Shown: positions 1-38,823 of the stretch, piece by piece
How the letters are laid out: each line of letters begins with the position of its first letter
How positions within the stretch are numbered: position 1 is the first letter of the stretch
From: Escherichia phage YZ1
Strand: one strand, 5' to 3'
Sequence record: NC_047927.1
DNA length: 38,823 nucleotides
Program-made: the position numbers and the translations under genes
Notes under the pieces: model-generated
The model's input: the letters and a program-made list of their open reading frames with translations, nothing else
The model's database searches: none
What the model was told of the DNA's origin: nothing

Positions 1-217
1 TCTCACAGTTCAAGAACCTCAAGTCTCCCCATAGGCCCTCTTTAAGTCCAGACCAAAGGCCCTACCCCAGTCTATCATAAGGCTGGACCGATGGTCAAGA
101 CGTTAGGTCAACGATAGGTCTAGGCTATGGCTGGAGGTCAGGACGATAGGTAGGGACTATGGGTCTGCCTCTGAGTCCCTATCTGTATAGTGATATAGTA
201 TAACCATAGGTCCTACA

Positions 218-302
218 ACCTACAGTCTAACTAACCTACAGTCTAACTAACCTACAGTATCAACCATAAGACACTCACACCCTACAGTCAAAGACCTACA
301 GT
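218..302. repeat. Left-end array of five CCTACAGT octamers (first two copies inside a tandem 16-bp unit ACCTACAGTCTAACTA)
   Basis: Direct reading: CCTACAGT at 219, 235, 251, 281 and 295. Analogous in position to the short repeat arrays next to the T7 terminal repeat. Confidence 0.8.
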
Positions 303-556
303 TAATAGACACAAAGCTATAGACTTAAGGTCAAGGACATGTTAGTCAAAGACTATATCCTATTACTCACCATGGGGCCGACGATAGCTTCATCAATATT
401 ATTTAAGATTACCTATCGACTACAGGTCCAGACTATGGCTTCATCGCTTCCGTCAACACGACACGGCAACAACCGGATAGTGAAGACGCCGGGTCATCCC
501 GGTTCAGTAGACAGCCTGATAAGTCATACGAACAACAGGCAGATGACAGAAAGTAG

Positions 557-593
557 TTGACAAGATGTACCGACTTAAAGTAGTATGTACCAC
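557..593 (+). promoter_or_regulatory. Host sigma70-type early promoter (T7 A3-like): -35 TTGACA, 18-nt spacer, -10 TAGTAT
   Basis: TTGACA at 557-562 and TAGTAT at 581-586; the flanking sequence (GTAGACAGCCTGATAAGTC upstream, GTACCACAT downstream, GCTCTTTAACAATCTGG further on) resembles the T7 early promoter region as I remember it. Confidence 0.6.
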
Positions 594-716
594 ATCAACA
601 CGAAACAACGGTGACGACCAACACTGAAATGGTCTACCTGAAGTCCTCTGACTGAAGGGAATGCTCTTTAACAATCTGGATAAACTCTTAATGTGCGCCG
701 ATAGCGACTAACTACA

Positions 717-746
717 GGGTCTTTGAGTCTACATCTGAAGGCCCTG
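717..746 (+). promoter_or_regulatory. Stem-loop in the early leader (AGGGTC ... GGCCCT), possible RNase III site analogous to T7 R0.3
   Basis: 6-bp stem with one G-U pair immediately upstream of the first early gene; layout resembles the T7 R0.3 region. Confidence 0.3.
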
Positions 747-777
747 ACTGATAGTCACTAACTAAAGGATAAACAAG

Positions 778-1302
778 ATGAAACTGATAGGCAAAGGCAC
801 GTTCACTAAGTGCTACCTGAAGGACTGCGGGAAGCGTGTAATTCTGGTCTCTTCAGACCCAATCAAGGAGTGTATGGCGTGGGGATGGTTCCCTGAGTCT
901 CCACTGTTCCCTGAAGTCAAGATGATTGAGGTGGGCACGTATGAGATGGACTACATGCCACCAACACGAGGACTCAAGGCGCATTTAGATGACGACCAGT
1001 GGCAACTCTATCAGGTGCTGCGAGATTGCTTCTCACGGTCTCCGGTATTCTCTCGACCTGCTGACCTGTATCACAAGTGGTACGAGATATTCCAAGCTGC
1101 ACACGACAGGTCTGAGACCGAGACTGTGCGGGAAGGTCTGATGGATGTACTGATGGCGCTGGACGCTTGCGCTAACTTCGGGTCTGACATTCAGTTTGAG
1201 ATAAGCCCACGAAATGTACGGGCTGTGAACGGCAAGCTGATACTAGTGGATTGTTTCTTCCTTGTGTCCAAGCTGCAAGAGGTGAGGGCGTCAAGATGGT
1301 AA
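778..1302 (+). CDS. gp0.7-like protein kinase-domain protein (174 aa, minimal, lacks the T7 C-terminal host shut-off domain)
   Basis: Glycine-rich loop LIGKGTFTKCY near the N-terminus and a C-terminal segment EISPRNVRAVNGKLILVDCFF that aligns with the catalytic/activation segment of T7 gp0.7 ([23 protein letters not shown], from memory). First gene after the early promoter. Confidence 0.5.
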   Translation: MKLIGKGTFTKCYLKDCGKRVILVSSDPIKECMAWGWFPESPLFPEVKMIEVGTYEMDYMPPTRGLKAHLDDDQWQLYQVLRDCFSRSPVFSRPADLYHKWYEIFQAAHDRSETETVREGLMDVLMALDACANFGSDIQFEISPRNVRAVNGKLILVDCFFLVSKLQEVRASRW

Positions 1303-1445
1303 CTTATGGTCTCTGCCAGCACCACGTCACCAACGCCCGGCTTATGGTCAAGACCGGGCAGTTAAACCACGATGCGACTATGCGCCACCTGAAAGCGGTC
1401 TACGAGGGCCGCAAGCGCATACACGACAGTTTGCACGCTAAGTGA
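1296..1445 (+). CDS. Hypothetical 49-aa protein, start overlapping the kinase stop (alternatively a frameshifted continuation of the kinase gene)
   Basis: ATG at 1296 overlaps the stop of the 778..1302 ORF; GGTGAGGG upstream; open frame to 1445. Confidence 0.25.
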   Translation: MVTYGLCQHHVTNARLMVKTGQLNHDATMRHLKAVYEGRKRIHDSLHAK

Positions 1446-1512
1446 TAAACGAGAGGTCATCTAACTGATAGGTGGCCTCAAAGATTACCACTTAAATTGA
1501 TAGGGGTTAACT

Positions 1513-1617
1513 ATGAGCACTGCAATCATCTGGACTATCTCAGGCTTCGTAGCGTGGGGAATGTTTACTCTAGTCTGCAAACTACCGGTCCTTACTCAAC
1601 TGTTATGGGGCTTATGA
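1513..1617 (+). CDS. Hypothetical 34-aa hydrophobic protein (MSTAIIWTISGFVAWGMFTLVCKLPVLTQLLWGL)
   Basis: ATG at 1513 preceded by AGGGG; single predicted transmembrane helix; its TGA stop overlaps the next ATG (ATGA coupling). Below the ORF-track size cutoff. Confidence 0.3.
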   Translation: MSTAIIWTISGFVAWGMFTLVCKLPVLTQLLWGL

Positions 1618-1817
1618 CTATGAGTCTTGCACTATTGATAGCCATAGGCTATGGACTTATCGCCTACGTGCTGGTGAGAGACACCAACAAGGCACGTAAA
1701 GTCTACAAATTCAACTACGTACGTCTGGGCCGCTGGACTGTACGCCAACCTAACGGACGATTCATGCGCAATTTAGCGAACGTCTGTGATATAGCAACTC
1801 TTGGGAGCAAACTGTAA
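1614..1817 (+). CDS. Hypothetical 67-aa membrane protein (N-terminal TM helix, basic C-terminus)
   Basis: In-frame part of ORF 1497..1817; ATG at 1614 overlaps the upstream stop; hydrophobic segment SLALLIAIGYGLIAYVLV. Confidence 0.35.
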   Translation: MTMSLALLIAIGYGLIAYVLVRDTNKARKVYKFNYVRLGRWTVRQPNGRFMRNLANVCDIATLGSKL

Positions 1818-2080
1818 TGAAAACCACCGTATACACTCATAAAACATCAAGCCGTAGACGCATGGAGCAAGTCCAGCGTGATGAGTTCTTACACCGTCGA
1901 ATGATGGCAGAGGGCCATAAGTCCGAACTGAAGTGTCTGGCGTATGGTGGACGACCAATCACCGACGATGGTAAACTTCTGGTATCAGGCTGGAAGGCGA
2001 TAGACCAAAGGTCAACCATCAAGCACACGACTCATGGTGACTTCAGTCATCTTCACGCTAACCCTCTGATATGCAAGTAA
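1817..2080 (+). CDS. Hypothetical early protein (87 aa)
   Basis: ORF with TAATG stop-start overlap with the preceding ORF; no recognisable motif. Confidence 0.45.
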   Translation: MKTTVYTHKTSSRRRMEQVQRDEFLHRRMMAEGHKSELKCLAYGGRPITDDGKLLVSGWKAIDQRSTIKHTTHGDFSHLHANPLICK

Positions 2081-2085
2081 TTCTG

Positions 2086-2108
2086 ACTTAACTATCACTA
2101 TAGGACTC
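2086..2108 (+). promoter_or_regulatory. Phage RNAP promoter upstream of the RNA polymerase gene
   Basis: TTAACTATCACTATAGGACTCA; matches the window consensus TAAACTATCACTATAGG with predicted +1 G at 2103. Confidence 0.7.
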
Positions 2109-2177
2109 AAGGTCTAAGACTCCAAGTGAAAGACCAAAGAGACTTTAAGTGAAAGACTAATAACAAGGACTTTAAGT

Positions 2178-4859
2178 ATGAGCGTCATCTCTATTGACAA
2201 ACACGACTTCTCTGATGTGTCGAACGCCATTGAGCCGTTTAACCTGCTGGCTGACCACTACGGGCAAGACCTTGCAGTCAAACAGCTTCAGCTTGAGCAC
2301 GAGGCATACACTGAAGGCGAGCGACGTTTCATCAAGAACCTTGAGCGCCAGACTGAGCGCGGGGAACTGGCAGACAATCAGGTCGCCAAGCCTTTGATGC
2401 AGACTCTGGTGCCTAAGATTGCGCAAGCAGTCAAGGAGTGGCACGAAGGCCAAGACGGGAAGCTGTCAACCTCTCGTCCTAGCGTAGCGTTCATCATGTT
2501 GAGCACTGAAGAGAAGGCCGTCAAGGACCGCTCTATGCGCATCTCCTGTGAGTCCGCTGCGGTTATCATACTCAAGGTCATACTCTCCAAGCTGGTCAAG
2601 CCTGAAGGGATACCGATTACACCGATGGCCTCCGCGATAGGTCGCACACTTGAGGACGAAATCCGCTTCGGTCGCATCCGTGACAAAGAGAAGGAGCACT
2701 TCAAGAAGGCGATAGCTGAGAACCTGAACAAGCGAGCTGGGGCATCCTACAAGAAAGCCTACATGCAAGCGGTCGAGGCGTCCATGCTGGAGCAAGGCCA
2801 ACTGGAAGATGCATGGGGGACTTGGAGTCCTACAGAGGCTGTCCACGTTGGCATCAAGATGCTCGAGATTGTCATCCAGTCAACACAACTGGTCGAGCTT
2901 AAGCGGTACGGTGCTGGTAATGCAGCGGCTGACGTAGAGATGGTCCACCTGTCAGACTTCTGGGTCAAGAAGATGACACAACGAGGATTCAGCCTTGCGG
3001 GTATCGCTCCAGTCTACCAGCCTTGCGTCGTTCCACCTAAGCCGTGGACTGGTGTCGTAGGTGGTGGGTACTGGGCCAAAGGTCGCAGACCGTTACCAGT
3101 GATTCGCTTAGGGTCTAAGTCTGCGGTAGCACGTTATGAAGACGTATACATGCCTGAAGTCTATGACGCTGTGAATATCATCCAGAATACACCATGGAAA
3201 GTGAACAAGAAGGTATTGGACGTGGTGAACATGGTCGAGAAGCTGAACAACACGCCTATTGACGACATCCCTCAGATGGAACCGCTGAAGCCTGAGGACT
3301 ATGCTGGTGAGACCGAGGAGGAACTCAAGGCATGGAAGAAGACTGCTGCTGGTATCTATCGCCGCGAGAAGGCCAGACAGTCACGCAGATTATCACTGAG
3401 CTTTATCGTTAACCAAGCAAACAAGTTCTCTCAGTTCAAGGCCATCTGGTTCCCGTACAACATGGATTGGCGAGGTCGTGTCTACGCTGTCCCGATGTTC
3501 AACCCTCAGGGTAACGACATGCAGAAGGGTCTCCTGACTCTGGCAGTCGGCAAGCCTATTGGTGCTGACGGTTTCAAATGGCTGAAGGTCCACGGTGCAA
3601 ACTGTGCGGGTGTCGATAAAGTCACCTTCGAGGAGCGCATCAAGTGGGTGGAAGACAACCACGAAAACATCATGGCTGCTGCTAAGGCACCGATGGATAG
3701 TATTGAGTGGTGGGGCAAGTTAGACTCTCCGTTCTGTTTCCTCGCGTTCTGCTTCGAGTATGCTGGCGTAATGCACCACGGCCTGTCTTACTCCTGCTCG
3801 CTGCCGATAGCGTTCGATGGGTCCTGCTCTGGTATTCAGCACTTCAGTGCGATGCTTCGTGACCACATCGGTGGACATGCAGTAAACCTGACGCCATCCG
3901 GTAAGGTACAAGACATCTACCGCATTGTGTCTGACCGCATTGAGGAGGAGCTTAAAGTCCTGCTGATTAATGGTACTGACAACGAGATGGTCACTCACGA
4001 GGATAAGAAAACTGGTGAGATTACCGAACGTATCAAGCTGGGGACACGAGAGCTGGCCCGTCAGTGGCTGCAATTCGGTATGTCTCGCTCGGTCACTAAG
4101 CGCTCGGTCATGACTCTGGCCTACGGGTCGAAAGAGTATGGGTTCGCCGACCAAGTGTTCGAAGACACCGTGATGCCAGCGATTGACTCCGGTAAGGGAG
4201 CTATGTTCACTGAACCAAGCCAAGCGTCTCGCTTCATGGCTAAGATGATTTGGGAAGCTGTGAGTGTGACCGTAGTTGCTGCGGTTGACGCGATGAAGTG
4301 GCTTCAAGGTGCTGCCAAGCTGCTGGCTGCTGAAGTGAAGGACAAGAAGACTGGAGAAATCCTGAAGCCTTGCCTTCCGGTACACTGGGTCACACCTGAT
4401 GGTTTCCCGGTCTGGCAGGAATACCGCAAGAAGGATACCACTCGTCTGAACCTGATGTTCTTAGGGTCATTCAATCTTCAGCCTACCGTCAACAGAGGTA
4501 CGAAGAAAGAGCTGGACAAGCACAAGCAGGAGTCAGGCATTAGCCCGAACTTCGTCCACTCACAAGATGGTAGCCACCTCCGCAAGACTGTAGTCCACAC
4601 TCACCGCAAGTATGGCGTGATGTCGTTCGCAGTGATTCACGATAGCTTCGGGACCATCCCGGCTGACGCTGAGTATCTGTTCCGTGGCGTCCGTGAGACG
4701 ATGGTCGAGACCTACCGAGACAACGATGTGCTGCTTGACTTCTACGAGCAGTTTGAATACCAGCTTCACGAGAGCCAGCGCGATAAGTTGCCAGAGCTTC
4801 CGAAGAAAGGTAAACTGAATATCGAAGACATCTTGTCTTCAGATTTTGCATTCGCTTAA
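2178..4859 (+). CDS. Single-subunit DNA-directed RNA polymerase (T7 gene 1 homolog, 893 aa)
   Basis: Full-length colinear similarity to T7 RNAP: N-terminal DFSD...IEPFNLLADHYG, conserved blocks such as VHWVTPDGFPVWQEY and PNFVHSQDGSHLRKTVV, and the C-terminal FAFA. Confidence 0.97.
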   Translation: MSVISIDKHDFSDVSNAIEPFNLLADHYGQDLAVKQLQLEHEAYTEGERRFIKNLERQTERGELADNQVAKPLMQTLVPKIAQAVKEWHEGQDGKLSTSRPSVAFIMLSTEEKAVKDRSMRISCESAAVIILKVILSKLVKPEGIPITPMASAIGRTLEDEIRFGRIRDKEKEHFKKAIAENLNKRAGASYKKAYMQAVEASMLEQGQLEDAWGTWSPTEAVHVGIKMLEIVIQSTQLVELKRYGAGNAAADVEMVHLSDFWVKKMTQRGFSLAGIAPVYQPCVVPPKPWTGVVGGGYWAKGRRPLPVIRLGSKSAVARYEDVYMPEVYDAVNIIQNTPWKVNKKVLDVVNMVEKLNNTPIDDIPQMEPLKPEDYAGETEEELKAWKKTAAGIYRREKARQSRRLSLSFIVNQANKFSQFKAIWFPYNMDWRGRVYAVPMFNPQGNDMQKGLLTLAVGKPIGADGFKWLKVHGANCAGVDKVTFEERIKWVEDNHENIMAAAKAPMDSIEWWGKLDSPFCFLAFCFEYAGVMHHGLSYSCSLPIAFDGSCSGIQHFSAMLRDHIGGHAVNLTPSGKVQDIYRIVSDRIEEELKVLLINGTDNEMVTHEDKKTGEITERIKLGTRELARQWLQFGMSRSVTKRSVMTLAYGSKEYGFADQVFEDTVMPAIDSGKGAMFTEPSQASRFMAKMIWEAVSVTVVAAVDAMKWLQGAAKLLAAEVKDKKTGEILKPCLPVHWVTPDGFPVWQEYRKKDTTRLNLMFLGSFNLQPTVNRGTKKELDKHKQESGISPNFVHSQDGSHLRKTVVHTHRKYGVMSFAVIHDSFGTIPADAEYLFRGVRETMVETYRDNDVLLDFYEQFEYQLHESQRDKLPELPKKGKLNIEDILSSDFAFA

Positions 4860-4873
4860 CAGGAGAGAGAGTT

Positions 4874-5089
4874 ATGAAATTTGCACACAAGCAGACTGGC
4901 GTTAAGGGTGGGACTCAAATCGTGACCGTAACAGAACACAACGGCAAGGGTCTGGTGAAGACCACGGTCATTCCTACCGAGATGTCAAAGCAGCTTAACG
5001 TCCCATTCAAGACCCTCGTCTATCTTGTGGAATCCAGCCACGAGAAATACCTGAAAGACGCAGTGACCAAGCTGGAGCAGACCAAATGA
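4874..5089 (+). CDS. Hypothetical protein (71 aa) immediately after the RNAP gene
   Basis: ORF with a good AGGAGAGAG SD 5-7 nt upstream of the ATG. Confidence 0.55.
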   Translation: MKFAHKQTGVKGGTQIVTVTEHNGKGLVKTTVIPTEMSKQLNVPFKTLVYLVESSHEKYLKDAVTKLEQTK

Positions 5090-5163
5090 CAGACCTACAG
5101 TTACTGGCCTTGTGGCTGGGAGCACTCGCAGTATTCACTTTAATCCAACGCAGAAGAGGTTAA

Positions 5164-5186
5164 CCTAAACTATCACTATAGGATTA
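5164..5186 (+). promoter_or_regulatory. Phage RNAP promoter (T7 phi1.1-like position)
   Basis: CTAAACTATCACTATAGGATTAG, predicted +1 G at 5181. Confidence 0.75.
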
Positions 5187-5226
5187 GACTCAAGGTCATG
5201 ACCCAAAGTCGTGGCCTTCATGATTA
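5185..5226 (+). promoter_or_regulatory. Conserved hairpin copy 1 (putative RNase III site, T7 R1.1 position)
   Basis: TAGACTCAAGGTCAT-loop-GTGGCCTTCATGATTA; AAGGUCAU pairs with GUGGCCUU including G-U pairs. Same motif recurs at 12045 and 35468. Confidence 0.6.
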
Positions 5227-5263
5227 ACCCTAACCTAGCGTAAACTACTGGAGATTTAACAAC

Positions 5264-5443
5264 ATGTATCAGAACACTATCAACTTCGAGCGCATCCGTG
5301 AACGTCAGAAGACTGAAGGTTACATTCCGAAGGGCCGCAAGCTGAATAAGACCAAGCGTGGCGGTGGTGTCAAGGGTGCTTTCCGTAACGCTGAAGGCAA
5401 AGACTCTATGGTCAACCGAGAGAAGTATTTCGTAGGAGCGTAA
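5264..5443 (+). CDS. gp1.1-like small basic protein (59 aa)
   Basis: Not in the ORF track (<60 aa). Contains KGRKLNKTKR, matching T7 gp1.1 as I remember it; SD GGAG upstream. Confidence 0.6.
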   Translation: MYQNTINFERIRERQKTEGYIPKGRKLNKTKRGGGVKGAFRNAEGKDSMVNREKYFVGA

Positions 5444-5446
5444 GAC

Positions 5447-5698
5447 ATGAGCAGACGTTGGGTATTCGATGCGTCCACCAGCCAGTGGTCATCGTTAGGC
5501 CGGACACACCGCGAGATGAGAGAGGCAGGACTTGAGGTCAGAATGGATGTCCTGCCGTGCTCCGGAAAGACTCTGGTCAGAGTAATTGAAGCAGATGGTG
5601 GGAGGCTTCTGGTCTCCAGAGAATTTACCGAAGATGAAATCTTTAGCTGTGAGCAATGGTGCTTACAACAATTGAACGCTTATAGGAGCTGGAAATAA
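5447..5698 (+). CDS. gp1.2-like protein (83 aa; T7 gp1.2 is a dGTPase inhibitor)
   Basis: Position between gene 1.1 and ligase; C-terminal ...YRSWK resembles the T7 gp1.2 C-terminus ...LKDWK. Assignment is mainly by synteny. Confidence 0.5.
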   Translation: MSRRWVFDASTSQWSSLGRTHREMREAGLEVRMDVLPCSGKTLVRVIEADGGRLLVSREFTEDEIFSCEQWCLQQLNAYRSWK

Positions 5699-6771
5699 TG
5701 ACTACGACTATTAAAACTAACCCGCACCGCGCTGTAGATTACTCTGAGTCTGGCGTTAAGAAGGCACTGGATGCTGCCGGGTCTCTCGAAGCTGAAGTGA
5801 AGTACGACGGTGTTCGGTTGAATCTTCCGGTCTTCCCTACTGGTGAGACTCAATGGTTGAGCCGTGAGTCTAAACCTCTCCCAGCCCTTGAGTGGCTGTC
5901 AGTCCTTACCAACATCGACAACATCGTCGGGGACCAGCAAAAAGCTAGCGACTGGCGGTGGTTCCTGAAGCAGGCTGGCTACGAAGGCACTGGTCTGATG
6001 ATTGACGGTGAGGTCATGGTAAAAGGAGTGGACTTCAATACGTCTTCAGGTCTCATCCGAACGAAGTGGGTAAAGCAAAAGAACTTTGAGTTTTCAACTG
6101 GTGAGCACTGGGGTAAGGACCGGACGAAAGAGAAGCTACCATTCTGTCTGGACCAGAGGTTCATCAAGGTGGTCGTCTACGGTATAGTGGACCTTAACGT
6201 CATCCTTGACCCGAAATCCGAAGGTCCTATTCATAGCGTCACACGCCTGAAGGCCGAAGCTATAGTCCCTCTCCTCCAGAAATACTTCCCTGAAATCGAC
6301 TGGGTTCTGTCTGAGTCACACACGGTCTATGACCTTGAGTCGCTCAACTCCCTGTACGAAGAGAAGCGGCTGGAAGGACATGAGGGTCTGGTAGTCAAGG
6401 ACCCGCTGGGTAAGTGGAAGCGTGGTAAGAAGTCAGGCATGTGGAAAATGAAGCCTGAGGATACCATTGATGGGACTGTGTGTGGACTCGTGTGGGGGAC
6501 TCCGGGTAAGGCTAACGAAGGTAAGATCATCGGCTTTGAGGTCCTACTGGAAGATGGCATGGTGGTTAACGCCTGCGGCCTGACTGAAGCTCAGAAGGAC
6601 GAGTTCACGGAAGCCTGTAACACTGACACATATATCCTTGGTGGTGTCAATCCTTACGAGGGCTGGCAGTGCGAAGTATCCTACATGGAGCGATTCCCTG
6701 ACGGCTCACTGCGTCACCCTAGCTTCAAGTGCTGGCGCGGGACGGAAGATAACCCGACCATTAAGAGCTAA
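5698..6771 (+). CDS. ATP-dependent DNA ligase (T7 gene 1.3 homolog, 357 aa)
   Basis: N-terminus IKTNP..AV closely matches T7 ligase; KYDGVR adenylation motif (motif I lysine). Confidence 0.93.
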   Translation: MTTTIKTNPHRAVDYSESGVKKALDAAGSLEAEVKYDGVRLNLPVFPTGETQWLSRESKPLPALEWLSVLTNIDNIVGDQQKASDWRWFLKQAGYEGTGLMIDGEVMVKGVDFNTSSGLIRTKWVKQKNFEFSTGEHWGKDRTKEKLPFCLDQRFIKVVVYGIVDLNVILDPKSEGPIHSVTRLKAEAIVPLLQKYFPEIDWVLSESHTVYDLESLNSLYEEKRLEGHEGLVVKDPLGKWKRGKKSGMWKMKPEDTIDGTVCGLVWGTPGKANEGKIIGFEVLLEDGMVVNACGLTEAQKDEFTEACNTDTYILGGVNPYEGWQCEVSYMERFPDGSLRHPSFKCWRGTEDNPTIKS

Positions 6772-6780
6772 CTAAATGTC

Positions 6781-6820
6781 AACCCAGTGGTCTCATGACT
6801 GCTGGGTTTCTTTGCTTTGT
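6781..6820 (+). terminator. Putative intrinsic terminator after the ligase gene (T7 TE position)
   Basis: 7-bp stem AACCCAG/CTGGGTT with a 15-nt loop, followed by TCTTTGCTTTGT. Confidence 0.4.
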
Positions 6821-6854
6821 GCTAACAAGCTATCGTCTGGGCCACCAGCTAGAC

Positions 6855-6877
6855 CCTAAGCTATCACTATAGGACAA
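6855..6877 (+). promoter_or_regulatory. Phage RNAP promoter (variant, G at -12)
   Basis: CTAAGCTATCACTATAGGACAAC, predicted +1 G at 6872. Confidence 0.65.
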
Positions 6878-6901
6878 CCATCAACAACCTAAGGAGACTC
6901 T

Positions 6902-7156
6902 ATGTCTAAGAACTTAATGTTCAACCGTTATACCGATACCTTCCACCTGTCCAACAACCCGTTCGCTTGCATTAAGCGCAACGAGAAGCTGGGCTACTTC
7001 GGGAAGGCCGTTAAGCTGTCACCTACAGTCTACGCTCTGATTACTCCGGGTAAAGCTGAAGAGGCCCGCCAGAAGCGTGAGACCAACGTACCCGTGGTCC
7101 ACACCAAGTGGCCTCGCGTTCGTCTGTTCGTTGAGGTCGTGAAGGAGATGTTCTGA
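6902..7156 (+). CDS. Hypothetical protein (84 aa; T7 gene 1.4-1.6 region)
   Basis: ORF after a phage promoter with AAGGAG SD; stop overlaps the next start (TGATG). Confidence 0.5.
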   Translation: MSKNLMFNRYTDTFHLSNNPFACIKRNEKLGYFGKAVKLSPTVYALITPGKAEEARQKRETNVPVVHTKWPRVRLFVEVVKEMF

Positions 7157-7698
7157 TGGGATGTATAGCTTGCTTAGAGAAAGATGACCGTTACCCACAT
7201 ACATGCAATAAAGGAGCTAACAATATGAACGCACTTGAACAAGAGATTATCATTAAGTTGGTAGATAATAACGAAGGTCTCCCAGATGATTTGAATGGCT
7301 GCGGTATTTTCTGCCATAATGTCCCTTGCTACCTCTGCCCTGTAAATATCAATAAAAAGATAACCTTAGGTGAAATCCGAGCGATGGACATACGTAAGCC
7401 TAAACTGGAGAAACCAGAGGTAACTACTACAGACGACCAGCCTTACGCTAAGGCTATCGACGACGTACGCAAGCCGTCCCACTATCAGGTCTTTGACGAT
7501 GTGGAGTCCATTGAGATTATCGCTCGGTCCATGACTGTCAGCGAGTTCCGTGGGTTCTGCATGGGTAACGTCCTGAAGTATCGACTCCGAGCTGGTAAGA
7601 AGTCCGAGCTGGCGACTATGGAGAAGGACCTAAACAAAGCAGCCTTCTATCAGGAGCTGTTCGACCTGCATAAAGGTAAGTGTTATGACTCCAAGTAG
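7156..7698 (+). CDS. gp1.7-like protein (180 aa; T7 gp1.7 is a nucleoside monophosphate kinase)
   Basis: Cys-rich N-terminus (CIACLEKDDRYPHTCNKGAN) and colinear similarity to T7 gp1.7 as remembered; syntenic position. Confidence 0.6.
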   Translation: MGCIACLEKDDRYPHTCNKGANNMNALEQEIIIKLVDNNEGLPDDLNGCGIFCHNVPCYLCPVNINKKITLGEIRAMDIRKPKLEKPEVTTTDDQPYAKAIDDVRKPSHYQVFDDVESIEIIARSMTVSEFRGFCMGNVLKYRLRAGKKSELATMEKDLNKAAFYQELFDLHKGKCYDSK

Positions 7699-7776
7699 CT
7701 GGTGCTTTAGACAGTGGGTCTCAACCGGGAATGTGGACTACCTGTCCATGTACCATATGTGGAAGGAGAAAGGACT

Positions 7777-7935
7777 ATGAGCCTTGAAGAAAAGAAGTAC
7801 ATCGTGGAGCTTGAGGGTCGCGTTCAGTCCTTCGAGGTTCCGGTGTACGCAAAGTCTCTTGAAGAGGCTACCCTGAAGTCCCAAGAGTATGAGGACGCTG
7901 GTTTTGTGGTCGGTCGGATTCGTCCTGAGACCTAA
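7777..7935 (+). CDS. Gp2-like inhibitor of host RNA polymerase (52 aa)
   Basis: [33 protein letters not shown] aligns with T7 Gp2 [34 protein letters not shown] (from memory), including the conserved Arg in the (V/I)R(V/I)RP motif. SD GGAAGGAG upstream of ATG 7777; the longer track ORF from 7714 lacks an SD. Confidence 0.7.
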
Positions 7936-7953
7936 ACTATCACTGTAGGACAG
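7931..7953 (+). promoter_or_regulatory. Phage RNAP promoter (variant CACTGTAGG; T7 phi2.5 position)
   Basis: CCTAAACTATCACTGTAGGACAG, predicted +1 G at 7948; G instead of A at -3. Confidence 0.55.
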
Positions 7954-7993
7954 ACGTCCAGTTCGTAACTTTTAAATTAGGAGATTTACACCG

Positions 7994-8692
7994 ATGGCTA
8001 AAGAGCAACTGAAAACTTTCACCACTCCGGTCGCTGGTATTGTTGAGCCTTACGCATGGCTGAACAAAGCAGACACCAAGTTCAACGAGCGTGGTGAGCA
8101 TAAGGTTAACTTGACATTCGACCTGAGCAACCCGAAGGCCCGTAAGATGATTGATGTCTTACAGAAGATTCACGACGATGCGTATGCGAAAGCACTTGCA
8201 GACCACGAGAAGAACCCACCTCAGGTTCAGCGTGGCAAGAAGCCTATTGAACCACGAGAAGGCGACATGCCGTGGATTGAGAATGGTGACGGTACTGTTA
8301 CCATGAAGTTTAAATGCTTCGCGTCTTACCTGAAGGATGGTAAGTCAGAGCCTATCATATTACGGTTCTACGACACCGATGCTAAGTTAATCCGTGACGT
8401 CCCGAATATTGGCGCTGGCTCCAAACTGAAGGTCAAGTTTAAAGTCCTGCCGTTCAAGTGGAACGCTGCGACTGGCGCAAGTGTTAAGCTACAGCTTGAG
8501 TCCTGCCTTCTGGTAGAACTGAAGGAGTGGAAAGGTGATGGTGCTGGTGGCGATGGTGGCTGGGGTGATGATGAAGACCTCGGTACTGGCTACAAAGCGT
8601 CAACCGATGGTGACTTCGGGTCTGATGACTTCGGTGACGATGGTTCCGAAGGTGGGGATGACTCCAACTCTGGTGGCGATTACGACTTCTAA
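7994..8692 (+). CDS. Single-stranded DNA-binding protein (T7 gene 2.5 homolog, 232 aa)
   Basis: Same length as T7 gp2.5; conserved GSKLKVKFKVLPFKWNAATGASVKLQLES block; Gly/Asp-rich acidic tail ending in F. Confidence 0.93.
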   Translation: MAKEQLKTFTTPVAGIVEPYAWLNKADTKFNERGEHKVNLTFDLSNPKARKMIDVLQKIHDDAYAKALADHEKNPPQVQRGKKPIEPREGDMPWIENGDGTVTMKFKCFASYLKDGKSEPIILRFYDTDAKLIRDVPNIGAGSKLKVKFKVLPFKWNAATGASVKLQLESCLLVELKEWKGDGAGGDGGWGDDEDLGTGYKASTDGDFGSDDFGDDGSEGGDDSNSGGDYDF

Positions 8693-9144
8693 TGGCCCAA
8701 TGGTCTGCAAAACGGGGGCACTCTGTGGGTGCCTACCGCTCTGGACTTGAAGCCAAGAACCAGCAGTGGCTGGAACAGAACGGCGTCAAAGCGGAGTACG
8801 AAAGCCATTATATCAACTATGTGATTCCGGCTTCCGACCACAAGTACACACCAGATTTTATCCTTCCTAACGGTATCATCGTGGAGACCAAAGGTATCTT
8901 CGATAGTGATGACCGTAAGAAGCACCTTCTGGTACGGGAACAGCACCCTGAGTTAGACATTCGGTTCGTGTTCTCAAGTTCCCGCTCCAAGTTATACAAA
9001 GGGTCTCCGACCACGTATGGCGCATGGTGCGAAAAGAACGGCTATAAGTATGCCGATAAGTTCATCCCGGTTGAGTGGCTGCGAGAGGCGACTGTACGTC
9101 TGCCTTCAGGTATACTCATCCCCAAGAAGAAAGGAGTTAAGTGA
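8692..9144 (+). CDS. Endonuclease I, Holliday-junction resolvase (T7 gene 3 homolog, 150 aa)
   Basis: YVIPASDHKYTPDFILPNGIIVETKG and DDRKKHLLVREQHPELDIRFVFSSSRSKLYKGSPTTYG are near-identical to the T7 gp3 catalytic core (PD...E.K). Confidence 0.93.
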   Translation: MAQWSAKRGHSVGAYRSGLEAKNQQWLEQNGVKAEYESHYINYVIPASDHKYTPDFILPNGIIVETKGIFDSDDRKKHLLVREQHPELDIRFVFSSSRSKLYKGSPTTYGAWCEKNGYKYADKFIPVEWLREATVRLPSGILIPKKKGVK

Positions 9145-9368
9145 TGACTCAAGAAGTTAAGGTCGTTCGTAAGCGTCTGACCATTGATAAAATCCCGGTA
9201 GGCTATGCGTTCATCGTCCACGGTAAGCCTGACGAAGTGTACGTGAAGATTAGTAACTCTCACGTCTTCAACCATAAGTTACTCCAGATGCACACCACGG
9301 ATGCTAACCGTTTCCAACGTCATCTGAACCTAGTAGCTGTAGAGCTGGTGGTGTACGATGGTGAGTAA
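9144..9368 (+). CDS. Hypothetical protein (74 aa) between endonuclease I and lysozyme
   Basis: ATG at 9144 overlaps the gene 3 stop (TGATG) with AAGGAG 7 nt upstream; the 3' end overlaps the lysozyme start. Confidence 0.55.
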   Translation: MTQEVKVVRKRLTIDKIPVGYAFIVHGKPDEVYVKISNSHVFNHKLLQMHTTDANRFQRHLNLVAVELVVYDGE

Positions 9369-9816
9369 AGTTCAGTTCAACCCACGGTCCCGGACTGACG
9401 CTATCTTCGTTCACTGTTCGGCTACCAAGCCAGAGATGGACATCGGGGTAGAGACCATCCGTATGTGGCACAAGCAGCAAGGCTGGCTGGACGTAGGATA
9501 CCACTTTATCATCAAGCGAGATGGCACTGTGGAAGAGGGTCGCCCGGTCAATGTCGTAGGGTCACACGTTAAGGACTGGAACTCACGGTCTGTAGGCGTC
9601 TGCCTTGTAGGTGGAATTGACGCTAAGGGCAAGTTTGAAGCTAACTTCACTCCGGCCCAGATGAACTCCCTGCGCAACAAGCTGGAGGAGCTTATGAGTA
9701 AGTACCCTAATGCAGAGCTAATGGCCCATCATTCAGTAGCAGCCAAAGCCTGTCCGAGTTTCGACGTGAAGCGCTGGTGGACTACCAACGAATTAGTCAC
9801 TTCCGACCGTGGTTAA
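9358..9816 (+). CDS. N-acetylmuramoyl-L-alanine amidase / T7 lysozyme (gene 3.5 homolog, 152 aa)
   Basis: Near-colinear identity with T7 lysozyme: TDAIFVHCSATKP, WLDVGYHFIIKRDGTVEEGR, GVCLVGGID, KACPSFD, NELVTSDRG. Confidence 0.95.
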   Translation: MVSKVQFNPRSRTDAIFVHCSATKPEMDIGVETIRMWHKQQGWLDVGYHFIIKRDGTVEEGRPVNVVGSHVKDWNSRSVGVCLVGGIDAKGKFEANFTPAQMNSLRNKLEELMSKYPNAELMAHHSVAAKACPSFDVKRWWTTNELVTSDRG

Positions 9817-9840
9817 TAAACTCTAAAGGAGAACAACTCA

Positions 9841-10056
9841 ATGATTAAACTTATTGAATTTCTTGGTCGTCTGGTGGTGCGTGGTTATCGTCGTGCTGCG
9901 GTACTGGAACGAAAGGTAGAAAAGAAGACTGCTGACAGTGCGGCTGATGCTGCTGCTCTGGCTGACAAGCTGACCATCGCGTCACTGGAAGCTGGCATGA
10001 AGGCACGTCAAGCTGACACCAAAGCTGACCAGTTGGCTCAGTTCTTCAAAGCCTAA
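9841..10056 (+). CDS. Hypothetical protein (71 aa, Ala-rich, predicted coiled coil)
   Basis: ORF with AAGGAGAA SD 8 nt upstream. Confidence 0.5.
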   Translation: MIKLIEFLGRLVVRGYRRAAVLERKVEKKTADSAADAAALADKLTIASLEAGMKARQADTKADQLAQFFKA

Positions 10057-10075
10057 ACTATCACCTTAGGGATGG
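10053..10075 (+). promoter_or_regulatory. Phage RNAP promoter-like sequence (degenerate, CACCTTAGG) upstream of the primase-helicase gene
   Basis: GCCTAAACTATCACCTTAGGGATG; two core mismatches at -4/-3, so probably weak. Confidence 0.4.
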
Positions 10076-10121
10076 GACCATTAGTCCTGTCCCTTTGTTC
10101 GCATTTGTGACTAAGGAGTGA

Positions 10122-11825
<1,704 letters not shown>

Positions 11826-11876
11826 ATGTCAATGCCCTGAGTGCGACTGGAAGTCCCCATACGGAGGACATCATTA

Positions 11877-12041
11877 GTGTTTAAGAAACTTAAAGCTCGC
11901 TACCATCGGTTCATGTACAAATGGTGGAGTGATGAAGCAACCTGCCTGTCCAACATTCTGGGAGACCAGAGGTTCGACTCTAAGGCATGGAAGAAAGCTA
12001 ACCGGAAGTTTATGTATCACTTCTTGCGTACAGACTTCTAG
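11877..12041 (+). CDS. Hypothetical small basic protein (about 54 aa, GTG start)
   Basis: GGAGGA 9 nt upstream of GTG at 11877 (the track ORF begins at 11841); T7 gene 4.x region. Confidence 0.3.
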   Translation: MFKKLKARYHRFMYKWWSDEATCLSNILGDQRFDSKAWKKANRKFMYHFLRTDF

Positions 12042-12044
12042 GTC

Positions 12045-12084
12045 TAGACTCAAGGTCATTCACATCGAGTGGCCTTTATGATTA
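12045..12084 (+). promoter_or_regulatory. Conserved hairpin copy 2 (putative RNase III site, T7 R4.7 position)
   Basis: TAGACTCAAGGTCAT-loop-GTGGCCTTTATGATTA immediately upstream of the DNA polymerase gene. Confidence 0.6.
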
Positions 12085-12104
12085 GACTAAACGGAGGATT
12101 AACC

Positions 12105-14276
12105 ATGTTTGACCTTAAGAGTATCTGGGGTTCTGACATAGAGACCAACGGTCTCCTTGATACAGTCTCCCAGTTTCACTGTGGGGTCCTGATTAACGCC
12201 GAGTCGAATGAGACCCTTAAGTATGGGGTAGCTCCGATGGTCGGTATCGTCGGTGGCTTCAAAGAGTATGTACAGAAGGTGGAAGAGATTGCCGCATCAC
12301 CTGATGGTATGCTGGTATTCCACAACGGTATCAACTATGACGTCCCGTCTATTGACAAGCTGAAGCGTCTGTACTGTGGGAAACGCTTTAACTTCCCGAA
12401 ACACAAGATGATTGATACCTTGGTGCTGGGACGCTTGATGTATCCAAACATTAAGTTCTCAGACATGGGCGCAGTGAAAGCTGGTCGTCTGCCACCTAAG
12501 ATGATGGGACGCCAGTCTCTTGAGGCTTGGGGCTATCGTCTCGGTGAGATGAAAGGTGAGTACAAACACGATTACGTTGCCAAGTGCAAGGCTGAAGGTA
12601 TCGAATATAAGGCTGGGGACGAATGGTTGTTCCCATCTCAGGAGATGCTAGACTATAACGTTCAAGACGTTGTGGTCACACTGGCGTTGTTCAAGAAGTT
12701 CCTGACTGACAAGTATTACTTCCAGTCTGAACAGTTCGCTTTCGACCAGATTTATGCGTTGCGTCTGGAACATGATGCTGCGTGGACCTGTGCGAAGATG
12801 GAACGTAACGGCTATCCGATGAACACCGAGATGGTCGAAGGCTTATATCGTGAACTCACCGTCAAACGTGCAGAGTTGTTGGACAAGCTGCGTTCGACTT
12901 TCGGCAGCTGGTACGCACCAAAGGGAGGCAAGGAGTTCTTCAAGCACCCACGGACAGGCAAGGACCTTCCGAAGTATCCGCGAGTCGTGTATCCTAAGGT
13001 CGGGTCAGTATTCAAGAAGCCGAAGAACAAAGCTCAACGCTTAGGTCTGGAACCTTGCGAGTTCGACTCACGAGACACGATGGAGGGAGCGCCGTTCACA
13101 CCTATCACTTACGTTGAGTTTAATCCGGGAAGCGGAGACCACTTAGCGAAAGTCTTGATGGAGCGTGGTTGGGAGCCTGTGGACTTCACTGACACTGGGA
13201 AACCTGTAGTCGATGACGAGACGTTAGAACACGTTAAGCTACCAGACGCAGAGGCTCAGGCTTGCGTAGAGCTGGTCCGTGAGTATCTGGTAGTCCAGAA
13301 GCGCATAGGTCAGGCGGCTGAAGGTAAGAACGCATGGTTGAAACTTGTAGGTCCAGACGGACGTATGCACGGTTCAATCAACCCATGCGGTGCAGTAACA
13401 GGACGTGCGACTCATAGTTCACCAAACATGGCTCAGGTCCCTGCTAACGGTGCTCCGTATGGTGAGATTTGCCGTGGTGCTTTCGGTGCAGCTTGGAACA
13501 AGACGGATGGTAAGCCAGACCCTTGGATTCAAGTGGGTGTGGATGCTTCAGGTCTTGAGCTTCGTTGTCTGGGGAACCGAGCAGCTCCGTTTGATGGTGG
13601 TGCCTATGCGAAGACTGTGGTCGAAGGTGACATCCACTGGGCCAACGCAGTAAACGCTGGTTTAGCACCTAACGTCCCACGCGATAAATCGAACCACGAC
13701 CATGATGCTTTCCGTAACAACGCTAAGACGTTCATCTATGCGTTCCTGTATGGTGCAGGGGCCGCTAAGATTGGACTGATAGTCGGCGGTGGTAAGAAGG
13801 AAGGTTCAGCTCTCATGAAGAAATTCATTGAGGGTACACCAGCCATCAAGGACCTCAGGGAAGCTGTGAGTAATACGTTAATCTCAGACTCTAAGTGGGT
13901 GGACGGAGAGAACATCGTCAAGTGGAAACGCCGTTGGTTGCGTGGACTTGATGGTCGCCGTATCCACATCCGGTCGCCACACTCAGCACTGAACGCCTTA
14001 CTTCAAGGTGACGGTGCGGTAGTCTGTAAGCACTGGATTGTCGAGACTGAACGTATGCTTGAAGAGGCAGGGTATGTTCACGGCTGGGAGGGAGACTTTG
14101 CGTACATGGCTTGGGTGCATGATGAATTGCAGATTGCGTGTCGTACTCAGGAGATTGCCGAAGAAGTCGTCAAGATTGCGCAACTTGCTATGCGTAAGGT
14201 GGGTGAGTTCTATAACTTTAAATGTGTCCTTGATACGGAGGGTAAGATTGGACCAACGTGGAAAGAATGCCATTGA
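12105..14276 (+). CDS. DNA polymerase, family A (T7 gene 5 homolog, 723 aa from ATG 12105)
   Basis: Exonuclease motif DIETNGL, polymerase motifs NPCGAVTGRATHSSPN, AKTFIYAFLYGAG, YMAWVHDE, C-terminal GPTWKECH; colinear with T7 gp5. Start set at ATG 12105 (SD ACGGAGGA) rather than the track GTG 12069, which lies inside the upstream hairpin. Confidence 0.96.
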   Translation: MFDLKSIWGSDIETNGLLDTVSQFHCGVLINAESNETLKYGVAPMVGIVGGFKEYVQKVEEIAASPDGMLVFHNGINYDVPSIDKLKRLYCGKRFNFPKHKMIDTLVLGRLMYPNIKFSDMGAVKAGRLPPKMMGRQSLEAWGYRLGEMKGEYKHDYVAKCKAEGIEYKAGDEWLFPSQEMLDYNVQDVVVTLALFKKFLTDKYYFQSEQFAFDQIYALRLEHDAAWTCAKMERNGYPMNTEMVEGLYRELTVKRAELLDKLRSTFGSWYAPKGGKEFFKHPRTGKDLPKYPRVVYPKVGSVFKKPKNKAQRLGLEPCEFDSRDTMEGAPFTPITYVEFNPGSGDHLAKVLMERGWEPVDFTDTGKPVVDDETLEHVKLPDAEAQACVELVREYLVVQKRIGQAAEGKNAWLKLVGPDGRMHGSINPCGAVTGRATHSSPNMAQVPANGAPYGEICRGAFGAAWNKTDGKPDPWIQVGVDASGLELRCLGNRAAPFDGGAYAKTVVEGDIHWANAVNAGLAPNVPRDKSNHDHDAFRNNAKTFIYAFLYGAGAAKIGLIVGGGKKEGSALMKKFIEGTPAIKDLREAVSNTLISDSKWVDGENIVKWKRRWLRGLDGRRIHIRSPHSALNALLQGDGAVVCKHWIVETERMLEEAGYVHGWEGDFAYMAWVHDELQIACRTQEIAEEVVKIAQLAMRKVGEFYNFKCVLDTEGKIGPTWKECH

Positions 14277-14664
14277 CGGAAAGTCCCAGCACTTCACTGG
14301 TGCTGCTAGTGAGTTATATGTAAGCTATAGACTGACAGCCAAAGGGCATCAAGTATTCCTCCCAGCATTCACGCAGTCAAAGGCAGACTTGGTGGTCGAT
14401 ATAGACGGGACCCTTACGAGGGTTCAGGTCAAGACCGGAACGAAGCTGAAGAACTGTAATAGCATACAGGTAAGACTGGGAGGATGCGGTAAGCCAACTT
14501 ACAGTCCTGGAGACATAGACCTACTAGCGGTTGTCTATCAGGATTTACTCTGGCTTATACCGTTCACTGAAGAGGTTAGAGTCAAGACCTCTATGTGTAT
14601 AAACTTAACGTCTGACAAGAAGTACGGACAATTTAAACAGGAGAAGACTAATGGCTATTACTAA
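14248..14664 (+). CDS. Putative nuclease-like protein, PD-(D/E)xK / Hjc-like motif arrangement (about 138 aa, proposed TTG start)
   Basis: Open frame continues past the polymerase stop with no ATG; TTG at 14248 has GGAGGG 5 nt upstream. Motifs ASELYV ... KADLVVDIDG ... VQVKTG resemble the E...D...(E/Q)xK layout. Contains AGA/AGG Arg codons, unlike the core genes. Confidence 0.35.
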   Translation: MDQRGKNAIDGKSQHFTGAASELYVSYRLTAKGHQVFLPAFTQSKADLVVDIDGTLTRVQVKTGTKLKNCNSIQVRLGGCGKPTYSPGDIDLLAVVYQDLLWLIPFTEEVRVKTSMCINLTSDKKYGQFKQEKTNGYY

Positions 14665-14938
14665 ACGTATTCGTGTAAGTTTCGACCTGAAGATGGTTGT
14701 TAGCTCAAAGAAAGAAGAGACCATGTGTCACCAACTGGCTGAGGTGACTAAAGCCTACGCTAAGGGTGAGAAGCTGGATGGATTTCAGTTGGCTCTGGTC
14801 AAAGCAGCAATCGAGTCAGGCCCTGAGTCTGCCCTCGAGATTGCCACCAAGAAGGCCATCAAGGAGGGGCTGGTGGCCGCCTTTGATGACTACCAGGTCA
14901 GCGGTGTGTCCAACCTGCGATTCGAGGTCAAGCAATGA
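14651..14938 (+). CDS. gp5.5-like protein (95 aa; T7 gp5.5 binds host H-NS)
   Basis: N-terminus MAITKRIRVSFDL resembles T7 gp5.5 MAMTKKFKVSFDV (from memory); syntenic. Confidence 0.65.
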   Translation: MAITKRIRVSFDLKMVVSSKKEETMCHQLAEVTKAYAKGEKLDGFQLALVKAAIESGPESALEIATKKAIKEGLVAAFDDYQVSGVSNLRFEVKQ

Positions 14939-15144
14939 GTGAATACTTACGGGTCCTAGCGGCCCTTAAGTCCTGCCCGAAGACCTTCCAGTCCAACTAT
15001 GTGCGCAACAACGCTGCACTGGTGGCTGAGGCTGCGAGCCGTGGGCATCTAAGCTGCCTGTCTATGGATGGGCGTAACAACGGTGCGTGGGAGATTACCG
15101 CTGCTGGCACCAAGTTCCTGAACCAACACGGAGGCTGTCTATGA
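14935..15144 (+). CDS. gp5.7 homolog (69 aa)
   Basis: MSEYLRVLAALKSCPKTFQSNYVRNNAALVAEAASRGH is near-identical to T7 gp5.7 as remembered; same length. Confidence 0.8.
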   Translation: MSEYLRVLAALKSCPKTFQSNYVRNNAALVAEAASRGHLSCLSMDGRNNGAWEITAAGTKFLNQHGGCL

Positions 15145-15590
15145 AGATACCTGAAAGTCTGAAAGAGCTGATCCTTGAAATTGGCGAGTGCGATATGGAG
15201 CACCGCAAGTACGCTGAGTTCTACGCCTCTTGGTCATTCACCCTGACTGAGAAGGATGTTGAGGCCTACGCCGAGTCTCACGCTGAGGCCTATGAGTGGC
15301 GTCCATTCATCGGGCTGACCATCGTAGCCAGTGGTATGTGGAGTGACAGCCATGGTTCAGAGGTAAATGACTGGGGCGTATATCGCCAAGTTGAGAAGGA
15401 GACCGAAATGTCTTCCAACTTCTGGAGCCTGATGTCACACCTAAACTCAGAGGACAACGACATGGCCCATGAGTTCGCCAACAAATGGCTGAAGCCTGAG
15501 GTGACTCTCGAACGTATTGAGGAGCCGAAAGTGCCCTTGATGCCATATGCAGTCGCTATGGCTACAGGAGGTCTGGACGATGGGTGCTGA
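15141..15590 (+). CDS. Hypothetical acidic protein (149 aa) in the gp5.9 slot
   Basis: ATG at 15141 overlaps the gp5.7 stop (ATGA); strongly acidic composition; overlaps the start of the exonuclease gene as T7 5.9 does. Confidence 0.55.
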   Translation: MKIPESLKELILEIGECDMEHRKYAEFYASWSFTLTEKDVEAYAESHAEAYEWRPFIGLTIVASGMWSDSHGSEVNDWGVYRQVEKETEMSSNFWSLMSHLNSEDNDMAHEFANKWLKPEVTLERIEEPKVPLMPYAVAMATGGLDDGC

Positions 15591-16449
15591 GAAGAAGATA
15601 GCTCTTGTTCTTGATGGCGATTACCTAGTATTCTCTTCTATGGCTGCTGCCGAGGACGAGACAGACTGGGGTGATGACATCTGGACCCTTATCTGCGACC
15701 ATGAGAAGGCTCGCCGTATCCTTGAGAACACCATCGCTGAAATCGTTAAGAAGCGCAAGGCGTGGAAAGACGCTAAGATTGTGATGTGCTTTACTGACGA
15801 TAATAACTGGCGTAAGGATATTCTTCCTACCTATAAGGCCAACCGTAAAGGTTCTCGCAAGCCTGTAGGTTACAAGAAGTTCGTAGCCGAAGTGATGGCT
15901 GACCAACGGTTCAATAGCTTCCTGCGTCCTACGCTTGAGGGTGATGACTGTATGGGTATCATCGGTACCCGACCCCAGATTGTCGGATGTGACCATGCGG
16001 TTCTGGTGTCCTGTGATAAGGACTTCAAGACAATCCCGAACTGTGAGTTCTTCTGGTTAACCACTGGTGAAATCCTGAGTCATACGACTGCTGAGGCAGA
16101 CTACTGGCACATGGAGCAGACCATCAAGGGAGATACTACAGATGGCTACGGTGGCATTCCTGGAATGGGTGAGGACACCACTCGTGTGTTCCTTGACGAG
16201 CCGTACTACTTCGTGCAGGAGAGCCGTGAGCTTAAGACTGGCAAGAACAAAGGCCAGATTAAGACTGGGTGGAAGAAGTATCCGAAGCGTGAAGACATGA
16301 CGCTGTGGGACTGCATGGTTACACTGGCTGCTAAGGCTGGCATGACCGAGGAGGAACTTCTGGTCCAAGCTCAGGTCGCTCGTATTTGTCGAGCATCTGA
16401 CTATGACCCTAAGTCCAAGGAGGTCATCCTATGGACACCACCCATGTAA
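15580..16449 (+). CDS. 5'-3' exonuclease (T7 gene 6 homolog, 289 aa from ATG 15580)
   Basis: LVLDGDYLVF, NWRKDILPTYKANRK, LEGDDCMGIIG, SCDKDFKTIPNC, TIKGDTTDGYGGIPG, SGKNKGQ, TLWDC..AKAGMTEEE colinear with T7 gp6; SD CAGGAGG 8 nt upstream of 15580. Confidence 0.93.
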   Translation: MGAEKKIALVLDGDYLVFSSMAAAEDETDWGDDIWTLICDHEKARRILENTIAEIVKKRKAWKDAKIVMCFTDDNNWRKDILPTYKANRKGSRKPVGYKKFVAEVMADQRFNSFLRPTLEGDDCMGIIGTRPQIVGCDHAVLVSCDKDFKTIPNCEFFWLTTGEILSHTTAEADYWHMEQTIKGDTTDGYGGIPGMGEDTTRVFLDEPYYFVQESRELKTGKNKGQIKTGWKKYPKREDMTLWDCMVTLAAKAGMTEEELLVQAQVARICRASDYDPKSKEVILWTPPM

Positions 16450-16575
16450 TTTACTGGGTCGGACTTCTTGCCCTTTACTGCATGTACAAGTGGTTCGGGT
16501 CGAACAACCGCCCTAAACACTGAGTCTAGCCGATAGTCATATCCTATCAATCCAACAGTCATCCATAGGTGAAAC

Positions 16576-16598
16576 ACTAAACTATCACTATAGGGACT
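16576..16598 (+). promoter_or_regulatory. Phage RNAP promoter (T7 phi6.5 position)
   Basis: CTAAACTATCACTATAGGGACTT, predicted +1 G at 16593. Confidence 0.75.
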
Positions 16599-16659
16599 TT
16601 AGGACCTAAGATATGACTATAAGATAGACTTTAGTCTTAACTTAAAGAGGAGATTCAAG

Positions 16660-16932
16660 ATGGCGATTAATGCTATTGAAAACGTTGTTAAGCAGTTACA
16701 GGAAGAAAGACTTGATGTCCCGAACATCTCACAGTCTGCTATCCAGTTCCTGCACGTATTGTTCAACGCAAGCTACGCTGAGAAGATGGGAGCTATCAGT
16801 CTCCTCAAGCAGCAAGGTTACAGCGATGCGTTCATTGCCGGGTTCATCAAGGGTCTCCAGTATTGTTCTGACACTCTCGACTCTGCGATTGCTATGCGTC
16901 GTGAGCTGAAAGATACCGTTCAGTTTGATTAA
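16660..16932 (+). CDS. gp6.5-position hypothetical protein (90 aa)
   Basis: ORF with AAGAGGAG SD downstream of a phage promoter. Confidence 0.6.
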   Translation: MAINAIENVVKQLQEERLDVPNISQSAIQFLHVLFNASYAEKMGAISLLKQQGYSDAFIAGFIKGLQYCSDTLDSAIAMRRELKDTVQFD

Positions 16933-16946
16933 CTGTAGGAGGGACT

Positions 16947-17171
16947 ATGTGTTTCAGTCCGAAGATTAGCACTCCGAAGCCTTCGGTCCAAGCACCTGAA
17001 CCAGCACCTCTGAGTGAGGAAGTTGCGTCAGTTGACATCGGGGCTGAATCAGATGTGGACACCAACGAGGCCAAAGGTATCAAAGACCTCAAGGTCAAGA
17101 AGGAGTCTGCACCTAAAGATAAATCGTCAGTGAGTCGCGCTATGCGAGCCTCTGGCGTCAACATGGGGTAA
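16947..17171 (+). CDS. gp6.7 homolog, small virion protein (74 aa)
   Basis: N-terminus MCFSPKI and EPAPL motif as in T7 gp6.7 (from memory). Confidence 0.7.
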   Translation: MCFSPKISTPKPSVQAPEPAPLSEEVASVDIGAESDVDTNEAKGIKDLKVKKESAPKDKSSVSRAMRASGVNMG

Positions 17172-17175
17172 GACA

Positions 17176-17580
17176 ATGCTACCATATCTCAACTCACGCG
17201 AAGGTCGCCACATGTGCGCTTGTCGCCTCTGGGAAGACGGGCAGTCTAACTTCAAGTCATTCGAGGACTTCAAGGCTCATACTTACCGTATGGCTGACGA
17301 GTTCGACGGTGAAGAGTACACAATCTACGATGTCTCAGGTCAACCAGTAGCGTATCTCTACATGCTGGCTACCGCATCTTGGCACCGACCGACTCCCGGT
17401 CTTGACCTTTCAATCGTCGCTATTCGTCGTGACTCGCAGTCCTCCCGCAAGGTTCTTGAGACTGTCAGGCACATCATAGACGAAGAGTGCAAGCGTTGGG
17501 GTCTTGGCTGGTATTCTCGTGTCAAGCATGTTTCTGGGTCGGTAGACATCGTAACAACTAAGGAGATTAATCGTGGGTAA
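17176..17580 (+). CDS. gp7-position protein (134 aa)
   Basis: Size and position match T7 gene 7 (133 aa); no motif verified. Confidence 0.55.
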   Translation: MLPYLNSREGRHMCACRLWEDGQSNFKSFEDFKAHTYRMADEFDGEEYTIYDVSGQPVAYLYMLATASWHRPTPGLDLSIVAIRRDSQSSRKVLETVRHIIDEECKRWGLGWYSRVKHVSGSVDIVTTKEINRG

Positions 17581-17824
17581 ATCAATCAGTAAGGCTTTCA
17601 AGAAAGTAGTAAAAGGTGCGTTAGGGACAGTTGGTCTTGGAGCTAACGATGCACCTAAGGTTGTTGAGGCTCAGACCCCAGCAGCAGCACCAGTGGAAGT
17701 CCCGAACGACAAAGTTGAAGATGTGGATACCGAAGTGACTGCATCTGACGAGAAGAAAGTGAAGCGTTCCGGTAAGCGTAGCCTTCAGGTCTCTCGCACC
17801 TCTGGTGGCGGTATTTCTATTTAA
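17573..17824 (+). CDS. gp7.3 homolog, tail-associated virion protein (83 aa)
   Basis: MGK...KK..K basic N-terminus and C-terminal SRTSGGGISI match T7 gp7.3 (SVARSSGGGINI, from memory). Confidence 0.75.
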   Translation: MGKSISKAFKKVVKGALGTVGLGANDAPKVVEAQTPAAAPVEVPNDKVEDVDTEVTASDEKKVKRSGKRSLQVSRTSGGGISI

Positions 17825-17835
17825 GGAGGTGACGA

Positions 17836-19404
17836 ATGGCTGAACGTGAAGGGTTCGCTGCTGAAGGAGCCAAAGCGGTCTATGACCGACTGAAGAACGG
17901 TAGACAGCCATATGAGACACGCGCTCAGAACTGTGCTGCTGTCACTATCCCGTCACTGTTTCCTAAGGAGTCAGACAACTCGTCTACTGAGTACACAACT
18001 CCGTGGCAAGCTGTAGGTGCTCGTTGTTTGAACAACTTGGCTGCAAAGCTGATGTTGGCGTTATTCCCTCAGTCACCATGGATGAGACTGACAGTCTCCG
18101 AATATGAGGCCAAGACCTTGAGTCAGGACTCAGAGGCAGCTGCTCGTGTTGACGAAGGGCTGGCTATGGTCGAGCGTGTGTTGATGGCCTACATGGAGAC
18201 CAACAGTTTCCGTGTGCCATTGTTCGAAGCTCTGAAGCAGCTTATCGTCTCCGGTAACTGTCTGCTTTACATTCCAGAGCCTGAACAGGGTACTTACAGT
18301 CCTATGCGAATGTACCGCTTAGTGTCCTACGTTGTTCAACGTGATGCTTTCGGTAACATCTTGCAGATTGTGACTCTCGACAAGGTAGCGTTTAGTGCTC
18401 TACCGGAAGACGTGAAGTCTCAACTCAATGCAGACGACTATGAGCCTGACACAGAGCTGGAAGTGTATACGCACATCTACCGTCAGGACGACGAGTATCT
18501 GCGCTACGAGGAAGTGGAAGGAATTGAGGTAGCAGGGACAGAGGGTTCTTACCCACTGACTGCATGTCCGTACATCCCGGTACGAATGGTTCGACTGGAT
18601 GGTGAAGACTATGGTCGTTCTTACTGCGAGGAGTATCTGGGAGACCTGAACTCGCTGGAGACGATTACAGAAGCTATCACCAAAATGGCTAAGGTAGCCT
18701 CCAAGGTGGTGGGCCTCGTTAACCCGAACGGTATCACGCAACCTCGTCGTCTGAACAAGGCGGCTACAGGTGAGTTCGTGGCTGGTCGCGTTGAGGACAT
18801 CAACTTCCTGCAACTGACGAAAGGTCAGGACTTTACGATTGCCAAGTCGGTGGCTGATGCTATCGAGCAACGTTTAGGCTGGGCCTTCCTTCTTAATAGT
18901 GCTGTTCAGCGTAATGCCGAGCGAGTCACTGCTGAAGAGATTCGTTATGTTGCTGGCGAACTGGAGGCGACCCTAGGTGGCGTGTACTCAGTACAGTCAC
19001 AAGAGCTTCAGTTACCTATAGTCCGTGTGCTGATGAACCAGCTTCAGTCTGCTGGCATGATTCCTGACCTTCCGAAAGAAGCGGTAGAGCCTACGGTCTC
19101 CACTGGTCTGGAAGCTCTGGGTCGTGGTCAGGACTTGGAGAAGCTAACTCAGGCAGTCAACATGATGACAGGACTACAGCCTCTGCAACAGGACCCAGAC
19201 ATTAACTTGCCTACCCTTAAGCTGCGACTGCTGAATGCCTTAGGCATTGATACTGCTGGCCTTCTGCTGACTCAGGACGAGAAGATGCAACGTATTGCTG
19301 AACAATCCGCTCAAGGAGCTGTGGTCAACGGTGCGTCTGCCGCTGGTGCTAACATGGGTGCCGCTGTAGGTCAGGGAGCTGGTGAGGACATGGCTCAAGC
19401 CTAA
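17836..19404 (+). CDS. Head-to-tail connector (portal) protein (T7 gene 8 homolog, 522 aa)
   Basis: Long colinear identity with T7 gp8: PYETRAQNCA, PWQAVGAR, YRLVSYVVQRDAFGN, RMVRLDGEDYGRSY, ERVTAEEIRYVA. Confidence 0.96.
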   Translation: MAEREGFAAEGAKAVYDRLKNGRQPYETRAQNCAAVTIPSLFPKESDNSSTEYTTPWQAVGARCLNNLAAKLMLALFPQSPWMRLTVSEYEAKTLSQDSEAAARVDEGLAMVERVLMAYMETNSFRVPLFEALKQLIVSGNCLLYIPEPEQGTYSPMRMYRLVSYVVQRDAFGNILQIVTLDKVAFSALPEDVKSQLNADDYEPDTELEVYTHIYRQDDEYLRYEEVEGIEVAGTEGSYPLTACPYIPVRMVRLDGEDYGRSYCEEYLGDLNSLETITEAITKMAKVASKVVGLVNPNGITQPRRLNKAATGEFVAGRVEDINFLQLTKGQDFTIAKSVADAIEQRLGWAFLLNSAVQRNAERVTAEEIRYVAGELEATLGGVYSVQSQELQLPIVRVLMNQLQSAGMIPDLPKEAVEPTVSTGLEALGRGQDLEKLTQAVNMMTGLQPLQQDPDINLPTLKLRLLNALGIDTAGLLLTQDEKMQRIAEQSAQGAVVNGASAAGANMGAAVGQGAGEDMAQA

Positions 19405-19422
19405 ACTATCACTATAGGAACA
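19400..19422 (+). promoter_or_regulatory. Phage RNAP promoter (T7 phi9 position)
   Basis: CCTAAACTATCACTATAGGAACA, predicted +1 G at 19417. Confidence 0.75.
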
Positions 19423-19512
19423 ACACAGCTTGGGTGAGAGAAAGCACAACCAGCCGTAACTGGCGGGCAGGTTGCTGTGTTACCTATTAACGACTTAAAG
19501 GAGAATGACTCA

Positions 19513-20397
19513 ATGTCTCAATCAGTTTATGCCGAGTTCGGCGTTAGCTCTAATGCAATCACTGGTTCCGTTGAGGACCTGAACGAACACCATAAGTCTA
19601 TGCTTGAACAGGACGTAGCTGTTCGTGATGGCGATGACGCTATTACATTCAAGCAACTGGAAGCCGAAAACGAAGAGGCGACCGAAGAAGACGAGAACGT
19701 CGAAGAGACTGAAGGTGAAGAAGACCACGAGTCCGATGACGAAGAGTCTGAGACCGATGGTGAGCAGCCTGAGTTCATCGAACTAGGTGATGCACCGAAA
19801 GAGCTGACTGAAAGTGTCACCGCTCTGGATGAAAACGAAGCTGCATTTGACGACATGGTGTCTTCTGCTGTAGAAGCTGGTAAGGTCACTGCTGATGAAA
19901 TTACCGCTATCAAGGCTGAATACGCCAAGGACGGTAAGCTGTCTGACGCATCCTACGCTAAGTTGCAGGAAGCAGGTTACACCAAGCGTTTCGTAGATTC
20001 GTTTGTCCGTGGTCAGGAAGCTCTTGCTGAACAGTATGCTGCTGGTGTGGTTCGCTACGCTGGTGGTGCTGAACAGTTTAATCGCATCCTGTCACACCTT
20101 GAGTCCAACGACCCGTCAACTCGTGAAGCACTTGAAGCTGCTATCGTTCGTAAGGACATTGCGACTACCAAAGCTCTGCTGAATCTGGCTGGCAAGACTC
20201 TGGGTAAAGCTGTAGGTGTTAAACCTCAGCGAACCGTCACCACTCAGGCTAAACCTGTGGTCGCACCTAAGGCTCCTCAGACCGAAGCATTCAGCTCCAA
20301 GGCTGACATGATTAAGGCTATGAGTGACCCGCGATACCTGCGTGATGCTAAGTACACGATGGAAGTTCGCGCTAAGGTAGCTGCCTCAAGCCTGTAG
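19513..20397 (+). CDS. Capsid assembly (scaffolding) protein (T7 gene 9 homolog, 294 aa from ATG 19513)
   Basis: VYAEFGV, VAVRDGDDAI, acidic central region, KAMSDPRY near the C-terminus as in T7 gp9; SD AAAGGAG 8 nt upstream of 19513 (the track ORF begins at a GTG at 19477). Confidence 0.9.
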   Translation: MSQSVYAEFGVSSNAITGSVEDLNEHHKSMLEQDVAVRDGDDAITFKQLEAENEEATEEDENVEETEGEEDHESDDEESETDGEQPEFIELGDAPKELTESVTALDENEAAFDDMVSSAVEAGKVTADEITAIKAEYAKDGKLSDASYAKLQEAGYTKRFVDSFVRGQEALAEQYAAGVVRYAGGAEQFNRILSHLESNDPSTREALEAAIVRKDIATTKALLNLAGKTLGKAVGVKPQRTVTTQAKPVVAPKAPQTEAFSSKADMIKAMSDPRYLRDAKYTMEVRAKVAASSL

Positions 20398-20398
20398 G

Positions 20399-20421
20399 AC
20401 TAAACTATCACTATAGGGAGA
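20399..20421 (+). promoter_or_regulatory. Phage RNAP promoter upstream of the capsid gene (T7 phi10 position, best consensus match)
   Basis: ACTAAACTATCACTATAGGGAGACC, predicted +1 G at 20416. Confidence 0.85.
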
Positions 20422-20523
20422 CCAAGAGACAGACTCAAGGTTCCACTATTACTTCAGTCCATACGGATTGGGCGTACAGCAAGTAATAAACTTTATCTTT
20501 CAATTGAATAGGAGAATTATCAT

Positions 20524-21567
20524 ATGGCAAACGTTCCGGGTCAGAAAATTGGTACAGACCAAGGTAAAGGCAAATCTGGTTCCGACGCTCTGGCGTTGTT
20601 CCTGAAGGTCTTTGCTGGTGAAGTCCTGACCGCATTCACTCGCCGCTCTGTAACTGCTGACAAGCATATTGTCCGTACCATTCAGAACGGTAAGTCTGCT
20701 CAGTTCCCGGTCATGGGTCGCACCTCTGGTGTGTATCTGGCTCCGGGTGAGCGACTGTCCGATAAGCGTAAAGGTATTAAACATACCGAGAAAGTGATTA
20801 CCATTGATGGTCTGCTGACTGCCGATGTGATGATTTTCGACATTGAAGACGCAATGAACCACTATGACGTGGCTGGCGAGTATTCCAACCAGTTGGGTGA
20901 AGCTCTTGCTATCGCTGCTGATGGTGCGGTGCTGGCTGAAATGGCTATCCTGTGTAACCTACCGGCTGCATCCAACGAGAATATTGCTGGTCTGGGCACT
21001 GCGTCCGTACTTGAAGTAGGCAAGAAAGCTGACCTCAACACCCCGGCTAAACTGGGCGAAGCAATCATCGGTCAACTGACCATTGCTCGTGCGAAGCTGA
21101 CCTCCAACTACGTTCCTGCTGGCGACCGTTACTTCTACACCACGCCGGACAACTACTCTGCAATCCTAGCGGCTCTGATGCCGAACGCTGCTAACTATGC
21201 TGCGCTGATTGACCCAGAGACTGGTAACATCCGTAACGTAATGGGCTTCGTGGTTGTTGAAGTTCCACACTTGACTCAGGGTGGTGCTGGTGAAACTCGT
21301 GGTGACGATGGTATCACTATTGCGACTGGTCAGAAGCACGCCTTCCCAGCTACTGCTGCTGATGATGTTAAAGTTGCTCTGGACAACGTTGTGGGCCTGT
21401 TCTCTCACCGTTCTGCTGTTGGTACTGTTAAGCTGCGCGACTTGGCGCTGGAACGTGACCGTGACGTCGATGCTCAGGGCGACCTGATTGTTGGTAAATA
21501 CGCTATGGGTCACGGTGGTCTGCGTCCTGAAGCAGCTGGCGCACTGGTTTTCAGCCCAGCGGCGTAA
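20524..21567 (+). CDS. Major capsid protein (T7 gene 10A homolog, 347 aa)
   Basis: LALFLKVF, GEVLTAF, GKSAQFPV, DKRKGIKHTEKVITIDGLLTADV, MPNAANYAALIDPE, HRSAVGTVKLRDLALER, KYAMGHGGLRPEAAGA colinear with T7 gp10A. Confidence 0.97.
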   Translation: MANVPGQKIGTDQGKGKSGSDALALFLKVFAGEVLTAFTRRSVTADKHIVRTIQNGKSAQFPVMGRTSGVYLAPGERLSDKRKGIKHTEKVITIDGLLTADVMIFDIEDAMNHYDVAGEYSNQLGEALAIAADGAVLAEMAILCNLPAASNENIAGLGTASVLEVGKKADLNTPAKLGEAIIGQLTIARAKLTSNYVPAGDRYFYTTPDNYSAILAALMPNAANYAALIDPETGNIRNVMGFVVVEVPHLTQGGAGETRGDDGITIATGQKHAFPATAADDVKVALDNVVGLFSHRSAVGTVKLRDLALERDRDVDAQGDLIVGKYAMGHGGLRPEAAGALVFSPAA

Positions 21568-21698
21568 GCACCTTTAGCCAACCTAACGTCGCTACAGTAG
21601 CGGCTGCACCTGAAGAGGAGACTCTAACTCCCCAACAGAAAGCTGCGCGTACTCGTGCTGCGAACAGGGCCGCTAAACTGGCTGAGTCCAACAACTAA
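20524..21698 (+). CDS. Minor capsid protein 10B, predicted product of a -1 ribosomal frameshift at GGTTTTC (21546-21552)
   Basis: The slip heptamer G GUU UUC lies 4 codons before the 10A stop; the -1 frame stays open for 50 codons to TAA at 21696-21698. Confidence 0.55.
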
Positions 21699-21701
21699 TT
21701 G

Positions 21702-21742
21702 AAACCCCTTGGGTGCCTTCGGGTGCTTGAGGGGTTTTTTTT
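21702..21742 (+). terminator. T-phi-like terminator for phage RNAP (also intrinsic-terminator-like)
   Basis: AACCCCTTGGGTGCC-TTCG-GGTGCTTGAGGGG followed by eight T residues; resembles T7 T-phi. Confidence 0.85.
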
Positions 21743-21790
21743 CGGAGGATTAATGAAGATACGTATACGCTACCTTAAAGGAGATTAGTA

Positions 21791-22357
21791 ATGGCTCAAT
21801 ACATTCCACTGAATGCTAACGATGACTTAGACGCCATCAACGATATGTTAGCTGCTATCGGTGAACCAGCAGTCCTACAGCTTGACGAGGGGAACGCTGA
21901 CGTCTCGAACGCTCAACGTATACTGCATCGTGTCAATCGTCAGGTCCAAGCTAAAGGCTGGAACTTTAACATCAACGAAGCTGCTGTCCTGACACCTGAT
22001 GTCCAAGACAATAGGATTCGATTCTTGCCGTCATACCTTCGTGTAATGACCGCTGGGGCCACCAGCTACTACAGCAACATGGGTGGATACCTGTACGACC
22101 TGTCCACTCAGTCAACCACTTTCACCGACCCTATCACGGTAGAGCTTGTGGAGATGAAGCCATTCTCCGAGATGCCTGTGGTCTTCAGGGACTACATCGT
22201 CACTAAAGCCAGCCGTGAGTTCAACGCTAAGTTCTTCGGTAGCCCAGAGTCAGAGCTATACCTTCGTGAGCAGGAAGCAGAACTCTATCAGCAGGTTATG
22301 GAGTACGAGATGGACACTGGTCGCTACAACATGATGTCTGACATCGGGAGGGACTAA
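21791..22357 (+). CDS. Tail tubular protein A / gatekeeper (T7 gene 11 homolog, 188 aa)
   Basis: AIGEPAV, NAQRILHRVNRQVQAKGWNFNI, IVTKASREFNAKFFG, EYEMD.G.YNM match T7 gp11. Confidence 0.9.
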   Translation: MAQYIPLNANDDLDAINDMLAAIGEPAVLQLDEGNADVSNAQRILHRVNRQVQAKGWNFNINEAAVLTPDVQDNRIRFLPSYLRVMTAGATSYYSNMGGYLYDLSTQSTTFTDPITVELVEMKPFSEMPVVFRDYIVTKASREFNAKFFGSPESELYLREQEAELYQQVMEYEMDTGRYNMMSDIGRD

Positions 22358-24714
22358 TGCCGCTTATTACGCAAAGCATAAAAAATCTTAAGGGTGGCAT
22401 TAGCCAGCAGCCTGATATACTGAGGTTCTCAGACCAAGGCGAGGCGCAGGTTAACTGCTGGTCATCCGAGAGTGATGGCCTCCAGAAGCGCCCACCTACA
22501 GTCTTCAAGCGACGTCTTAACATCGACGTTGGGAGCAACCCTAAGTTCCACCTGATTAACCGTGACGAGCATGAGCAGTATTACATCGTGTTCAATGGGT
22601 CAAACATTCAGGTAGTTGACTTGAGTGGAAATCAATACTCAGTGTCAGGTGCGGTAGACTACGTTAAGTCCTCCAGCCCACGAGATGACATCCGTGTCGT
22701 TACCGTGGCAGACTATACGTTCGTCGTTAACCGTAAGGTTGTCGTCAAAGGTGGAAGCGAGAAGTCACACTCTGGTTATAACCGCAAAGCACGAGCTTTA
22801 ATTAACCTGCGTGGTGGACAGTATGGTCGAACCCTTAAGGTGGGAATCAACGGTGGCGTTAAGGTCTCGCATAAGCTACCAGCAGGTAATGATGCAGAGA
22901 ATGACCCACCTAAGGTGGACGCTCAAGCCATTGGTGCAGCTCTGAGAGACCTTCTTGTTACTGCCTATCCTTCTTTCACGTTTGACCTTGGGTCTGGCTT
23001 CCTGCTAATCACAGCTCCTTCAGGGACCGATATTAACTCAGTGGAGACGGAGGATGGCTACGCTAACCAGCTAATAAGCCCAGTCCTAGACACTGTGCAG
23101 ACAATCTCTAAACTACCTCTTGCAGCTCCTAATGGGTATATCATTAAGATTCAAGGTGAGACAAACAGTAGCGCCGATGAATACTACGTGATGTATGACT
23201 CCAACACTAAGACGTGGAAGGAGACAGTGGAGCCGGGAGTTGTCACTGGGTTCGATAACACCACAATGCCACACGCTCTGGTACGACAATCTGATGGCTC
23301 CTTTGAGTTCAAGACTCTGGATTGGTCCAAGCGCGGTTCTGGTAACGATGACACAAACCCTATGCCTAGCTTCGTGGATGCTGTGATTAATGATGTGTTC
23401 TTCTACAGGAACAGGCTTGGGTTCTTGTCGGGTGAGAACGTAATCATGAGCCGTTCAGCCAGCTACTTTTCGTTCTTCCCTAAGAGTGTGGCGACACTGA
23501 GCGATGATGACCCTATTGATGTAGCTGTAAGTCACCCTCGAATCTCAATCCTTAAGTATGCCGTTCCGTTTAGTGAGCAGTTACTACTTTGGTCGGATGA
23601 GGTTCAGTTCGTGATGACAAGCTCTGGGGTACTTACCTCGAAGTCTATCCAGCTTGATGTAGGCTCAGAGTTTGCCTTAGGTGATAATGCCAGACCGTTC
23701 GCTGTAGGACGCTCAGTCTTCTTCTCAGCTCCTCGTGGGTCATTCACCAGCATTAAGCGATACTTCGCTGTAGCTGATGTGTCTGATGTGAAGGATGCTG
23801 ATGATACAACCGGTCACGTATTGTCCTACATCCCTAACGGGGTGTTTGATATTCAAGGTACAGGGACTGAGAACTACATCTGCGTCAACTCTACAGGTGC
23901 ATACAACCGTATCTACATCTACAAGTTCTTGTTTAAGGACGGCGTACAGCTTCAAGCCTCTTGGTCACACTGGGAGTTCCCTAAAGATGATAAGATTCTG
24001 GCGTCTGCTTCTATTGGCTCTACCATGTTCATCGTTCGTCAGCACCAAGGAGGGGTAGACATTGAGCACCTTAAGTTCATCAAGGAGGCAACTGACTTCC
24101 CGTCAGAGCCGTATAGACTCCACATTGACTCCAAGGTGTCTATGGTAATTCCAATTGGCTCATATAATGCTGACACCTATAAGACTACGGTTGACATTGG
24201 TGCTGCTTATGGTGGCAACGCTCCGTCTCCCGGTCGGTACTATCTGATTGACAGTCAGGGTGCTTATGTGGACATTGGGGACTTGACCAGTATCTCTACT
24301 GTGATTACCCTCAACGGCGATTGGTCAGGACGCACAGTGTTCATCGGACGGTCCTATCTTATGTCCTACAAGTTCTCACGGTTCCTGATTAAGATTGAAG
24401 ATGATAGTGGAACTCAGTCTGAAGACACTGGTCGCCTACAGCTTCGTCGGGCTTGGGTCAACTACAAGGACACTGGCGCTCTGAGACTCATTGTCAGAAA
24501 CGGTGAGCGGGAGTTCGTGAACACCTTTAATGGGTACACCCTTGGTCAGCAAACCATCGGTACTACAAACATTGGTGACGGGCAGTATCGCTTCGCTATG
24601 AATGGTAACGCATTAACCACTAGTCTAACCTTAGAGTCCGATTATCCTACCCCAGTGTCAATCGTTGGGTGTGGCTGGGAGGCGTCATACGCTAAGAAAG
24701 CTCGTTCCGTCTAA
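22357..24714 (+). CDS. Tail tubular protein B (T7 gene 12 homolog, 785 aa)
   Basis: N-terminal ITQSIKNLKGGISQQPDILR, HLINRDEHEQYY, MPHALVR, FFYRNRLGFLSGEN, LKYAVPFSE, RLQLRRAWVNY and C-terminal IVGCGWE; colinear with T7 gp12. Confidence 0.95.
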   Translation: MPLITQSIKNLKGGISQQPDILRFSDQGEAQVNCWSSESDGLQKRPPTVFKRRLNIDVGSNPKFHLINRDEHEQYYIVFNGSNIQVVDLSGNQYSVSGAVDYVKSSSPRDDIRVVTVADYTFVVNRKVVVKGGSEKSHSGYNRKARALINLRGGQYGRTLKVGINGGVKVSHKLPAGNDAENDPPKVDAQAIGAALRDLLVTAYPSFTFDLGSGFLLITAPSGTDINSVETEDGYANQLISPVLDTVQTISKLPLAAPNGYIIKIQGETNSSADEYYVMYDSNTKTWKETVEPGVVTGFDNTTMPHALVRQSDGSFEFKTLDWSKRGSGNDDTNPMPSFVDAVINDVFFYRNRLGFLSGENVIMSRSASYFSFFPKSVATLSDDDPIDVAVSHPRISILKYAVPFSEQLLLWSDEVQFVMTSSGVLTSKSIQLDVGSEFALGDNARPFAVGRSVFFSAPRGSFTSIKRYFAVADVSDVKDADDTTGHVLSYIPNGVFDIQGTGTENYICVNSTGAYNRIYIYKFLFKDGVQLQASWSHWEFPKDDKILASASIGSTMFIVRQHQGGVDIEHLKFIKEATDFPSEPYRLHIDSKVSMVIPIGSYNADTYKTTVDIGAAYGGNAPSPGRYYLIDSQGAYVDIGDLTSISTVITLNGDWSGRTVFIGRSYLMSYKFSRFLIKIEDDSGTQSEDTGRLQLRRAWVNYKDTGALRLIVRNGEREFVNTFNGYTLGQQTIGTTNIGDGQYRFAMNGNALTTSLTLESDYPTPVSIVGCGWEASYAKKARSV

Positions 24715-24721
24715 CTTATTG

Positions 24722-24771
24722 AAGGGCCTATAGATTTACCTTAACTATCACTATAGGGACTATAGGCCCTT
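24722..24771 (+). promoter_or_regulatory. Perfect 12-bp inverted repeat (AAGGGCCTATAG / CTATAGGCCCTT) enclosing the next phage promoter
   Basis: Arms at 24722-24733 and 24760-24771 are exact reverse complements with a 26-nt loop that contains the promoter core; possible RNase III site or terminator analogous to T7 R13. Confidence 0.5.
24739..24761 (+). promoter_or_regulatory. Phage RNAP promoter (T7 phi13 position)
   Basis: CTTAACTATCACTATAGGGACTA, predicted +1 G at 24756. Confidence 0.75.
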
Positions 24772-24790
24772 AAGGTTATAAGGAGACTTT

Positions 24791-25261
24791 ATGTATATTC
24801 GCAAAGCTACGGAACCAGATGTCCACTACTTTCTGGGGCATCTTTCAGCAGATGATGTTAATGAGTGCAAAGCAAACTATGGGTCAACCGTTGGTCTCTC
24901 TGAAAGACTGCTTAAGCACCTATCTCCGTCATCTGTGGTTTTAACGAACGGTGTAGGCGAAGTGTTTTCCTATGGTGGGAACCAAGGGGATAACGTGTGG
25001 TTCTTGACTTCCGGTCTTGTCTACAAGCTGAGACCTAAAGAGAAGAGAGAGTTCACAAAGCGTATCTCTGAGTACAGGGACTTAATGTTAGACCAATACG
25101 GGACCATCTGGAACTACGTGTGGTCAGGCAATAAGTCTCACATTAAATTCTTGAAGCTGCTTGGGGCTAAGTTCCATGATGATTGGACTATCAGCCCGGT
25201 AACTGGTGAGCGTTTTCAACTATTCACTATCTCTAAGGAGGACGTATGTGTGAACCCGTAA
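24791..25261 (+). CDS. Protein in the gene 13 slot (156 aa); homology to T7 internal virion protein A not verified
   Basis: ORF after a phage promoter with TAAGGAG SD; overlaps the gp14 start; no motif I can confirm. Confidence 0.55.
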   Translation: MYIRKATEPDVHYFLGHLSADDVNECKANYGSTVGLSERLLKHLSPSSVVLTNGVGEVFSYGGNQGDNVWFLTSGLVYKLRPKEKREFTKRISEYRDLMLDQYGTIWNYVWSGNKSHIKFLKLLGAKFHDDWTISPVTGERFQLFTISKEDVCVNP

Positions 25262-25833
25262 GTATCGGCATGGGTATCATGGCTGTAGCCGGGGCCACTA
25301 TGTCCGCATCCCAGCAGGCCAAGGCCGAAGGTGCAGCAATTGACGCTCAGAATCGACAGGCTCAGGAAATGGTTAAGCAGATGAACTACTCTGACGCCAA
25401 CCTGAAGATGCAGGAGCGAGACCTGAAGGAGCAGCAGATGGCTGAACTGACAGAGACCACGCTCAACGGTATACGAAATCATGGTATGGTCCGAGCTGCG
25501 GTGGCTGAGTCAGGTCTGGAAGGTAACTCTATGGACAGGATTGAACGTCAGGTCGAAGGAGATACAGTCAAGGAGCGAGCAGGGATTACCGAAAGTTACA
25601 ACCGCGACTATGCGGCTATCTTCGGGAACCGTATCGCCAACATTGAGAACACAAAGTCTGCTATCCGTGGTCAAGGTAAAATTATCAAGACCAGCCCACT
25701 GGCTCATGCACTTAATGTTGTTACCGTAGGGATGCAAGGTTACGCCGCTGGTAAGTCAATCTCTGGAGCGTCAAGCTCTGGTGGTGCTGCACCAATTAGT
25801 GCTGCTAAAGGCACACCTACAGGTCATAGCTAA
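25246..25833 (+). CDS. Internal virion protein B (T7 gene 14 homolog, 195 aa)
   Basis: N-terminal MC, central GLEGNSMDRI and NYRRDY-like ESYNRDYAAIF, C-terminal AAKGT.TG; same length as T7 gp14. Confidence 0.88.
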   Translation: MCEPVSIGMGIMAVAGATMSASQQAKAEGAAIDAQNRQAQEMVKQMNYSDANLKMQERDLKEQQMAELTETTLNGIRNHGMVRAAVAESGLEGNSMDRIERQVEGDTVKERAGITESYNRDYAAIFGNRIANIENTKSAIRGQGKIIKTSPLAHALNVVTVGMQGYAAGKSISGASSSGGAAPISAAKGTPTGHS

Positions 25834-25844
25834 GAGGAGGACTA

Positions 25845-28127
25845 ATGGCTAGTAATATTGAATCAGCTCTGGCTAATCGGACTATGGGTCGTGGCAGAGC
25901 GCCGGGTAAAACTATCGCCGTCAACTATCAAGCAGCAAACGTTCAGGCTCCAACTGGGGACTCCGGGCTGGCTCGTGCATTAACTAACTTCGTTGAGTCT
26001 GGGACAGGATTGTATAAGCAGTTCAAGGACGATGAGAAGACCAGAGCTGACGAGCGGTCTAACGAGATTATCCGTAAGTTGACACCTCAGCAAAGACGTG
26101 AGGCTATCCAGAACGGCACACTGCTGTATCATGACGACCCTTACGCTATGGAAGCACTTCGAGTCAAGACTGGTCGTAATGCTGCCTTTGCTGTAGACGA
26201 CGAGATTAACGTTAAGATTCAGAACGGTGAGTTCCGTACACGTCAGGACATGGAAGAGTATCGCCACCAGCGACTTCAGGACGCCGCTAAGTCCTATGCT
26301 GAAGAGGCAGGTATTAACCCTACAGACGAGTTCTTCCAGCGTGGGTTCAACGATAACATCACAGACCGCAACATCGCTATCTATGGGTCTTTCAATAAGT
26401 ATTTCAGCAAGCAGTCTGAAGAGACAGCAATGTTGAACACTCGTATTGAGATGAACTCATTCCTGAACGATGGTGACCTGATGCGTTCACCTGAGTCTGG
26501 CAAGACATTCATGGCCTACCTTCGTGATGGACTGACTACTGCTGCTATCCCCTCGGACCAGCGAGCGCGGGAGGTCATTACCCAGACGGTCCGTGACGCA
26601 ATCCAGAAGTCAGGCGGCTCAAACTTCCTACAGCAAGTACGAGGCGAGCGAATCACCCTTAACGGCGTGGATGCTACAGTCGAAGAGATTGTAGGACCTG
26701 ATGTCTTCAATGCTGCTATGGTTGAGGCCCAAGGTACTGAGTATAAACTGGTGGCTAAGTATCAGGAAGACTTGTCGTTAGGCGTTCAGTCTGCGATTCT
26801 TCAGGATGACCCAACCATCGGTCTGGCCCAGATTCAGAAACTCAAGGAGCAGAACAACCTGCTTCAGCCGGGTGAAGAACTAACGCCTCAGCGTCAGATG
26901 CTTATTAATGCCGAAGCCAGCTTACTGGAAGCGGTCAAGCGTAAGTCCGCTGAACAGGCTAAGGAGAACACTAAGTTAATCCAGACCCAGAATAAGCAAC
27001 TGGTCATTGACCAAGTTTATCAGCGACGTCTGGCTGGAGACAACGTGTCCACCAACTATGAGGACCTTCCGGTCTCTGAAGCCACAGGAGAGTTCAAGCG
27101 TTCAGACATGAACAACTATGCGTCTGCCAAGCTACAGCAGATTGACCAGATGGACATCCCTGAGGCTGCTAAAGACGCGCAGAAGGTGGCATTGTTAAGG
27201 GCTGACACTAACAATGGTCCGTTCCGTAATGCCTTCCAGACTCTGACTCAGGACGCTGCTGGTGAGTGGCAAGCTGCGGTCATCCGTGGGCAGTACGACC
27301 CAGACAAGATGCAACGCTTCGAGTCTCTTCGTCGTGCCTACACTCAGGACCCTTCAAGTTTCGCTGCTCTGTATCCTGACCAAGCTCAGTTGTTCTCTAC
27401 GTTCGACCAGATGGACAAGATGGGTCTGGACCCTCAGACGATGATTGAAGCTGATAAGCAAGCTGCAAGTCAAAGCCGTGAGATGCGCATGGAGTCAGAC
27501 AAGGCGTGGCAGGAGTTGAAGAACGACTCTCGGAATAAGGACCTTTCGCGTCTTCCTACGTCTCTGGACTCAAGTGCTCGTAAGGTCTGGGACTCATGGT
27601 ACTATCGTACAGGTAACGCTGACGCTGCAACTCAGCAGACTCAACGCTGGCTGAATGAGAACACCGTAACGTTCCAGTCTGAAGGTTCTGACGGTAAGTC
27701 CATCGGCATGGTGTCCAAGCACCAGCTTATGGTCGGGGATAACCCAGAGTCGTGGCAGGTAGGTCGAGACATTATCGACACCGCTCGTAAGCAGCTCATT
27801 AAGGCTAACCCTTGGGTAGTTAACTCTCAGTTGTCCGTTGTTGAACAGAACGGCTCTATCTTCCTCCAAGACGCTACAGGGACTATTCGTATTCGCTACG
27901 ATAAAGAACTTGTAGGTAAACTCTACCGCGAACAACAGCAGAAGGCACAAGATGCCGCATACGCTCAGGCAGAACGTGACGCTAACAAGCGAGCGCGTAT
28001 CGTCGGGACTAAAGCTGCTGGTGACAAACGTCGAGCTGACCGAGAGGCCAACATCGAGAAGCGCGGAGGGATGTACAATGACGTCTCATTGGAGGGTATC
28101 GCAAACGTACTAATCGGTAAGGAGTAA
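25845..28127 (+). CDS. Internal virion protein C (T7 gene 15 homolog, 760 aa)
   Basis: ADERSNEIIRKLTPQQRREAIQNGTLLYHDDPYAMEALRVKTGRNAA is near-identical to T7 gp15; colinear similarity through the C-terminus. Confidence 0.95.
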   Translation: MASNIESALANRTMGRGRAPGKTIAVNYQAANVQAPTGDSGLARALTNFVESGTGLYKQFKDDEKTRADERSNEIIRKLTPQQRREAIQNGTLLYHDDPYAMEALRVKTGRNAAFAVDDEINVKIQNGEFRTRQDMEEYRHQRLQDAAKSYAEEAGINPTDEFFQRGFNDNITDRNIAIYGSFNKYFSKQSEETAMLNTRIEMNSFLNDGDLMRSPESGKTFMAYLRDGLTTAAIPSDQRAREVITQTVRDAIQKSGGSNFLQQVRGERITLNGVDATVEEIVGPDVFNAAMVEAQGTEYKLVAKYQEDLSLGVQSAILQDDPTIGLAQIQKLKEQNNLLQPGEELTPQRQMLINAEASLLEAVKRKSAEQAKENTKLIQTQNKQLVIDQVYQRRLAGDNVSTNYEDLPVSEATGEFKRSDMNNYASAKLQQIDQMDIPEAAKDAQKVALLRADTNNGPFRNAFQTLTQDAAGEWQAAVIRGQYDPDKMQRFESLRRAYTQDPSSFAALYPDQAQLFSTFDQMDKMGLDPQTMIEADKQAASQSREMRMESDKAWQELKNDSRNKDLSRLPTSLDSSARKVWDSWYYRTGNADAATQQTQRWLNENTVTFQSEGSDGKSIGMVSKHQLMVGDNPESWQVGRDIIDTARKQLIKANPWVVNSQLSVVEQNGSIFLQDATGTIRIRYDKELVGKLYREQQQKAQDAAYAQAERDANKRARIVGTKAAGDKRRADREANIEKRGGMYNDVSLEGIANVLIGKE

Positions 28128-28131
28128 CATA

Positions 28132-31100
28132 ATGGCGACTCGTGGTATTCGCAATAACAATCCTGGTAACATCCGGGTAAGTAAGGACCAATGGGAAGGA
28201 ATGACTGGAGATGATGGCTCATTCGTCACCTTCGATAGCCCAGAGTCTGGCGTCCGAGCTTTAGGTAAAAACCTGCTGTCCTACGGTCGCCAAGGCTATG
28301 ACTCCATCGAGAAGATTATCAACCGATGGGCACCTCCTAACGAGAACGACACTAAGGCTTATATCGACTCAGTGGTGGCTGCAACTGGTATTCCAGCTAC
28401 CCAGAGTCTCGACCTATCGGACCCTGACACCCTGTCTTCTCTGGCTCAAGCTATCAGCTTCCATGAGACAGGCTCCCGGTACGACCCTGAAGTCTATCAG
28501 AAGGGAGTCGCACGAGCACTCAATGGCATAACCCCAAAGACTCCACCAGTAAGCGCTAACGTATTTGACGCACTCACGGAAGGACTCAAGGCTAAACCTA
28601 AAGTAGCTCTGGGCGAGAACCTTCCGACCGCTGCTGGTCTAAACATTGAGGGTCAAGCACCTGAAGCTCCCAACGAATCGTTCGGTGAGATGTTCTATAA
28701 GTCTACTGGCGAGACCATGCAGGAACGAGAGGATCGCTCTACGTGGTTCGGTTTCGGCTCGGCTACAGAAGCTGAAGTGAAGAACTCTATGGTCGGCGTG
28801 GCTATCCGGGCTGGTCAGACCGAGGACTCACTTGATGTCATTGGCGATGTGTTCAACCCTACCCGCTGGAACAACCATAAGTGGTCTCGTGAGGAGCTGG
28901 ACCAGATTCGTAACGCTGGAGTTCTCCCTCAGTATTACGGTGTCATTACTGGTGGCTCCCCTCAGAACCTGACCGAGCTTATTAACTTGGCGCTTGAGAA
29001 CCAGAAGTTGGACCAAGAGAAGGCCAAGGCCGGGACTGGCGCTCAACTGGCGGCTGGTGTGATTGGCGCTGGCGTGGACCCTCTGACCTACGTTCCTATT
29101 GCTGGGCAGGTAGGTAAAGGTGGGAAGCTAGTCAACAAGATGTTCACTGTGGCTGCTCAGTCTGGTGCTCTGGCTGGGGCATCCGAGATTGCTCGAACCT
29201 CAGTTGCTGGTGGGGACGCTCATGTGGCTGAAGCTATCCTTGGTGGTGCGCTATTTGGTGGTGGCATGACTGCTATCGCTGATGGGCTAGGCAGGGCCTT
29301 AGGTCGCAACACTAACGAGTTCGCTGGTCCAGCAACACGCCTAGAAGCCCGTGAGACCGCTCGTAACGTTGATGGTCAGGACCTGTCTCGTCTCCCTATT
29401 CAGGAAGGTGAGCAGACCTTTAGTCATCAAGGAGTTAAGTTCGCTGACGTTCCGAATGAGCCGGGTAGTGTACGGCTTGAAGACGGCTCAATCCTGATTG
29501 GTGAGAACCCTCTGAACCCTAAGACACGTCAGGTCTTTGACGAAGTGATTGAGCCTGAACGTGCCGCTGCTGGTGTGAACCTTGGCGGACTTACCGAGAT
29601 TGGCCTGAAGCTGCTTCGGTCTGAGAACCCCGAGATTCGTGGAGTAGCTGCTGACTTAGTGCGTTCACCGACTGGCATGCAGTCTGGGGCCTCAGGTAAA
29701 ATCGGGACAACTGCGTCAGACGTGTTCGAGAGACTTCGTGCTGTGGACCATCGGTTCTACAACGATATCGACGATGCGGTTACTGAGGCACTAAAGGACC
29801 CGTACTTCCAGACAGCATTCTGGCGAGACTCTGGAGCATTCCGTCAGGACATCTACCAGCGCGTGTCTATGGCTATCGAAGATGGTAGCGGAAATCTGAA
29901 GGCTGAACTGACTCCGGGAGAACTGAAAGTCTATGACCTACTGAAGAACCAGTTTGACGCCAAGCGTGAGATGATGGAGAATCCAGCTATGTTTGGTCGG
30001 CCCGACGCTCAGTCTATCTTTCCGGGTAGCCGCTTCAAGGGAACCTACGTCCCTCATGTGTACAGCAAACAGATGAAGGAGCTGTACATCAAGGAGCTTG
30101 GGAGCCCAGAGTCGTTGCAGGAGGCCATCAAGAAGTCATGGTTGACCAGCTATGCGTCTCGACCTGAAGTCAAGAAACGCGTGGACGAGGCACTCTTAGA
30201 GGCTGACCCTACGTTGACTCCAGAGGGACTTGCTGCTGCGGTCGATAAGTACGCCAACGATAAGGCTTACGGTATCTCTCACACCGAGCAGTTCGAACGT
30301 TCATCCGTAATGGAAGAGAACATCAACGGTCTGGTTGGGCTGGAGAACAACAGCTTCCTTGAGGCTCGTAACCTGTTCGATAGCGATATGTCAATCGTCT
30401 TACCTAACGGTCAGACATTCAGTGTCAACAACCTGCGTGAGTGGGACATGGACAAGATTGTCCCGGCCTACAACCGTCGAGTTAATGGCGATATTGCTAT
30501 CATGGCTGGTACAGGCAAAACCACGAAGGACATGAAGGATTTGGTTGAGACCATGATGAACAAGGCTGGGGATGACGGTAAGTTGAAAGGTGAAGTATCT
30601 ACCTTACGTGACACCTTGAAGATTCTAACTGGTCGTGCTCGACGTGATGGTGCTGATGATGCAGCCCTCTCTACCGTGATGCGCACAATGACAGACCTAT
30701 CGTTCTTCGCTAAGAATGCCTACATGGGTGTTCAGAACCTGACGGAGATTGGTGGTATGCTGGCTAGGGGCAACGTTCGTGCAATGCTGCATGGAGTCCC
30801 TATTTTCCGTGACCTAGCCTTCCGTAACAAGAAGGTAGGGGCCTCAGAGATTAAGGACCTGCACAATGTTATCTTCGGTAAGGAACTTGATGACTCAATC
30901 CGTCCGTCTAAACAGGATGTCATTGACCGTCTGCGATCTTACAGTGACCTCGGTCGTGGTACAGCTACAGCTCTGGGGACTGCCAAGTATTACACTGGCG
31001 AACTTGCAGTACGCTCTCCGTTCACTAAAGTCCTCAACGGTACGACCAACTACCTGTTAGATGCTGGACGTCAAGGCTTCCTATCTGACATCGTGGAGCA

Positions 31101-32019
31101 TAGCCTGACTGGTAGTAAGCGTAAGTTCGATGACCGCTGGCTTAAGACCGCTGGTATCTCTGATGAGCAGTGGAAGGGCATTAAGTCCCTCATCCGAGAG
31201 TCAGTGACTCGTGGTCCAGACGGGAAGTACACCATCAAGGATAAGAAGGCGTTCAGTCAGGACCCAAGGGCTATGGACCTGTGGCGTATGGGTGACATCA
31301 TCGCTGATGAAACGTTACTACGACCTCATAAGCTGTCTAACATGGATGCCAAGGCTTATGGCCCTCTAGCTAAGACTGTCCTTCAGTTTAAGAACTTCGT
31401 CATCAAGTCCATCAATGGGCGAACCATGCGTACCTTCTATAACGCCACGAAGAACAACCGAGCGATGGATGCTGCTCTATCTACCGTGATGTCTATGGGT
31501 CTGGCTGGAATGTACTACATGGCGCAGGCGCACATCAAGGCTTACGCTATGCAGGATGGTCGCGACCGAGAGTATCTGAAGCAAGCCCTTAACCCGACAA
31601 TGATTGGCTATGCGGCTCTGTCCCGTAGCTCCCACTTGGGTGGACCACTTGGGGTCGCCAACATTCTGGGCGGCATCGCTGGGTATGAGGACACTAAGCT
31701 GCTCCGTTCGTCTATCCTGCCACGTTCACCAACAGAGAAACCTGAACGCGCCATCTCGTATGGTGCAGCTACAAGTGACCCTGTGATGAATGTAGTCGGC
31801 AACTTCCTTGAGCAGGTTCCGGCTTTCGGATATGCCGCTAACGTGGGGGCTTCGGCTTACAACTTGGCTGGATACCTGAAGGCTGACACCCGTGTGAATG
31901 AGCGAGACTACATGACCGGGATGTATAACACTTTCCGCGAACTGGTTCCGAACGACCCCATTACCCAGAAGCTGATTCTGGGAACATTTGAGGAACAAGG
32001 CATCCACATCAAGGACTAA
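28132..32019 (+). CDS. Internal virion protein D (T7 gene 16 homolog, 1295 aa) with a divergent N-terminal domain
   Basis: Strong colinear similarity to T7 gp16 from about residue 200 (TWFGF, VTGGSP.NL, GAGVDPL.YVP, RLEARETARN, VRSPTGMQSGASGK, GTYVPHVY, AYGISH, NGLVG.ENNSFLEARNLFDSD, ILTGRARR, RPHK, C-terminal NDP.TQ). The N-terminal 130 aa carry an NNPGNIR motif rather than the T7 transglycosylase signature. Confidence 0.95.
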   Translation: MATRGIRNNNPGNIRVSKDQWEGMTGDDGSFVTFDSPESGVRALGKNLLSYGRQGYDSIEKIINRWAPPNENDTKAYIDSVVAATGIPATQSLDLSDPDTLSSLAQAISFHETGSRYDPEVYQKGVARALNGITPKTPPVSANVFDALTEGLKAKPKVALGENLPTAAGLNIEGQAPEAPNESFGEMFYKSTGETMQEREDRSTWFGFGSATEAEVKNSMVGVAIRAGQTEDSLDVIGDVFNPTRWNNHKWSREELDQIRNAGVLPQYYGVITGGSPQNLTELINLALENQKLDQEKAKAGTGAQLAAGVIGAGVDPLTYVPIAGQVGKGGKLVNKMFTVAAQSGALAGASEIARTSVAGGDAHVAEAILGGALFGGGMTAIADGLGRALGRNTNEFAGPATRLEARETARNVDGQDLSRLPIQEGEQTFSHQGVKFADVPNEPGSVRLEDGSILIGENPLNPKTRQVFDEVIEPERAAAGVNLGGLTEIGLKLLRSENPEIRGVAADLVRSPTGMQSGASGKIGTTASDVFERLRAVDHRFYNDIDDAVTEALKDPYFQTAFWRDSGAFRQDIYQRVSMAIEDGSGNLKAELTPGELKVYDLLKNQFDAKREMMENPAMFGRPDAQSIFPGSRFKGTYVPHVYSKQMKELYIKELGSPESLQEAIKKSWLTSYASRPEVKKRVDEALLEADPTLTPEGLAAAVDKYANDKAYGISHTEQFERSSVMEENINGLVGLENNSFLEARNLFDSDMSIVLPNGQTFSVNNLREWDMDKIVPAYNRRVNGDIAIMAGTGKTTKDMKDLVETMMNKAGDDGKLKGEVSTLRDTLKILTGRARRDGADDAALSTVMRTMTDLSFFAKNAYMGVQNLTEIGGMLARGNVRAMLHGVPIFRDLAFRNKKVGASEIKDLHNVIFGKELDDSIRPSKQDVIDRLRSYSDLGRGTATALGTAKYYTGELAVRSPFTKVLNGTTNYLLDAGRQGFLSDIVEHSLTGSKRKFDDRWLKTAGISDEQWKGIKSLIRESVTRGPDGKYTIKDKKAFSQDPRAMDLWRMGDIIADETLLRPHKLSNMDAKAYGPLAKTVLQFKNFVIKSINGRTMRTFYNATKNNRAMDAALSTVMSMGLAGMYYMAQAHIKAYAMQDGRDREYLKQALNPTMIGYAALSRSSHLGGPLGVANILGGIAGYEDTKLLRSSILPRSPTEKPERAISYGAATSDPVMNVVGNFLEQVPAFGYAANVGASAYNLAGYLKADTRVNERDYMTGMYNTFRELVPNDPITQKLILGTFEEQGIHIKD

Positions 32020-32037
32020 ACTATCACTATAGGAACC
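32015..32037 (+). promoter_or_regulatory. Phage RNAP promoter (T7 phi17 position)
   Basis: GACTAAACTATCACTATAGGAACC, predicted +1 G at 32032. Confidence 0.75.
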
Positions 32038-32084
32038 GGGAGGCGCTACCACAGGTCTCCCATTAATTCACAACAGGAGGTATA

Positions 32085-35003
32085 ATGGCTAGAACAACTA
32101 TCACTCAGTTCCCCGCTGGAAGCTCTCAGTACCGAATTGAGTTCGACTATCTGGCACGACCTTTCGTCGTTGTTACGTTGGTTAACAGTTCAAACATGAC
32201 TCAGAACAAGGTCTTAGACGTAGGTAGTGACTATCGGTTCATGAGCGCAACGGTCATTGAGATTCTTATCGACCAGACGGGATTTGATATCGTGCGCATC
32301 CAGCGTCAGACTGACACAGACTTGGTGGTATCCTTCCGCGATGGTTCGGTTCTGACCGCTAACGACCTGACTAACGCTGAACTTCAAGCCATTCATATAG
32401 CTGAAGAGGGCCGAGAACAGACACTCATAACGGCGGCTGAGTTTGTATTGGCTGCACAGCGTTATTCTGAGGCTTCAGCAAGTTCAGCAGCAGAAGCAAG
32501 GGCCGCAAGGGACAGGGTGGAGCTATTAATGTCTTCTGGCCTATACGGATATGTACTGGTAACATCTTTCCAGACAGGAGCAACACTTACTCTTCCTAAC
32601 CAAGCACTTAAGGACGAGTCGACTGGCGAATACTTCAGGTGGGACGGTTCTCTTCCTAAGTCTGTTCCAGCAGGCTCCACCCCTAGCTCTTCCGGTGGTG
32701 TCGGACCTGGGGCGTGGGTTAGCGTAGGTGATGCATCGTTACGCGGCAACCTTAAGAGCGAGGACAGCGACAAGGGTGATTCCCTGTATACCGTGAAGCA
32801 GCCGTACGTAGGCTCTATCGGTCTTACCGGAAAGGCTAACAACGCACTGTTCATTAACGTGAAGCAGTTTGGTGCTGTAGGCTCTGGCAGCTATCACCCT
32901 CTGTCTGAACGGTATGGAACCCTTGCTGAGGCTCAGGCTCATTACCCATTTGTCACAAGTCTTGCTGAGTCTATAGACTATGCTGCGTGGCAGGCGGCTC
33001 TCAACACTGGTAAGGTTGTGTATGGGACCGATAACGCCTACGTGATTACCCAGACCCTGCTGCCAGTATCTGGTGGTGGGATTATTGGACTCGGCGTCAA
33101 CAAGTGGGTGTCTGGTTTCACAGCGACCTTTAACCCTGACCTTGAGACCGGTACTACATTCCTCATGTATGGCTCTGGTCCGAAGAACTACACGCTTGAC
33201 TGCGTGTCAAACATGGACGTGTCAGGAGGGGTAGTTGCAAACCCATCGGCCTCGGACCCTTATACAGCCACCTCTCCAGCCCCATCGTATGACCTTCTGG
33301 ACTTCACCAACGGCGATGCCAGTGGTACTACACGAGCTACCTTGAAGCCCTTCTCAGTGGCAATCCTAATGCCTGAGACTGGTTGTGTGCGCTTGGAGAA
33401 CTTCCGCATCGTACCATACTTCAACGGACTTGATGGGTACAAGAGCCTAACTAATACTGGTCTTGGAGATAACTGGGACGTAGGCATCTGGTCAAGGGCA
33501 TCGTTTGGCAACGAGTATCGAAACCTACAGGTTGTAGGCTACTGGCGTATGACCGCGCTGCTGAAGACAAACGTTCCACTGTCTGGCACTATCGCGGCTC
33601 AAGGCGAGGATGAGAACTACTACCACTGCCGCTTCCAAGGATATAAAGGCGTTTCAATACGTGCGCACGACGTGTTCAGGATAACGGCTGTTACTGACAC
33701 TACGATAGAAATACCGTGGTCAGCCAGTCATACATTCAACGCAACTGGCACTCTGCGAGCTAGAGGTCATAACTTCGTGTACACGTCTCTGTCAGTATCT
33801 GGCGACAAGCTCATCTTTAACGGTGTGTCTAACGCTTCGTTGGCGACCGTTGGTTCGACCATACGTCGCAACGATATTGACAACTTCGGCATAGCGGGTA
33901 CTCAGTTCTTTGACTGCTACATTACCAGCCTTTACCATCACACCAGACTAATGTCCACCTCCCAATATCTCGACCAGCCTTTCAGTAGGCCGTCTGAGTG
34001 CATGGAGGTTTCTGGTGAGCCTGTTAGGGGTGTACAGGTTCATGGCAGTACAATACAGGGGTGGGACGACGTTCTTCTTCACCTGCATGATTGTGGGAAC
34101 ATGAACTTTTATAGCACCTACTTTGAGAGTCAGCCCCCTTACGAGACAATTGGTGGCGGTAATGCCTCATTTGGCTATGGTGCTCGCATGCTTGCTTCAA
34201 GACAATCAACAAGTTCCCTACCTTATGCTGCCGGGAATACTCGCGTATTGCGGATGATTGGCTGCACCGAGGGGAACGGGGTTGATTGGGGTCCAGAATA
34301 TACAACTTACACAGGCGGTCGATACACAACTACTGGCGGTGTATTCAATCCCAGAGAGAGCTATATAGACCATAAAGCGTTCCCTGAGCAGGCCGATAGT
34401 GAAGTGCGTCTGGTATCGGAGAAAGGGAACGTTAGGGTGTCACCTTATACCGGAGGTTTTGTGTATGTTGGTCCTGCTTCAGGGGATGCCAACTTACAGT
34501 CAGCCTCAGGGTCTTTGAACCTGCTGTCTGGTCTTAGGGTACGATTTGGTACACCTTCGGCATACTGGGCCTTGATTGATTCCGCTAAGTTTGCCCCTAC
34601 AACAGACAACGTGTTGGCTATTGGTCAGCCGTCTAAAAGGGTGTCAGTAGTCTATGCTGGTACAGGTACAATCAATACTTCAGATGAAAGACTTAAGGTT
34701 CGCGATGGGATAACTAGCGAGGAGCGGGCCGCTGCTTTAGAGATTAAGGCTAACATCTGGAAGTACCGCTTCTCGGACTCGCTAGAGCGGAAGAAGGATG
34801 GTGCCAGACTCCACTTCGGTGTTGGGGCGCAGACTGTAGGTGAAATATTGCGCAAGCATGGACTGGACCCTGATTGCTACGCCTTCTGGTGCTACGATGA
34901 GTGGCCCGACAGTACCGATGAGGATGGGGCGTTTACTCCGGCTGGGAACCGTTATGGCATCAGGTATGACGAGCTGCTGTGCTTCTTGATGGCAGCGATT
35001 TAA
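32085..35003 (+). CDS. Tail fiber / tailspike protein (972 aa): T7 gp17-like N-terminal adaptor, large central domain, C-terminal chaperone-like domain
   Basis: N-terminal 150 aa align with the T7 gp17 particle-binding domain (FDYLARPFVVVTL, DYRF, FRDGSVLTANDL, IAEE.R); the central region begins with a pectate-lyase-like FGAVG motif; the C-terminus carries SDERLK ... HFGVGAQTVGEIL, typical of the intramolecular chaperone (peptidase S74-type) domain. Confidence 0.92.
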   Translation: MARTTITQFPAGSSQYRIEFDYLARPFVVVTLVNSSNMTQNKVLDVGSDYRFMSATVIEILIDQTGFDIVRIQRQTDTDLVVSFRDGSVLTANDLTNAELQAIHIAEEGREQTLITAAEFVLAAQRYSEASASSAAEARAARDRVELLMSSGLYGYVLVTSFQTGATLTLPNQALKDESTGEYFRWDGSLPKSVPAGSTPSSSGGVGPGAWVSVGDASLRGNLKSEDSDKGDSLYTVKQPYVGSIGLTGKANNALFINVKQFGAVGSGSYHPLSERYGTLAEAQAHYPFVTSLAESIDYAAWQAALNTGKVVYGTDNAYVITQTLLPVSGGGIIGLGVNKWVSGFTATFNPDLETGTTFLMYGSGPKNYTLDCVSNMDVSGGVVANPSASDPYTATSPAPSYDLLDFTNGDASGTTRATLKPFSVAILMPETGCVRLENFRIVPYFNGLDGYKSLTNTGLGDNWDVGIWSRASFGNEYRNLQVVGYWRMTALLKTNVPLSGTIAAQGEDENYYHCRFQGYKGVSIRAHDVFRITAVTDTTIEIPWSASHTFNATGTLRARGHNFVYTSLSVSGDKLIFNGVSNASLATVGSTIRRNDIDNFGIAGTQFFDCYITSLYHHTRLMSTSQYLDQPFSRPSECMEVSGEPVRGVQVHGSTIQGWDDVLLHLHDCGNMNFYSTYFESQPPYETIGGGNASFGYGARMLASRQSTSSLPYAAGNTRVLRMIGCTEGNGVDWGPEYTTYTGGRYTTTGGVFNPRESYIDHKAFPEQADSEVRLVSEKGNVRVSPYTGGFVYVGPASGDANLQSASGSLNLLSGLRVRFGTPSAYWALIDSAKFAPTTDNVLAIGQPSKRVSVVYAGTGTINTSDERLKVRDGITSEERAAALEIKANIWKYRFSDSLERKKDGARLHFGVGAQTVGEILRKHGLDPDCYAFWCYDEWPDSTDEDGAFTPAGNRYGIRYDELLCFLMAAI

Positions 35004-35018
35004 TTAACAGGAGGCTTT

Positions 35019-35213
35019 ATGATTGAGTTAGACTTTAAGAACGAAGTCCTTAAGGCCTCCCCTATCGTTGGAACCGCTGCGGCTGATGGTGCCAGTCGGT
35101 TCTTCTTTGGACTCACACTGAACGAATGGTTCTACGTTGCAGCTATTGCGTACACCGTTGTCCAGATTGGTGTTCTGGTATACAAAACGATTAAAGGGGG
35201 AGGAAAGTCATGA
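35019..35213 (+). CDS. Class II holin (T7 gene 17.5 homolog, 64 aa)
   Basis: KASPIVGTAAADGASRFFFGLTLNEWFYVAAIAYTVVQIG is near-identical to T7 gp17.5. Confidence 0.9.
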   Translation: MIELDFKNEVLKASPIVGTAAADGASRFFFGLTLNEWFYVAAIAYTVVQIGVLVYKTIKGGGKS

Positions 35214-35473
35214 CACAAATGGACTTAGAGAAGTTCTTACTGATGCTGGATACGGAGCGTGCTCGCCTCATGTTGCAAGACTTGAGGGATGACACTAAGC
35301 GCTCGCCACAGCTCTACAACGCCATTGAGAAGCTACTTGCTCGTCACAACTTTGTGTTAAGCAAGGTGTCTGTGGACGAGAAGACACTGGCTGATATGGA
35401 GGCCCTGAACGCAGAGTACGATAAGGTGCTTTCAGCGACTGAGGATAATGACACCGGGTATGGTGTTCAATAA
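35210..35473 (+). CDS. Small terminase subunit / DNA maturase A (T7 gene 18 homolog, 87 aa)
   Basis: LLMLDT, RSPQLYNAIEKLLARH conserved with T7 gp18; lies before the large terminase as in T7. Confidence 0.85.
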   Translation: MTQMDLEKFLLMLDTERARLMLQDLRDDTKRSPQLYNAIEKLLARHNFVLSKVSVDEKTLADMEALNAEYDKVLSATEDNDTGYGVQ

Positions 35474-35504
35474 GTGTTAGACTCAAGGTCATCGTCAGGT
35501 GGCC
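35468..35504 (+). promoter_or_regulatory. Conserved hairpin copy 3 (putative RNase III site, T7 R18.5 position)
   Basis: TAGACTCAAGGTCAT-loop-GTGGCCTTTATGATTA directly after gene 18. Confidence 0.6.
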
Positions 35505-35535
35505 TTTATGATTAACACTAACTAGTGGAGGTTAT

Positions 35536-35937
35536 ATGGAAGGCGCATATATAAGTGGAGGATACTGGAAGGTTACTCGCAATGGTAAGGTGCATGGAGT
35601 TCACAGATTACTATGGGAGGAAGCCAACGGTCCTATCCCAGAGGGTTACGTCATAGACCACATTGACAGGAACCCTATGAATAACGAGCTGTCAAACCTT
35701 AGGTGTATACCCAAAGGAGCAAACAAGGCTAACACAGAATCATCTAGGGAACTACCTAAGGGTGTATACTCTAGGCTTGCTAAACGTCAAGGTGTGACTG
35801 TATATTATGGTGACATTAGGATTGGTGGTAAGAAAGAAACTCACGCTCCTACTAAGAATCTGATGGAAGTCGTGGAATGGGCTAAGTCAACTCACAGCAG
35901 AATGCTGAAGGAGACATATGGTATTTCAAATGTTTAA
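35536..35937 (+). CDS. HNH endonuclease (133 aa), likely a free-standing homing endonuclease
   Basis: HNH signature in HRLLWEEANGPIPEGYVIDHIDRNPMNNELSNLRCIP; codon usage rich in AGG/AGA and lower GC than the flanking core genes; no counterpart at this position in T7. Confidence 0.85.
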   Translation: MEGAYISGGYWKVTRNGKVHGVHRLLWEEANGPIPEGYVIDHIDRNPMNNELSNLRCIPKGANKANTESSRELPKGVYSRLAKRQGVTVYYGDIRIGGKKETHAPTKNLMEVVEWAKSTHSRMLKETYGISNV

Positions 35938-36370
35938 GAGAGCGGCTCCGTGGTTACTTGCAGCAGTGATGTTTGCTGGTGGCTACCACACCGCTAACAA
36001 TAAGTGGGAGGCTAAGGTAAATGCAGAATACACCTCGAATCTTAAGGCATCGGAGGATACAAGACTTGCTGTCCAAGCTGAAGTCAACAAAGTGTCCAAA
36101 CGGTTCCAGGACGAAATGTCCTCGTTGGAAGGCAGCACTGATAGGATTATTGCTGACCTTAAGTCTGACAATAAGCGGCTGCTCATCCGAGTCAAACCAA
36201 CGAGTGGAACCACGCAAAGTGACGGTCGATGCGTCATTGATGGTAGAGCCGAACTTGACGAACGAGATGCTAAACGTCTTATCGCCATCGGAGTGAAAGG
36301 AGACAAGTGGATTAAGGCCCTTCAAGACACTGTGAGAGCCTTACAGCAAGAGAAGGAGGTGAAACCTTGA
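35918..36370 (+). CDS. Rz-like i-spanin (T7 gene 18.5 homolog, 150 aa; start may be the second ATG at 35930)
   Basis: N-terminal TM segment, then [18 protein letters not shown] ... [16 protein letters not shown] ... [17 protein letters not shown], colinear with T7 gp18.5. Confidence 0.85.
36021..36296 (+). CDS. Rz1-like o-spanin lipoprotein embedded in the +1 frame of Rz (T7 gene 18.7 homolog, 91 aa)
   Basis: [21 protein letters not shown] with lipobox cysteine, then [18 protein letters not shown], matching T7 gp18.7 as remembered; wholly inside the Rz ORF. Confidence 0.7.
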   Translation: MQNTPRILRHRRIQDLLSKLKSTKCPNGSRTKCPRWKAALIGLLLTLSLTISGCSSESNQRVEPRKVTVDASLMVEPNLTNEMLNVLSPSE

Positions 36371-38130
36371 GTAAAGACTTAGTGGCGCGTCAGGCGCTAA
36401 TGACAGCACGTATGAAGGAAGACTTCGTGTTCTTCCTGTTCGTCCTGTGGAAAGCTCTGTCACTCCCGGTCCCGACTCGCTGTCAGATTGACATGGCGAA
36501 GAAACTATCGGCTGGTGACAACAGGCGTTTCATCCTACAGGCGTTCCGTGGTATCGGGAAGTCCTTCATTACGTGTGCATTCGTGGTCTGGAAACTATGG
36601 AACAACCCAGACCTGAAGTTCATGATTGTGTCGGCCTCAAAGGAACGAGCCGATGCGAACTCCATCTTCATCAAGCGAATCATCGACCTCATGCCTCAGC
36701 TTCAGGAACTCAAACCTAAGCAGGGACAGCGAGATGCGGTTATCAGCTTCGACGTTGGGCCAGCCAAACCAGACCACTCACCCTCGGTTAAGTCCGTTGG
36801 TATCACTGGTCAGTTGACTGGTAGTCGTGCTGACATCCTGATTGCCGATGACGTGGAGGTTCCGAACAACTCAGCGACTCAGTCTGCACGAGACCGTCTG
36901 TCAGAGCTTGTGAAAGAGTTCGACGCTATCCTGAAGCCGGGAGGTACAATCATCTATCTGGGTACTCCTCAGAACGAGATGACCTTGTATCGTGAGCTGG
37001 AAGGCCGTGGATACACCACTACCATCTGGCCTGCTCGTTATCCACGCGACAGGAAGGACTGGCAGTCTTACGGCGACCGTCTGGCACCGATGCTTCAGGC
37101 AGAGCTTGAAGATGACCCTGAGTCCTTCTACTGGCGTCCGACCGATGAAGTACGATTCGATGATACGGACCTGAAGGAACGTGAGCTGTCCTATGGTAAA
37201 GCTGGCTTCTCTCTACAGTTCATGCTTAACCCTAACCTGAGTGATGCTGAGAAGTACCCTCTGAAGCTCCGTGACCTTATCGTAGCCGACTTGGACCCAG
37301 CGTCTAGCCCAATGGTATACCAATGGCTTCCTAACCCTCAGAACAAGCGTGAGGACGTTCCTAACGTTGGACTCATGGGTGACTCATACCACACGTATCA
37401 GACTGTAGGTTCTGCCTTCAGTTCGTACACCCAGAAGATTCTAGTCATTGACCCTAGTGGTCGTGGTAAGGATGAAACTGGTTATGCGGTACTGTACCAG
37501 CTCAACGGCTACATCTTCGCTATGGAAGTTGGCGGTATGCGAGGTGGCTATGAAGACTCTACGCTGGAAGCCTTGGCTAAGATTGGTCGTAAGTGGAAGG
37601 TCAACGAATACGTCATTGAGGGTAACTTCGGTGATGGTATGTACCTTGAGCTATTCAAGCCTGTAGCTTCCCGTATTCATCCTGCTGCTGTAACTGAAGT
37701 GAAGAGTAAGGGTCAGAAGGAACTCCGCATCTGTGACGTTCTGGAGCCTATCATGGGGTCTCACCGACTTATCGTTAACGCTGCTGCTATCGTCCAAGAT
37801 TACCAGTCTGCCTCTGATAAGGATGGTGTTCGTAATCCTATCTACTCTCTCTTCTACCAGATGACACGCATCTCTCGTGAACGTGGAGCATTGGCACACG
37901 ATGACCGACTTGATGCGCTGGCTATCGGTGTACAGTTCTTCGTTGAGTCTATGGCGAAGGATGCCAACAAAGGCGAACGTGAAGTCACTGAGGAGTGGCT
38001 GGAGGAACAGATGGAGAACCCACGGAAAGGCTTCGAGTCCATCCGCACTGAGTTCTGGGACAATGGGGTCCGGGTAACTCACGATACGGACGACGAGCTG
38101 GGGCTAGGGTCCTACGTTACGTTCCACTAG
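36367..38130 (+). CDS. Large terminase subunit / DNA maturase B (T7 gene 19 homolog, 587 aa; apparent TTG start)
   Basis: Colinear near-identity with T7 gp19 ([41 protein letters not shown] Walker [76 protein letters not shown]). TTG at 36367 has AAGGAGG 7 nt upstream; the first ATG is 11 codons in. Confidence 0.95.
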
Positions 38131-38224
38131 CTGAATGAATAACTATAGGCGAAAACTGAATTAATACGCAGTTAGTAACCTATAGTTACTACCAGTCTAA
38201 CCTACTGTTTTATAAGGAGTTTGG

Positions 38225-38247
38225 ACTTAACTATCACTATAGGAAGA
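38225..38247 (+). promoter_or_regulatory. Phage RNAP promoter near the right end (T7 phiOR position)
   Basis: ACTTAACTATCACTATAGGAAGAC, predicted +1 G at 38242. Confidence 0.7.
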
Positions 38248-38426
38248 CTCCCGGTTACTTATAGTATTACTGTAGTGAATATACATATGCAGACTTTATG
38301 CAAGACCTTAGGAGGAAGACTCCGAGTTCTTACCTAAGGCTTGCACCGATGGAAGGAGGGTGATATTAATCATAATCCCTCCAATACAGATAGTCACCGA
38401 CCATAGATACAGGAGGTATGTAGCAT

Positions 38427-38585
38427 ATGGCAAAGACCAAAGCTGTACTTAAAGCTCTGGCGACCAATCGAGCTACATACAGGTTTCTTGCTGCTGTTCT
38501 ACTTGCTGCTGGCGTTACTGCTGGAAGTAAGTGGGTCGGGTGGGTCGAGACTCTCGTATGTTCTCTGGTGTCTCAGTGTAATTAA
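38427..38585 (+). CDS. Hypothetical small membrane protein (52 aa; T7 gene 19.5 position)
   Basis: Not in the ORF track. AGGAGG upstream of ATG 38427; hydrophobic stretch FLAAVLLAAGVTAG. Confidence 0.4.
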   Translation: MAKTKAVLKALATNRATYRFLAAVLLAAGVTAGSKWVGWVETLVCSLVSQCN

Positions 38586-38618
38586 CGCAATCATGGTAAC
38601 GATTCATGAGCGGAAGAC

Positions 38619-38661
38619 CTAAGGTCAGTACGTGGATAAAGACTCACTCTACTGACCTTAG
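38619..38661 (+). repeat. Perfect 12-bp inverted repeat (CTAAGGTCAGTA / TACTGACCTTAG) with a 19-nt loop near the right end
   Basis: Direct reading; the arms are exact reverse complements. Confidence 0.7.
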
Positions 38662-38748
38662 CTACTGTAGTCAAGGACTTTAGGTAACACCTTAATAGAA
38701 GCTCACTTAGGGTCATCCTACTTATTGGTCTATCCTAGTGTCGCCTGA

Positions 38749-38786
38749 CCTACGGTCCTTGACCTACAGTAGCTGCCACCTACGGT
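38749..38786. repeat. Right-end array of three CCTAC(A/G)GT octamers
   Basis: CCTACGGT at 38749, CCTACAGT at 38763, CCTACGGT at 38779; same octamer family as the left-end array at 218-302. Confidence 0.75.
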
Positions 38787-38823
38787 CACTCGATGAGTTT
38801 TGGACCAAAAGTTTGAGACCACA

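Follow-up and report, generated by a model that had tools for sequence, protein, structure and literature searches.

An acidic protein family from the gp5.7-gene 6 junction of T7-like phages shares a short module with long gp5.9-like proteins

Escherichia phage YZ1 belongs to the genus Kayfunavirus and is a T7 relative of the K1F type. Its gene 22 encodes a strongly acidic protein and lies between genes 5.7 and 6, the position held in T7 by the gene for the RecBCD inhibitor gp5.9. Here, we report that gp22 is a conserved gene of the family PHROG 4382, that its product shares a 29-residue module with a large family of long gp5.9-like proteins, and that the gp5.7-gene 6 junction is a cassette hotspot. 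We propose, with a probability that we put at about 0.4, that gp22 binds a host complex that handles DNA, RecBCD being the first candidate, and has no enzymatic role.

Results

gp22 is a genuine gene coupled to both of its neighbours

The window analysed here is the complete YZ1 genome of 38,823 bp, whose best DNA matches are Kayfunaviruses with about 95% identity. An exact protein look-up identified gp22 as YP_009798544.1, "hypothetical protein HOS81_gp22". The protein contains 29 Asp and Glu residues (19.5%) against 12 Lys and Arg residues, giving a net charge of -17 and a pI of 4.5, in agreement with the initial annotation, which had described a strongly acidic ORF of 149 aa between 5.7 and gene 6. 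Per residue, it ranks first for acidity in the window (-0.114/aa), with the scaffold protein in second place (-0.105/aa). The eleven copies of the phage-RNA-polymerase promoter place the gene in a transcription unit that runs from 10045 to 16569 and comprises genes 4, 5, 5.5, 5.7, gp22 and 6 (Table 1).

The start codon of gp22 overlaps the stop codon of gp5.7 (TGA, 15142-15144) within an ATGA sequence. At the other end, the most likely start of gene 6 is ATG 15580, because GGAGG is found at 15567-15571 and because the N-terminus read from this ATG, MGAEKKIALVLDGDY, aligns with MSDKKIALVLDGDY of K1F gp6, so that the two genes would overlap by 11 nt. Both the ATGA coupling and the 11-nt overlap had been noted before and were recovered in the sequence; the overlap geometry, which had been called identical to that of T7, is only similar, T7 having TAATG (1 nt) and 14 nt where YZ1 has 4 and 11 nt. 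DNA identity to phage Vec13, which has a different slot gene ending in ...GGLDDGC, returns at 15558 (98%), and the last ~10 codons of gp22 (...GGLDDGC) are therefore conserved gene 6 leader and not family sequence. No Rfam match was found near the gene, sigma-70 promoters and terminators showed no excess around it, and nothing else notable was seen on either strand.

Table 1. Features of the transcription unit that contains gp22 (window coordinates).
Feature	Coordinates	Strand	Evidence or remark
Phage-RNA-polymerase promoter copy	10045..10070	+	Opens the unit (genes 4 to 6) holding gp22; one of 11 window copies of CTAAACTATCACTATAGG
gp5.7 homologue, 69 aa	14935..15144	+	Conserved left flank of slot; phrog_1334 E = 7e-39; phrog_17900 E = 4.5e-46; identical to K1F gp5.7
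gp22 ribosome-binding site GGAGG	15130..15134	+	6 nt 5' of ATG; direct sequence reading
gp22 CDS, 149 aa	15141..15590	+	ATG 15141, TGA 15588-15590; PHROG 4382 member; dN/dS 0.14
gp22 core domain, aa 1-88	15141..15404	+	AF2 pLDDT 86-91; conservation
Helix-loop-helix module, aa 90-118 (MSSNFWSLMSHLNSEDNDMAHEFANKWLK)	15408..15494	+	Common to N-terminus of long gp5.9-like proteins (hhalign, HMM, phrog_6163)
Final beta-strand of fold, aa 119-127	15495..15521	+	AF2 strand at aa 120-125
Disordered C-terminal tail, aa 128-149	15522..15587	+	AF2 pLDDT <50 for aa 129-149
Gene 6 ribosome-binding site GGAGG	15567..15571	+	Within gp22 tail; direct sequence reading
Gene 6, 5'-3' exonuclease	15580..16449	+	Conserved right flank of slot; phrog_107 E = 3e-79; PF02739
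Next phage promoter copy, phi6.5 position	16569..16594	+	Downstream limit of the unit; copy of same promoter sequence

gp22 matched PHROG 4382, a family of unknown function, with E = 5e-48 (residues 1-130 over profile positions 6-129 of 130), and homologues were present in 168 phage records. Compared with phage phiYIO1-1, dN/dS was 0.14, with dN (0.038) and dS (0.27) both 2-5 times those of the flanking genes 5.5, 5.7 and 6. A chance ORF or a decaying, functionless remnant would be in line with the truncated versions that some phages carry (P0028, P0030 and P0051, and a 32-aa remnant in phage LS2), but it is extremely improbable given the dN/dS value, the PHROG 4382 match, homologues that keep the motifs down to 23% identity in several phage families, and the presence of a ribosome-binding site of its own with translational coupling on both sides. 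gp22 is a genuine gene under purifying selection.

PHROG 4382 members keep their motifs and their acidity

A search of 1.84 billion representative proteins with the family profile yielded no more than 55 clusters, with lengths of 100-160 aa in almost every case; a match to P0126 (2358 aa), a eukaryotic NACHT-LRR protein, was discarded as spurious. Members from Kayfunavirus are 80-95% identical to gp22, and those from Klebsiella Przondovirus, Eapunavirus and Dickeya Aarhusvirus are about 43% identical and always found in the 5.7-6 slot. In the Felix-O1-like Ounavirinae (Suspvirus, Mooglevirus and relatives), the gene always lies between nrdD and nrdG, overlapping nrdG by 1 nt, and in a 91-kb soil phage it lies directly 3' of a gp6-like phrog_107 exonuclease gene with a 4-nt overlap. 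Relatives such as the 127-aa proteins of Klebsiella Przondovirus, SUSP1 gp068 and Moogle gp14 are full-length homologues with the motifs and acidity of gp22. While the members from T7-like phages share its slot, those of the Ounavirinae occupy the nrdD-nrdG site and have a diverged module; some members (113-122 aa) are without the module entirely, and the 20-aa tail is seen in Kayfunavirus-type members only.

All 127 of the 127 small family members are acidic, with a mean net charge of -0.11 per residue that is also found at <25% identity. The conserved positions are E13, E16, E20-H21-R22-K23-x-S25-x-F27-Y28, G58 and G65-x-W67-S68-D69-x-x-G72-x-E74-x-x-D77, and the family keeps a basic/aromatic hairpin tip (H21 R22 K23 Y24). 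Neither gp22 (E <= 0.1) nor 59 of its relatives matched Pfam; NCBIfam gave no match and PADLOC only a 12-bit chance match. The database records give no credible function, the few named entries being evident mis-annotations. In the literature searched, the family accessions and phrog_4382 are not mentioned, an accessory-gene screen preprint and the BASEL paper do not cover the family, and the accessions searched are not among the entries of the EVADES supplements. Since the gene is annotated (as hypothetical) and the family is already in PHROGs, gp22 is not a new object.

gp22 has a predicted alpha/beta fold unlike the gp5.9 coiled coil

T7 gp5.9 blocks RecBCD by DNA mimicry, attaching to the RecB arm and preventing DNA ends from binding; a cryo-EM structure of the complex has been described (PMC9836394). 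It also inhibits MukBEF (PMC7617805). gp22 is indeed the positional counterpart of gp5.9 that it had been taken for, with the same slot between 5.7 and 6, the same transcription unit, coupling on both sides and the status of a dispensable accessory gene. The two proteins are both acidic, with a pI of 4.1 for gp5.9 and 4.5 for gp22, but T7 gp5.9 has 52 aa and forms a dimeric parallel coiled coil, whereas gp22 has 149 aa and a predicted alpha/beta domain. The AF2 model of gp22 contains five beta-strands and five helices and not a small all-helical coiled coil as in the gp5.9 family. In this model, the core runs in the order helix, beta-hairpin, two helices and long beta-hairpin; it carries the conserved motifs E-H-R-K-Y-S..F-Y and G.WSD..G.E and is the sole part common to all family members.

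The lack of obvious similarity to gp5.9 noted at the outset was upheld by a BLASTP E-value of 9 and by the absence of a PF25708 match, and together with the predicted alpha/beta fold these results led us to reject direct homology to T7 gp5.9. Nor was a gp5.9-like ORF found elsewhere in the window by tblastn of gp5.9 or with an HMM of the long gp5.9-like family. Judged by these sequence comparisons, gp22 is a member of PHROG 4382 and does not belong to PF25708 or to the T7 gp5.9 family.

DNA mimics such as Ocr, ArdA, lambda Gam and gp5.9 are, like gp22, small, very acidic, phage-encoded and accessory. The match of gp22 to this class is one of composition only, in Asp/Glu content and low pI, and its family has conserved basic residues. 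A sequence search of the PDB gave nothing meaningful, a Foldseek search of the same database with the model gave no match, and a fold search of BFVD returned only uncharacterised relatives. The initial annotation had raised the possibility of a larger DNA mimic; the predicted alpha/beta fold bears no likeness to those of known mimics (Ocr, ArdA, Gam, gp5.9, Ugi, Arn and others). The nrdD-nrdG context and the acidity had also suggested a flavodoxin-like protein that donates electrons to NrdG; this idea was likewise rejected, as the predicted hairpins are antiparallel and no flavodoxin fold match was found.

A 29-residue module is shared with long gp5.9-like proteins

As a weak second match, the full gp22 sequence hit phrog_6163 through residues 90-115 (E = 2.6e-4), and a search with the segment alone gave E = 2.7e-5. 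This is the family of the long gp5.9-like proteins, including Cronobacter phage GW1 gp35, Erwinia phage Tian gp115 and Pectobacterium phage PP101 orf49, which have the module F..LMSHLNSE(D/E)N.MA.EF in common with gp22. The long family is large, with proteins of 60-85 aa and the consensus M.LL..FD.LLSHLNSEEN.MA.EFR..L...L...GVDNW.GY...DDE; like gp22, its members are very acidic (mean net charge -0.20 per residue) and occupy the 5.7-6 slot in T7-like genera. In a profile-profile comparison (hhalign), the gp22 family and the long family aligned over 29 columns with a probability of 96.3% and E = 1.6e-9, residues 90-118 of gp22 being aligned with residues 3-31 of GW1 gp35. When a six-frame translation of the window was searched with the long-family HMM, gp22 was the sole match (33.9 bits), the alignment ending at profile position 29 of 68; the same HMM also matched members from phiEap-1, Mysterion, L013 and phiYIO1-1. 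The AF2 models of both gp22 and GW1 gp35 show the module as a helix, an SHLNSE-N loop and a helix, and in gp22 it is placed confidently beside the core (pLDDT 79-85). As whole proteins the two differ, GW1 gp35 being predicted to consist of three helices and gp22 having an 88-aa beta-rich core instead.

The long proteins are recognised by the Pfam model PF25708 ("Phage T7 gp5.9 RecBCD inhibitor"), which has a gathering cut-off of 24.5 bits and gives scores of 55.8 bits for GW1 gp35, 57.1 bits for Tian gp115 and 27.8 bits for T7 gp5.9. The model covers aa 21-66 of GW1 gp35, mostly beyond the shared module, and its core is a C-terminal L..L...GVDNW.GY unit that the long proteins carry; a score of 76 bits is reached by P0290, which lacks the module and is built of two GVDNW.GY units. 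There is no GVDNW motif in the gp22 sequence, segment 87-128 of gp22 gave no match to PF25708 at E <= 10, and the module is absent from T7 gp5.9. Of the two modules of the long proteins, gp22 has one and, as far as the alignments tell, the one that lies outside PF25708. Remote homology searching, which had been proposed as a check, revealed a module common to the family that Pfam places in PF25708 and no match to T7 gp5.9 itself; on the whole, the initial interpretation is supported in part.

T7 gp5.9 was not detected by the HMM or hhalign profiles of the long family, and its chain was not found in a profile search of the PDB. Because these profiles miss T7 gp5.9, the assignment of RecBCD inhibition to the long family would come only from the Pfam model and from database annotations. 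A few records do label long proteins "putative host recBCD nuclease inhibitor"; no experimental basis for this label was found in the papers searched, the PP101 paper included. The chain that would lead from gp22 through the long family to T7 gp5.9 and RecBCD has two inferential links, and it is Pfam's curated model only that would provide the second.

Module and core occur in three arrangements

In the Chaseviridae, the gene directly 3' of a long gp5.9-like gene, which it overlaps by 8 nt, encodes a 130-aa phrog_24684 protein, as in the pairs orf49/orf50 of PP101 and gp58/gp59 of Erwinia phage Y2. Y2 gp59 is a BFVD fold match of the gp22 model. The phrog_24684 proteins (Y2 gp59, PP101 orf50) are distant relatives of the core, and differ from gp22 in that they have no inserted module and are encoded just downstream of a separate long gp5.9-like gene. 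Both types of core show the signature E.E(H/Y)(R/S)K(H/Y)SS together with a W..D..G..WD hairpin; when a core-profile HMM was run directly against the phrog_24684 proteins, the match was not significant. The metagenomic protein P0125 starts with the module and continues with a phrog_24684 domain; in the search of 1.84 billion proteins, this domain matched the gp22-family profile with E = 6.5e-5, and its identity to PP101 orf50 is 30%. The Chaseviridae neighbours, the P0125 fusion and gp22 therefore represent three arrangements of module and core: encoded by adjacent genes, fused with the module at the N-terminus, and with the module inserted towards the C-terminus. When the genomes of two Ounavirinae were scanned in full, SUSP1 had the core gene without a long gp5.9-like gene and Tian a long gp5.9-like gene without the core gene; in the YZ1 window, only the core gene was found.

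The gp5.7-gene 6 junction is a cassette hotspot

In K1F, whose gp5.7 protein is identical to that of YZ1, the slot is empty, the stop codon of gp5.7 itself overlapping the start of gene 6. Of 234 related records with the same flanks, 53 contained the gp22 gene, the others having an empty slot or unrelated ORFs. Among the records sampled for alternative occupants, the slot holds a 72-aa basic protein in EcoDS1, a 92-aa protein in Vec13, a 110-aa acidic protein (net -15) in Salmonella phage ST63, an HNH endonuclease in pO91, two ORFs in Ro103C3lw, a 42-aa Cys-rich ORF in 216Ecol046PP, and a PF25708-type gene of 66-77 aa in the Kayfunaviruses GW1 and Kc166A, Przondovirus 175002 and Berlinvirus PcCB251 (GW1 gp35 being assigned by PF25708 scan and the other three by tblastn). 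Closely related Klebsiella phages have either a long gp5.9-like gene or a PHROG 4382 gene at this place. The ST63 protein matches a PHROG labelled ribonucleotide reductase; it was rejected as a relative of gp22, the likeness of GDWCDDHKSEV to GMWSDSHGSEV not being significant (hhalign 0.7%). The 5.7-6 junction is a cassette hotspot with at least seven other occupants besides gp22, and hence at least eight alleles. Since basic proteins and an HNH endonuclease are found there as well, and the slot may be empty, position in it is weak evidence of function. The description of this hotspot, the shared module and the gene-pair and fusion evidence were not found in the papers or annotations searched.

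Discussion

gp22 is an accessory gene of the DNA-metabolism (class II) unit and one of at least eight interchangeable 5.7-6 cassettes. Its product combines a predicted acidic alpha/beta core (aa 1-88 and the closing strand), for which no solved structure gave a match, with an inserted 29-aa module and a disordered tail whose coding sequence holds the ribosome-binding site and start of gene 6. We propose that it would bind a host DNA-handling complex stoichiometrically and not act as an enzyme, and it would be a functional alternative to gp5.9-type proteins, not a homologue of the T7 gp5.9 coiled coil. We infer the binding of a host protein, the choice of RecBCD or another DNA-binding machine as the target, and the role of the acidic surface or the module as mediator.

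We counted in favour of this proposal the slot and transcription unit of T7 5.9, the cassette behaviour, the PF25708-type alleles in three genera and the shared module, as well as the link between core and long gp5.9-like genes in the Chaseviridae, their complementary distribution, the family-wide acidity, the fast divergence and the absence of an enzyme signal. On the other side, the module lies outside the PF25708 region and is missing from T7 gp5.9, the only member with experimental data; the conserved basic/aromatic hairpin tip is atypical of DNA mimics; acidity is common among small phage proteins; the slot also admits an HNH endonuclease, basic proteins or no gene; and the fixed position between nrdD and nrdG in the Ounavirinae points to nucleotide metabolism.

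Several of these observations would also suit other roles. It is possible, if somewhat unlikely, that gp22 is a counter-defence or host-takeover protein that binds something other than RecBCD, with the module serving as a general scaffold or oligomerisation element; its target may be, for example, a restriction or an abortive-infection system, a nucleoid protein such as MukBEF, or an enzyme that depletes nucleotides. The many unrelated alleles of the hotspot, the fast divergence, the restriction of the family to virulent phages of several lineages, acidic throughout, and the location of the module outside the PF25708 region would all fit such a protein, and more than one host target is plausible because T7 gp5.9 acts on both RecBCD (PMC9836394) and MukBEF (PMC7617805). 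What speaks against it is that gp22 has no likeness to a known anti-defence protein or to a PADLOC or Pfam family, that nothing points to a specific other target, and that the repeated association is with gp5.9-like genes specifically. A role in the DNA or nucleotide metabolism of the phage, as an accessory subunit or a regulator that might modulate the gp6-type exonuclease or ribonucleotide reduction, appears distinctly unlikely to us. The gene is always found in DNA/nucleotide-metabolism operons, being coupled to gene 6 in T7-like phages, adjoining the phrog_107 exonuclease gene in the soil phage (directly 3', 4-nt overlap) and overlapping nrdG by 1 nt between nrdD and nrdG in Suspvirus, Mooglevirus and relatives, and the acidic slot protein of ST63 matches the ribonucleotide reductase-labelled PHROG. 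Yet K1F and most Kayfunaviruses have gene 6 without this gene, which is thus dispensable for exonuclease function, the Chaseviridae relatives adjoin a dUTPase gene and the long gp5.9-like gene and not an exonuclease or RNR gene, no cofactor-binding or enzyme signature was found, and to our knowledge T7-like phages encode no RNR.

The three arrangements of module and core, and the confident placement of the module beside the core in the AF2 model, could instead mean that gp22 is a partner of gp5.9-like proteins and not itself an inhibitor, the core docking the module in trans in the Chaseviridae (gp58 with gp59) and in cis in gp22; one conceivable task of such a partner would be to hide the inhibitor from the guard systems of the host. 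We consider this improbable, as the YZ1 window and SUSP1 have no gp5.9-like partner gene, GW1-type phages have the module without a core gene in the slot, and P0125 is a single cluster representative that could be a deletion product. A bolder version of the proposal that gp22 binds a host DNA-handling complex, which we hold to be doubtful, is that the PHROG 4382 core is a counter-defence fold not seen before and the module a portable element that phages join either to such a core or to a coiled coil of the gp5.9 type. Core and module would then work together, as separate neighbours in the Chaseviridae and fused in T7-like and Felix-O1-like phages, to neutralise RecBCD or a guard system that monitors it, and the 5.7-6 junction would be a site devoted to countering RecBCD by several unrelated means.

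RecBCD holds a central place in bacterial immunity, and the phage proteins that inhibit it also trigger retrons and other guard systems. Few architectures of RecBCD inhibitors are known to us, namely Gam, gp5.9 and Abc2; should RecBCD or a related DNA-handling complex prove to be the target of the family, a new fold would join this list. This would explain how K1F-like phages, Klebsiella T7-like phages and some Felix-O1-like phages, which are without a T7-type gp5.9, handle RecBCD, and a function would be assigned to a short module that several hundred phage proteins carry. Should the hypothesis prove wrong, the gp5.7-gene 6 junction of the Studiervirinae is still a compact hotspot with precise bounds and at least eight alleles, convenient for mining and swapping candidate anti-defence genes, therapeutic Klebsiella and E. 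coli phages included.

Relatives of the core domain in other phages

A conserved pair of overlapping genes was observed in the Chaseviridae, including PP101 and Erwinia phage Y2, in which a gene for a long gp5.9-like protein is followed by one for a distant relative of the core domain of the acidic 149-aa protein. A core of this Chaseviridae type was also found fused to the helix-loop-helix module in a single metagenomic protein (P0125). The core occurs by itself in a 113-aa family member encoded on a 91-kb soil phage contig. The gene for this member and the end of a gene for a 360-aa gp6-like exonuclease (phrog_107) share 4 nt (both genes at L008 3922-5342). The exonuclease gene precedes the core-only gene in the soil phage, whereas the order is the opposite in T7-like phages.

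In Salmonella phage ST63, the slot between gp5.7 and gene 6 is held by a strongly acidic 110-aa protein (L017 507-839; net charge -15, pI 4.3), a member of phrog_18166 with a weak match to phrog_2294, labelled "ribonucleotide reductase". Its GDWCDDHKSEV segment looks like GMWSDSHGSEV of the YZ1 protein, but the similarity is not significant.

The PF25708 model and public annotations

Although PF25708 is named for T7 gp5.9, the latter scored only 27.8 bits against this model, compared with 49-76 bits for the GVDNW.GY proteins, and profiles that we built from the GVDNW.GY proteins did not find T7 gp5.9. Homology between the two deserves an independent check.

Several annotations in public records look erroneous. 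GW1 gp35 is recorded as a "putative tail spike protein", and members of the family of the 149-aa protein carry the labels "tail tube protein" (vB_CbrM_HP1), "baseplate hub assembly protein" (SH-Kp 152410) and "putative DNA methylase" (Henu12). Two Kayfunavirus genomes have implausible named hosts ("Enterococcus phage EFA-1" and "Staphylococcus phage MBBL139").

Promoters and other variable or early regions

The phage-RNA-polymerase promoter consensus CTAAACTATCACTATAGG(G/A)A occurs eleven times in the window, each time over about 26 nt, and these promoter copies define the transcription units of the YZ1 genome.

Genes 5 and 5.5 flank a second variable slot. In YZ1 it holds an ORF of phrog_5018 that runs over the 3' end of the polymerase gene, while phiYIO1-1 has only a 52-aa ORF in this interval and K1F carries an HNH gene inside gene 5. 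No homologue of Ocr (gp0.3) or of the gp0.7 kinase was recognised among the early ORFs (window 300-2100 and 4870-5700, + strand), every one of which was assigned to PHROGs of unknown function.

Coordinates of features in the YZ1 window and in two Chaseviridae
Feature	Sequence	Position	Strand	Remark
Promoter copies (starts)	window	2079, 5157, 6848, 7924, 10045, 16569, 19393, 20392, 24732, 32008, 38218	+	consensus match
174-aa early product	window	778-1302	+	phrog_11084, function unknown
gp1.2 dGTPase inhibitor	window	5447-5698	+	present
gp2 RNA-polymerase inhibitor	window	7777-7935		present
ORF of ~139 aa	window	14245-14664	+	phrog_5018, function unknown; between genes 5 and 5.5
GAAGATA, left border	window	15141-15152		ATGAAGATAcc, cassette start
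GAAGATA, right border	window	15590-15603		GAAGAAGATAgc, within gene 6
orf49-orf50 pair	L024 (PP101)	2501-3077
gp58-gp59 pair	L025 (Erwinia phage Y2)	1456-2098

Borders and history of the cassette

The short direct repeat GAAGATA is present once at either end of the cassette encoding the 149-aa protein. K1F has a single GAAGATA, the gene 6 copy only (L007 3180-3205). This border repeat could be a microhomology footprint of cassette exchange. When the gene (window 15141-15587) was compared with its phiYIO1-1 counterpart (L001 2003-2455), dS was 0.27 and dN 0.038, while the neighbouring genes gave dS values of 0.06-0.12 in the same comparison. Such divergence indicates that the cassette has had a history unlike that of its flanks, one that would be either older or faster.

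Follow-up and report, generated by a model that had tools for sequence, protein, structure and literature searches.

The original genome paper on phage K1F is reportedly that of Scholl and Merril in 2005 (J Bacteriol 187:8499). The K1F-type promoter set is already known and is an ordinary feature, and both its application and the relevant experiments are in the literature. The K1F-type pair of polymerase and promoter is now an established orthogonal tool in genetic circuits, expression and targeted mutagenesis. Temme et al. (2012) grouped phage polymerases by their specificity loop and predicted a promoter for each group (PMC3458549). The K1F loop (T7 Q744-I761) was grafted into T7 polymerase, positions -12 to -7 of the T7 promoter were swapped for the K1F consensus, and 17-fold induction was obtained (PMC3458549). 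The resulting T7(K1F)/PK1F pair was reported to be orthogonal to the T7, T3 and N4 pairs, the chimeras were described as "highly orthogonal", and two pigment pathways were run independently from T7 and K1F promoters (PMC3458549). This orthogonality was measured with a T7 scaffold and with a chimeric promoter that had T7 bases outside -12 to -7, not with the native pair. The K1F loop was reused in split polymerases by Segall-Shapiro et al. in 2014 (PMC4299498). A 2025 NAR paper places K1F among nine natural clusters of T7-like polymerase/promoter pairs, and its Table 2 lists the T7(K1F) variant as "632S, 754S, 756N, 761V" with the cognate "ACTAT" (PMC11880802). The same paper gives the 2012 set a smallest cognate/non-cognate ratio of 8, a moderate value that goes with relatively high activity for non-cognate pairs (PMC11880802).

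Expression in Halomonas, Pseudomonas and E. coli has been driven by the native K1F polymerase and PK1F, which with deaminase fusions have also served as a targeted mutagenesis tool (PMC12218169). The fusions gave a ~46,000-fold effect on target compared with 6- to 27-fold on the MmP1 and VP4 promoters, and the native pair worked in E. coli and Halomonas, where crosstalk to MmP1 and VP4 was low (PMC12218169). Takatsuki et al. (2025) purified the Ro45lw polymerase, transcribed in vitro from ACTTAACTATCACTATAGGGACT, located the +1 at the G by deep sequencing and shortened the promoter to the minimal ACTTAACTATCACTATAGGGA (PMC12272871). The Ro45lw screening paper mentions a variable background, perhaps from cross-reactivity of T7 polymerase with some of the test promoters. 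In a 2026 genome note on another Kayfunavirus, the promoter repeat is CTWAACTATCACTATAGG (PMC13298934).

Judged by its sequence, the phage analyzed here is a member of Kayfunavirus, a K1F-like coliphage. We call the whole stretch of DNA analyzed, 38,823 nt in length, the window. Both halves of the window show ~93-96% nucleotide identity to many Escherichia Kayfunavirus phages, K1F included. At the DNA level the window is ~94% identical to Kayfunavirus genomes. Matches to the K1F proteins are arranged along it in the order of the T7 genes, and most have 90-100% identity, apart from accessory genes and the tail spike. The polymerase and its specificity loop are located as follows.

2178..4859, + strand: gene 1, single-subunit RNA polymerase of 893 aa (Pfam RNA_pol, 5.6e-105, and RPOL_N)
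4422..4517, + strand: codons of the specificity loop, window residues 749-780, aligned with T7 739-770

The gene 1 polymerase is 99.3% identical to that of phage pO2, 97.8% to K1F gp1, 94.0% to the Ro45lw polymerase (sequence from GenBank MK301532) and ~64% to the T7 and T3 enzymes. Polymerases with at least 90% identity to it are found in more than 200 phage records. In the alignment, the catalytic residues D537, K631, Y639 and D812 (T7 numbering) are conserved. The loop residues R756, N758, S764, N766, Q768 and V771 correspond to T7 R746, N748, Q754S, R756N, Q758 and I761V, so that R746, N748 and Q758 are unchanged. Over the stretch aligned with T7 744-761, the enzyme has the same residues as K1F and differs from T7 exactly at Q754S, R756N and I761V, which match the published T7(K1F) substitutions 754S, 756N and 761V. 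Compared with K1F gp1, there are 20 amino-acid differences, none of them within the grafted segment. The N-terminal AT-rich recognition loop is unlike that of T7 and is two residues longer.

When the window was searched on both strands with TAAACTATCACTATAGG, allowing up to 3 mismatches, 11 matches were found, each with 0-2 mismatches. The chance expectation for this pattern is 0.07 matches. Among 100 dinucleotide-preserving shuffles none reached 11, and no shuffle gave more than 1. All 11 copies lie on the + strand and share (C)T(A/T)A(A/G)CTATCAC(T/C)(A/G/T)TAGG within a conserved element of ~23 bp. The individual sites are listed below.

2086..2108, + strand: promoter, +1 G at 2103, ACTTAACTATCACTATAGGACTC, 33.7 bits, 75 nt 5' of the start of the RNA polymerase gene
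5164..5186, + strand: promoter, +1 G at 5181, 5' of the gp1.15/1.2/ligase block
6855..6877, + strand: phi1.6-type promoter, +1 G at 6872, G at -12, beginning TAAGCTATCAC
7931..7953, + strand: phi2.5-type promoter, +1 G at 7948, A-3G, CACTGTAGG
10052..10074, + strand: promoter, +1 G at 10069, T-4C and A-3T, CACCTTAGG, 5' of the primase/helicase gene
16576..16598, + strand: phi6.5-type promoter, +1 G at 16593, perfect core, "phi6.5" in the Ro45lw record
19400..19422, + strand: phi9-type promoter, +1 G at 19417, perfect core, 42.2 bits
20399..20421, + strand: phi10-type promoter, +1 G at 20416, ACTAAACTATCACTATAGGGAGA from -17 to +6
24739..24761, + strand: phi13-type promoter, +1 G at 24756, CCTTAACTATCACTATAGGGACT, 5' of gene 13
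32015..32037, + strand: phi17-type promoter, +1 G at 32032, 5' of the tail spike gene, "phi17" in Ro45lw
38225..38247, + strand: phiOR-type promoter, +1 G at 38242, near the right end

A weight matrix was built from positions -20 to +8 of the 11 copies and used to scan both strands of the window. The 11 promoters scored 32-42 bits, the runner-up on the + strand scored 14.0 and the top minus-strand site only 4.2. Because of this gap (at least 32 against 14 bits), the list of 11 is complete and stands well apart from background; the scan of both strands of the window revealed no missed or weaker copies. The runner-up at 16602-16629 is a degenerate promoter-like sequence, GGACCTAAGATATGACTATAAGATAGAC, with its +1 at 16622, 29 nt 3' of the 16593 promoter. 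Possibly it arose as a duplicate of a promoter and then decayed.

These 11 repeats are almost certainly promoters of the phage's own T7-type RNA polymerase, the gene 1 product, and belong to the K1F/Kayfunavirus class; no observation here speaks against this. The original prediction, which had described eleven promoters of the phage's own polymerase, is thereby upheld. Ten of its +1 coordinates agree with our alignment; the fifth copy starts at 10069 and not at 10070. Its second point was that positions -12 to -8 read ACTAT, in place of CGACT in T7 and ACCCT in T3. This holds for 10 of the 11 copies, and the GCTAT of the 6872 copy had been overlooked. The core changes that it had described at 7948 (A-3G) and in the fifth copy (T-4C, A-3T) are present.

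The core TCACTATAGG (-8 to +2) is exact in 9 of 11 copies, and the other two deviate by one or two bases at -4 and -3. At -14, T occurs in three copies, and at +3, G occurs in four and A in seven. The invariant block has C-16 as its first base and G+2 as its last. Beyond what had been predicted, C-16 and T-15 are invariant too, so the upstream AT-rich recognition region is also unlike that of T7. A perfect core from -13 to +2 is found in all five copies at 16593 to 32032, which precede gene 6.5 and the virion genes, and the substituted copies are in the early and middle region.

Every promoter lies in an intergenic gap or over the final codons of the preceding gene and points into the next gene block. 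The 2103 promoter is intergenic, between the stop of a gp0.38 homologue (2080) and the gene 1 ATG (2178), and its K1F counterpart is at 2491. The 5181 promoter, with its K1F counterpart at 5569, is placed between the gp1.1 stop (5089) and the gp1.15 start (5264). Downstream of the ligase stop (6771) and a hairpin at 6781-6808, the 6872 promoter precedes gp1.6 (6902); it is named "phi1.6" in the Ro45lw record, and its -12 G is kept in K1F, pO2, Ro45lw and ESh23. The 7948 promoter overlaps the 3' end of gene 2 (stop 7935) before gp2.5 (7994), and its A-3G variant is also found in K1F, pO2 and Ro45lw. The 10069 promoter, with 32.4 bits the lowest of the 11, overlaps the gp3.7 stop (10056) before gp4 (10125), and its T-4C/A-3T variant is conserved in K1F and pO2.

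The late copies are arranged in the same manner. The 16593 promoter is found between the gp6 stop (16449) and gp6.5 (16660), and the 19417 promoter overlaps the stop of the portal gene (19404) before the scaffold gene. The 20416 promoter occupies the gap that separates the scaffold stop (20397) from the major capsid gene (20524); it is identical in K1F, pO2, Ro45lw and ESh23 and equals T7 from -8 to +6. From -16 to +6 the 24756 promoter is the same as the Ro45lw in vitro template ACTTAACTATCACTATAGGGACT. The 32032 promoter overlaps the gp16 stop (32019) before gp17 (32085), and the 38242 promoter is 3' of the terminase stop (38130) and 5' of gp19.4 (38427).

The same pattern was then compared among relatives. 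K1F (NC_007456) has 11 matches in the same order and with the same variant at each site: TTAAC at sites 1, 9 and 11, TAAGC at site 3, CTGTAGG at site 4 and CACCTTAGG at site 5. Phage pO2 also has 11 matches, and Ro45lw and ESh23 have 12 each. At orthologous sites in K1F, pO2 and Ro45lw, ungapped identity to the window is 99% from -16 to +2, compared with 68-85% in the flanks. This difference indicates purifying selection on the promoter element itself. The promoters here share with the K1F/Kayfunavirus set the consensus CT(A/T)AACTATCACTATAGG, the number (11 as in K1F), the specificity loop and the gene neighbourhoods. The differences, none of substance, are in a few flanking bases such as -17 in the primase copy and +5/+6 in the tail-spike copy. 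The core, the ACTAT, the K1F-type loop, and the synteny and co-orientation with genes are all found here as in that class.

The Ro45lw GenBank record (MK301532) annotates these sites as promoters. Neither K1F GenBank record carries promoter annotation, so the comparison with K1F rests on the motif search here and on later papers. The twelfth promoter, TTAACTATCACTGTAGG, is 5' of the DNA polymerase gene, with its +1 at 12462 in Ro45lw and at 27023 in ESh23; the motif search found none before the DNA polymerase gene in the window, K1F or pO2. For ESh23 the promoter matches only were used, and its polymerase was left out. In the ESh23 record (ON528733, "UNVERIFIED"), annotated features and promoter matches lie on opposite strands, and the "RNA polymerase" coordinates translate to a non-polymerase (~20% identity). 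The annotation is apparently mirrored with respect to the sequence.

The sites are built like the T7 promoter, TAATACGACTCACTATAGGGAGA, and share its core from -8 to +2, extended to +6 in the capsid-gene copy. Promoter positions relative to genes 1.6, 2.5, 6.5, 9, 10, 13, 17 and the right end are also the same, as is the pattern of perfect late copies and variant early copies. However, eight of the nine bases from -17 to -9 are changed. Neither the CGACT at -12 to -8 nor the TAATA at -17 to -13 that marks the T7 type is found; -12 to -8 reads ACTAT. In comparison to T7, this phage has 11 sites, one of which is directly 5' of the polymerase gene.

The T3 promoter, AATTAACCCTCACTAAAGGGAGA, also has A at -12 and C at -11, and the T3 positions phi2.5, 3.8, 6.5, 9, 10, 13 and OR match most promoters here. 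In contrast, -10/-9 is TA here and CC in T3, -2 is T here and A in T3, and -16 and -14 differ. The T3 polymerase has D at T7 position 748, whereas the polymerase here has N. The ACCCT at -12 to -8, the A-2 and the D748 polymerase of the T3 type are thus all absent. When promoters of T7, SP6 and K11 were searched over -17 to +2, no site in the window was found at 5 or fewer mismatches. For the T3 promoter over the same positions, only two window sites had 4 or fewer mismatches, and both are K1F-type sites. A scan for host-type promoters gave no more sites in the window than in shuffled sequence.

By analogy with T7 biology, host RNA polymerase would transcribe the left end, from which the phage polymerase is made. 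The phage polymerase would then bind each ~23-bp element, with the specificity loop reading -12 to -7 in the major groove and the N-terminal loop reading the upstream AT-rich part. The TATA segment would melt and RNA would start at the +1 G. Judging from published near-identical enzymes, this phage's polymerase is expected to start at the predicted +1 G. All transcription would proceed rightward, first across the replication genes and later across the virion genes. The change from CGACT in T7 to ACTAT is accompanied by R756N, Q754S and I761V in the loop (T7 numbering). T7 R756 contacts the base pair at -9, and -9 is among the positions that differ between T7 and the promoters here. The T7 specificity loop contacts -12 to -7 through R746, N748, R756 and Q758 (PMC3458549, PMC11880802). 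That the specificity loop reads -12 to -8, as originally proposed, agrees with the sequence and with the published pairing of the K1F loop with ACTAT.

T7 promoters are split into class II and class III, and the pattern of perfect late and variant early copies here resembles this split. Since the substitutions are kept across the genus, the single substitutions in the early and middle copies suggest tuned, weaker promoters like those of T7 class II. The 2103 promoter is conserved in K1F, pO2, Ro45lw and ESh23, and T3 has no phage promoter at that position. As this promoter is 75 nt 5' of the polymerase start codon, the polymerase could boost its own synthesis. One might go further and read the layout as regulation that is undescribed in the genus, with positive feedback from 2103 (T7 and T3 are without a promoter there) and the variants at 6872, 7948 and 10069 as selected strengths. 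We regard this as a tentative reading that is rather doubtful; if true, it would leave the promoter classification unchanged.

The promoters could be genuine and still be read by T7 or T3 polymerase, or the polymerase here could read theirs, in a way that spoils independent use. We consider this unlikely. The sites equal T7 from -8 to +2 (the capsid-gene copy even to +6); they share AC at -12/-11 with T3, and two of them differ from the T3 promoter at no more than 4 positions. The ratio of only 8 and the relatively high non-cognate activity of the 2012 set point in the same direction (PMC11880802), as does the possible cross-reactivity of T7 polymerase mentioned in the Ro45lw screening paper. 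On the other hand, the chimeric polymerases of Temme et al. were reported as highly orthogonal, and pathways under T7 and K1F promoters ran independently (PMC3458549). The native K1F enzyme showed ~46,000-fold against 6- to 27-fold on non-cognate promoters, a comparison made with MmP1 and VP4 and not with T7 (PMC12218169). The native promoter is also unlike T7 at -17 to -14, a region not used in the chimeric test. The orthogonality of the native pair is predicted here from published work on near-identical enzymes.

The native K1F-type pair described here and T7(K1F)/PK1F have in common the loop substitutions 754S, 756N and 761V and the ACTAT at -12 to -8. They differ in that T7(K1F) has a T7 scaffold and T7 bases at the remaining promoter positions. 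At -16 to -13 the native element reads CT(A/T)A where the T7(K1F) promoter reads AATA, and the native enzyme has another upstream-recognition loop with two extra residues. Because the differences at -17 to -14 and in the N-terminal loop fall outside the loop-graft test, the native pair may discriminate better than the T7 chimera. The possible orthogonality raised by the original prediction is in line with the published orthogonality of T7(K1F) to T7 and T3 (PMC3458549), later rated as moderate with a ratio of 8 (PMC11880802). Its suggestion of an expression tool had been anticipated, as the native K1F polymerase and PK1F are already used in this way (PMC12218169). In vitro transcription and 5'-end mapping have likewise been published for the 94%-identical Ro45lw polymerase (PMC12272871). 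The interpretation is therefore correct but not new, and PK1F is the prior identity of these promoters. The window adds one natural K1F-type variant and a clean promoter map, and little beyond correct annotation.

It is highly improbable that the repeats are mainly RNase III sites, replication or packaging signals or recombination hot spots sharing a T7-like core: the 24756 copy lies in the loop of a perfect 12-bp hairpin, stable hairpins occur at or just past the +1 of the 10069 and 5181 copies, and T3 has RNase III sites that overlap phi6.5 and phi13 as well as a replication origin next to a promoter, but hairpins are found at some copies only (with z -0.1, the fold around 16593 lacks significance), conservation covers the 18 bases from -16 to +2 and not the hairpin arms, the core TCACTATAGG is the T7 promoter core, and the 94%-identical Ro45lw polymerase initiates on such a sequence in vitro (PMC12272871). 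RNase III hairpins were rejected as the primary role, as they are convincing at 24756 only and those of 5181 and 10069 are downstream. Given the hairpins at some copies and the overlaps in T3, some of the promoters may have two roles.

The structure at 24722-24771 is a perfect 12-bp hairpin (z -3.3) with the 24756 promoter in its loop, and both arms would be present only in read-through transcripts. It resembles the T3 RNase III site R13, which overlaps phi13. At 10069-10095 a hairpin with an 11-bp stem begins at the +1 of the primase-gene promoter, and another at 5192-5220 begins at +12 of the 5181 promoter. These two may be stabilisers of transcript 5' ends or RNase III sites. Two terminator-like structures are also present.

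6781..6818, + strand: early-terminator-like hairpin with a T-rich tail after the ligase gene, -22.2 kcal/mol, z -4.0
21701..21741, + strand: Tphi-like terminator, 17-bp stem and T8 tail, -25.2 kcal/mol, z -4.3

The first has the position of TE in T3. The second lies between the capsid gene and gene 11, the position of Tphi in T3.

No direct terminal repeat was found in the window (1-38823), whereas Ro45lw has terminal repeats of 190 bp. Compared with K1F, the right end stops ~240 bp past gp19.4, so one copy of the terminal repeat appears to be missing or collapsed. At the left, an ORF of 174 aa (778-1302) takes the place of the K1F ocr-like gene 0.3. It has no match to K1F proteins or Pfam and may be a different anti-restriction or host-takeover gene.

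The tail spike gene (32085-35003, 972 aa) matches the K1F endosialidase over the first ~220 residues only, at 61%. Pfam identifies a T7 tail N-terminal domain, Tail_spike_N and a C-terminal Peptidase_S74 chaperone domain. This tail spike probably has a receptor specificity other than that of K1F for the K1 capsule. Unlike in K1F, the DNA polymerase gene is uninterrupted. An ORF for a PD-(D/E)XK endonuclease (14038-14664) overlaps the end of the DNA polymerase gene, and an HNH_3 endonuclease ORF (35536-35937) is located between genes 18 and 18.5. Both are likely mobile nuclease genes.

Follow-up and report, generated by a model that had tools for sequence, protein, structure and literature searches.

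Gene 10 of bacteriophage T7 specifies two capsid proteins, the major protein 10A and a longer form, 10B, which arises through a -1 frameshift (Dunn & Studier, 1983; Condron, Atkins & Gesteland, 1991, as cited in PMC5009743 and PMC1635266), and the T7 sequence record annotates a joined 10B coding sequence (CDS) from the same site as the one described here. In its native context the T7 site shifts in ~10% of translations, and GGTTTTC placed in a T7 helper plasmid without the native 3' context shifts in <1% of translations (PMC1635266). For gene 10 of K1F, a phage of the genus Kayfunavirus, a -1 translational frameshift is described that lengthens the reading frame by 44 triplets, and gfp fused to the 3' end of the extended open reading frame (ORF) gave stable fluorescent phage (PMC6277420); the K1F frameshift locus was later used to display adhesins on a subset of the capsid subunits (PMC13370021). 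The sequence record of Penshu1, a K1F-like phage of the same genus, carries a joined CDS, described as "minor capsid protein ... -1 frameshift", that cites T7 10B. In the Kluyvera phage Kvp1, mass spectrometry proved that 10B arises from a -1 slip at TTTTCA, and the larger of the capsid bands, at 43.6 kDa, yielded sequenced peptides that occur only in the C-terminal region of 10B (residues 327-372; PMC2579914). The feature analyzed here is therefore already known: in the T7 family since 1983-1991 and in Kayfunavirus since at least 2018, and it has been annotated and used experimentally in close relatives.

The 38.8-kb stretch of DNA examined in this study (hereafter the window) was assigned by nucleotide comparison to a K1F-like phage of the T7 family (Autographiviridae, Studiervirinae, genus Kayfunavirus). 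IME177, pO2, vB_EcoP_F, and related phages match the first 25 kb of the window at 93-96% identity, with at least 92% of the query covered, and 280 phage records, mostly from phages of E. coli and Salmonella, match the 1.4 kb surrounding the slip site. The + strand carries all genes of the window, in which no tRNAs were found. Upstream of the capsid gene lies a phi10-like phage RNA polymerase promoter (20404-20421, + strand), which is the sole perfect match to ACTATCACTATAGGGAGA among seven T7-like promoter sites in the window (chance expectation 0.01). The capsid gene itself, gene 10 in the zero frame, occupies 20524-21567 of the + strand in the ORF list (ATG at 20524, TAA at 21565-21567) and encodes the 347-aa major capsid protein 10A. 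Residues 60-342 of this protein match the Pfam family Gp10A-like (PF21703, E = 9e-106), and the protein also matches the solved capsid structures 9vvq, 7y23, and T7 2xvr; the matches to PF21703 and 2xvr (E = 1e-146) place the gene within the T7 gp10A family. Residue identity with K1F 10A is 338/347 (nine differences), compared with ~70% for the capsid protein of T7.

The zero-frame end of gene 10 reads CTG GTT TTC AGC CCA GCG GCG TAA, and direct reading of the sequence places a slippery heptamer, G_GTT_TTC, over a Val-Phe pair at 21546-21552 (+ strand). Four sense codons separate it from the 10A stop, as the initial annotation had stated. GGTTTTC occurs a single time on the + strand of the 38.8-kb window, at this in-frame position. 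Alignment shows that T7, K1F, and Penshu1 carry the identical heptamer in the corresponding place, within a conserved ...RPEAAGA(L/V)VF motif, and in T7 the heptamer likewise falls on the homologous Val-Phe, 3-4 codons before the capsid stop. The window thus has the arrangement of a T7-type site, with G_GUU_UUC at the conserved Val-Phe a few codons ahead of the end of 10A. As in T7, the heptamer departs from a strict X_XXY_YYZ pattern, the X_XX portion being G_GT and not three identical bases. A scan of capsid 3' ends for the strict pattern missed the site, and a frame-aware ORF and motif analysis was used instead. A review of frameshifting lists the G_GU of T7 gene 10 among relaxed forms of X_XX and ranks it between the hexanucleotide and heptanucleotide classes (PMC5009743). 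The earlier description of the heptamer as a frameshift signal holds for it as the orthologue of the T7 site and not as a strict X_XXY_YYZ heptanucleotide.

No stop interrupts the -1 frame between 21531 and a TAA at 21696-21698. After a slip on the heptamer, C21552 would be read a second time and decoding would continue as CAG ... AAC AAC TAA, giving an extension (21552-21698, + strand) of 48 new residues and a stop. Translation of the -1 frame from 21546 yields GFQPSGVSTFSQPNVATVAAAPEEETLTPQQKAARTRAANRAAKLAESNN*, which is 50 codons when counted from GGT. The 50-codon extension proposed at the outset is correct by that count; measured as protein, it amounts to the 48 residues that follow the slip and to a product longer than 10A by a net 44 aa. 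The predicted minor capsid protein 10B, join(20524..21552, 21552..21698) on the + strand, would be 391 aa with a mass of 40.9 kDa, compared with 347 aa and a predicted 36.3 kDa for 10A. Its length and architecture are the same as those of the annotated joined CDS of Penshu1, with which it shares 383/391 residues, and it shares 382/391 residues with K1F 10B. None of the start codons ATG, GTG, and TTG occurs in the -1 ORF (21531-21698), so that it can be entered only from the capsid frame; an open -1 frame that continues past the zero-frame stop and has no start codon of its own is also the T7-type arrangement. The basic C-terminal tail is probably helical and would be exposed on the head. Many GenBank records of Kayfunavirus phages carry no joined CDS at this locus, or label the 347-aa 10A "minor capsid protein".

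Comparison of the extensions themselves separates the described systems more finely. The tails of the window and T7 share the motif EETLTPxQxAARTRAAN, and BLASTP aligns them with 64% identity over 36 columns (E = 2e-11). The T7 tail has 56 residues versus 48 in the window, which lacks the "ASVTSTE" insert and the KEAELAAATAEQ end of T7 and finishes in KLAESNN. The tail of Penshu1 has the same length as that of the window with no amino acid differences, and the -1 ORF of K1F, again of the same length, differs by 1 aa, with 4 nt differing between the slip site and the terminator. Both K1F and Penshu1 differ from the window only by strain-level substitutions. Beyond the terminator, a short region differs between the window and K1F/Penshu1, and a stub ORF lies 3' of the terminator. 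The 10A/10B pairs of Kvp1 and of the Yersinia phage phiA1122 resemble the window in a -1 slip on the Phe codon of TTTTC(A) at the capsid C-terminus; Kvp1 belongs to another genus, and the likeness noted here is that of the slip site.

The phages T3 and phiYeO3-12 resemble the window in general logic, in that ribosomes shift to the -1 frame within the last few codons of the capsid gene and so produce a C-terminally extended minor capsid protein. Unlike the window, they use C_CCA_AAG and a tRNA-Lys instead of a tRNA-Phe, and their extension is a folded Big_2 (Ig-like) domain of ~85-90 aa instead of a short basic tail. The same T3-like logic appears in 10 IMG/VR relatives with A_AAG. A lysyl frameshift of this type does not describe the window, where the stretch GTT TTC AGC CCA GCG GCG TAA contains no A_AAG and a Pfam search of the extension returned no match to Big_2; the extension of one relative (L040) does match this family.

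To place the locus among its relatives, we compared 78 loci encoding capsid relatives of 43-98% identity with 36 loci retrieved by a search with the tail peptide alone, a set independent of the first, and added T7, T3, K1F, Penshu1, PRF-SP2, and Pipis. Among 74 capsid relatives, a -1 extension of at least 40 codons is present in 28 of 29 loci with GTT TTY (T_TTY) versus 3 of 33 loci without a slip motif (Fisher p = 7e-13, calculated on loci that are not phylogenetically independent). The three exceptions are junk reading through the terminator, and the 33 loci have either a synonymous Val codon (GTC, GTA, or GTG) or a divergent C-terminus, with a real extension absent. A clade with an in-frame A_AAG carries a long extension in 10 of its 12 loci, as in T3. 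The loci found with the tail peptide tell the same story from the other end: all 36 lie directly behind a capsid C-terminus and carry TTTTC where the slip would occur (as GGTTTTC in 34, AGTTTTC in one, and CGTTTTC in one), and 34 of them are intact. A further set of 69 relatives was gathered by scanning the fetched loci for NGTTTTC behind an RPEA capsid tail; in this motif-selected set the heptamer is GGTTTTC in 65 sites, CGTTTTC in three, and AGTTTTC in one, and a long -1 ORF follows in 65/69. Several side observations emerged from these comparisons. Extension modules have been swapped among relatives at the same slip site, in several independent events, and two alternative slip motifs occur among the relatives. 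Two contigs have a very long extension. Finally, three relatives have naturally broken tails, caused by a 1-nt deletion or a nonsense codon (L007/L091, L118, and L009).

We conclude, with a probability of roughly 0.93, that in this K1F-like (Kayfunavirus) genome the site is the programmed -1 ribosomal frameshift known from gene 10A/10B of the T7 family. Under this reading, the majority of ribosomes would read to the zero-frame TAA and release the 347-aa 10A, and a minority would move one base back on G_GUU_UUC. The slip would likely be a tandem one, in which the A-site tRNA-Phe exchanges UUC for UUU and the tRNA-Val in the P site exchanges GUU for GGU, where it could re-pair at two of three positions. 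Slipped ribosomes would then translate another 48 codons, now in the -1 frame, and stop at the UAA at 21696-21698, just before the T-phi-like terminator, and the 391-aa 10B would co-assemble into the head. Analogy with T7, K1F, and Kvp1 suggests that this product is made and incorporated, with an efficiency of roughly 10% or less.

The same protein would result if only the tRNA-Phe slipped, on U_UUC, with G_GU contributing little; this tRNA could slip from the P site while the A site is empty, or singly from the A site as on a hexanucleotide motif. We regard single-tRNA slippage as possible, if rather less probable than not, and several observations speak for it. First, the slip site is CGTTTTC or AGTTTTC in four relatives whose long extensions are intact, and both changes abolish first-position re-pairing of the tRNA-Val. 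Second, the invariant feature of the slip site across relatives is a T at the Val wobble position followed by TTY. Finally, the Kvp1 authors describe their site as TTTTCA, with slippage at the poly-U (PMC2579914), and the intermediate rank given to G_GU in the review cited above (PMC5009743) points the same way. Retention of G_GTT_TTC in 65/69 sites would favor a contribution of the tRNA-Val, yet the G is also common in clades that do not shift (CTG GTC TTC) and so carries little information. The variant confined to the P site is disfavored by the codon after TTC, which varies among AGC, ACA, AAA, AAC, and GCG and thus provides no conserved slow A-site codon. Because tandem and single-tRNA slippage give the same peptide, sequence data cannot separate them.

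A more radical alternative is that the -1 ORF is a non-functional leftover or an open frame due to chance, and that slippage at GGTTTTC is noise with no selected product. Judged from the window by itself, the ORF is only mildly unusual (P ~0.02-0.08): base composition gives a probability of ~0.08 for 50 open codons, and only 2.2% of in-gene codon positions in the window are followed by at least 50 open -1 codons. The argument against chance from this single sequence is moderate, and the decisive evidence is comparative. Pooling of 31 distinct sequences gives a pN/pS of 0.47 for the -1 frame versus 1.37 and 1.25 for the other two frames, and the numbers of variable columns at the three codon positions of the -1 frame are 29, 26, and 44 of 46. 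The core peptide LTPxQ[K/E]AARTRAAN is kept across 19 distinct DNA versions with 12 of 14 residues invariant, the only changes being A/Q at x and one K/E replacement, and with synonymous codon variation at all 14 positions. This substitution pattern indicates that the -1 frame is under purifying selection and that the tail evolves as protein. An antisense ORF (21551-21694, 47 aa) was disregarded because it is a mirror image of the sense -1 ORF (21531-21698), and the coding constraint on the latter explains the conservation seen there.

Two further facts could be read in favor of a chance ORF, namely that T7 10B is stated to be non-essential (PMC5592923) and that the tail is broken in some relatives. 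Against them stand the constraint specific to the -1 frame, the tight association of slip motif and extension, the conservation of the tail between Teseptimavirus and Kayfunavirus, whose capsids are ~70% identical, and the display on K1F virions of GFP fused in the -1 frame (PMC6277420). We therefore consider a chance or relict ORF very improbable. The tail of the window is homologous to that of T7 10B and evolves as coding sequence, as a T7-type extension does. Together, the annotation of T7 and Penshu1, tail homology, selection, and the association of slip motif with extension bear out the prediction of the initial annotation that a conserved -1 frameshift gives a longer minor capsid protein.

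Long homopolymers can cause T7-type RNA polymerases to slip. For transcriptional slippage to be productive, a run of at least ~7 identical bases is normally required (reviewed in PMC5009743). Another route to the -1 frame is very improbable, be it slippage of the phage RNA polymerase on a T-run in this region, where the perfect phi10-like promoter drives a very high level of transcription, or initiation of a separate small gene in the -1 frame: the run at the slip site comprises only four T (21548-21551), the -1 ORF offers no start codon and no + strand ORF is listed there, and the 10B-specific peptides in the 43.6-kDa band of Kvp1 are those expected of a C-terminally extended capsid protein (PMC2579914).

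The -1 ORF of gene 10 is followed closely by a T-phi-like intrinsic terminator (21701-21742, + strand) with a core stem at 21705-21734, a UUCG loop, CCCC at 21705-21708, and a T-run at 21735-21742. Its hairpin (21701-21738) has a predicted energy of -25.2 kcal/mol (z = -4.85) and is followed by 8 T, and a terminator scan found the same element. The TAA of the -1 frame ends 3 nt before the hairpin, which agrees with the earlier placement of this stop at 21696 just ahead of a T-phi-like terminator. Sequence comparison shows the element to be homologous to T7 T-phi, and in T7, too, the -1 stop directly precedes the homologous terminator with its CCCC. The two differ in the loop, a UUCG tetraloop in the window versus a larger loop in T7, and in the distance from slip site to CCCC, which is 153 nt in the window versus >200 nt in T7. 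Among distinct relatives, a hairpin of the form AACCCC...GGGGTTTTTT starts 3-12 nt past the -1 stop in 52/56, irrespective of the length of the tail (47-98 codons) or of the extension module.

In T7, frameshifting in gene 10 is reported to involve the CCCC of the terminator, which lies >200 nt 3' of the slip site, an effect noted as unexplained (PMC5009743), and by analogy the terminator of the window is a candidate distal frameshift stimulator. Closer to the slip site, the predicted fold of the 88 nt 3' of the heptamer is no more stable than that of shuffled sequences (z = -0.82). A canonical heptamer with a proximal hairpin or pseudoknot, of the dnaX, insertion sequence (IS), or retroviral type, was accordingly rejected: the heptamer begins with G_GT, no SD-like motif is visible in the sequence 8-14 nt upstream of it, and an Rfam search of the whole window matched no family. 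In a minimum free energy (MFE) fold of 200 nt, the heptamer itself pairs with the end of the tail ORF (z = -2.8); this pairing was set aside as a stimulator because the bases concerned are inside the ribosome at the moment of slipping. Pairing of the 40 nt after the heptamer with the terminator, evaluated with RNAduplex in 15 diverse relatives, showed no consistent excess over shuffles, and only one relative (L102) stood out. These negative results for a significant local hairpin and for terminator pairing above shuffles are consistent with the situation in T7.

The fixed juxtaposition of -1 stop and terminator might itself be functional, the hairpin or the 3' end of the transcript acting as a long-range stimulator or regulator, or the tail motif LTPxQ[K/E]AARTRAAN might have a specific function in the virion. 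We consider such proposals speculative and rather unlikely; for the juxtaposition, genome compaction is a simpler reading. If a conserved hairpin did act as a long-range stimulator, this would explain how the CCCC of the T7 terminator exerts its effect from >200 nt away.

For annotation, the value of the 10A/10B frameshift assignment is that the window should carry a 10B joined CDS, join(20524..21552, 21552..21698). For phage engineering, the extension behind the slip site marks a place for the low-copy display of foreign peptides on the phage. For the family as a whole, the comparative set, with its module swaps, two alternative slip motifs, and broken tails, could be useful for studying the evolution of capsid decorations appended by frameshifting, or the distal stimulator of T7.

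The G_GTT_TTC slip site (21546-21552 of the window) near the end of the capsid gene (gene 10, 20524-21567) is followed by different tails in closely related phages. Relatives with capsids 95-98% identical to that of the window (L008, L011-L021, L024, L025, L068, L072, and L073) carry the same G_GTT_TTC and another tail after it, a -1 ORF of 93-98 codons running past the capsid stop (about locus positions 2240-2510). The encoded domain (...TTFKALSTEGPTLE...DVTDWSLL...SRRTNSLYFKA...) replaces the short T7-like tail and has no Pfam match at E ≤ 0.01. In L026, a Big_2-like tail lies at the same slip site. Thus, within one genus, the slip site stays fixed and the extension modules behind it are exchanged.

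A clade of relatives approximately 72-77% identical (L035, L039, L041, L046, L048-L050, L054, L056, and L063) lacks T_TTC. Its members have an in-frame A_AAG 1-2 codons upstream of the stop (e.g., ACA AAG GCT TGA), followed by a -1 ORF of 85-176 codons with Big_2-like sequence. This combination of a motif near the stop and a Big_2-like extension places the clade in the same class as the "lysyl" type of T3 and phiYeO3-12. In clades with neither T_TTC nor A_AAG, the -1 frames are just junk.

The T-phi-like terminator, a hairpin and T-run at 21701-21742 of the window, has homologues in 52 of 56 distinct relatives. The outer CCCC/GGGG stem and the U-run are kept; the inner stem and loop vary by clade (GGGUGCC-UUCG-GGUGC, GGGGCCUCUAAACGGGUC, or GGGGACCACUCACGGUC). 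At any tail length, the -1 stop lies upstream of the hairpin, always at a distance of 3-12 nt. Between this terminator and gene 11 (ATG at 21791), the interval 21743-21790 of the window holds a stub ORF of only 11 codons (MKIRIRYLKGD, then a stop), where an RBS (GGAGG) precedes ATG AAG ATA. In Penshu1, a 40-aa hypothetical gene begins with this RBS and ATG and shares its first three codons with the stub; the spot is occupied in Pipis by an unrelated transmembrane ORF of 34 aa and is empty in K1F. The stub appears to be what a deletion left behind at a variable site of insertion.

Seven phage-promoter-like sites matching ACTATCACTATAGG(G/A)... were located on the + strand of the window (5169, 16581, 19405, 20404, 24744, 32020, and 38230), against 0.01 expected by chance, and only the one upstream of gene 10 is a perfect match. 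A longer upstream repeat, at 2058-2105, 24711-24758, and 38197-38244, is common to three of the sites.

In many deposited Kayfunavirus genomes, the 347-aa zero-frame ORF (10A) is named "minor capsid protein" or "minor capsid protein 10B." These mislabelled cases, among them the GenBank records of the PRF-SP, STP-SP, and CRW-SP series and Pipis as well as L002 and L003 (725-1768 in each), carry no annotated frameshift product. A joined CDS is present in three of the six annotated records inspected (T7, T3, and Penshu1), and in one of the four from Kayfunavirus (Penshu1).

Broken 10B tails were seen in three relatives. A 1-nt deletion in L007/L091 (GCGTAAGC to GCGTAGC) leaves the conserved tail no longer reachable by a -1 slip, a nonsense codon interrupts the tail of L118 (GAG to TAG), and the tail end of L009 is scrambled, with the terminator absent. 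Either the breaks are errors of sequencing or the phages are naturally 10B-null; the second possibility is in line with the reported dispensability of T7 10B.

Very long extensions occur in L040 (IMGVR_UViG_3300034349_000001) and L053 (3300034127_000003), where at least 399 open -1 codons lie beyond a G_GTT_TTT motif; in L040 the ORF may extend beyond the locus end. A Big_2 domain (Pfam E = 5e-11) is followed by approximately 300 aa with a GDSL-like "FEGDSLT" motif. The predicted product would be an unusually large frameshift-appended capsid decoration, and possibly an enzymatic one.

Follow-up and report, generated by a model that had tools for sequence, protein, structure and literature searches.

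RNase III processing of the late RNA of T7-group phages has reportedly been known since the work of Dunn and Studier (1983). In T7, an RNase III site is located between genes 12 and 13, beside the gene-13 promoter (PMC6938266; bioRxiv 10.1101/106799), and it is under the name R13 that the RNase cleavage site of genes 12/13 appears in these sources (PMC6938266; bioRxiv 10.1101/106799, citing Dunn and Studier 1983). This site has been described as weak (bioRxiv 10.1101/106799), and the expression of T7 genes 11 and 12, which lie upstream of it, depends solely on read-through of Tphi (PMC6938266; bioRxiv 10.1101/106799). In the RefSeq record of T3, a stem_loop at 25443-25480 is annotated as 'RNase III recognition site R13' and overlaps the feature 'T3 promoter phi13' at 25457-25479, and the record of phiYeO3-12 contains the same pair of R13 and phi13 features, while the T7 records NC_001604 and V01146 hold the phi13 promoter alone in this region, with no R13 feature. 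Another stem_loop annotated in T3, R6.5 (17135-17206), encloses the promoter phi6.5 (17160-17182); its fold has a lower stem of 9 bp and an upper stem of 10 bp, separated by an internal loop, and the promoter occupies the loop of the hairpin. The biochemically characterised model substrates are the signals of the T7 R1.1 type, which are intercistronic hairpins consisting of a stem with an internal loop, and in which the upstream RNA, once a single strand has been cut, ends in a 3' hairpin by which it is stabilised (PMC3867540).

The DNA analysed here, referred to below as the window, is a stretch of 38,823 nt from Escherichia phage YZ1 (NC_047927.1). A 1-kb stretch around the repeat under study was 95-97% identical to Escherichia phages vB_EcoP_F, PE3-1 and K1F and to many other Kayfunavirus, with 217 matching phage records in all, and on the basis of this sequence identity the window is a Kayfunavirus, that is, a K1F-like T7-type phage (Autographiviridae, Studiervirinae). 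The repeat is located in the 76-nt spacer between gene 12, encoding the nozzle, and gene 13, which is followed by a homologue of T7_gp14. The spacer of phage K1F is identical to that of the window across 82 nt. Upstream, a Tphi-like terminator is found 3' of the capsid gene at 21703-21745 on the + strand, where a 15-bp GC-rich hairpin is followed by T8, and the terminator scan called this Tphi-like site as 21716-21733 plus T8 (to 21745). The promoter scan of the window detected no phage promoter between this terminator and phi13, and genes 11 and 12 are therefore transcribed solely by read-through. The features of the locus are listed in Table 1.

Table 1. Features of the gene 12/13 spacer and its flanking genes in the window (positions count from the first nucleotide of the window).
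Feature	Position	Strand	Basis and remarks
Gene 12 (tail nozzle / tail tubular protein B)	22357..24714	+	785-aa ORF; Pfam Phage_nozzle (T7 gp12 family), E = 0, full length
Gene 12 stop codon TAA	24712-24714	+	Part of lower stem
Lower stem, 5' side (UAACU)	24712..24716	+	Pairs with 24774-24778; minimum-free-energy and centroid structures
Upper stem, 5' arm AAGGGCCTATAG	24722..24733	+	Promoter positions -34 to -23; core 24725-24733 near-invariant in relatives
Loop, 26 nt	24734..24759	+	Contains most of the promoter and the transcription start
Phage-RNA-polymerase promoter phi13	24739..24761	+	Positions -17 to +6; +1 = G24756, inside the loop
Tandem 9-nt repeat ACTATAGGG / ACTATAGGC	24750..24767	+	Direct repeat; copy 2 contributes the first part of the 3' arm
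Upper stem, 3' arm CTATAGGCCCTT	24760..24771	+	Promoter positions +5 to +16
Lower stem, 3' side (GGUUA)	24774..24778	+	Same predicted structures and alignment of relatives
Shine-Dalgarno AAGGAG of gene 13	24780..24785	+	Sequence; outside the hairpin; ribosome binding site in the annotation of PV714130
Gene 13 (internal virion / scaffold-like gp13)	24791..25261	+	156-aa ORF; Pfam Phage_T7_Gp13, E = 4e-42

The two arms of the repeat are exact reverse complements, with 12 of 12 positions complementary and 26 nt between them, as determined both from the sequence and with a repeat finder. Perfect 12-bp inverted repeats with a loop of 3-60 nt occur twice in the window, compared with a mean of 0.15 (sd 0.36) expected from 100 dinucleotide-preserving shuffles of the window, none of which reached two or more. 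The sole other such repeat, at 38619-38630 / 38650-38661 (CTAAGGTCAGTA/TACTGACCTTAG, with a 19-nt loop), lies near the right genome end. As RNA, the segment 24712-24781 has a folding energy of -23.0 kcal/mol (z = -3.6), and its fold comprises a 5-bp lower stem, an internal loop of 5 and 2 nt, a 12-bp upper stem, which begins 8 nt past the gene 12 stop, and the 26-nt loop with the promoter. The two stems together give a helix of 12 + 5 = 17 bp interrupted by the internal loop, to be compared with the 22 bp of the idealised E. coli RNase III substrate (PMC3867540). Substrates of this enzyme span about two helical turns of double-stranded RNA, in some cases with an internal loop that confines the cut to one strand. 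By raw energy, the hairpin ranks in the top 4-5% of the 70-nt windows of the genome, outside the 25 most stable ones; what sets it apart is its position, its z-score and its conservation, not its raw folding energy. A search of Rfam gave no gathering-score matches in the window and nothing relevant at E values up to 10 in 24600-24900.

The sequence of phi13, CCTTAACTATCACTATAGGGACT, fits the K1F consensus (A/C)CTAAACTATCACTATAGGRAAA, and in the record of MZ726794, a phage with 96% identity, these 23 nt carry a promoter annotation that refers to the K1F consensus. The original prediction, which described a perfect 12-bp inverted repeat around a phi13-type promoter with the start of transcription in the loop, was correct in the repeat, in the name given to the promoter and in the placement of +1. 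The promoter and the 3' arm have 2 nt in common, at +5 and +6. There are 10 promoters of K1F type on the + strand of the window, namely phi13 and nine others that its sequence matches, and phi13 is the only one of the 10 that is bracketed by a hairpin (z = -3.4). The RNA initiated at phi13 does not contain the 5' arm, and its leader has no significant structure (z = +1.0). Among the other promoters, just the one with +1 = 5181 had a z-score below -1.5 (z = -2.7), and there the hairpin is located downstream. This hairpin, at 5187-5225 on the + strand and just 3' of that start site, aligns with the annotated R1.1 of T3, with which it shares AAGGTCAT...GGCCTT...TGATTAA while the bases of the upper stem differ. 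It is likely, judging from this alignment, to be a homologue of R1.1 that is unannotated in the K1F-group records inspected.

The surroundings of phi13 are repetitive in other respects as well. The tandem repeat ACTATAGGG/ACTATAGGC duplicates the initiation motif of the promoter, and the self-complementary hexamer CTATAG occurs in three copies inside 45 nt around phi13. The possibility that the duplicated ACTATAGG forms a second, overlapping promoter was dismissed, as no -17 to -5 consensus is present upstream of copy 2. Elsewhere in the window, a perfect 10-bp inverted repeat (38140-38149 / 38179-38188, TAACTATAGG/CCTATAGTTA) that carries the promoter-core-like CTATAGG on both strands was found approximately 50 nt upstream of a phiOR-like promoter with +1 = 38242.

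Conservation of the hairpin was examined in 24 IMG/VR loci and 14 metagenome loci that encode relatives of gp13 with 62-98% protein identity. The collected loci collapse to 22 distinct K1F-type spacers and one spacer of another type (L023). Comparison with these relatives agreed with the original prediction, in that the hairpin is kept in the K1F group and its 9-bp core, GGCCTATAG/CTATAGGCC, is near-invariant, with three single changes in all among the 22 distinct sequences. One of these, A to G in L010, results in a G·U pair, and those in L124 and L126 lead to loss of the pair beside the loop. Over the 22 sequences, 93% of alignment cells were paired, and the corresponding value for the lower stem was 97%, where the pair 24716/24774 is U-A in 14 sequences and U·G in 7. 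The third pair of the stem (G24724-C24769) is unpaired in 15 of the 22 sequences. What the relatives share is thus a 9-bp core with a looser extension, of which the perfect 12-bp stem is one version. None of the four K1F-group GenBank records inspected carries an annotation of the hairpin.

No double compensatory changes were found among the 22 distinct K1F-group sequences, in which changes that keep a pair were one-sided or proceeded via G·U, and the 14 metagenome loci added no new compensatory variants. A shuffle control for covariation was uninformative in this group because the columns are nearly invariant. The evidence from the K1F group is one of conservation and not of covariation, and a constraint on the sequence instead of on pairing could in principle produce the same pattern. 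In three loci (L020, L024 and L027), the specificity region of phi13 (-12 to -8) reads ACACCCTCACTATAGGGA or TAACACTCACTATAGGGA instead of the TTAACTATCACTATAGGGA of the window, and both arms are unchanged. The conservation of the arms thus does not depend on the promoter between them. As far as can be judged from their sequences, the promoters of these three loci imply that RNA polymerase and promoter have been swapped inside the K1F-like group.

The exact core motif was detected in 25 IMG/VR contigs, in 22 of them at the gene 12/13 spacer, and the other three (L130, L148 and L151) have it in unrelated contexts. In one of these unrelated phage contigs (L130:6690-6745; IMGVR_UViG_3300037189_003423), the same core is part of a longer palindrome, TTTGGGGCCTATAGGA...TCCTATAGGCCCCAA. 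A subset of the relatives (L014, L017, L022, L024, L026, L121, L123 and others) carries a 10-nt insertion, ATACTTTAAG or a variant of it, just 3' of the lower stem and before the ribosome binding site of gp13.

To extend the comparison to other T7-type groups, 80 further loci were fetched with the conserved C-terminus of gp12 as the anchor. In all promoter-bearing gp12-gp13 spacers examined, a hairpin begins 9-12 nt past the gp12 stop and covers the promoter. These spacers span seven promoter-specificity groups, and the arms co-vary with the promoter sequence of the group. The spacers of three more distant phages (L055, L091 and L097) contain neither promoter nor hairpin. The 3' arm is the promoter itself in T7, T3, phiYeO3-12, two K11-like subtypes, gh-1-like phages, L104 and L023, and in L075 the arms bracket the promoter, as they do in the K1F group. 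For instance, the T7 hairpin is formed by UUCUCCCUGUGGUGG with CUCACUAUAGGGAGAA (27234-27248 with 27265-27280, around +1 = 27274; 15 bp, z = -4.6), and the arms in gh-1-like Pseudomonas phages are AGUGGGGG and CCCUCACU. In L023, the hairpin of T7 type is iso-energetic with the minimum-free-energy structure and is the one that forms first during transcription. When 12 T7, T3, K11-like and L104 sequences were analysed with RNAalifold, 13 pairs were predicted, of which one is a G·U pair throughout (12 of 12) and three others alternate between C-G or U-A and U·G. Since G·U pairs occur solely in the RNA of the + strand, the conserved object is the structure of the + strand RNA and not a DNA cruciform. 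In the T3 reference, 15 consecutive G residues are found between phi13/R13 and gene 13 (L029:990-1010; NC_003298, about 25495-25510). phiYeO3-12 and T3-like IMG/VR contigs have a much shorter run there, which makes it a homopolymer of variable length.

We consider it probable that the hairpin corresponds, in Kayfunavirus, to the RNase III site R13 of T7 and T3, and that it serves for the processing of read-through RNA by RNase III. The cleavage itself, the exact site of the cut and the effect on stability are what we infer by analogy with these phages. The likely R1.1 homologue at 5187-5225 is a further point in favour, as another site of T7 type in this phage. Each gene-12 message is a read-through transcript that crosses phi13 and contains both arms, while the transcripts started at phi13 (24756) have the 3' arm alone and stay unstructured. 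Host RNase III would then cut the read-through RNA at the stem, separating a gene 11-12 message that keeps a protective 3'-terminal hairpin. It has been reported that the 3'-terminal hairpins of messages cut by RNase III are determinants of their stability (PMC3867540). The same cut would release a gene-13 message with its Shine-Dalgarno sequence intact and with a 5' end close to that of the RNA initiated at phi13. A literature search, covering sources other than the K1F genome paper (Scholl and Merril 2005), returned no paper linking Kayfunavirus with RNase III and no transcript-end data.

Several other explanations for the hairpin were weighed against RNase III processing. The RNA hairpin might act uncleaved, either by blocking 3'-5' exonucleases once decay has set in from downstream or as an insulator that uncouples the translation of gene 13 from that of gene 12, and this differs from the RNase III explanation in the cleavage step only. 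The helix of 12 + 5 bp is shorter than the 22-bp ideal substrate of RNase III (PMC3867540), the R13 site of T7 is reportedly cut weakly (bioRxiv 10.1101/106799), and the stem starts 8 nt past the gene 12 stop, with the stop codon within the lower stem, all of which would suit a hairpin that is not cut. However, the records of T3 and phiYeO3-12 list the hairpins at the equivalent position as RNase III sites, and the layering of stem, internal loop and stem fits annotated RNase III sites such as R6.5 of T3, so that we regard an uncleaved hairpin as unlikely, though worth keeping in view. The designation of the T7 and T3 homologues as processing sites argues against a role in terminating, pausing or attenuating transcription by the phage RNA polymerase, which would limit read-through into genes 13-17. 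A stable hairpin at a gene boundary could suggest such a role, but no U-run is present, the stem is followed by AAGGUUAUAAGG, the loop has 26 nt and is not small, and the terminator scan, which called the Tphi-like site with T8 at 21716-21745, did not call the hairpin at phi13. A role in terminating or attenuating transcription is thus extremely improbable, and of the two functions in read-through transcripts that had been proposed originally, that of a processing site gains support, by analogy, from the R13 annotated at this place in T3 and phiYeO3-12, from the similar fold of T7 and from the unstructured leader of the RNA initiated at phi13, while that of an attenuator does not survive.

The original prediction had also put forward a DNA cruciform or a protein-binding palindrome, and the repeat might indeed function at the DNA level, as a cruciform, as a site for a dimeric protein that controls phi13, or as a hairpin in single-stranded DNA that is involved in replication or is sensed by host defences. 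The perfect palindrome folds as DNA (-11.5 kcal/mol, z = -3.3), and it has been reported that the Lamassu system DdmABC is triggered by palindromes at RNase III sites of T7, which were proposed to form hairpins in single-stranded DNA (PMC11707656). Against this, the spacer between the arms is 26 nt long, the hairpins of T7, T3 and K11-like phages need G·U pairs that are unavailable in DNA or on the other strand, and the substitutions that keep pairs in the K1F group also proceed via G·U, which is G·T in DNA. A spacer of 26 nt is strongly unfavourable to the extrusion of a cruciform. T7-type polymerases use the region from -17 to +6, and the arms, except for the 2-nt overlap mentioned above, lie outside that region; moreover, we know of no candidate protein that binds the palindrome. 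A DNA-level element is very unlikely on these grounds, and the spacer length and the G·U-dependent pairing in relatives and in other genera speak against the cruciform and the protein-binding palindrome alike. The palindrome might instead have no function and be a by-product of local duplication or inversion of the palindromic promoter core CTATAGG, as the tandem 9-mer ACTATAGGG/ACTATAGGC and the three copies of CTATAG in 45 nt could indicate. However, both arms are kept in relatives whose gp13 is 62-67% identical and whose promoter specificity region is different, and a hairpin is found at the same place in seven promoter groups with different sequences, which makes a functionless by-product a highly improbable explanation.

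If RNase III processing is the correct explanation, the hairpin opens no new question, the processing of T7-group RNA by RNase III being long known. An annotation gap in the K1F group would be filled, in that the gene 12/13 spacer would combine a promoter with an RNA-processing signal. Furthermore, phages of the K1F group are used in therapy and engineering, and edits of the spacer or refactoring of phi13 could alter the stability of the gene 11-12 mRNA and the expression of gene 13. It is also conceivable, although we hold it to be rather improbable, that the hairpin of the gene 12/13 spacer is maintained through turnover of its sequence, and, without excluding this, that the palindrome also matters as DNA. 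With turnover, a 9-nt duplication in the K1F lineage (ACTATAGGG to ACTATAGGC) would have created a new pairing partner on the 3' side and moved the stem off the promoter, so that the specificity of the promoter would have been free to change, as in L020, L024 and L027, with the processing signal fixed. As DNA, the palindrome might be a target or a decoy for defences that sense palindromes, such as Lamassu DdmABC.

When the locus is compared with the described sites, the closest in position is R13 of T7, T3 and phiYeO3-12. In each case, the hairpin lies in the gene 12/13 spacer on the transcribed strand and starts approximately 10 nt past the stop of gene 12; it spans phi13, so that both arms are present in read-through RNA alone; and the stems are comparable in length (12-15 bp) and stability. 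Therefore, the hairpin is most likely, by this analogy, an ordinary and previously unannotated K1F-group version of the known R13 feature of T7 and T3. The sequences, in contrast, are not alignable and show no evident homology (GGCCTATAG/CTATAGGCC here, TCTCCCTGTGGTG/CACTATAGGGAGA in R13 of T7 and T3), and apart from the position, nothing but the TAACT motif at the stop codon is shared. In T7, T3, K11-like and gh-1-like phages and in L023, the 3' arm is the promoter (about -9 to +8), whereas in the K1F type the arms flank the promoter, from -34 to -23 on one side and from +5 to +16 on the other, and a tandem duplicate of the initiation motif serves as the 3' arm. The K1F group thus differs from T7 and T3 in that the arms bracket the promoter, apparently by way of the 9-nt tandem duplication of the initiation motif.

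In architecture, R6.5 of T3 is a parallel. Both consist of a lower stem, an asymmetric internal loop and an upper stem of 10-12 bp, both hold a 23-nt promoter in a loop of approximately 25 nt, and in both the 3' arm starts at +5. However, R6.5 is located before gene 6.5, its sequence is unrelated, and its lower stem has 9 bp instead of 5 bp. The signals of the R1.1 type are likewise intercistronic hairpins of polycistronic phage mRNA with a stem and an internal loop, but they sit 3' of promoters and are therefore contained in all transcripts, and their terminal loops are small, in contrast to the 26-nt loop found here. Among T7-type phages, the R13 hairpin keeps its position and its shape, and its sequence follows that of the promoter or, in the K1F group, escapes it.

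Follow-up and report, generated by a model that had tools for sequence, protein, structure and literature searches.

Gene Context and Expression Signals

The window, i.e., the whole stretch of Escherichia phage YZ1 DNA that was analysed (NC_047927.1; 38,823 nt), belongs to Kayfunavirus and is 95–96% identical to known phages outside gene 17. The locus is organized as follows:

28132-32019, gp16, upstream neighbour of gene 17
32020..32036 (+), phage-RNA-polymerase promoter consensus, phi17-like (ACTATCACTATAGGAAC, perfect match)
32075..32080 (+), Shine-Dalgarno sequence AGGAGG, 4 nt 5′ of the gene 17 ATG, read from the sequence
32085..35003 (+), gene 17, tailspike precursor, ATG start, 972 aa plus stop
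35019-35213, holin (PF10746), downstream neighbour of gene 17

We found that gene 17 lies where T7-like genomes have it, between gene 16 and the holin gene, with gp18, Rz/Rz1 and terminase genes located 3′ of the latter. The phi17-like promoter adjoins the gene 16 stop codon, 48 nt upstream of the gene 17 ATG, and is one of 10 phage-RNA-polymerase promoter sites in the window, all on the + strand, versus 0.1 expected. Within gene 17, a scan for sigma-70 promoters and terminators gave no more hits than the shuffled expectation. Phage K1F, whose gp17 is the endosialidase endoNF (AM084414), has a backbone of the same genus type, its flanks being 93% identical in nt, and carries the gene at the same position; in the window, a phage promoter lies immediately upstream, and the downstream intergenic region spans 15 nt instead of the ~120 nt seen in K1F.

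Since a megablast search of the phage collection yielded no match for gene 17 DNA, its product was analysed by protein-level searches. It matches phrog_1171 (“tail spike protein”) over its full length (PHROG, E 1e-198), and its Pfam matches (Phage_T7_tail, Peptidase_S74 and a piece of End_tail_spike) are far beyond chance. Together with the β-helix fold described below, these matches support the sequence-only reading of this gene as an adaptor followed by a depolymerase-like centre and a chaperone. We hold the tailspike architecture with its chaperone to be very likely, and gene 17 probably encodes the only receptor-binding tailspike of the phage, assembled from exchangeable modules. The architecture itself (anchor, β-helix, self-cleaving chaperone) is ordinary and of an already-known, textbook type, K1F-type phages being the paradigm for the combination of an anchor, a depolymerase and a self-cleaving chaperone.

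The N-Terminal Anchor

The anchor covers residues 1–227 and consists of three parts:

32085..32432 (+), T7 gp17-type tail-attachment (adaptor) domain, residues 1–116 (Pfam PF03906)
32433..32561 (+), Ala-rich helical linker, residues 117–159, with helices at 117–130 and 135–151 in the low-confidence full-length model
32562..32765 (+), Tail_spike_N domain (PF18668) and end of the anchor module, residues 160–227, the upstream exchange junction

Phage_T7_tail (PF03906) was detected at residues 13–116 with 57.2 bits (cut-off 25.2, E 2e-15), and residues 4–116 match in sequence the solved N-terminal structures of T7 gp17 (7boz, 8dsp, 8e4g). Residues 1–113 share 76% identity with K1F gp17, and the DNA up to nt 32422 shares 87% nt identity. 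The linker retains 28% identity with K1F and possibly forms a trimeric coiled coil. It is followed by Tail_spike_N (residues 160–216, 73.4 bits against a cut-off of 25, E 1.6e-20), a domain missing from the earlier domain list, which is modelled with a pLDDT of about 80 in the full-length model and matches in sequence CBA120 TSP1/3/4 and other solved spikes. Overall, the anchor including Tail_spike_N is homologous to that of K1F gp17 (60% identity over residues 4–227). The sequence-only reading ended the T7 gp17-like part at residue 150; judged against K1F, the genus-level anchor reaches to about residue 227. At the DNA level, nt 32624–32734 form an island of 72% nt identity with K1F between unalignable DNA on both sides, in agreement with the conserved motif described at the anchor end (PMC10408124).

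The Central β-Helix

Downstream of the anchor, the following features were distinguished:

32766..34559 (+), receptor-binding module, right-handed parallel β-helix, putative capsule depolymerase, residues 228–825
32859..32888 (+), VKQFGAVGSG, N-terminal cap motif of the β-helix, residues 259–268

The full-length monomer AF2 model is poor (pLDDT 53.5) and Foldseek TM-scores from it are not meaningful; a central-domain model built from a wider alignment was used in its place. In that model, residues 228–825 form a right-handed parallel β-helix. The nearest solved structures found by Foldseek are the Pseudomonas phage tailspikes phi297 gp61 (4ru5) and LKA1 gp49 (4ru4), both of which act on the P. 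aeruginosa O-specific antigen; residues 257–342 also match them in sequence, a similarity confined to the helix cap and absent from the helix body. The VKQFGAVGSG motif indeed begins at residue 259 (nt 32859). Its description as pectate-lyase-like is borne out in part: no pectate-lyase-type Pfam profile (PF12708, PF13229) matches the gene 17 protein at E ≤ 1, while PF12708 does match relatives at the equivalent helix cap, with 35.6 bits in P0121 (above the cut-off of 27) and 18.5 bits in P0122 (below it). As these relatives are 43–44% identical to the window central domain, the pectate-lyase link is transitive only. Three acidic residues, D465, D529 and E681, do not vary among homologs down to 30% identity, and two more, E641 and D662, hardly do.

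This module has no counterpart in K1F gp17, nor does the catalytic part of the latter (residues about 223–874) have one in the window protein. No BLASTP alignment was obtained between window residues 228–829 and K1F gp17, whose GH58 sialidase domain covers endoNF residues ~246–910, and the central segments share 4–16% identity with K1F at a coverage below 50%. We therefore rejected the possibility that gene 17 encodes an endosialidase, given the lack of sialidase domain homology and a PF12219 match that is only C-terminal, limited to the last 37 profile positions; with the sialidase domain replaced by a β-helix, the product is not an endosialidase. Some sources annotate relatives as “endo-N-acetylneuraminidase,” a label probably due to the shared C-terminus.

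The Predicted C-Terminal Stalk and Chaperone

The C-terminal part of the protein comprises:

34560..34679 (+), predicted stalk before the predicted cleavage site, residues 826–865, resembling the C-terminal stalk of endosialidase
34638-34640 (+), codon of the conserved R852 within the stalk, aligned with K1F R897
34680..35000 (+), intramolecular chaperone/Peptidase S74 domain, residues 866–972, predicted to be released by a cut before S866

The stalk shares 40% identity with K1F. Residues 829–865 match positions 124–160 of End_tail_spike (PF12219) with a score of 22.4 bits, which falls short of the cut-off (25). Its pLDDT in the monomer model is below 60, as would be expected if it folded only as a trimer. 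The profile search suggested by the sequence-only reading placed Peptidase_S74 (PF13884) at residues 866–927 with 25.1 bits, only 3 bits above the cut-off of 22. Both motifs on which the chaperone assignment had been based were located: SDERLKVRDGIT begins at residue 866 (codon 34680–34682), S866 opening the last 107 aa, and HFGVGAQTVGEIL begins at residue 910. Compared with solved structures, the homolog profile retrieved the chaperones of endoNF (3gw6, E 3.6e-34), T5 pb1 (4uw8, 4e-33) and the GA-1 neck appendage (3gud, 1e-26), all of which have the Ser-x4-Lys dyad in common with the window protein. The GA-1 structure was also matched by Foldseek (TM 0.62), a score drawn from the full-length model with its pLDDT of 53.5.

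S866 and K871 (34695–34697) align with K1F S911, the annotated start of gp17-CTD, and K916. The predicted stalk and self-cleaving chaperone are homologous in both phages with the Ser/Lys/Arg triad in register; chaperone identity is only about 35%. Among the homologs, S866 is conserved in 17/20, K871 in 18/18 and R852 in 19/20. The roles of the Ser/Lys dyad and of the Arg in this domain were described previously (PMC3742443); R852 may act as the oxyanion residue, and the gene 17 protein would be expected to trimerise and to lose residues 866–972 by autoproteolysis. One homolog carries Cys instead of the nucleophilic Ser. Within this one β-helix family, the chaperone attached to the helix comes in three or more divergent versions.

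Module Exchange Among Phage Lineages

The receptor-binding module was found behind five other adaptors, i.e., in an N4-like phage, a siphovirus, a ~75-kb phage, and P22-like and epsilon15-like prophages. Gene 17 originated by module exchange, unrelated phage lineages carrying the same receptor-binding module. The prophage copies are 77% identical to the window module, with 83, 81, and 56% identity over the three main segments: the helix body (residues 257–770) retains 81–83%, residues 771–825 retain 56%, and residues 228–256 retain 48%.

The same principle was reported for E. coli tailspikes (Pas et al., 2023; PMC10408124): the anchor is conserved within a genus and has a conserved DNA motif at its end, and the receptor-binding domain is exchanged horizontally. 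In that study, the tailspike of Kayfunavirus YZ1 represents subtype X28 and matches prophage proteins in O102, O6, O1, and O153 hosts, a pattern very similar to that found here, and a K-antigen receptor was suggested. The receptor was left unnamed there, whereas the association with krkA (K13/K20/K23) derives from the present analysis. Judging from gene content rather than taxonomic assignment, the lineages that share the module appear to correspond to the Kayfuna-, Gamaleya-, Lederberg-, Uetake- and Kaguna/Nouzilly-like genera of that work.

Host Capsule and the Candidate Substrate

We observed that krkA, the K13/K20/K23 capsule polymerase gene, is present in 11 of 15 prophage-carrier genomes and absent from four, compared with 65 of 5,426 genomes overall (P = 4e-19, a value that overstates the evidence since the genomes are phylogenetically non-independent). 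This association was measured on the prophage relatives, 77% identical to the window over the module, so the specificity of the window subclade could differ. The annotation “HAD family hydrolase” had suggested a K2 capsule; this candidate was dropped as the accession is KrkA of the K13 strain NCTC9022. The chromosome of XH992 is rearranged, and an IS-rich island lacking kps genes occupies its syntenic region.

The frequency of krkA among carriers points to the Rib-Kdo capsule, not the O-antigen, as the likely substrate. A K13/K20/K23-type capsule is our leading, still tentative, candidate for the substrate of the gene 17 spike. That the β-helix is instead an O-antigen-specific depolymerase, like most P22-like and epsilon15-like tailspikes and its nearest solved relatives, seems unlikely to us. 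LKA1 gp49 is a lyase that cleaves the O-specific antigen (PMC5701251), and the spikes of the P22-like and epsilon15-like prophages in which the module occurs usually track the host O-antigen (PMC10408124); still, the resemblance to LKA1 and phi297 in sequence stops at the helix cap. To examine the O-antigen explanation, the O-clusters of three hosts were read, and the O102 and XH992-type clusters were searched. The hosts of prophage spikes that are 99% identical differ in their O-cluster (O102, O6, and a third one), and the occurrence of the same spike in at least three O-types led us to reject the O-antigen as the main explanation. Moreover, the module is present in just one of the 60 O102 genomes listed (of 107), and its carriage follows krkA, a kps region-2 gene.

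A somewhat better case, albeit an improbable one, can be made for a depolymerase acting on a capsule or exopolysaccharide other than K13/K20/K23, e.g., another Kdo-containing group 2 capsule or a single acetylation variant. The krkA count covers hosts of the prophage clade, while the window-type subclade comprises the window protein, P0001 and P0002, and its divergence from the prophage clade, which may have shifted specificity, is concentrated in residues 771–825 and 228–256. Furthermore, O-acetylation is all that distinguishes the K13, K20, and K23 capsules, and host acetyltransferase genes differ. Against this, the helix body is well conserved between the window and the prophage clade, all residues invariant across the family, including members with as little as 30% identity, are present in the window protein, and receptor-binding proteins at least 30% identical constitute one specificity subtype in PMC10408124. 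It is far less probable that the β-helix merely binds its receptor and functions as a tail fibre. Such a role would fit the absence of assigned catalytic residues, of a direct match to a catalytic Pfam family and of an NCBIfam family for the protein, but enzymes dominate this fold class and the acidic residues named above are invariant or nearly so. As a rule, capsule-specific podoviruses also cannot get through the capsule unless they have depolymerase activity, the K1F endosialidase being the paradigm. We regard the gene 17 product as likely to be an enzymatic depolymerase, its chemistry more likely hydrolytic than eliminative.

In the overall mechanism that we propose, with moderate confidence, for a capsule-degrading spike, residues 1–116 would dock the spike trimer onto the T7-type tail, and the helical linker and Tail_spike_N would complete the genus-level anchor up to about residue 227. 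Residues 228–825 would bind and most likely cleave the host surface polysaccharide, allowing the phage to reach the outer membrane; the putative substrate is a K13/K20/K23-type group 2 capsule, whose repeat is ->3)-beta-Ribf-(1->7)-beta-Kdop-(2->. Residues 826–865 would serve as the stalk, while the chaperone (866–972) would drive trimer folding and then cut the T865–S866 bond via Ser866/Lys871, freeing itself. The putative function is analogous to that of K1F gp17, which cuts a capsule whose polymer contains ulosonic acid.

Significance

The K13_K23 type ranks with the E. coli capsule types that show the strongest association with invasive disease (PMC13171606), and no phage depolymerase gene for it was found in the literature searched. 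We tentatively propose, at somewhat less than even confidence, that the β-helix module and its prophage relatives represent the first sequence-defined family of phage depolymerases for the E. coli K13/K20/K23 (Rib-Kdo) capsule, a β-Kdo-cleaving glycanase. A single capsule-specific module would in that case have moved between six phage lineages, P22-like and epsilon15-like temperate phages among them. What is new in this analysis is the krkA association of the hosts of module-carrying prophages across at least three O-types, and the approach, in which the presence of a prophage spike is correlated with the K-locus of its host instead of the O-locus, is generally applicable. If the proposal is true, the module could be used as it stands, as an enzyme and targeting domain specific for K13/K20/K23, in phage engineering, capsule typing or anti-virulence work. 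Temperate phages of the P22-like and epsilon15-like kinds are commonly taken to be specific for the O-antigen; the proposal, if true, would mean that such temperate coliphages can be capsule-specific.

Gene 17 and its genomic setting

The window belongs to Kayfunavirus (K1F group); its nt 8000–32000 are 95–96% identical to phiYIO1-1, phiHAO and pO2, with vB_EcoP_F reaching 96.1% over 95% of this span. For gene 17, megablast against 50,697 phage records gave no match, no phage record spans at least 80% of its protein, and the exact protein was not found in public assemblies. The closest relative (P0001, 92% identity) comes from a second contig of Kayfunavirus type, where synteny is preserved. 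The sequence-only reading had called the gene 17 frame exactly, and AGGAGG stands four bases 5' of its ATG.

Features of the gene 17 region
32020–32036, +, perfect copy of the phage-promoter consensus, ACTATCACTATAGGAAC, directly 3' of the gene 16 stop
32085–35003, +, gene 17 ORF, ATG start, 972 codons plus stop
35536–35937, +, HNH_3 homing-endonuclease ORF, 133 aa (Pfam, E 3.3e-18)
35918–36370, +, Rz (i-spanin), weak Pfam match
36021–36296, +, Rz1 (o-spanin, PF17531), E 6e-26

The promoter-like consensus for a phage RNA polymerase, ACTATCACTATAGG(A/G)A, occurs ten times in the window against 0.1 expected by chance, always on the + strand (2091, 5169, 6860, 7936, 16581, 19405, 20404, 24744, 32020 and 38230), the copies at 19405 and 32020 being perfect. 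A scan for sigma-70 promoters and terminators within gene 17 gave no excess over the shuffled expectation. The HNH_3 ORF, which K1F lacks, lies between gene 18 and Rz, overlapping the Rz start by 20 nt; the contig encoding P0001 carries an unrelated Endonuclease_7 gene (L010:11446–11817) in this slot, which appears to attract selfish endonucleases of different kinds. As in T7, Rz1 is wholly embedded in Rz in another frame.

Domain architecture and the C-terminal chaperone

We found four Pfam matches in the gene 17 protein, one of them under its cut-off.

Pfam matches in the gene 17 protein
Residues 13–116, Phage_T7_tail, E 2e-15
Residues 160–216, Tail_spike_N (PF18668), E 1.6e-20
Residues 829–865, last 37 positions of the End_tail_spike profile, 22.4 bits, below the cut-off of 25
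Residues 866–927, Peptidase_S74, 25.1 bits against a cut-off of 22

The T7-type N-terminus had been recognized from the sequence alone, while Tail_spike_N had been missed; the protein belongs to three families, T7-adaptor, Tail_spike_N and S74-chaperone. NCBIfam returned no family, and PHROGs gave a full-length match to the 'tail spike protein' family and an unannotated family over residues 298–823 (E = 0). In sequence comparison, matches to solved structures are confined to the protein ends and the helix cap: residues 4–116 match T7 gp17 and other adaptors, ~150–240 the CBA120-type Tail_spike_N domains, 257–342 the phi297 and LKA1 tailspikes, and ~826–970 the chaperones of endoNF, T5 pb1 and GA-1.

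In the K1F record AM084414, where experimental maturation is annotated, residue 910 is the last of the matured endosialidase gp17*, and Ser911 the first of gp17-CTD. BLASTP pairs INTSDERLK of the window with IVTSNGERK of K1F, which sets S866, K871 and R852 in register with S911, K916 and R897. SDERLKVRDGIT begins at residue 866 (codon 34680–34682, as previously placed) and HFGVGAQTVGEIL at residue 910. Across 23 homologs aligned together, with counts taken over the sequences that cover each site, K871 is kept in 18 of 18, R852 in 19 of 20 and S866 in 17 of 20, the exceptions including one Cys and one Thr; H910, G912 and Q916 are also conserved. Because this alignment, the match of the homolog profile to the endoNF chaperone 3gw6 (E 3.6e-34) and the known mechanism—a Ser-Lys dyad with an oxyanion-stabilising Arg, placed correctly only once the trimer has folded (PMC3742443)—all agree, the S74 membership proposed earlier for the C-terminus is well supported, and its self-cleavage is predicted. 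In the homolog P0014, Cys (CDGREK) replaces the nucleophilic Ser, which could mean either a thiol-based form of the S74 mechanism or a loss of activity.

Central beta-helix domain

Modelled as a full-length monomer, the protein scored poorly (pLDDT 53.5). After the homolog set was enlarged by two further searches, residues 228–865 gave a model with pLDDT 83.3 and pTM 0.81, confident over ~257–767. The 'depolymerase-like beta-helix' reading of this putative enzyme is supported at the fold level, and the motif VKQFGAVGSG is present from residue 259. The expected direct pectate-lyase match did not appear: PF12708 finds nothing in the gene 17 protein itself and matches the equivalent helix cap in the relatives P0121 and P0122, 43–44% identical to the central domain. 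Across homologs of 30–93% identity, the invariant residues include D465, R488, Q518, R526, D529, W545, H618, R648 and E681, with E641 and D662 near-invariant. With clusters drawn at 50% identity, the family is large: a limit of E <= 1e-30 takes in 152 of them, and one of E <= 1e-10 takes in 422.

Exchange of the receptor-binding module

DNA homology with K1F (87%) runs through gene 16 up to nt 32422 (~codon 113). An island of 111 nt (32624–32734), where the Tail_spike_N region ends, is 72% identical; beyond it, homology resumes only at nt 35006, three bases past the gene 17 stop. This island corresponds to the conserved motif at the anchor end that Pas et al. (PMC10408124) put forward as a hotspot of recombination. 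Segment-wise identities show at least three junctions in the protein. K1F gp17 is 76% identical over residues 1–113, 54% over 160–227 and 40% over 826–865, with no significant match to 228–825, whereas the homolog P0002, devoid of the T7 adaptor, is 99–100% identical over 228–540 and 35% in the chaperone. In architecture and predicted function, the gene 17 product is a tailspike of the K1F type with its catalytic module swapped. The endosialidase catalytic domain of K1F has no counterpart here (BLASTP, segment identities), so that an endosialidase identity is ruled out.

The module is fused to five adaptors other than the T7 type, and the same helix is joined to at least three divergent chaperone versions.

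Carriers of the module with other adaptors
N4-like phage, 72.7 kb
Siphovirus, 44.7 kb
Phage of ~75 kb with rIIB and ribonucleotide reductase genes; two spikes
Epsilon15-like prophage, with a spike N-terminus which we take to be epsilon15-type; a gene nearby bears the annotation T7 gp14-family virion core protein
P22-like prophages, spike with Head_binding domain, P22 capsid genes nearby

The homologous spike of the ~75-kb phage and that of the N4-like phage each adjoin a second spike bearing Tail_spike_N (contigs L011, 6200–12814, and L012, 10001–15686), forming branched two-spike systems; the window phage has a single spike gene. Cross-genus module exchange with conserved junction motifs is an already documented phenomenon.

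Prophage carriers and predicted capsule target

Among 5,426 complete E. coli genomes, DNA of the prophage version, whose product is 77% identical to the window module, was detected (≥98.9% identity) at 19 places, spread over exactly 15 genomes. Four carriers (DLL7555, SBF22, OZ547246, 702/18) have two copies; in DLL7555 one lies in a P22-like prophage and the other (2162195–2164100) is annotated like an epsilon15-type spike, which suggests that unrelated temperate phages of the same specificity co-reside in one host. No fewer than three O-types occur among the hosts: PGAP annotation makes YDC107 O102 (O102:H6 ST964; PMC6035167), DLL7555 is O6 by its O-cluster (ST73; PMC13494036), and a third O-cluster is common to XH992, HS4 and E22. 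Such near-identical spikes (99% between YDC107 and XH992) in hosts of different O-types argue against O-antigen specificity of the module. A very similar pattern was reported for the Kayfunavirus YZ1 tailspike: its prophage matches come from O102, O6, O1 and O153 hosts, for which the authors suggested a K-antigen receptor (Pas et al., PMC10408124). In XH992 the O-antigen flippase gene is truncated and the cluster contains IS1 elements (L009, ~23057–23710), and no kps genes were seen in its IS-riddled island (L023), where its relatives HS4 and E22 have the K13-type capsule locus; XH992 may have lost both surface polysaccharides.

The kps region-2 gene common to YDC107 and DLL7555 is a 3,345-nt 'HAD family hydrolase' gene, 96.5% identical between them together with kpsM-kpsT. 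It is krkA (WP_001336789 in DLL7555); the protein was characterised from NCTC9022, the reference strain for K13, and is the only polymerase of the K13/K20/K23 capsule, whose repeat is ->3)-beta-D-Ribf-(1->7)-beta-D-Kdop-(2-> and whose members are distinguished by O-acetylation alone (PMC12887879). Between the two loci (L018 and L021) krkA alone is ~97% identical, and the neighboring acetyltransferase genes are unrelated, with no more than 145 nt alignable at 70%, consistent with different K13/K20/K23-group members. krkA is present in 65 of the 5,426 genomes and in 11 of the 15 spike carriers (0.18 expected; four lack it), with a hypergeometric P of 4e-19 and an odds ratio of 273 over genomes that are not phylogenetically independent; the association spans two prophage types, two krkA alleles and at least three O-types.

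Since the polymer is linked via the Kdo ketosidic carbon and lacks a 4-linked uronic acid, hydrolysis would be chemically more plausible than beta-elimination. Altmann and co-workers reportedly described, in the 1980s, phage-borne glycanases cleaving the beta-Kdo linkages of K13/K20/K23 polysaccharides, as biochemistry without sequences; our literature search found no sequence-defined phage depolymerase for this capsule. What the present analysis adds is a testable prediction, built on an association measured for the 77%-identical prophage version, that the module targets the K13/K20/K23 capsule, a K group associated with invasive disease (PMC13171606).

Follow-up and report, generated by a model that had tools for sequence, protein, structure and literature searches.

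A probable free-standing HNH homing endonuclease gene at the gene 18/18.5 junction of the T7-like Escherichia phage YZ1

The closest structurally characterized relative of the HNH protein considered here is the nicking homing endonuclease I-HmuI of Bacillus phage SPO1 (PDB 1U3E), the only entry of the PDB related to it by sequence (phmmer E=0.002; E=3e-11 with a profile built from 19 homologues). I-HmuI is a 174-residue enzyme encoded inside a group I intron, and its C-terminal DNA-binding modules are helical and of the HTH type, whereas the protein of Escherichia phage YZ1 has 133 residues, is the product of a free-standing gene lying between two others, and ends in what is predicted to be an AP2-like β-sheet domain. 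The same order of domains, i.e. an N-terminal HNH nuclease followed by a C-terminal AP2 domain, is found in the HNH-AP2 homing endonucleases of phages, cyanobacteria and protists (Magnani et al. 2004), and the combination of HNH_3 with AP2 is a recognized homing endonuclease architecture (PMC5714182, PMC10448857). The 'IPA-HNH' genes of vibriophage ICP1 (Barth et al. 2023, PMC10448857) likewise adjoin essential genes, including that for the terminase, and exchange boundaries; they belong to other phage lineages and occupy other insertion sites than the YZ1 gene, and their products are too divergent for the HNH_3 Pfam profile (PMC10448857), which the YZ1 protein matches strongly. Nucleases with an HNH motif are also encoded beside the terminase genes in HK97, where gp74-type proteins are of His-Me group 1 (PF01844), accompany another terminase family and are conserved and essential in their own phages, none of which applies to the YZ1 gene.

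Nearer to hand, a sister HNH_3 gene occupies the gene 18.5/19 junction, one gene downstream of the site in YZ1, in Hafnia phage Ca (ORF48), Citrobacter phage CR44b, the loci L005 (2793..3230), L010 and L016, and, as a second copy, in BUCT788 (L003, 1859..2242), which carries both endonuclease genes, bracketing Rz. The sister gene is absent from YZ1. Its product (127-145 residues in all) has an N-terminal extension of ~25-35 residues and is 39-53% identical to the YZ1 protein over the HNH core (HNH_3 E=7e-21), and the gene overlaps the essential gene downstream of it, as the YZ1 gene does. In Hafnia phage Ca the sister gene was reported as a 397-bp presence/absence polymorphism within one lysate (PMC8861465). 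Copies of the YZ1 gene itself are already annotated, with the same junction and the same overlap with Rz, as a 'homing endonuclease' in TM1 (QNH91757.1) and BUCT788 (XTB81138.1), both at 92% amino acid identity, and as an 'HNH endonuclease' in IME321 (YP_009806253.1) and Sekstaphage-1 (WNV46664.1), at 75-76%. The gene is thus of a known and ordinary mobile kind; what is mildly notable is that its cassette does away with a conserved leader and provides the neighbouring lysis gene with a new start, and that it occupies the same site in five lineages.

The window, by which we mean the whole 38,823-nucleotide sequence analysed (NC_047927.1), is the 38.8-kb genome of a T7-like phage of the genus Kayfunavirus (K1F-like). 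The endonuclease ORF (35536..35937, plus strand; 133 residues from an ATG start) begins four bases past a GGAGG ribosome-binding site (35527..35531, plus strand), at which the left recombination joint also lies, and at its other end overlaps the start of Rz by 20 nt. An initial annotation, made from the sequence alone, had placed the ORF between gene 18 and gene 18.5, and profile searches bear out both neighbours: the gene on the left (35210..35473, plus strand) encodes the small terminase subunit (PF11123, E=3e-12; phrog_1351, E=1e-34), and that on the right (35918..36370, plus strand) the Rz-like i-spanin (phrog_1327, E=1e-58). The holin gene (17.5) is at 35019..35213, and the large terminase gene (19) ends at 38130. 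Gene 18 is outside the mobile element, its product being 97-100% identical in amino acid sequence across relatives with and without the endonuclease gene. A further ORF (36021..36296, plus strand), embedded in gene 18.5 in another frame, carries the lipobox LTISGC and corresponds to the o-spanin expected here (18.7/Rz1 equivalent), which the upstream insertion leaves untouched. Searches with tblastn revealed no paralogue of the endonuclease gene elsewhere in the window; the two to four matching places per record seen in relatives are other HNH genes, which YZ1 does not have. A scan for sigma-70 promoters and terminators around the gene gave nothing above shuffled sequence.

The left edge of the site is formed by a hairpin (35474..35518, plus strand) of two stems separated by an internal loop, the lower of which pairs GUGUUA with UAACAC in the centroid fold. 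The hairpin is conserved across T7, T3, KP32 and K1F-type loci, four of its pairs have compensatory changes (RNAalifold, 12 loci), and the T3 record labels the same element RNase III site R18.5; fold, conservation and record agree with the initial annotation that the ORF lies just 3' of an R18.5-type hairpin. In the hairpin loop and upper stem, the window (35490..35500) reads TCGTCAGG, a variant that it has in common with L010, a locus without the endonuclease gene at 18/18.5, while K1F, TM1 and BUCT788 have TTACTATATGTAG. The 10 nt that follow this L010-like loop in the window are of the K1F type, which implies mosaicism at the scale of tens of bases. One IMG/VR Kayfunavirus contig (L022, 2264..2746) has a different insert at 18/18.5, with a 160-residue ORF lying before the R18.5 hairpin, for which no match was found in Pfam or PHROG. 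Over 34900..36600 the only structured RNA candidate from Rfam was nuoG, which at 18 bits fell short of its threshold of 33 and was rejected.

The HNH signature noted initially, for which an HMM search had been proposed as the check, is confirmed by profile matches. The stretch containing VIDHIDRNPMNNELSNLR matches Pfam HNH_3 (PF13392) over residues 21-63 (35596..35724, plus strand) with E=3.3e-18 and 65.5 bits, the curated cut-off being 24.8 bits, and the ORF also matches 15 PHROG families, 11 of which are annotated as HNH endonuclease. The residues of the ββα-metal motif are intact, i.e. the D-H general base, the structural asparagine and the metal-binding asparagine: D41, H42, N54 and N63 do not vary across the 19-22 homologues compared (alignments A2 and A3), and they align, at an offset of 33, with D74, H75, N87 and N96 of I-HmuI, whose catalytic roles are reportedly those set out by Shen et al. 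in 2004. The AlphaFold model of the protein has a mean pLDDT of 93, and in it residues 76-128 (35761..35919, plus strand), with three β strands followed by one helix, are predicted to form an AP2-like domain. With its HNH_3 nuclease core and predicted DNA-binding module fused in one chain, the protein belongs with the HNH_3/I-HmuI-type homing endonucleases (His-Me finger group 2).

The gene is sporadic among close and collinear relatives, present or absent at one defined site. Among the 135 records with a match of at least 90% nucleotide identity to the region, the YZ1 allele was found only in TM1 (MT808983), BUCT788 and PDP351P3, at 92-93% amino acid identity, and in K1F, vB_EcoP_F, PE3-1, ST31 and more than 100 others both flanks match and the gene is absent. 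The initial annotation had named an orthologue in all relatives as an observation that would count against it; instead, orthologues occur in ~7 of the 221 phage records with a Kayfunavirus-type gp18 (at least 90% identity to that of the window), so that ~97% lack the gene. At the wider scale of T7-type gp18, 60 of 1267 records have an orthologue at 60% or more amino acid identity, and the endonuclease gene occurs at the 18/18.5 junction in none of 23 IMG/VR loci whose gene 18 is of the Kayfunavirus type. It is absent from this junction in K1F, Baskent_phicoli_1 and phiHAO1-1, the last being the top-ranked match in a search with 24.8 kb of the window, and also from T7, T3 and KP32.

The occupied site nevertheless recurs well beyond the close relatives of YZ1, as orthologues lie at exactly the same position in five Studiervirinae lineages: in Przondovirus (IME321), Teetrevirus (Sekstaphage-1), Helsettvirus (Yersinia phage fPS-53), a record without genus-level classification (Enterobacter phage vB_EclP_26), and Kayfunavirus, where AN24P4 carries a second, divergent allele. 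The placement is shared in detail, the gene beginning a few bases past the hairpin and its last ~20 nt lying over a rebuilt Rz start. The same element is thus found at a homologous site in diverged genomes, and the conserved sequence of the empty sites could be its target. Homologues were found in 22 protein clusters. In Yersinia phages fPS-53, fPS-85, fPS-89 and fPS-54-ocr the orthologue is frameshifted, the kind of decay that is expected of a selfish nuclease gene late in its life cycle; in fPS-53 (L041, 701..1100) the annotated CDS has 84 residues and the remainder appears as a second tblastn piece.

Alignment of the junction with relatives lacking the gene, the first check proposed, defined sharp edges on both sides (alignment A1). 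On the left, the window can be aligned with K1F across the hairpin as far as CTAGTGGAGG; on the right, the match begins again at TTTAAGAG(A/G)GCGGCTCCGTGG, within codon five or six of Rz. The segment between, which has no counterpart in empty sites, is the endonuclease cassette (35532..35932, plus strand). The initial idea of a gene that has invaded a conserved locus stands, but not as a clean insertion between intact genes: ~51 bp of K1F (CGACTCTACGTGAAAATCTGATAAACCGGGAGGGCAACTATGCTCGAATT) are absent from the window and, more generally, occupied sites lack ~50-65 bp made up of conserved 18.5 leader and the opening codons of Rz. As conserved leader sequence is missing, the cassette is a replacement rather than a pure insertion. 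In empty sites (K1F, T7, T3, KP32 and 20 IMG/VR loci were compared) the conserved leader consists of an invariant CGTGAAATCTGA, a ribosome-binding site, and then ATGCTNGAA(T/A)TT; the CGTGAAATCTGA and ATGCTNGAA blocks are absent from all occupied sites, and no copy of the empty-site motif was found in the window at up to two mismatches. The left joint of the window retains the K1F-type CTAGTGGAGG, with CTAGT kept ahead of GGAGG, while TM1 and BUCT788 have TAAGGAGGT, as do the copies from other genera.

The non-coding leader of gene 18.5 is itself strikingly conserved from T7 to K1F and KP32 (alignment A4, columns 66-125; ~1020..1075 in the K1F locus, L002, and ~575..620 in that of T7, L045). 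A short and apparently co-varying stem ahead of CGTGAAATCTGA can be seen by eye (CGTAG...CTACG, CGAGA...TCTCG, GTGGAG...CTCTAC) and was not called by RNAalifold.

What the cassette removes at the start of Rz, it also rebuilds. Within the 3' coding end of the endonuclease gene, in another frame, there is an AAGGAG ribosome-binding site (35908..35913, plus strand) followed by the ATG of Rz at 35918, and the start codon and first ~5 codons of Rz (MVFQMF) derive from the cassette, the N terminus in K1F being MLEFLKRAAPW. A Shine-Dalgarno-like stretch (GGAGG, AAGGAG or GGGGGA) followed by TATGG was found at this position in all eight occupied loci compared, which represent the five lineages. In TM1 (L001, MT808983), at ~1500, a TGG codon of Rz is changed to TGA and the gene is annotated as two short ORFs, which reflects either a sequencing error or a broken i-spanin.

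Compared with AN24P4, the window is identical in gp18 at the amino acid level (100%; 92% in DNA) but reaches only 74% in the endonuclease (69% in DNA) and 54% in Rz (71% in DNA). This divergence implies at least two endonuclease lineages at the site within one genus, and the contrast between gp18 on the one hand and the endonuclease and Rz on the other places a boundary of genetic exchange at the left edge of the gene, a pattern described for phage nuclease genes by Barth et al. (PMC10448857). The endonuclease DNA of the window is 7-12% diverged from that of TM1 and BUCT788, so its acquisition is not recent. Identity profiles showed no co-conversion tract, the flanks resembling relatives that lack the gene as closely as those that carry it; the best match in the 24.8-kb search is only ~95% identical, a distance that does not allow fine-scale comparison. 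Copies from other genera are 65-75% identical in DNA, with flanks at 62-86%, so that they are about as diverged as their surroundings and frequent recent transfer between genera is not demonstrated by them. We also considered horizontal transfer on the basis of amino acid identity (75% for the endonuclease against 45-48% for the flanks) and rejected the argument, because the contrast is weak in DNA (71-75% against 62-73%).

The composition of the gene sets it apart from the rest of the genome. The count of seven AGG/AGA to two CGN arginine codons given initially is exact and lies beyond chance, the 29 other genes of the window having 68 AGR and 491 CGN codons (Fisher p=1.6e-5), and the remark that the ORF is AT-richer than its neighbours is likewise sustained: its GC content of 43.5% is within the lowest 1.35% of all 402-nt windows, and its GC3 (0.406 against 0.556; p=2e-4 on resampling 133 codons) is lower than that of every other gene in the window. 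The TM1, BUCT788 and Sekstaphage-1 copies share both the low GC and the preference for AGR, which are weaker in those of the Klebsiella and Enterobacter phages. AGR richness alone is not diagnostic, because the gp1.2-like dGTPase inhibitor gene of the same genome (5447..5698, plus strand; phrog_6515, E=8e-37) has seven AGR to three CGN codons. Elsewhere in the genome, the end of the DNA polymerase gene is overlapped by an ORF (14074..14664, plus strand) that matches the PD-(D/E)XK endonuclease profile PF11645 (E=2.7e-10) and phrog_5018, and that has 12 AGR to five CGN codons and 46% GC. Of 219 related phage records, only five cover at least 80% of its region, which suggests that YZ1 has another nuclease gene of sporadic occurrence that may be mobile.

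Taken with the HNH profile matches, the sporadic presence and the use of the same junction in other genera support the initial reading of a free-standing homing endonuclease, and we consider it likely that we are dealing with a free-standing gene for an HNH-AP2 homing endonuclease of the I-HmuI/HNH_3 group, present as a selfish insert at the 18/18.5 junction. The foreign composition, the history incongruent with that of gp18, the decay in Yersinia phages and the variable presence of the sister gene in Hafnia phage Ca point the same way. Literature searches for biochemical work on the gene in T7-like, Przondovirus and Kayfunavirus phages yielded genome descriptions only, and no cleavage or homing data for the protein or its orthologues. 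From the features of the locus we infer the following course of events. The gene would be transcribed as one of the late genes, with its own GGAGG, just past the R18.5 processing hairpin, directing translation. On co-infection with a relative lacking the gene, the AP2-like domain would bind the empty junction, and the bound endonuclease would nick or cut it; by analogy with I-HmuI it would probably act as a monomer whose single active site nicks one strand, the nick then becoming a break on replication. The most likely target would be the conserved leader of 18.5 together with the start region (CGTGAAATCTGA ... GGAGG ... ATGCTNGAATTT), and carriers would be immune, since every occupied allele is without that stretch. 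The recombination system of the phage would repair the break from the carrier genome, so that the gene is copied in, and the 3' end of the cassette would bring with it the substitute ribosome-binding site and start codon of Rz, leaving lysis undisturbed.

Because the leader is erased in carriers, it is the most economical candidate for the recognition site, and the comparison of empty and occupied alleles suggests that the replaced 18.5 leader is probably the target of the endonuclease. I-HmuI, however, is said, in work attributed to Shen et al. in 2004, to cut intron-containing and intron-less alleles alike, and a sequence that is missing from carriers thus need not mark the target. It may be, as a bolder and tentative proposal that we regard as possible but on balance doubtful, that the endonuclease recognizes the near-invariant 18.5 leader (CGTGAAATCTGA plus the Rz start) and acts as a gene drive or exclusion weapon across Studiervirinae genera, its built-in Rz start being an evolved 'repair kit' that allows the gene to delete its own target while leaving lysis unharmed. 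If so, this would be a defined example in which a free-standing endonuclease gene removes the sequence that it recognizes and alters how an essential neighbour is translated.

The position of the gene beside those for the terminase, with gene 18 (small subunit) on one side and gene 19 (large subunit) on the other, had also led to the suggestion of a role in DNA packaging. On such a reading the protein would be an accessory nuclease like HK97 gp74 that cuts concatemers together with the neighbouring terminase subunits. There is precedent in the HK97-like phages, which cannot cleave cos without the HNH protein encoded next to their terminase genes (Kala et al. 2014, as relayed in PMC8861465 and PMC10448857), but the packaging HNH proteins are of group 1 (PF01844), whereas the YZ1 protein is of HNH_3/His-Me group 2, i.e. 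of the homing type (PMC5714182), and in Pfam only HNH_3 was matched at E≤0.1, with no match to the gp74-like PF01844 domain. Nor is the terminase of the right kind: gp19 matches only PF22530 (the T7 terminase RNaseH-like domain) and Terminase_6N, and is thus T7-type and not the Terminase_1 with which packaging HNH proteins are partnered (PMC8861465). The predicted AP2-like domain is typical of homing enzymes. The group-wide conservation expected of a packaging module was not found, the gene being absent from most relatives, including ~97% of the records with a Kayfunavirus-type gene 18; T7, T3, K1F and KP32 package normally without it, and Yersinia phages with frameshifted copies have still been isolated and sequenced. 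Family, terminase type and distribution all disfavour a role inferred from adjacency to the terminase genes, and we reject it as very improbable. The probability that the ORF is an intron- or intein-associated endonuclease, or else a chance ORF or annotation artefact, is negligible. T7-like phages with an HNH endonuclease encoded by a group I intron of the DNA polymerase gene are known, as are 'collaborative homing' arrangements (PMC10448857), but the YZ1 ORF lies between gene 18 and gene 18.5 and inside neither, and no intron family of Rfam matched 34900..36600 at E≤1; the strong profile matches and conservation in the 22 protein clusters exclude a chance ORF.

A more serious competitor, if still an unlikely one, is that the gene once encoded a homing endonuclease but has lost the ability to home, and that it serves as a weapon in competition between phages, attacking co-infecting relatives without being copied into them, or is kept as the sole supplier of the Rz start, which makes its precise loss difficult. 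With the ribosome-binding site and start codon of Rz in the cassette, its simple deletion would inactivate Rz, and neither a co-conversion tract nor a near-identical recent transfer was seen; moreover, bioinformatics alone cannot tell whether a nuclease gene is actively homing (PMC10448857). Against this, the motif residues do not vary among homologues, most copies retain an intact ORF, and the recurrence of the identical site in five lineages, together with two divergent alleles in Kayfunavirus, argues for repeated site-specific acquisition and not for passive retention. Exclusion and homing are, in addition, two compatible outcomes of the same cleavage.

A homing endonuclease gene at this site leaves current understanding of such enzymes unchanged, and the finding is of use chiefly in annotation. 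The protein is a compact candidate (133 residues, HNH plus predicted AP2) for a new site-specific nicking enzyme, the likely target of which is conserved across many coliphages and Klebsiella phages. In the engineering of K1F-like therapeutic phages the gene may be removed or ignored, provided that the Rz start is rebuilt. For annotation, the value of the assignment is that the gene should be described as a selfish accessory element, and not as a component of packaging or lysis. With the sister gene one position downstream, the 18-18.5-19 interval of T7-like phages emerges as a hot spot, both of mosaic exchange and of insertion by endonuclease genes.

Follow-up and report, generated by a model that had tools for sequence, protein, structure and literature searches.

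An inverted repeat between gene 19.5 and the right terminal repeat of a Kayfunavirus genome, a candidate counterpart of the T7 M-hairpin

Analysis of the right end of the Escherichia phage YZ1 genome (NC_047927.1; the whole analysed stretch of 38,823 nucleotides is called the window below) points, on balance, to the perfect inverted repeat that follows the last gene as the Kayfunavirus counterpart of the T7 'm' site (M-hairpin), a cis-acting DNA fold-back. Judged by its position and structure, this repeat most plausibly functions in the processing of concatemers and the duplication of the terminal repeat (TR) in this phage. Two characteristic features are common to the repeat and the T7 site: (i) the location in non-coding DNA between gene 19.5 and the right TR, downstream of a phiOR-type promoter, and (ii) an inverted repeat that is capable of folding back and is under selection, as indicated by the perfect 12-bp stem of the window, by a core that is paired in all 38 distinct relatives, and by covariation. 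A role in DNA processing is best supported because the repeat sits at the place of the T7 M-hairpin, whose deletion impairs concatemer processing, although the element is described as nonessential (PMC2680503). The proposal of the first-pass annotation that the repeat is a processing element is thus backed by comparative evidence and by its position next to gene 19.5.

Right end of the genome and geometry of the repeat

More than 200 phage records match the last 724 bases of the window, and nearly all of them belong to Kayfunavirus, at 80-99% identity; the window is a genome of this genus (K1F-like Autographiviridae, subfamily Studiervirinae, T7 supergroup). Its first bases, TCTCACAG, are the same as the start of T7, and its final bases are ...GAGACCACA. 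The annotated TRs of CR44b, EcoDS1, SH5, and Ro45lw begin at the window end, either exactly or at most 2 bases off. Since the match with the relatives stops at the start of the TR, the window is a complete genome without the right TR, which, by the annotated TRs of these relatives, would start at position 38824.

The layout of the right end is that of T7 (see the table). The large terminase gene ends at position 38130 and is followed by one of the nine AACTATCACTATAGG-type promoter sites of the window, all of which are on the + strand (0 sites expected); the records of T7, T3, K11, and BA14 have phiOR in the corresponding position. The product of the last gene aligns with gp19.5 of T7, T3, K11, and BA14 at 31-39% identity with 10 invariant columns, and a transmembrane helix is annotated in the CR44b homologue. 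The inverted repeat begins 33 nt past the stop codon of this gene; its centre lies 184 bp, and its end 162 bp, to the left of the predicted start of the right TR. Further to the right there is a cluster of ACCTACGGTC / GACCTACAGT motifs at 38746-38787, and positions 38796-38823 are 97% identical among the Kayfunavirus right ends. The repeat had been placed by the first-pass annotation between the last small gene and an array of octamers: the position stands, and the array proved to be three copies of a 10-12-nt motif that are not regular.

Features of the right end of the window and stems at the same place in other Studiervirinae
Feature	Position	Strand	Sequence	Basis or remark
Left copy of the direct terminal repeat	1..180	+		Local alignment of window 1-400 with the annotated TRs of four relatives, ends 180-181
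Phage RNA-polymerase promoter, positional equivalent of T7 phiOR	38229..38247	+	AACTATCACTATAGG-type	One of nine sites
T7 gene 19.5 homologue, last gene	38427..38585	+		52-aa small membrane protein; ORF and alignment
Left arm	38619..38630		CTAAGGTCAGTA	Conserved 11-bp core is 38619-38629
Spacer	38631..38649		CGTGGATAAAGACTCACTC	Holds inner stem, apical loop, and near-invariant ACTCT at its 3' side
Right arm	38650..38661		TACTGACCTTAG
Conserved block directly after the hairpin	38662..38676	+	CTACTGTAGTCAAGG	Alignments of relatives
Three short-repeat units	38746..38787	+	TGACCTACGGTC, TGACCTACAGTA, CACCTACGGTC	Related to the arm motif GACCTAAGGTC
Near-invariant concatemer-junction block	38789..38823	+		Alignment of relatives; last base adjoins the absent right TR
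T7, T3, K11 stem			AGGGAT...ATCCCT
Stem of BA14-like phages			AGTGATTAT/ATAATCACT	Compensated variant AGTGATAAT/ATTATCACT
L061 stem			GGTAATCA/TGATTACC
L052 stem			AGTTAATTAT/ATAATTAACT
L068/69 stem			GCCCAT/ATGGGC
L072 stem			CTTTAAGTG/CACTTAAAG	Apical loop GATAAAGACT matches that of the window

The search for inverted repeats returned two arms of 12 nt, 100% complementary and 19 nt apart, at precisely the coordinates at which the first-pass annotation had located them. That annotation also described the 19 nt as a loop; the length is correct, but the spacer is not a plain loop, as the DNA folds pair GTG (38632-38634) with CAC (38645-38647) in an inner stem that covaries in relatives. The 61-nt segment folded as single-stranded DNA has a predicted energy of -11.3 kcal/mol (z = -3.6), and the z-scores of the Kayfunavirus hairpin range from -3.6 to -5.6. 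The window contains two perfect inverted repeats of at least 12 nt with a loop of 3-40 nt, compared with a mean of 0.13 in 300 dinucleotide shuffles of the whole window, 7.7% of which contain at least one.

Apart from the right-end repeat, the genome has a single perfect 12-bp inverted repeat, at 24722-24771 (AAGGGCCTATAG / CTATAGGCCCTT, 26-nt spacer). It encloses a promoter of the phage (AACTATCACTATAGGGACT, 24743-24761), which is shortly followed by a ribosome-binding site and an ATG at 24792. The hairpin of this second repeat would be whole in read-through transcripts, whereas transcripts started at the enclosed promoter would contain only the right arm. Another imperfect inverted repeat of about 26 nt, formed by 38660-38685 and 38748-38774 (2 mismatches, 1 indel, 62 nt apart), abuts the 12-bp repeat at the right end. 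This fold-back dominates the single-sequence DNA fold of the window (region z = -4.7); it is lost in the consensus fold of 38 Kayfunavirus sequences and was rejected as a part of the element. A comparable 23-nt repeat follows the first hairpin of K11 (L023 688-778).

It is scarcely credible that the hairpin is a transcription terminator or a pause signal for the phage or host RNA polymerase. A stable hairpin does end the last transcription unit; however, the right arm is followed by CTACTGTAGTCAAGGACTTTAGG rather than by a T-run, and a terminator scan of positions 38000-38823 found no terminator-like sites, in agreement with the first-pass annotation, which had denied that the repeat is a classic intrinsic terminator. 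An intrinsic (class I) terminator was rejected on the same grounds, with 5 G-C among the 12 pairs of the stem, CTACTGTAG after it, and no T/U tract. Moreover, T7 packaging depends on a class II pause site, which lies at the concatemer junction and has no hairpin (bioRxiv 10.64898/2026.02.12.705533), and the counterpart of this site in the window is the invariant block 38796-38823, not the repeat.

Two further candidates were rejected. The 25-aa ORF 38606-38683 overlaps the repeat, and a coding role was rejected because the spacers of relatives differ in length by 2 and 4 nt, which breaks the frame. A leftward sigma-70-like promoter (TTGACT N17 TAGAGT, with TAGAGT at 38651-38646) scores at chance level, 9/12; in T7, the right end enters the cell after the host RNA polymerase has already been inhibited.

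Conservation and covariation within Kayfunavirus

For the comparison, we used 19 GenBank phage right ends and 48 IMG/VR loci found by a gp19.5-alignment search, with 38 distinct Kayfunavirus sequences. All pairs of the 11-bp core are Watson-Crick in 38 of the 38 distinct right ends. Column identity amounts to 99.5% for the arms (99.6% for the right one) and to 73% for the spacer; further right, the less conserved stretches have 60-83%. The twelfth pair is variable: position 38630 is A in 47% of the sequences and T in about half of them, giving a T.T mismatch. Thus, the pairing of 12 bp described by the first-pass annotation holds for the window, whereas only 11 pairs are kept in relatives. The spacer exists in ten alleles, with 17, 19, or 21 nt between the 12-nt arms. 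The first-pass annotation had named lack of conservation together with dispensability as the finding that would speak against a role; the repeat is conserved and covaries, and, since the T7 counterpart is described as nonessential, dispensability would not count against the role either.

The changes that do occur in the outer stem are all from one Watson-Crick pair to another, and G.U pairs are found in 0 of the 38 sequences. In the divergent relative L051, the arms are TTAAGGTCTGTA / TACAGACCTTAA, and the perfect 12-bp stem is kept by two compensatory double changes. An arm-pattern search of IMG/VR, with two arm positions left free, found 24 contigs with the repeat in this context, and the arms are compensated in all of them (A/T in 23 and T/A in 1). 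Depending on the spacer allele, an inner stem of 3-5 bp forms from unrelated sequences: GTG/CAC in the window, TAGC/GCTA in the K1F-type, GTAGG/CCTAC in L051, and GGTAG/CTACC in L072; this stem also covaries at alignment columns 22-35, where GC is replaced by AU in 4 of 11 sequences. Among the 11 distinct sequences used for the covariation analysis, four pairs are substituted on both sides; 0 of 500 shuffles reached the observed covariation score of 0.131 (0.071 in shuffles). The pairing register is sharp, with 91% of cells paired in these 11 sequences compared with 20-43% when the partners are slid.

The same arm-pattern search returned non-Kayfunavirus matches (L076/84/91/103, L083, L085, L089), which were set aside, as their number is about that expected by chance and their contexts are unrelated. 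One of them, L089 9016-9064 (IMGVR_UViG_3300021512_000007, a 41.7-kb contig of an unrelated phage), is a perfect 22-bp inverted repeat, CGCTCTAAGGTCAGTGCTCATT / AATGAGCACTGACCTTAGAGCG, with the 9-nt loop GAAAGACCT, and it sits between small genes in a gene cluster. The core CTAAGGTCAGT...ACTGACCTTAG that it has in common with the window is probably a coincidence.

The ACTCT stretch (38646-38650) is near-invariant across the differing spacer alleles, though the fold model leaves its TC unpaired. This conservation suggests a sequence-specific constraint beyond structure, for example, a nick or recognition site. Structure alone leaves the near-invariant unpaired stretch unexplained, which counts against a pure fold-back reading.

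Many relatives have one extra small ORF between gene 19.5 and the hairpin (L003 (K1F), L012 (SH5), L020 (Seyj3-1), L014/L016, L028, L034, L036, L038, L044, L047, and L048), of about 10 to 45 codons and of at least three unrelated kinds, each with its own ribosome-binding site; the window has no such ORF. The insertion point is always immediately to the left of AAGACCTAAGG. In K1F, SH5, Seyj3-1, and EcpYZU01, the extra small ORFs directly precede the repeat, with which the conserved non-coding block thus begins on its left side.

Hairpins of other Studiervirinae and alternative readings

In every examined Studiervirinae lineage whose right end is of the junction type, the corresponding position is occupied by a hairpin, the stem of which differs in sequence (see the table). 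Such hairpins were found in T7, T3, K11, the BA14-like phages, L052, L061, L068/69, L072, and gh-1, with z-scores from -2.3 to -6.4, and the T7/T3/K11 types recur in 73 IMG/VR contigs. Between the T7 and T3 hairpins, four compensatory pairs are exchanged and the mismatch positions are unchanged. Despite the differing stems, the motif AGTCAA is located 4-7 nt past the right arm in all enterobacterial Studiervirinae examined; it is common to the window (38669-38674), T7 (L001 614-619), T3, K11, the BA14-like loci, and L061, and its reverse complement is TTGACT. That compensatory evolution has preserved a hairpin at this location, in Kayfunavirus as well as in several further genera, argues for a fold-back that selection maintains as part of the junction machinery, and against a peculiarity of T7.

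That the repeat is a palindrome without function, arisen by chance or as a by-product of two oppositely oriented short repeats, is very improbable. About 8% of shuffled genomes have at least one perfect 12-bp short-loop inverted repeat, and related motifs abound in both orientations at the right end. Such an origin is hard to reconcile with arms that are far better conserved than the more variable flanking segments, with the compensatory changes, and with the presence of a hairpin at the same place in every lineage examined, and the reading is strongly disfavoured.

Covariation within a perfect inverted repeat is equally expected of a dyad-symmetric protein site with co-evolving half-sites, which weighs against the fold-back reading. 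In that case, the arms would be inverted copies of GACCTAAGGTC, and a dimeric protein of packaging or replication, for instance the small terminase, would recognize them on duplex DNA that does not fold. The resemblance of the arms to the neighbouring repeats ACCTACGGTC and GACCTACAGT fits such a site, as does the resemblance of the L051 and L072 arms to those phages' own short repeats (the C to T change in the L051 arm parallels changes in its other short repeats). Invariant arms around a variable spacer are also in line with it, and in T7, gp18 recognizes PacB near the junction (PMC9860248). Nevertheless, we consider a duplex site improbable. Spacers that differ by 2 and 4 nt fit poorly with a dimer bound rigidly to duplex DNA, since the distance between the arm centres varies by 4 bp, or about 137 degrees of helical phase. 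In addition, an inner stem kept via unrelated sequences would be needless for a duplex site, the T7 and T3 hairpins hold their mismatch positions while exchanging four pairs, and fold-back DNA species are reported for T7 (PMC4281155 and PMC2680503).

Another reading, rather unlikely in our view, places the element in RNA: the rightward transcripts, both late ones and those from phiOR, would carry a stem-loop just past gene 19.5 that stabilises their 3' ends or is processed in the manner of an RNase III site, without any function as DNA. Because the nine phage promoters are all rightward and one of them, at 38229-38247, lies 370 nt upstream, its transcripts extend across gene 19.5 and the repeat. 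The plus-strand RNA fold has an energy of -20.5 kcal/mol (z = -3.8), and on this strand an additional G.U pair is possible in the inner stem of the window type. Relatives with inserted small ORFs also have the hairpin downstream of their last ORF, as do all the others. The gh-1 record (NC_004665 37000-37069; L025 601-670) labels the positional counterpart 'R13; putative RNase III recognition site'. This is the sole annotation among the records examined, the counterpart being unannotated in those of T7, T3, K11, BA14, K1F, CR44b, and EcoDS1. The gh-1 hairpin is likewise situated between the last gene and the right TR of a Studiervirinae phage, whereas it is longer (28-nt arms, 71% complementary) and has G.T pairs on the sense strand, and its RNase III label is a prediction of the annotator.

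The helix of 12 + 3-4 bp is short for RNase III, as RNase III of E. coli requires a substrate of about 20 bp or more. Likewise, the predicted RNA fold of the repeat, with 12 + 4 pairs, falls short of an RNase III processing site of the kind found in T7-type phages, an interrupted double-stranded RNA stem of about two helical turns. An argument from an unannotated RNase III site near T7 39,588 was dropped, since the T7 RefSeq table lists no such sites even around R18.5. An Rfam scan of the right end found nothing relevant and no family matches. The outer-stem changes without G.U in 38 sequences also disagree with an RNA element, and T7 genetics ties the region to DNA processing (PMC2680503).

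The mismatches provide a further distinction between DNA and RNA. In the hairpins of T7, T3, K11, the K1F-type, and L052, A.C mismatches on the sense strand correspond to G.T pairs on the bottom strand, which is opposite to the prediction from selection on mRNA. The T7 hairpin has energies of -7.2 kcal/mol for the plus strand and -11.1 kcal/mol for the minus strand as DNA, and of -15.8 and -25.1 kcal/mol, respectively, as RNA. Overall, the non-transcribed-sense strand folds better by 2-4 kcal/mol as DNA and, for T7, by 9 kcal/mol as RNA. This asymmetry is modest: it is reversed in gh-1, with its G.T pairs on the plus strand, and absent from the symmetric outer stem of the window. It favours a role of DNA over a role of mRNA, which we regard as a lean and not as a proof.

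Comparison with T7 and a proposed role in concatemer processing

In the T7 interval from gene 19.5 to the TR, the strongest inverted repeat is that at 39568-39608; it starts 30 nt after gene 19.5, and its centre is 190 bp from the TR. This fits the distance of about 190 bp reportedly given for the T7 m site in 1990. By its adjacency to gene 19.5, its rank as the best repeat in this interval, and this distance, the repeat at 39568-39608 is presumably 'm'. Work on the m site was reportedly published by Chung, Nardone & Hinkle in 1990, by Kim & Chung in 1996, and by Kim, Kim & Chung in 1997. The hairpin intermediate is said to have been proposed for T7 in 1990 and, to our knowledge, this proposal has rarely been followed up since. 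The M-hairpin adjoins gene 19.5, and a deletion of both 19.5 and M leads to late lysis and small plaques (PMC2680503). Hairpin DNA containing the TR was found in T7 infection and supports a model of repeat duplication (PMC4281155).

Comparison of the window with T7 revealed several common features of the two sites: (i) both are non-coding inverted repeats directly after gene 19.5 and downstream of phiOR, (ii) their centres lie 184 bp (window) and 190 bp (T7) to the left of the right TR, (iii) both form two-tier hairpins that are significantly more stable than shuffles, and (iv) both are followed by the AGTCAA block, then by short repeats, and then by the concatemer junction. The arm sequences, in contrast, are unrelated (AGGGAT.../...ATCCCT in T7 and CTAAGGTCAGTA in the window), and the only sequence that the two sites have in common is the flanking (T)AGAGTCAAG / GTAGTCAAGG block and the layout of short repeats. 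The stem of the window is a perfect 12 bp with a large structured spacer, whereas the 19-nt arms of T7 contain four mismatches and enclose a 3-nt loop. As the arms are unrelated, the homology is positional and structural and not one of sequence. Hairpin-ended DNA and the deletion phenotype are features of T7, documented only for T7.

In late T7 infection, phage DNA is present as head-to-tail concatemers with one terminal repeat per junction. Under the preferred fold-back reading, the late genome of the Kayfunavirus would likewise be in head-to-tail concatemers, with a single TR at each junction. Transcription and replication from the phiOR-type promoter at 38229 would then separate the strands at the repeat. 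Either a single strand or, as a cruciform, both strands could fold into the two-tier hairpin consisting of the 12-bp stem, an internal loop, and a 3-5-bp stem, a step that is suggested here by the predicted folding potential and its conservation. The folded DNA would give rise to a hairpin-capped end about 180-190 bp to the left of the TR. This end may serve as an intermediate or a primer in the duplication of the TR and the cutting of the concatemer, so that both neighbour genomes would get a full repeat. The element would raise the efficiency of processing and would not be strictly required. In PMC4281155 and PMC2680503, hairpin-ended species are reported only for T7, and their role is a model even there. 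The regeneration of the full TR on each T7-like genome cut from the concatemer is still poorly understood (PMC13595956).

If the T7 model is right, the element resembles the telomeres of parvoviruses and poxviruses and the 3' hairpin of phage N4, where a fold-back near the end lets a polymerase copy the terminal sequence. Those hairpins are physical termini, whereas the repeat of the window lies inside the genome, about 365 bp short of the mature right end, and would form the end of a transient intermediate only.

A T7 specialist would expect such an element; what is new is the comparative argument for the hairpin as a selected part of the junction. A broader claim, which we put forward tentatively and hold to be possible but doubtful, is that the hairpin after gene 19.5 is a universal, structure-defined cis element of the Studiervirinae junction, and that its bottom strand folds and is the actual primer or substrate of TR duplication. 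If this is true, the different stems across genera (the T7, T3, K11, BA14, K1F, L051, and L072 types) make the 35-year-old hairpin model directly testable. For practical purposes, the element is best kept in K1F-like packaging-signal plasmids, transducing particles, and minimal synthetic genomes.

The first-pass annotation also considered a packaging (pac-like) element, and in the strict sense of the term this part of its proposal is not supported. The T7 Pac site consists of PacB and PacC, with PacB being bound by the small terminase gp18 and required for packaging and PacC being the site of terminase cleavage at the TR boundaries (PMC9860248); the cutting sites are thus at least 162 bp away from the repeat, and its identification with PacC was rejected. 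Like PacB and PacC of T7/T3 and the class II pause site, the repeat would act in cis within the same non-coding region of about 250 bp in the conversion of concatemers to unit genomes. The PacC cleavage and pause signals are, however, at the TR boundary or within a few bases of it, with the repeat of the window 162 bp further left, and those signals are recognized as sequence, whereas the repeat is conserved as structure.

At the junction itself, TTTTGGACCAAAAGTTTGAGACCACA|TCTCACAG (38796-38823 joined to window positions 1-8) is almost invariant and parallels ACCATAAAAATCTGAGTGACTA|TCTCACAG of T7, the location of the class II RNA-polymerase pause site at the concatemer junction. The junction block of the window also holds a small TTTT/AAAA inverted repeat (38798-38801 with 38807-38810). 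Just to the right of the left TR, at positions 224-300, there are tandem copies of AACCTACAGTCTAACT(A) and more ACCTACAGT units, which share their motif family with the hairpin arms and with the short repeats of the right end; they resemble the short-repeat arrays that flank the terminal repeats of T7.

Follow-up and report, generated by a model that had tools for sequence, protein, structure and literature searches.

The right arm of the window (the whole stretch of 38,823 nucleotides analysed here) encodes both terminase subunits, gp18 and gp19, an Rz-like protein and, as the last open reading frame ahead of a non-coding right end, a homologue of gene 19.5 (Table 1). The gp18 homologue in K1F is annotated as the terminase small subunit; the gene 19.5 homologue had no match in Pfam. 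No credible reading frame crosses 38586–38823 in the list of open reading frames. Over the right 824 bp the window is 95–99% identical to 78 records, the best matches among which are classified as Kayfunavirus, and over the left 700 bp its identity to Kayfunavirus records reaches 96%. Judged by these matches, the window is evidently the unit-length genome of a Kayfunavirus, a K1F-like phage of the T7 group (Studiervirinae). Among the matched public records, many were deposited circularly permuted, and the host given for some of those from Kayfunavirus (Acinetobacter, Enterococcus) is improbable. In several GenBank records the terminal repeat and the left-hand repeat array are covered by annotated ORFs (hypothetical proteins, 'alpha,alpha-trehalase').

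Nine matches to the sequence AACTATCACTATAGGRAGA, with zero to three mismatches, were found between 2090 and 38247, all on the + strand, as compared with 0.02 expected; this sequence is the phage RNA polymerase promoter. The rightmost copy lies in the phiOR position: the CR44b record has a promoter at the corresponding site, and the T7 and T3 records have phiOR itself there. It is directed through the right-hand octamer array into the terminal repeat. Searches for sigma-70 promoters and terminators near the array gave no signal of note, and no Rfam family matched anywhere in the window.

Table 1. Features of the right arm and of the two ends of the window, with the internal octamers.
Feature	Position	Strand	Evidence or remark
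Small terminase subunit gp18	35210..35473	+	Pfam PF11123 DNA_Packaging_2, E = 3e-12
Rz-like protein gene	right arm		
Large terminase subunit gp19	36367..38130	+	Pfam PF22530 Terminase-T7_RNaseH-like, E = 5e-38
Phage RNA polymerase promoter AACTATCACTATAGGAAGA, phiOR position	38229..38247	+	
Gene 19.5 homologue, 52 aa	38427..38585	+	ORF list; annotated 19.5 in CR44b
Inverted repeat (hairpin)	38619..38661	+	stems GACCTAAGGTCAGT / ACTGACCTTAGC
Octamer copy 1, CCTACGGT (extended GACCTACGGTC)	38749..38756	+	exact match
Octamer copy 2, CCTACAGT	38763..38770	+	exact match
Octamer copy 3, CCTACGGT, variable copy	38779..38786	+	exact match
Conserved terminal block CGATGAGTTTTGGACCAAAAGTTTGAGACCACA	38789..38823	+	ends at right-end cut site, pacC-like context
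Direct terminal repeat, single copy	1..181 (end between 179 and 184)	+	homology to K1F, CR44b, SH3
Pause-like motif CTATCTGTA	178..187	+	right boundary of terminal repeat
Left array, five CCTACAGT	219, 235, 251, 281, 295 (219..302)	+	exact match
Internal CCTACRGT, within genes	5094, 7022, 7942, 16932, 19090, 22495, 25723, 28280, 34833, 37402	both	

The window starts with TCTCACAGTT and ends with GTTTGAGACCACA, finishing in GAGACCACA. The preliminary description had stated that the right end of the window does not repeat its left-end sequence and had placed the right terminal repeat, if present, just beyond the window. Both ends were read and showed no terminal duplication, in agreement with the first statement; homology supports the second, as the repeat starts at the corresponding point in K1F, CR44b and SH3. 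In OQ703102, a circularly permuted record that is 98.8% identical, the homologue of position 38823 is followed directly by that of position 1, and the exact junction of GAGACCACA with TCTCACAGTT is present in 16 IMG/VR contigs. The linear records of K1F, CR44b, KM02 and SH3 have a second copy of the left end directly after GAGACCACA. Because the second repeat starts after GAGACCACA in these relatives, the window is a single genome unit in which the repeat is present once.

The terminal repeat is annotated as 183 bp in CR44b and at 39261–39444 in SH3, and the ends of SH3 were mapped by run-off sequencing of virion DNA, giving 183 bp; the K1F repeat is quoted as 179 bp in the same paper (Hamdi et al., 2016; PMC4925675). 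The annotated boundaries of the repeat vary by a few bases from record to record, and the right repeat spans 179–184 bp in K1F, CR44b and SH3. It had been proposed that positions 1 to about 160–230 would be repeated, and the extent of about 1–180 implied by the relatives falls inside that range. When the repeat was sought by its start, TCTCA(C/T)AGT, with a length of ∼160–240 bp, the window held one copy, and a duplication was seen in the relatives with mapped ends. By homology, then, the window appears to start at the physical left end, and the right repeat of the virion would be a copy of about positions 1–180, the expected virion ends being TCTCACAG at the left and ∼180 bp beyond GAGACCACA at the right. 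The practical result is that the window can be handled as a complete genome unit, to which virion DNA would add this second copy at its right end.

Read along a concatemer, the elements follow one another in the order phiOR-type promoter, gene 19.5, hairpin, right array of three octamers, conserved 37-bp block and cut site, and beyond the cut, terminal repeat (∼180 bp), class II pause-like motif and left array of five octamers; all of them lie on one strand. As far as order and sequence can tell, this arrangement is the standard concatemer-junction architecture of the T7 group, a point absent from the preliminary description, and 38586–38823 together with 1–302 is a packaging junction, not junk or coding DNA. 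The hairpin folds as DNA with -11.3 kcal/mol (z = -3.6) and is separated from the right array by a spacer of about 84–87 bp; it is possibly the counterpart of the hairpin-end element described in the processing of T7 concatemers. The terminal block, which ends in GGACCAAAAGTTTGAGACCACA, is similar to the sequence around the right end in T7, T3 and gh-1, ACCAnAAAAATCTGA(G/A)TG, which suggests that the family shares a cut-site context.

At the far border of the repeat, T7 and T3 have CCCTATCTGTT where the window has CTATCTGTA, and gh-1 has a doubled copy. Class II pause sites of T7 RNA polymerase contain a conserved heptamer (bioRxiv 10.64898/2026.02.12.705533). Here TATCTGTA, at 180–187, has six of the seven conserved bases of the class II signal H-ATCTGTT, its final base being A rather than T, and this A replaces the last T in all Kayfunavirus junctions.

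An exact pattern search placed CCTACRGT three times on the + strand between 37 and 75 bp before the window end, precisely where the preliminary description had reported three octamers within 75 bp of the end. The match that it claimed with a left-end octamer also held, five + strand copies being present past the terminal repeat. All repeats of the two arrays share this orientation, and the extended unit reads (G/C)ACCTACRGT(C/A). In the whole window CCTACRGT occurs 18 times, as compared with 2.68 +/- 1.68 expected, and none of 100 dinucleotide-preserving shuffles reached 18. Three copies within 40 bp arose in none of 3000 first-order Markov simulations, and two copies in 22 of the 3000.

The ten copies internal to the genome, all within genes, exceed the 2.9 expected under a third-order Markov model. 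K1F has nine internal octamers (2.8 expected), largely at sites homologous to those of the window, and the looser pattern CCTAMRGT occurs 29 times in the window as compared with 5.1 expected. A C follows six of the ten internal octamers, as in the arrays. T7 primase recognizes GTC-containing sites, and the octamers were considered as primase sites; this was rejected as an overall explanation, as a C follows just five of the eight array copies and GTC is absent from most of the T7 heptamers. Read on the opposite strand, the octamer (ACTGTAGG) is one base off the promoter core ACTATAGG, and the T7 heptamer (ACTTTAGG) departs from that core at the same base.

Conservation was assessed in an alignment of 26 distinct Kayfunavirus junctions, of which 16 loci were recovered with a junction-spanning pattern and the others by similarity to 38586–38823. 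The pattern makes the last 9 bp of those 16 loci invariant by construction, and since the relatives are close (72–100% identity in segments) and many of them were selected with the help of the junction, the conservation is partly built in. Copy 1, in its extended form, was invariant in all 26 junctions and copy 2 was kept in 25, SH3 having ACATACAGT. The two copies lie at fixed positions, -76 and -62 from the cut site, and they hold these positions in junctions where the ∼60 bp upstream of copy 1 are unrelated sequence (L008, L143–L145). Mean pairwise identity was 0.956 in the block of copies 1 and 2, 0.827 in the upstream spacer and 0.719 in the segment of copy 3. This third copy reads CCTACGGT, CCTACAGT or CCTACAGC in the relatives, with TCCTAAGGAGGGA in its place in six; its CCTAAGG variant showed, by eye, no clean pattern with respect to the motifs of the left flank. 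In the 26 junctions the terminal block was nearly invariant and the hairpin stems were fully so; two unrelated loop alleles circulate between these stems. When viral contigs were scanned for CCTACRGT-N5-9-CCTACRGT, the matches listed were mostly unrelated contigs (chance pairs and other tandem repeats), plus Kayfunavirus contigs. The alignment shows that, of the three right-hand copies, two are constrained, and that these stand at a constant distance from the right-end cut.

The left array of the relatives has from two to seven or more copies, all on the + strand, in units of 15–16 bp that are often in perfect tandem. It starts at a variable distance past the terminal repeat and is mixed with a second motif, CCATAGGTC/CCATAAGTC, which in L006 occurs five times in tandem. 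Taken over 190–302 of the window and the left flanks of L006, L009, L014 and L149, the array is VNTR-like in its copy number, with up to seven CCTACAGT in perfect units. In the window, equal gaps of 37 bp separate the right array from the repeat and the repeat from the left array; we set aside any meaning of this equality, as the left distance varies widely in relatives.

To compare the flanks of the repeat more widely, we took the commonest 7-mer common to the 200 bp before and the 200 bp after it in five genomes. In the window this is CCTACAG, with one copy before and five after the repeat (CCTACGG adds two before and none after), and in K1F it is again CCTACAG (two and four). In T7 it is CCTAAAG (two and eight), in T3 CCTAAAG (four and two) together with CCTGTAG (two and two), and in gh-1 CCATAGG (two and four). 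In none of the five genomes did any of 2000 shuffles reach the observed copy number of the shared core. As the same core is found on both flanks and differs by lineage, the two arrays evolve in concert and the core drifts between lineages. From these comparisons the three octamers are almost certainly to be regarded as the Kayfunavirus form, on the right-hand side, of the short arrays that flank the repeat in the T7 group.

Arrays of this kind could be by-products of slippage or unequal recombination beside the terminal repeat, without any sequence-specific function, their likeness to one another being kept by gene conversion in the concatemer; the premise is that the surroundings of a terminal repeat are a region of intense recombination and end processing. 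The left array has the look of such a by-product, with its two to seven or more copies in perfect units (for example TCCTACAACCTACAG five times in L009), and so does the third copy of the right array, which is variable or replaced. Copies 1 and 2 do not, because they and their distance from the cut site stay unchanged where neighbouring DNA is replaced, and unequal spacers keep the right array from being a perfect tandem. Moreover, arrays in one orientation have persisted on both flanks in four genera despite the changed core. We consider it unlikely that the arrays are by-products only.

What a functional array might do is suggested by work on T7 and T3. Packaging of T7 DNA requires a Pac site at the concatemer junction, consisting of PacB, for recognition, and PacC, for cleavage by gp19 (PMC9860248). 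The specificity of T3 and T7 packaging resides in gp19 and in DNA within 5% of the genome ends; RNA polymerase, together with lysozyme, pauses at the junction and engages gp18 and gp19, so that packaging starts (PMC3276506). We propose that the octamers are putative binding sites for a phage packaging protein. The likeliest reader would be the terminase (gp19 with gp18), recognizing the junction: copies 1 and 2 would help to set it at a fixed distance from the right-end cut, as part of a pacB-like recognition element, and the left array would be a looser partner across the repeat, tolerant of changes in copy number. Lineage-specific cores on both flanks would fit such a shared trans-acting reader. 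We rate at about even the chances of the joint claim that the octamers are the right array of a T7-group concatemer junction and binding sites for the packaging protein (terminase). The mechanism taken alone, in which octamers bound by terminase would position the right-end cut, seems to us possible but somewhat short of even.

Several observations count against this packaging role. The third copy of the right array can be dispensed with or replaced, and the left array ranges from two to seven or more copies at a varying distance, so that tight constraint looks to be confined to part of the system. Gene conversion between the arrays could give shared lineage-specific cores without any protein reader. 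A pure packaging signal also does not predict the excess of internal octamers (10 as compared with 2.9); this modest excess is predicted neither by a role in packaging nor by any of the rival explanations. Our literature search found no paper giving a function to the octamers or to the T7 heptamers.

The arrays might instead serve the duplication of the terminal repeat, by stalling or marking replication or nicking at the repeat borders so that, together with the hairpin, the one repeat of a junction would be copied and two full ends generated. In favour of this, all genomes examined have arrays to the left and to the right of the repeat, and 87 bp ahead of the right array there is a conserved hairpin. 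A hairpin-end intermediate in the processing of T7 concatemers was described by Chung, Nardone and Hinkle (1990), as cited in PMC4925675, and it too would favour such a function. The distance from the repeat to the left array, however, is not conserved. In addition, the T7 hairpin element was reportedly found to be dispensable by Kim and Chung in 1996. On balance we think it distinctly unlikely that duplication of the repeat is what the arrays serve.

A further possibility is a role during transcription, in which the repeats, whether in the DNA or in its transcript, influence how the phage RNA polymerase elongates or pauses, or recruit a factor to the transcribing enzyme; polymerase from the phiOR-type promoter would cross the right array before it reached the pause site on the opposite side of the repeat. 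The array does lie downstream of a + strand phage promoter with no terminator between, a class II pause-like motif stands at the repeat border in all lineages, and pausing at the junction has been linked to the start of packaging (PMC3276506). The single mismatch between the reverse complement of the octamer and the promoter core ACTATAGG can be counted on the same side. Nevertheless, the octamer does not resemble the class II signal ATCTGTT, and the array matched no Rfam family and has no evident RNA structure. The left array, moreover, lies past the pause site, where less transcription arrives. A role in transcription is improbable in our view.

In a more speculative form of the packaging proposal, which we offer tentatively and think rather less probable than not, the flanking cores would be a lineage-specific packaging address code, and each terminase would read its own core, namely CCTACRG in Kayfunavirus, CCTAAAG in T7 and T3, and CCATAGG in gh-1. 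Right-hand copies 1 and 2 would set the register of the cut, and changes in the core would co-evolve with gp19. Such a code, if true, would explain packaging specificity between related phages and would give a function to the T7 repeats, which have been visible since 1983.

The value of the present observations is modest. They consist of the lineage-specific cores on the flanks and of a constraint on copies 1 and 2 that is stronger than that on copy 3 or on the left array, and these two patterns make the hypothesis of packaging specificity directly testable. The presence in each lineage of a core of its own, to both sides of the repeat, and the constant distance of two right-hand copies from the cut provide an experimental handle on a long-known feature of T7-type genomes. 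They should also be useful in designing transducing particles, or phagemids with specific packaging, for K1F-like phages.

Among the closest counterparts are the arrays of K1F, CR44b and SH3. These phages share with the window the octamers, their distance from the cut site and the cut site itself, as well as the repeat of 179–184 bp, the hairpin and the pause-like motif. Differences from these phages are allelic only, and concern the R base of copy 3, the number of copies in the left array and the allele of the hairpin loop.

The likeness to T7 is one of design. T7 has a 160-bp repeat with CCTAAAG arrays on both sides and ATCTGTT directly past the repeat, and T3 and gh-1 follow the same design. 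In T7 as here, non-coding arrays with a core of 7–8 bp in one orientation stand just outside both borders of a repeat of 160–230 bp, phiOR and gene 19.5 preceding the right array and a pause-like ATCTGT motif preceding the left. In contrast to the CCTAAAG core of T7, the core here is CCTACRG(T), with one or two positions changed, and its spacing is 14–16 bp rather than ∼13 bp. T7 and T3 have three copies of their core inside the repeat, whereas the Kayfunavirus repeat has no exact copies, and the right array of Kayfunavirus is the shorter, with two or three copies. Dunn and Studier are said to have named the flanking arrays of T7 SRL and SRR in 1983; the T7 record V01146 has no repeat feature annotated at the arrays.

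With the Pac site of T3 and T7 the octamers share their place on the right-end side of the junction, beside the cut site and downstream of a phage promoter, in a genome with T7-type gp18 and gp19. The pacB element of T3 and T7 was defined by deletion and packaging assays; the likeness seen here is one of position and conservation only. This kind of element has been visible since the T7 sequence was published, and the Kayfunavirus arrays are already present in K1F (published in 2005). The right array of the window is thus ordinary for its phage group, though it is real and conserved.
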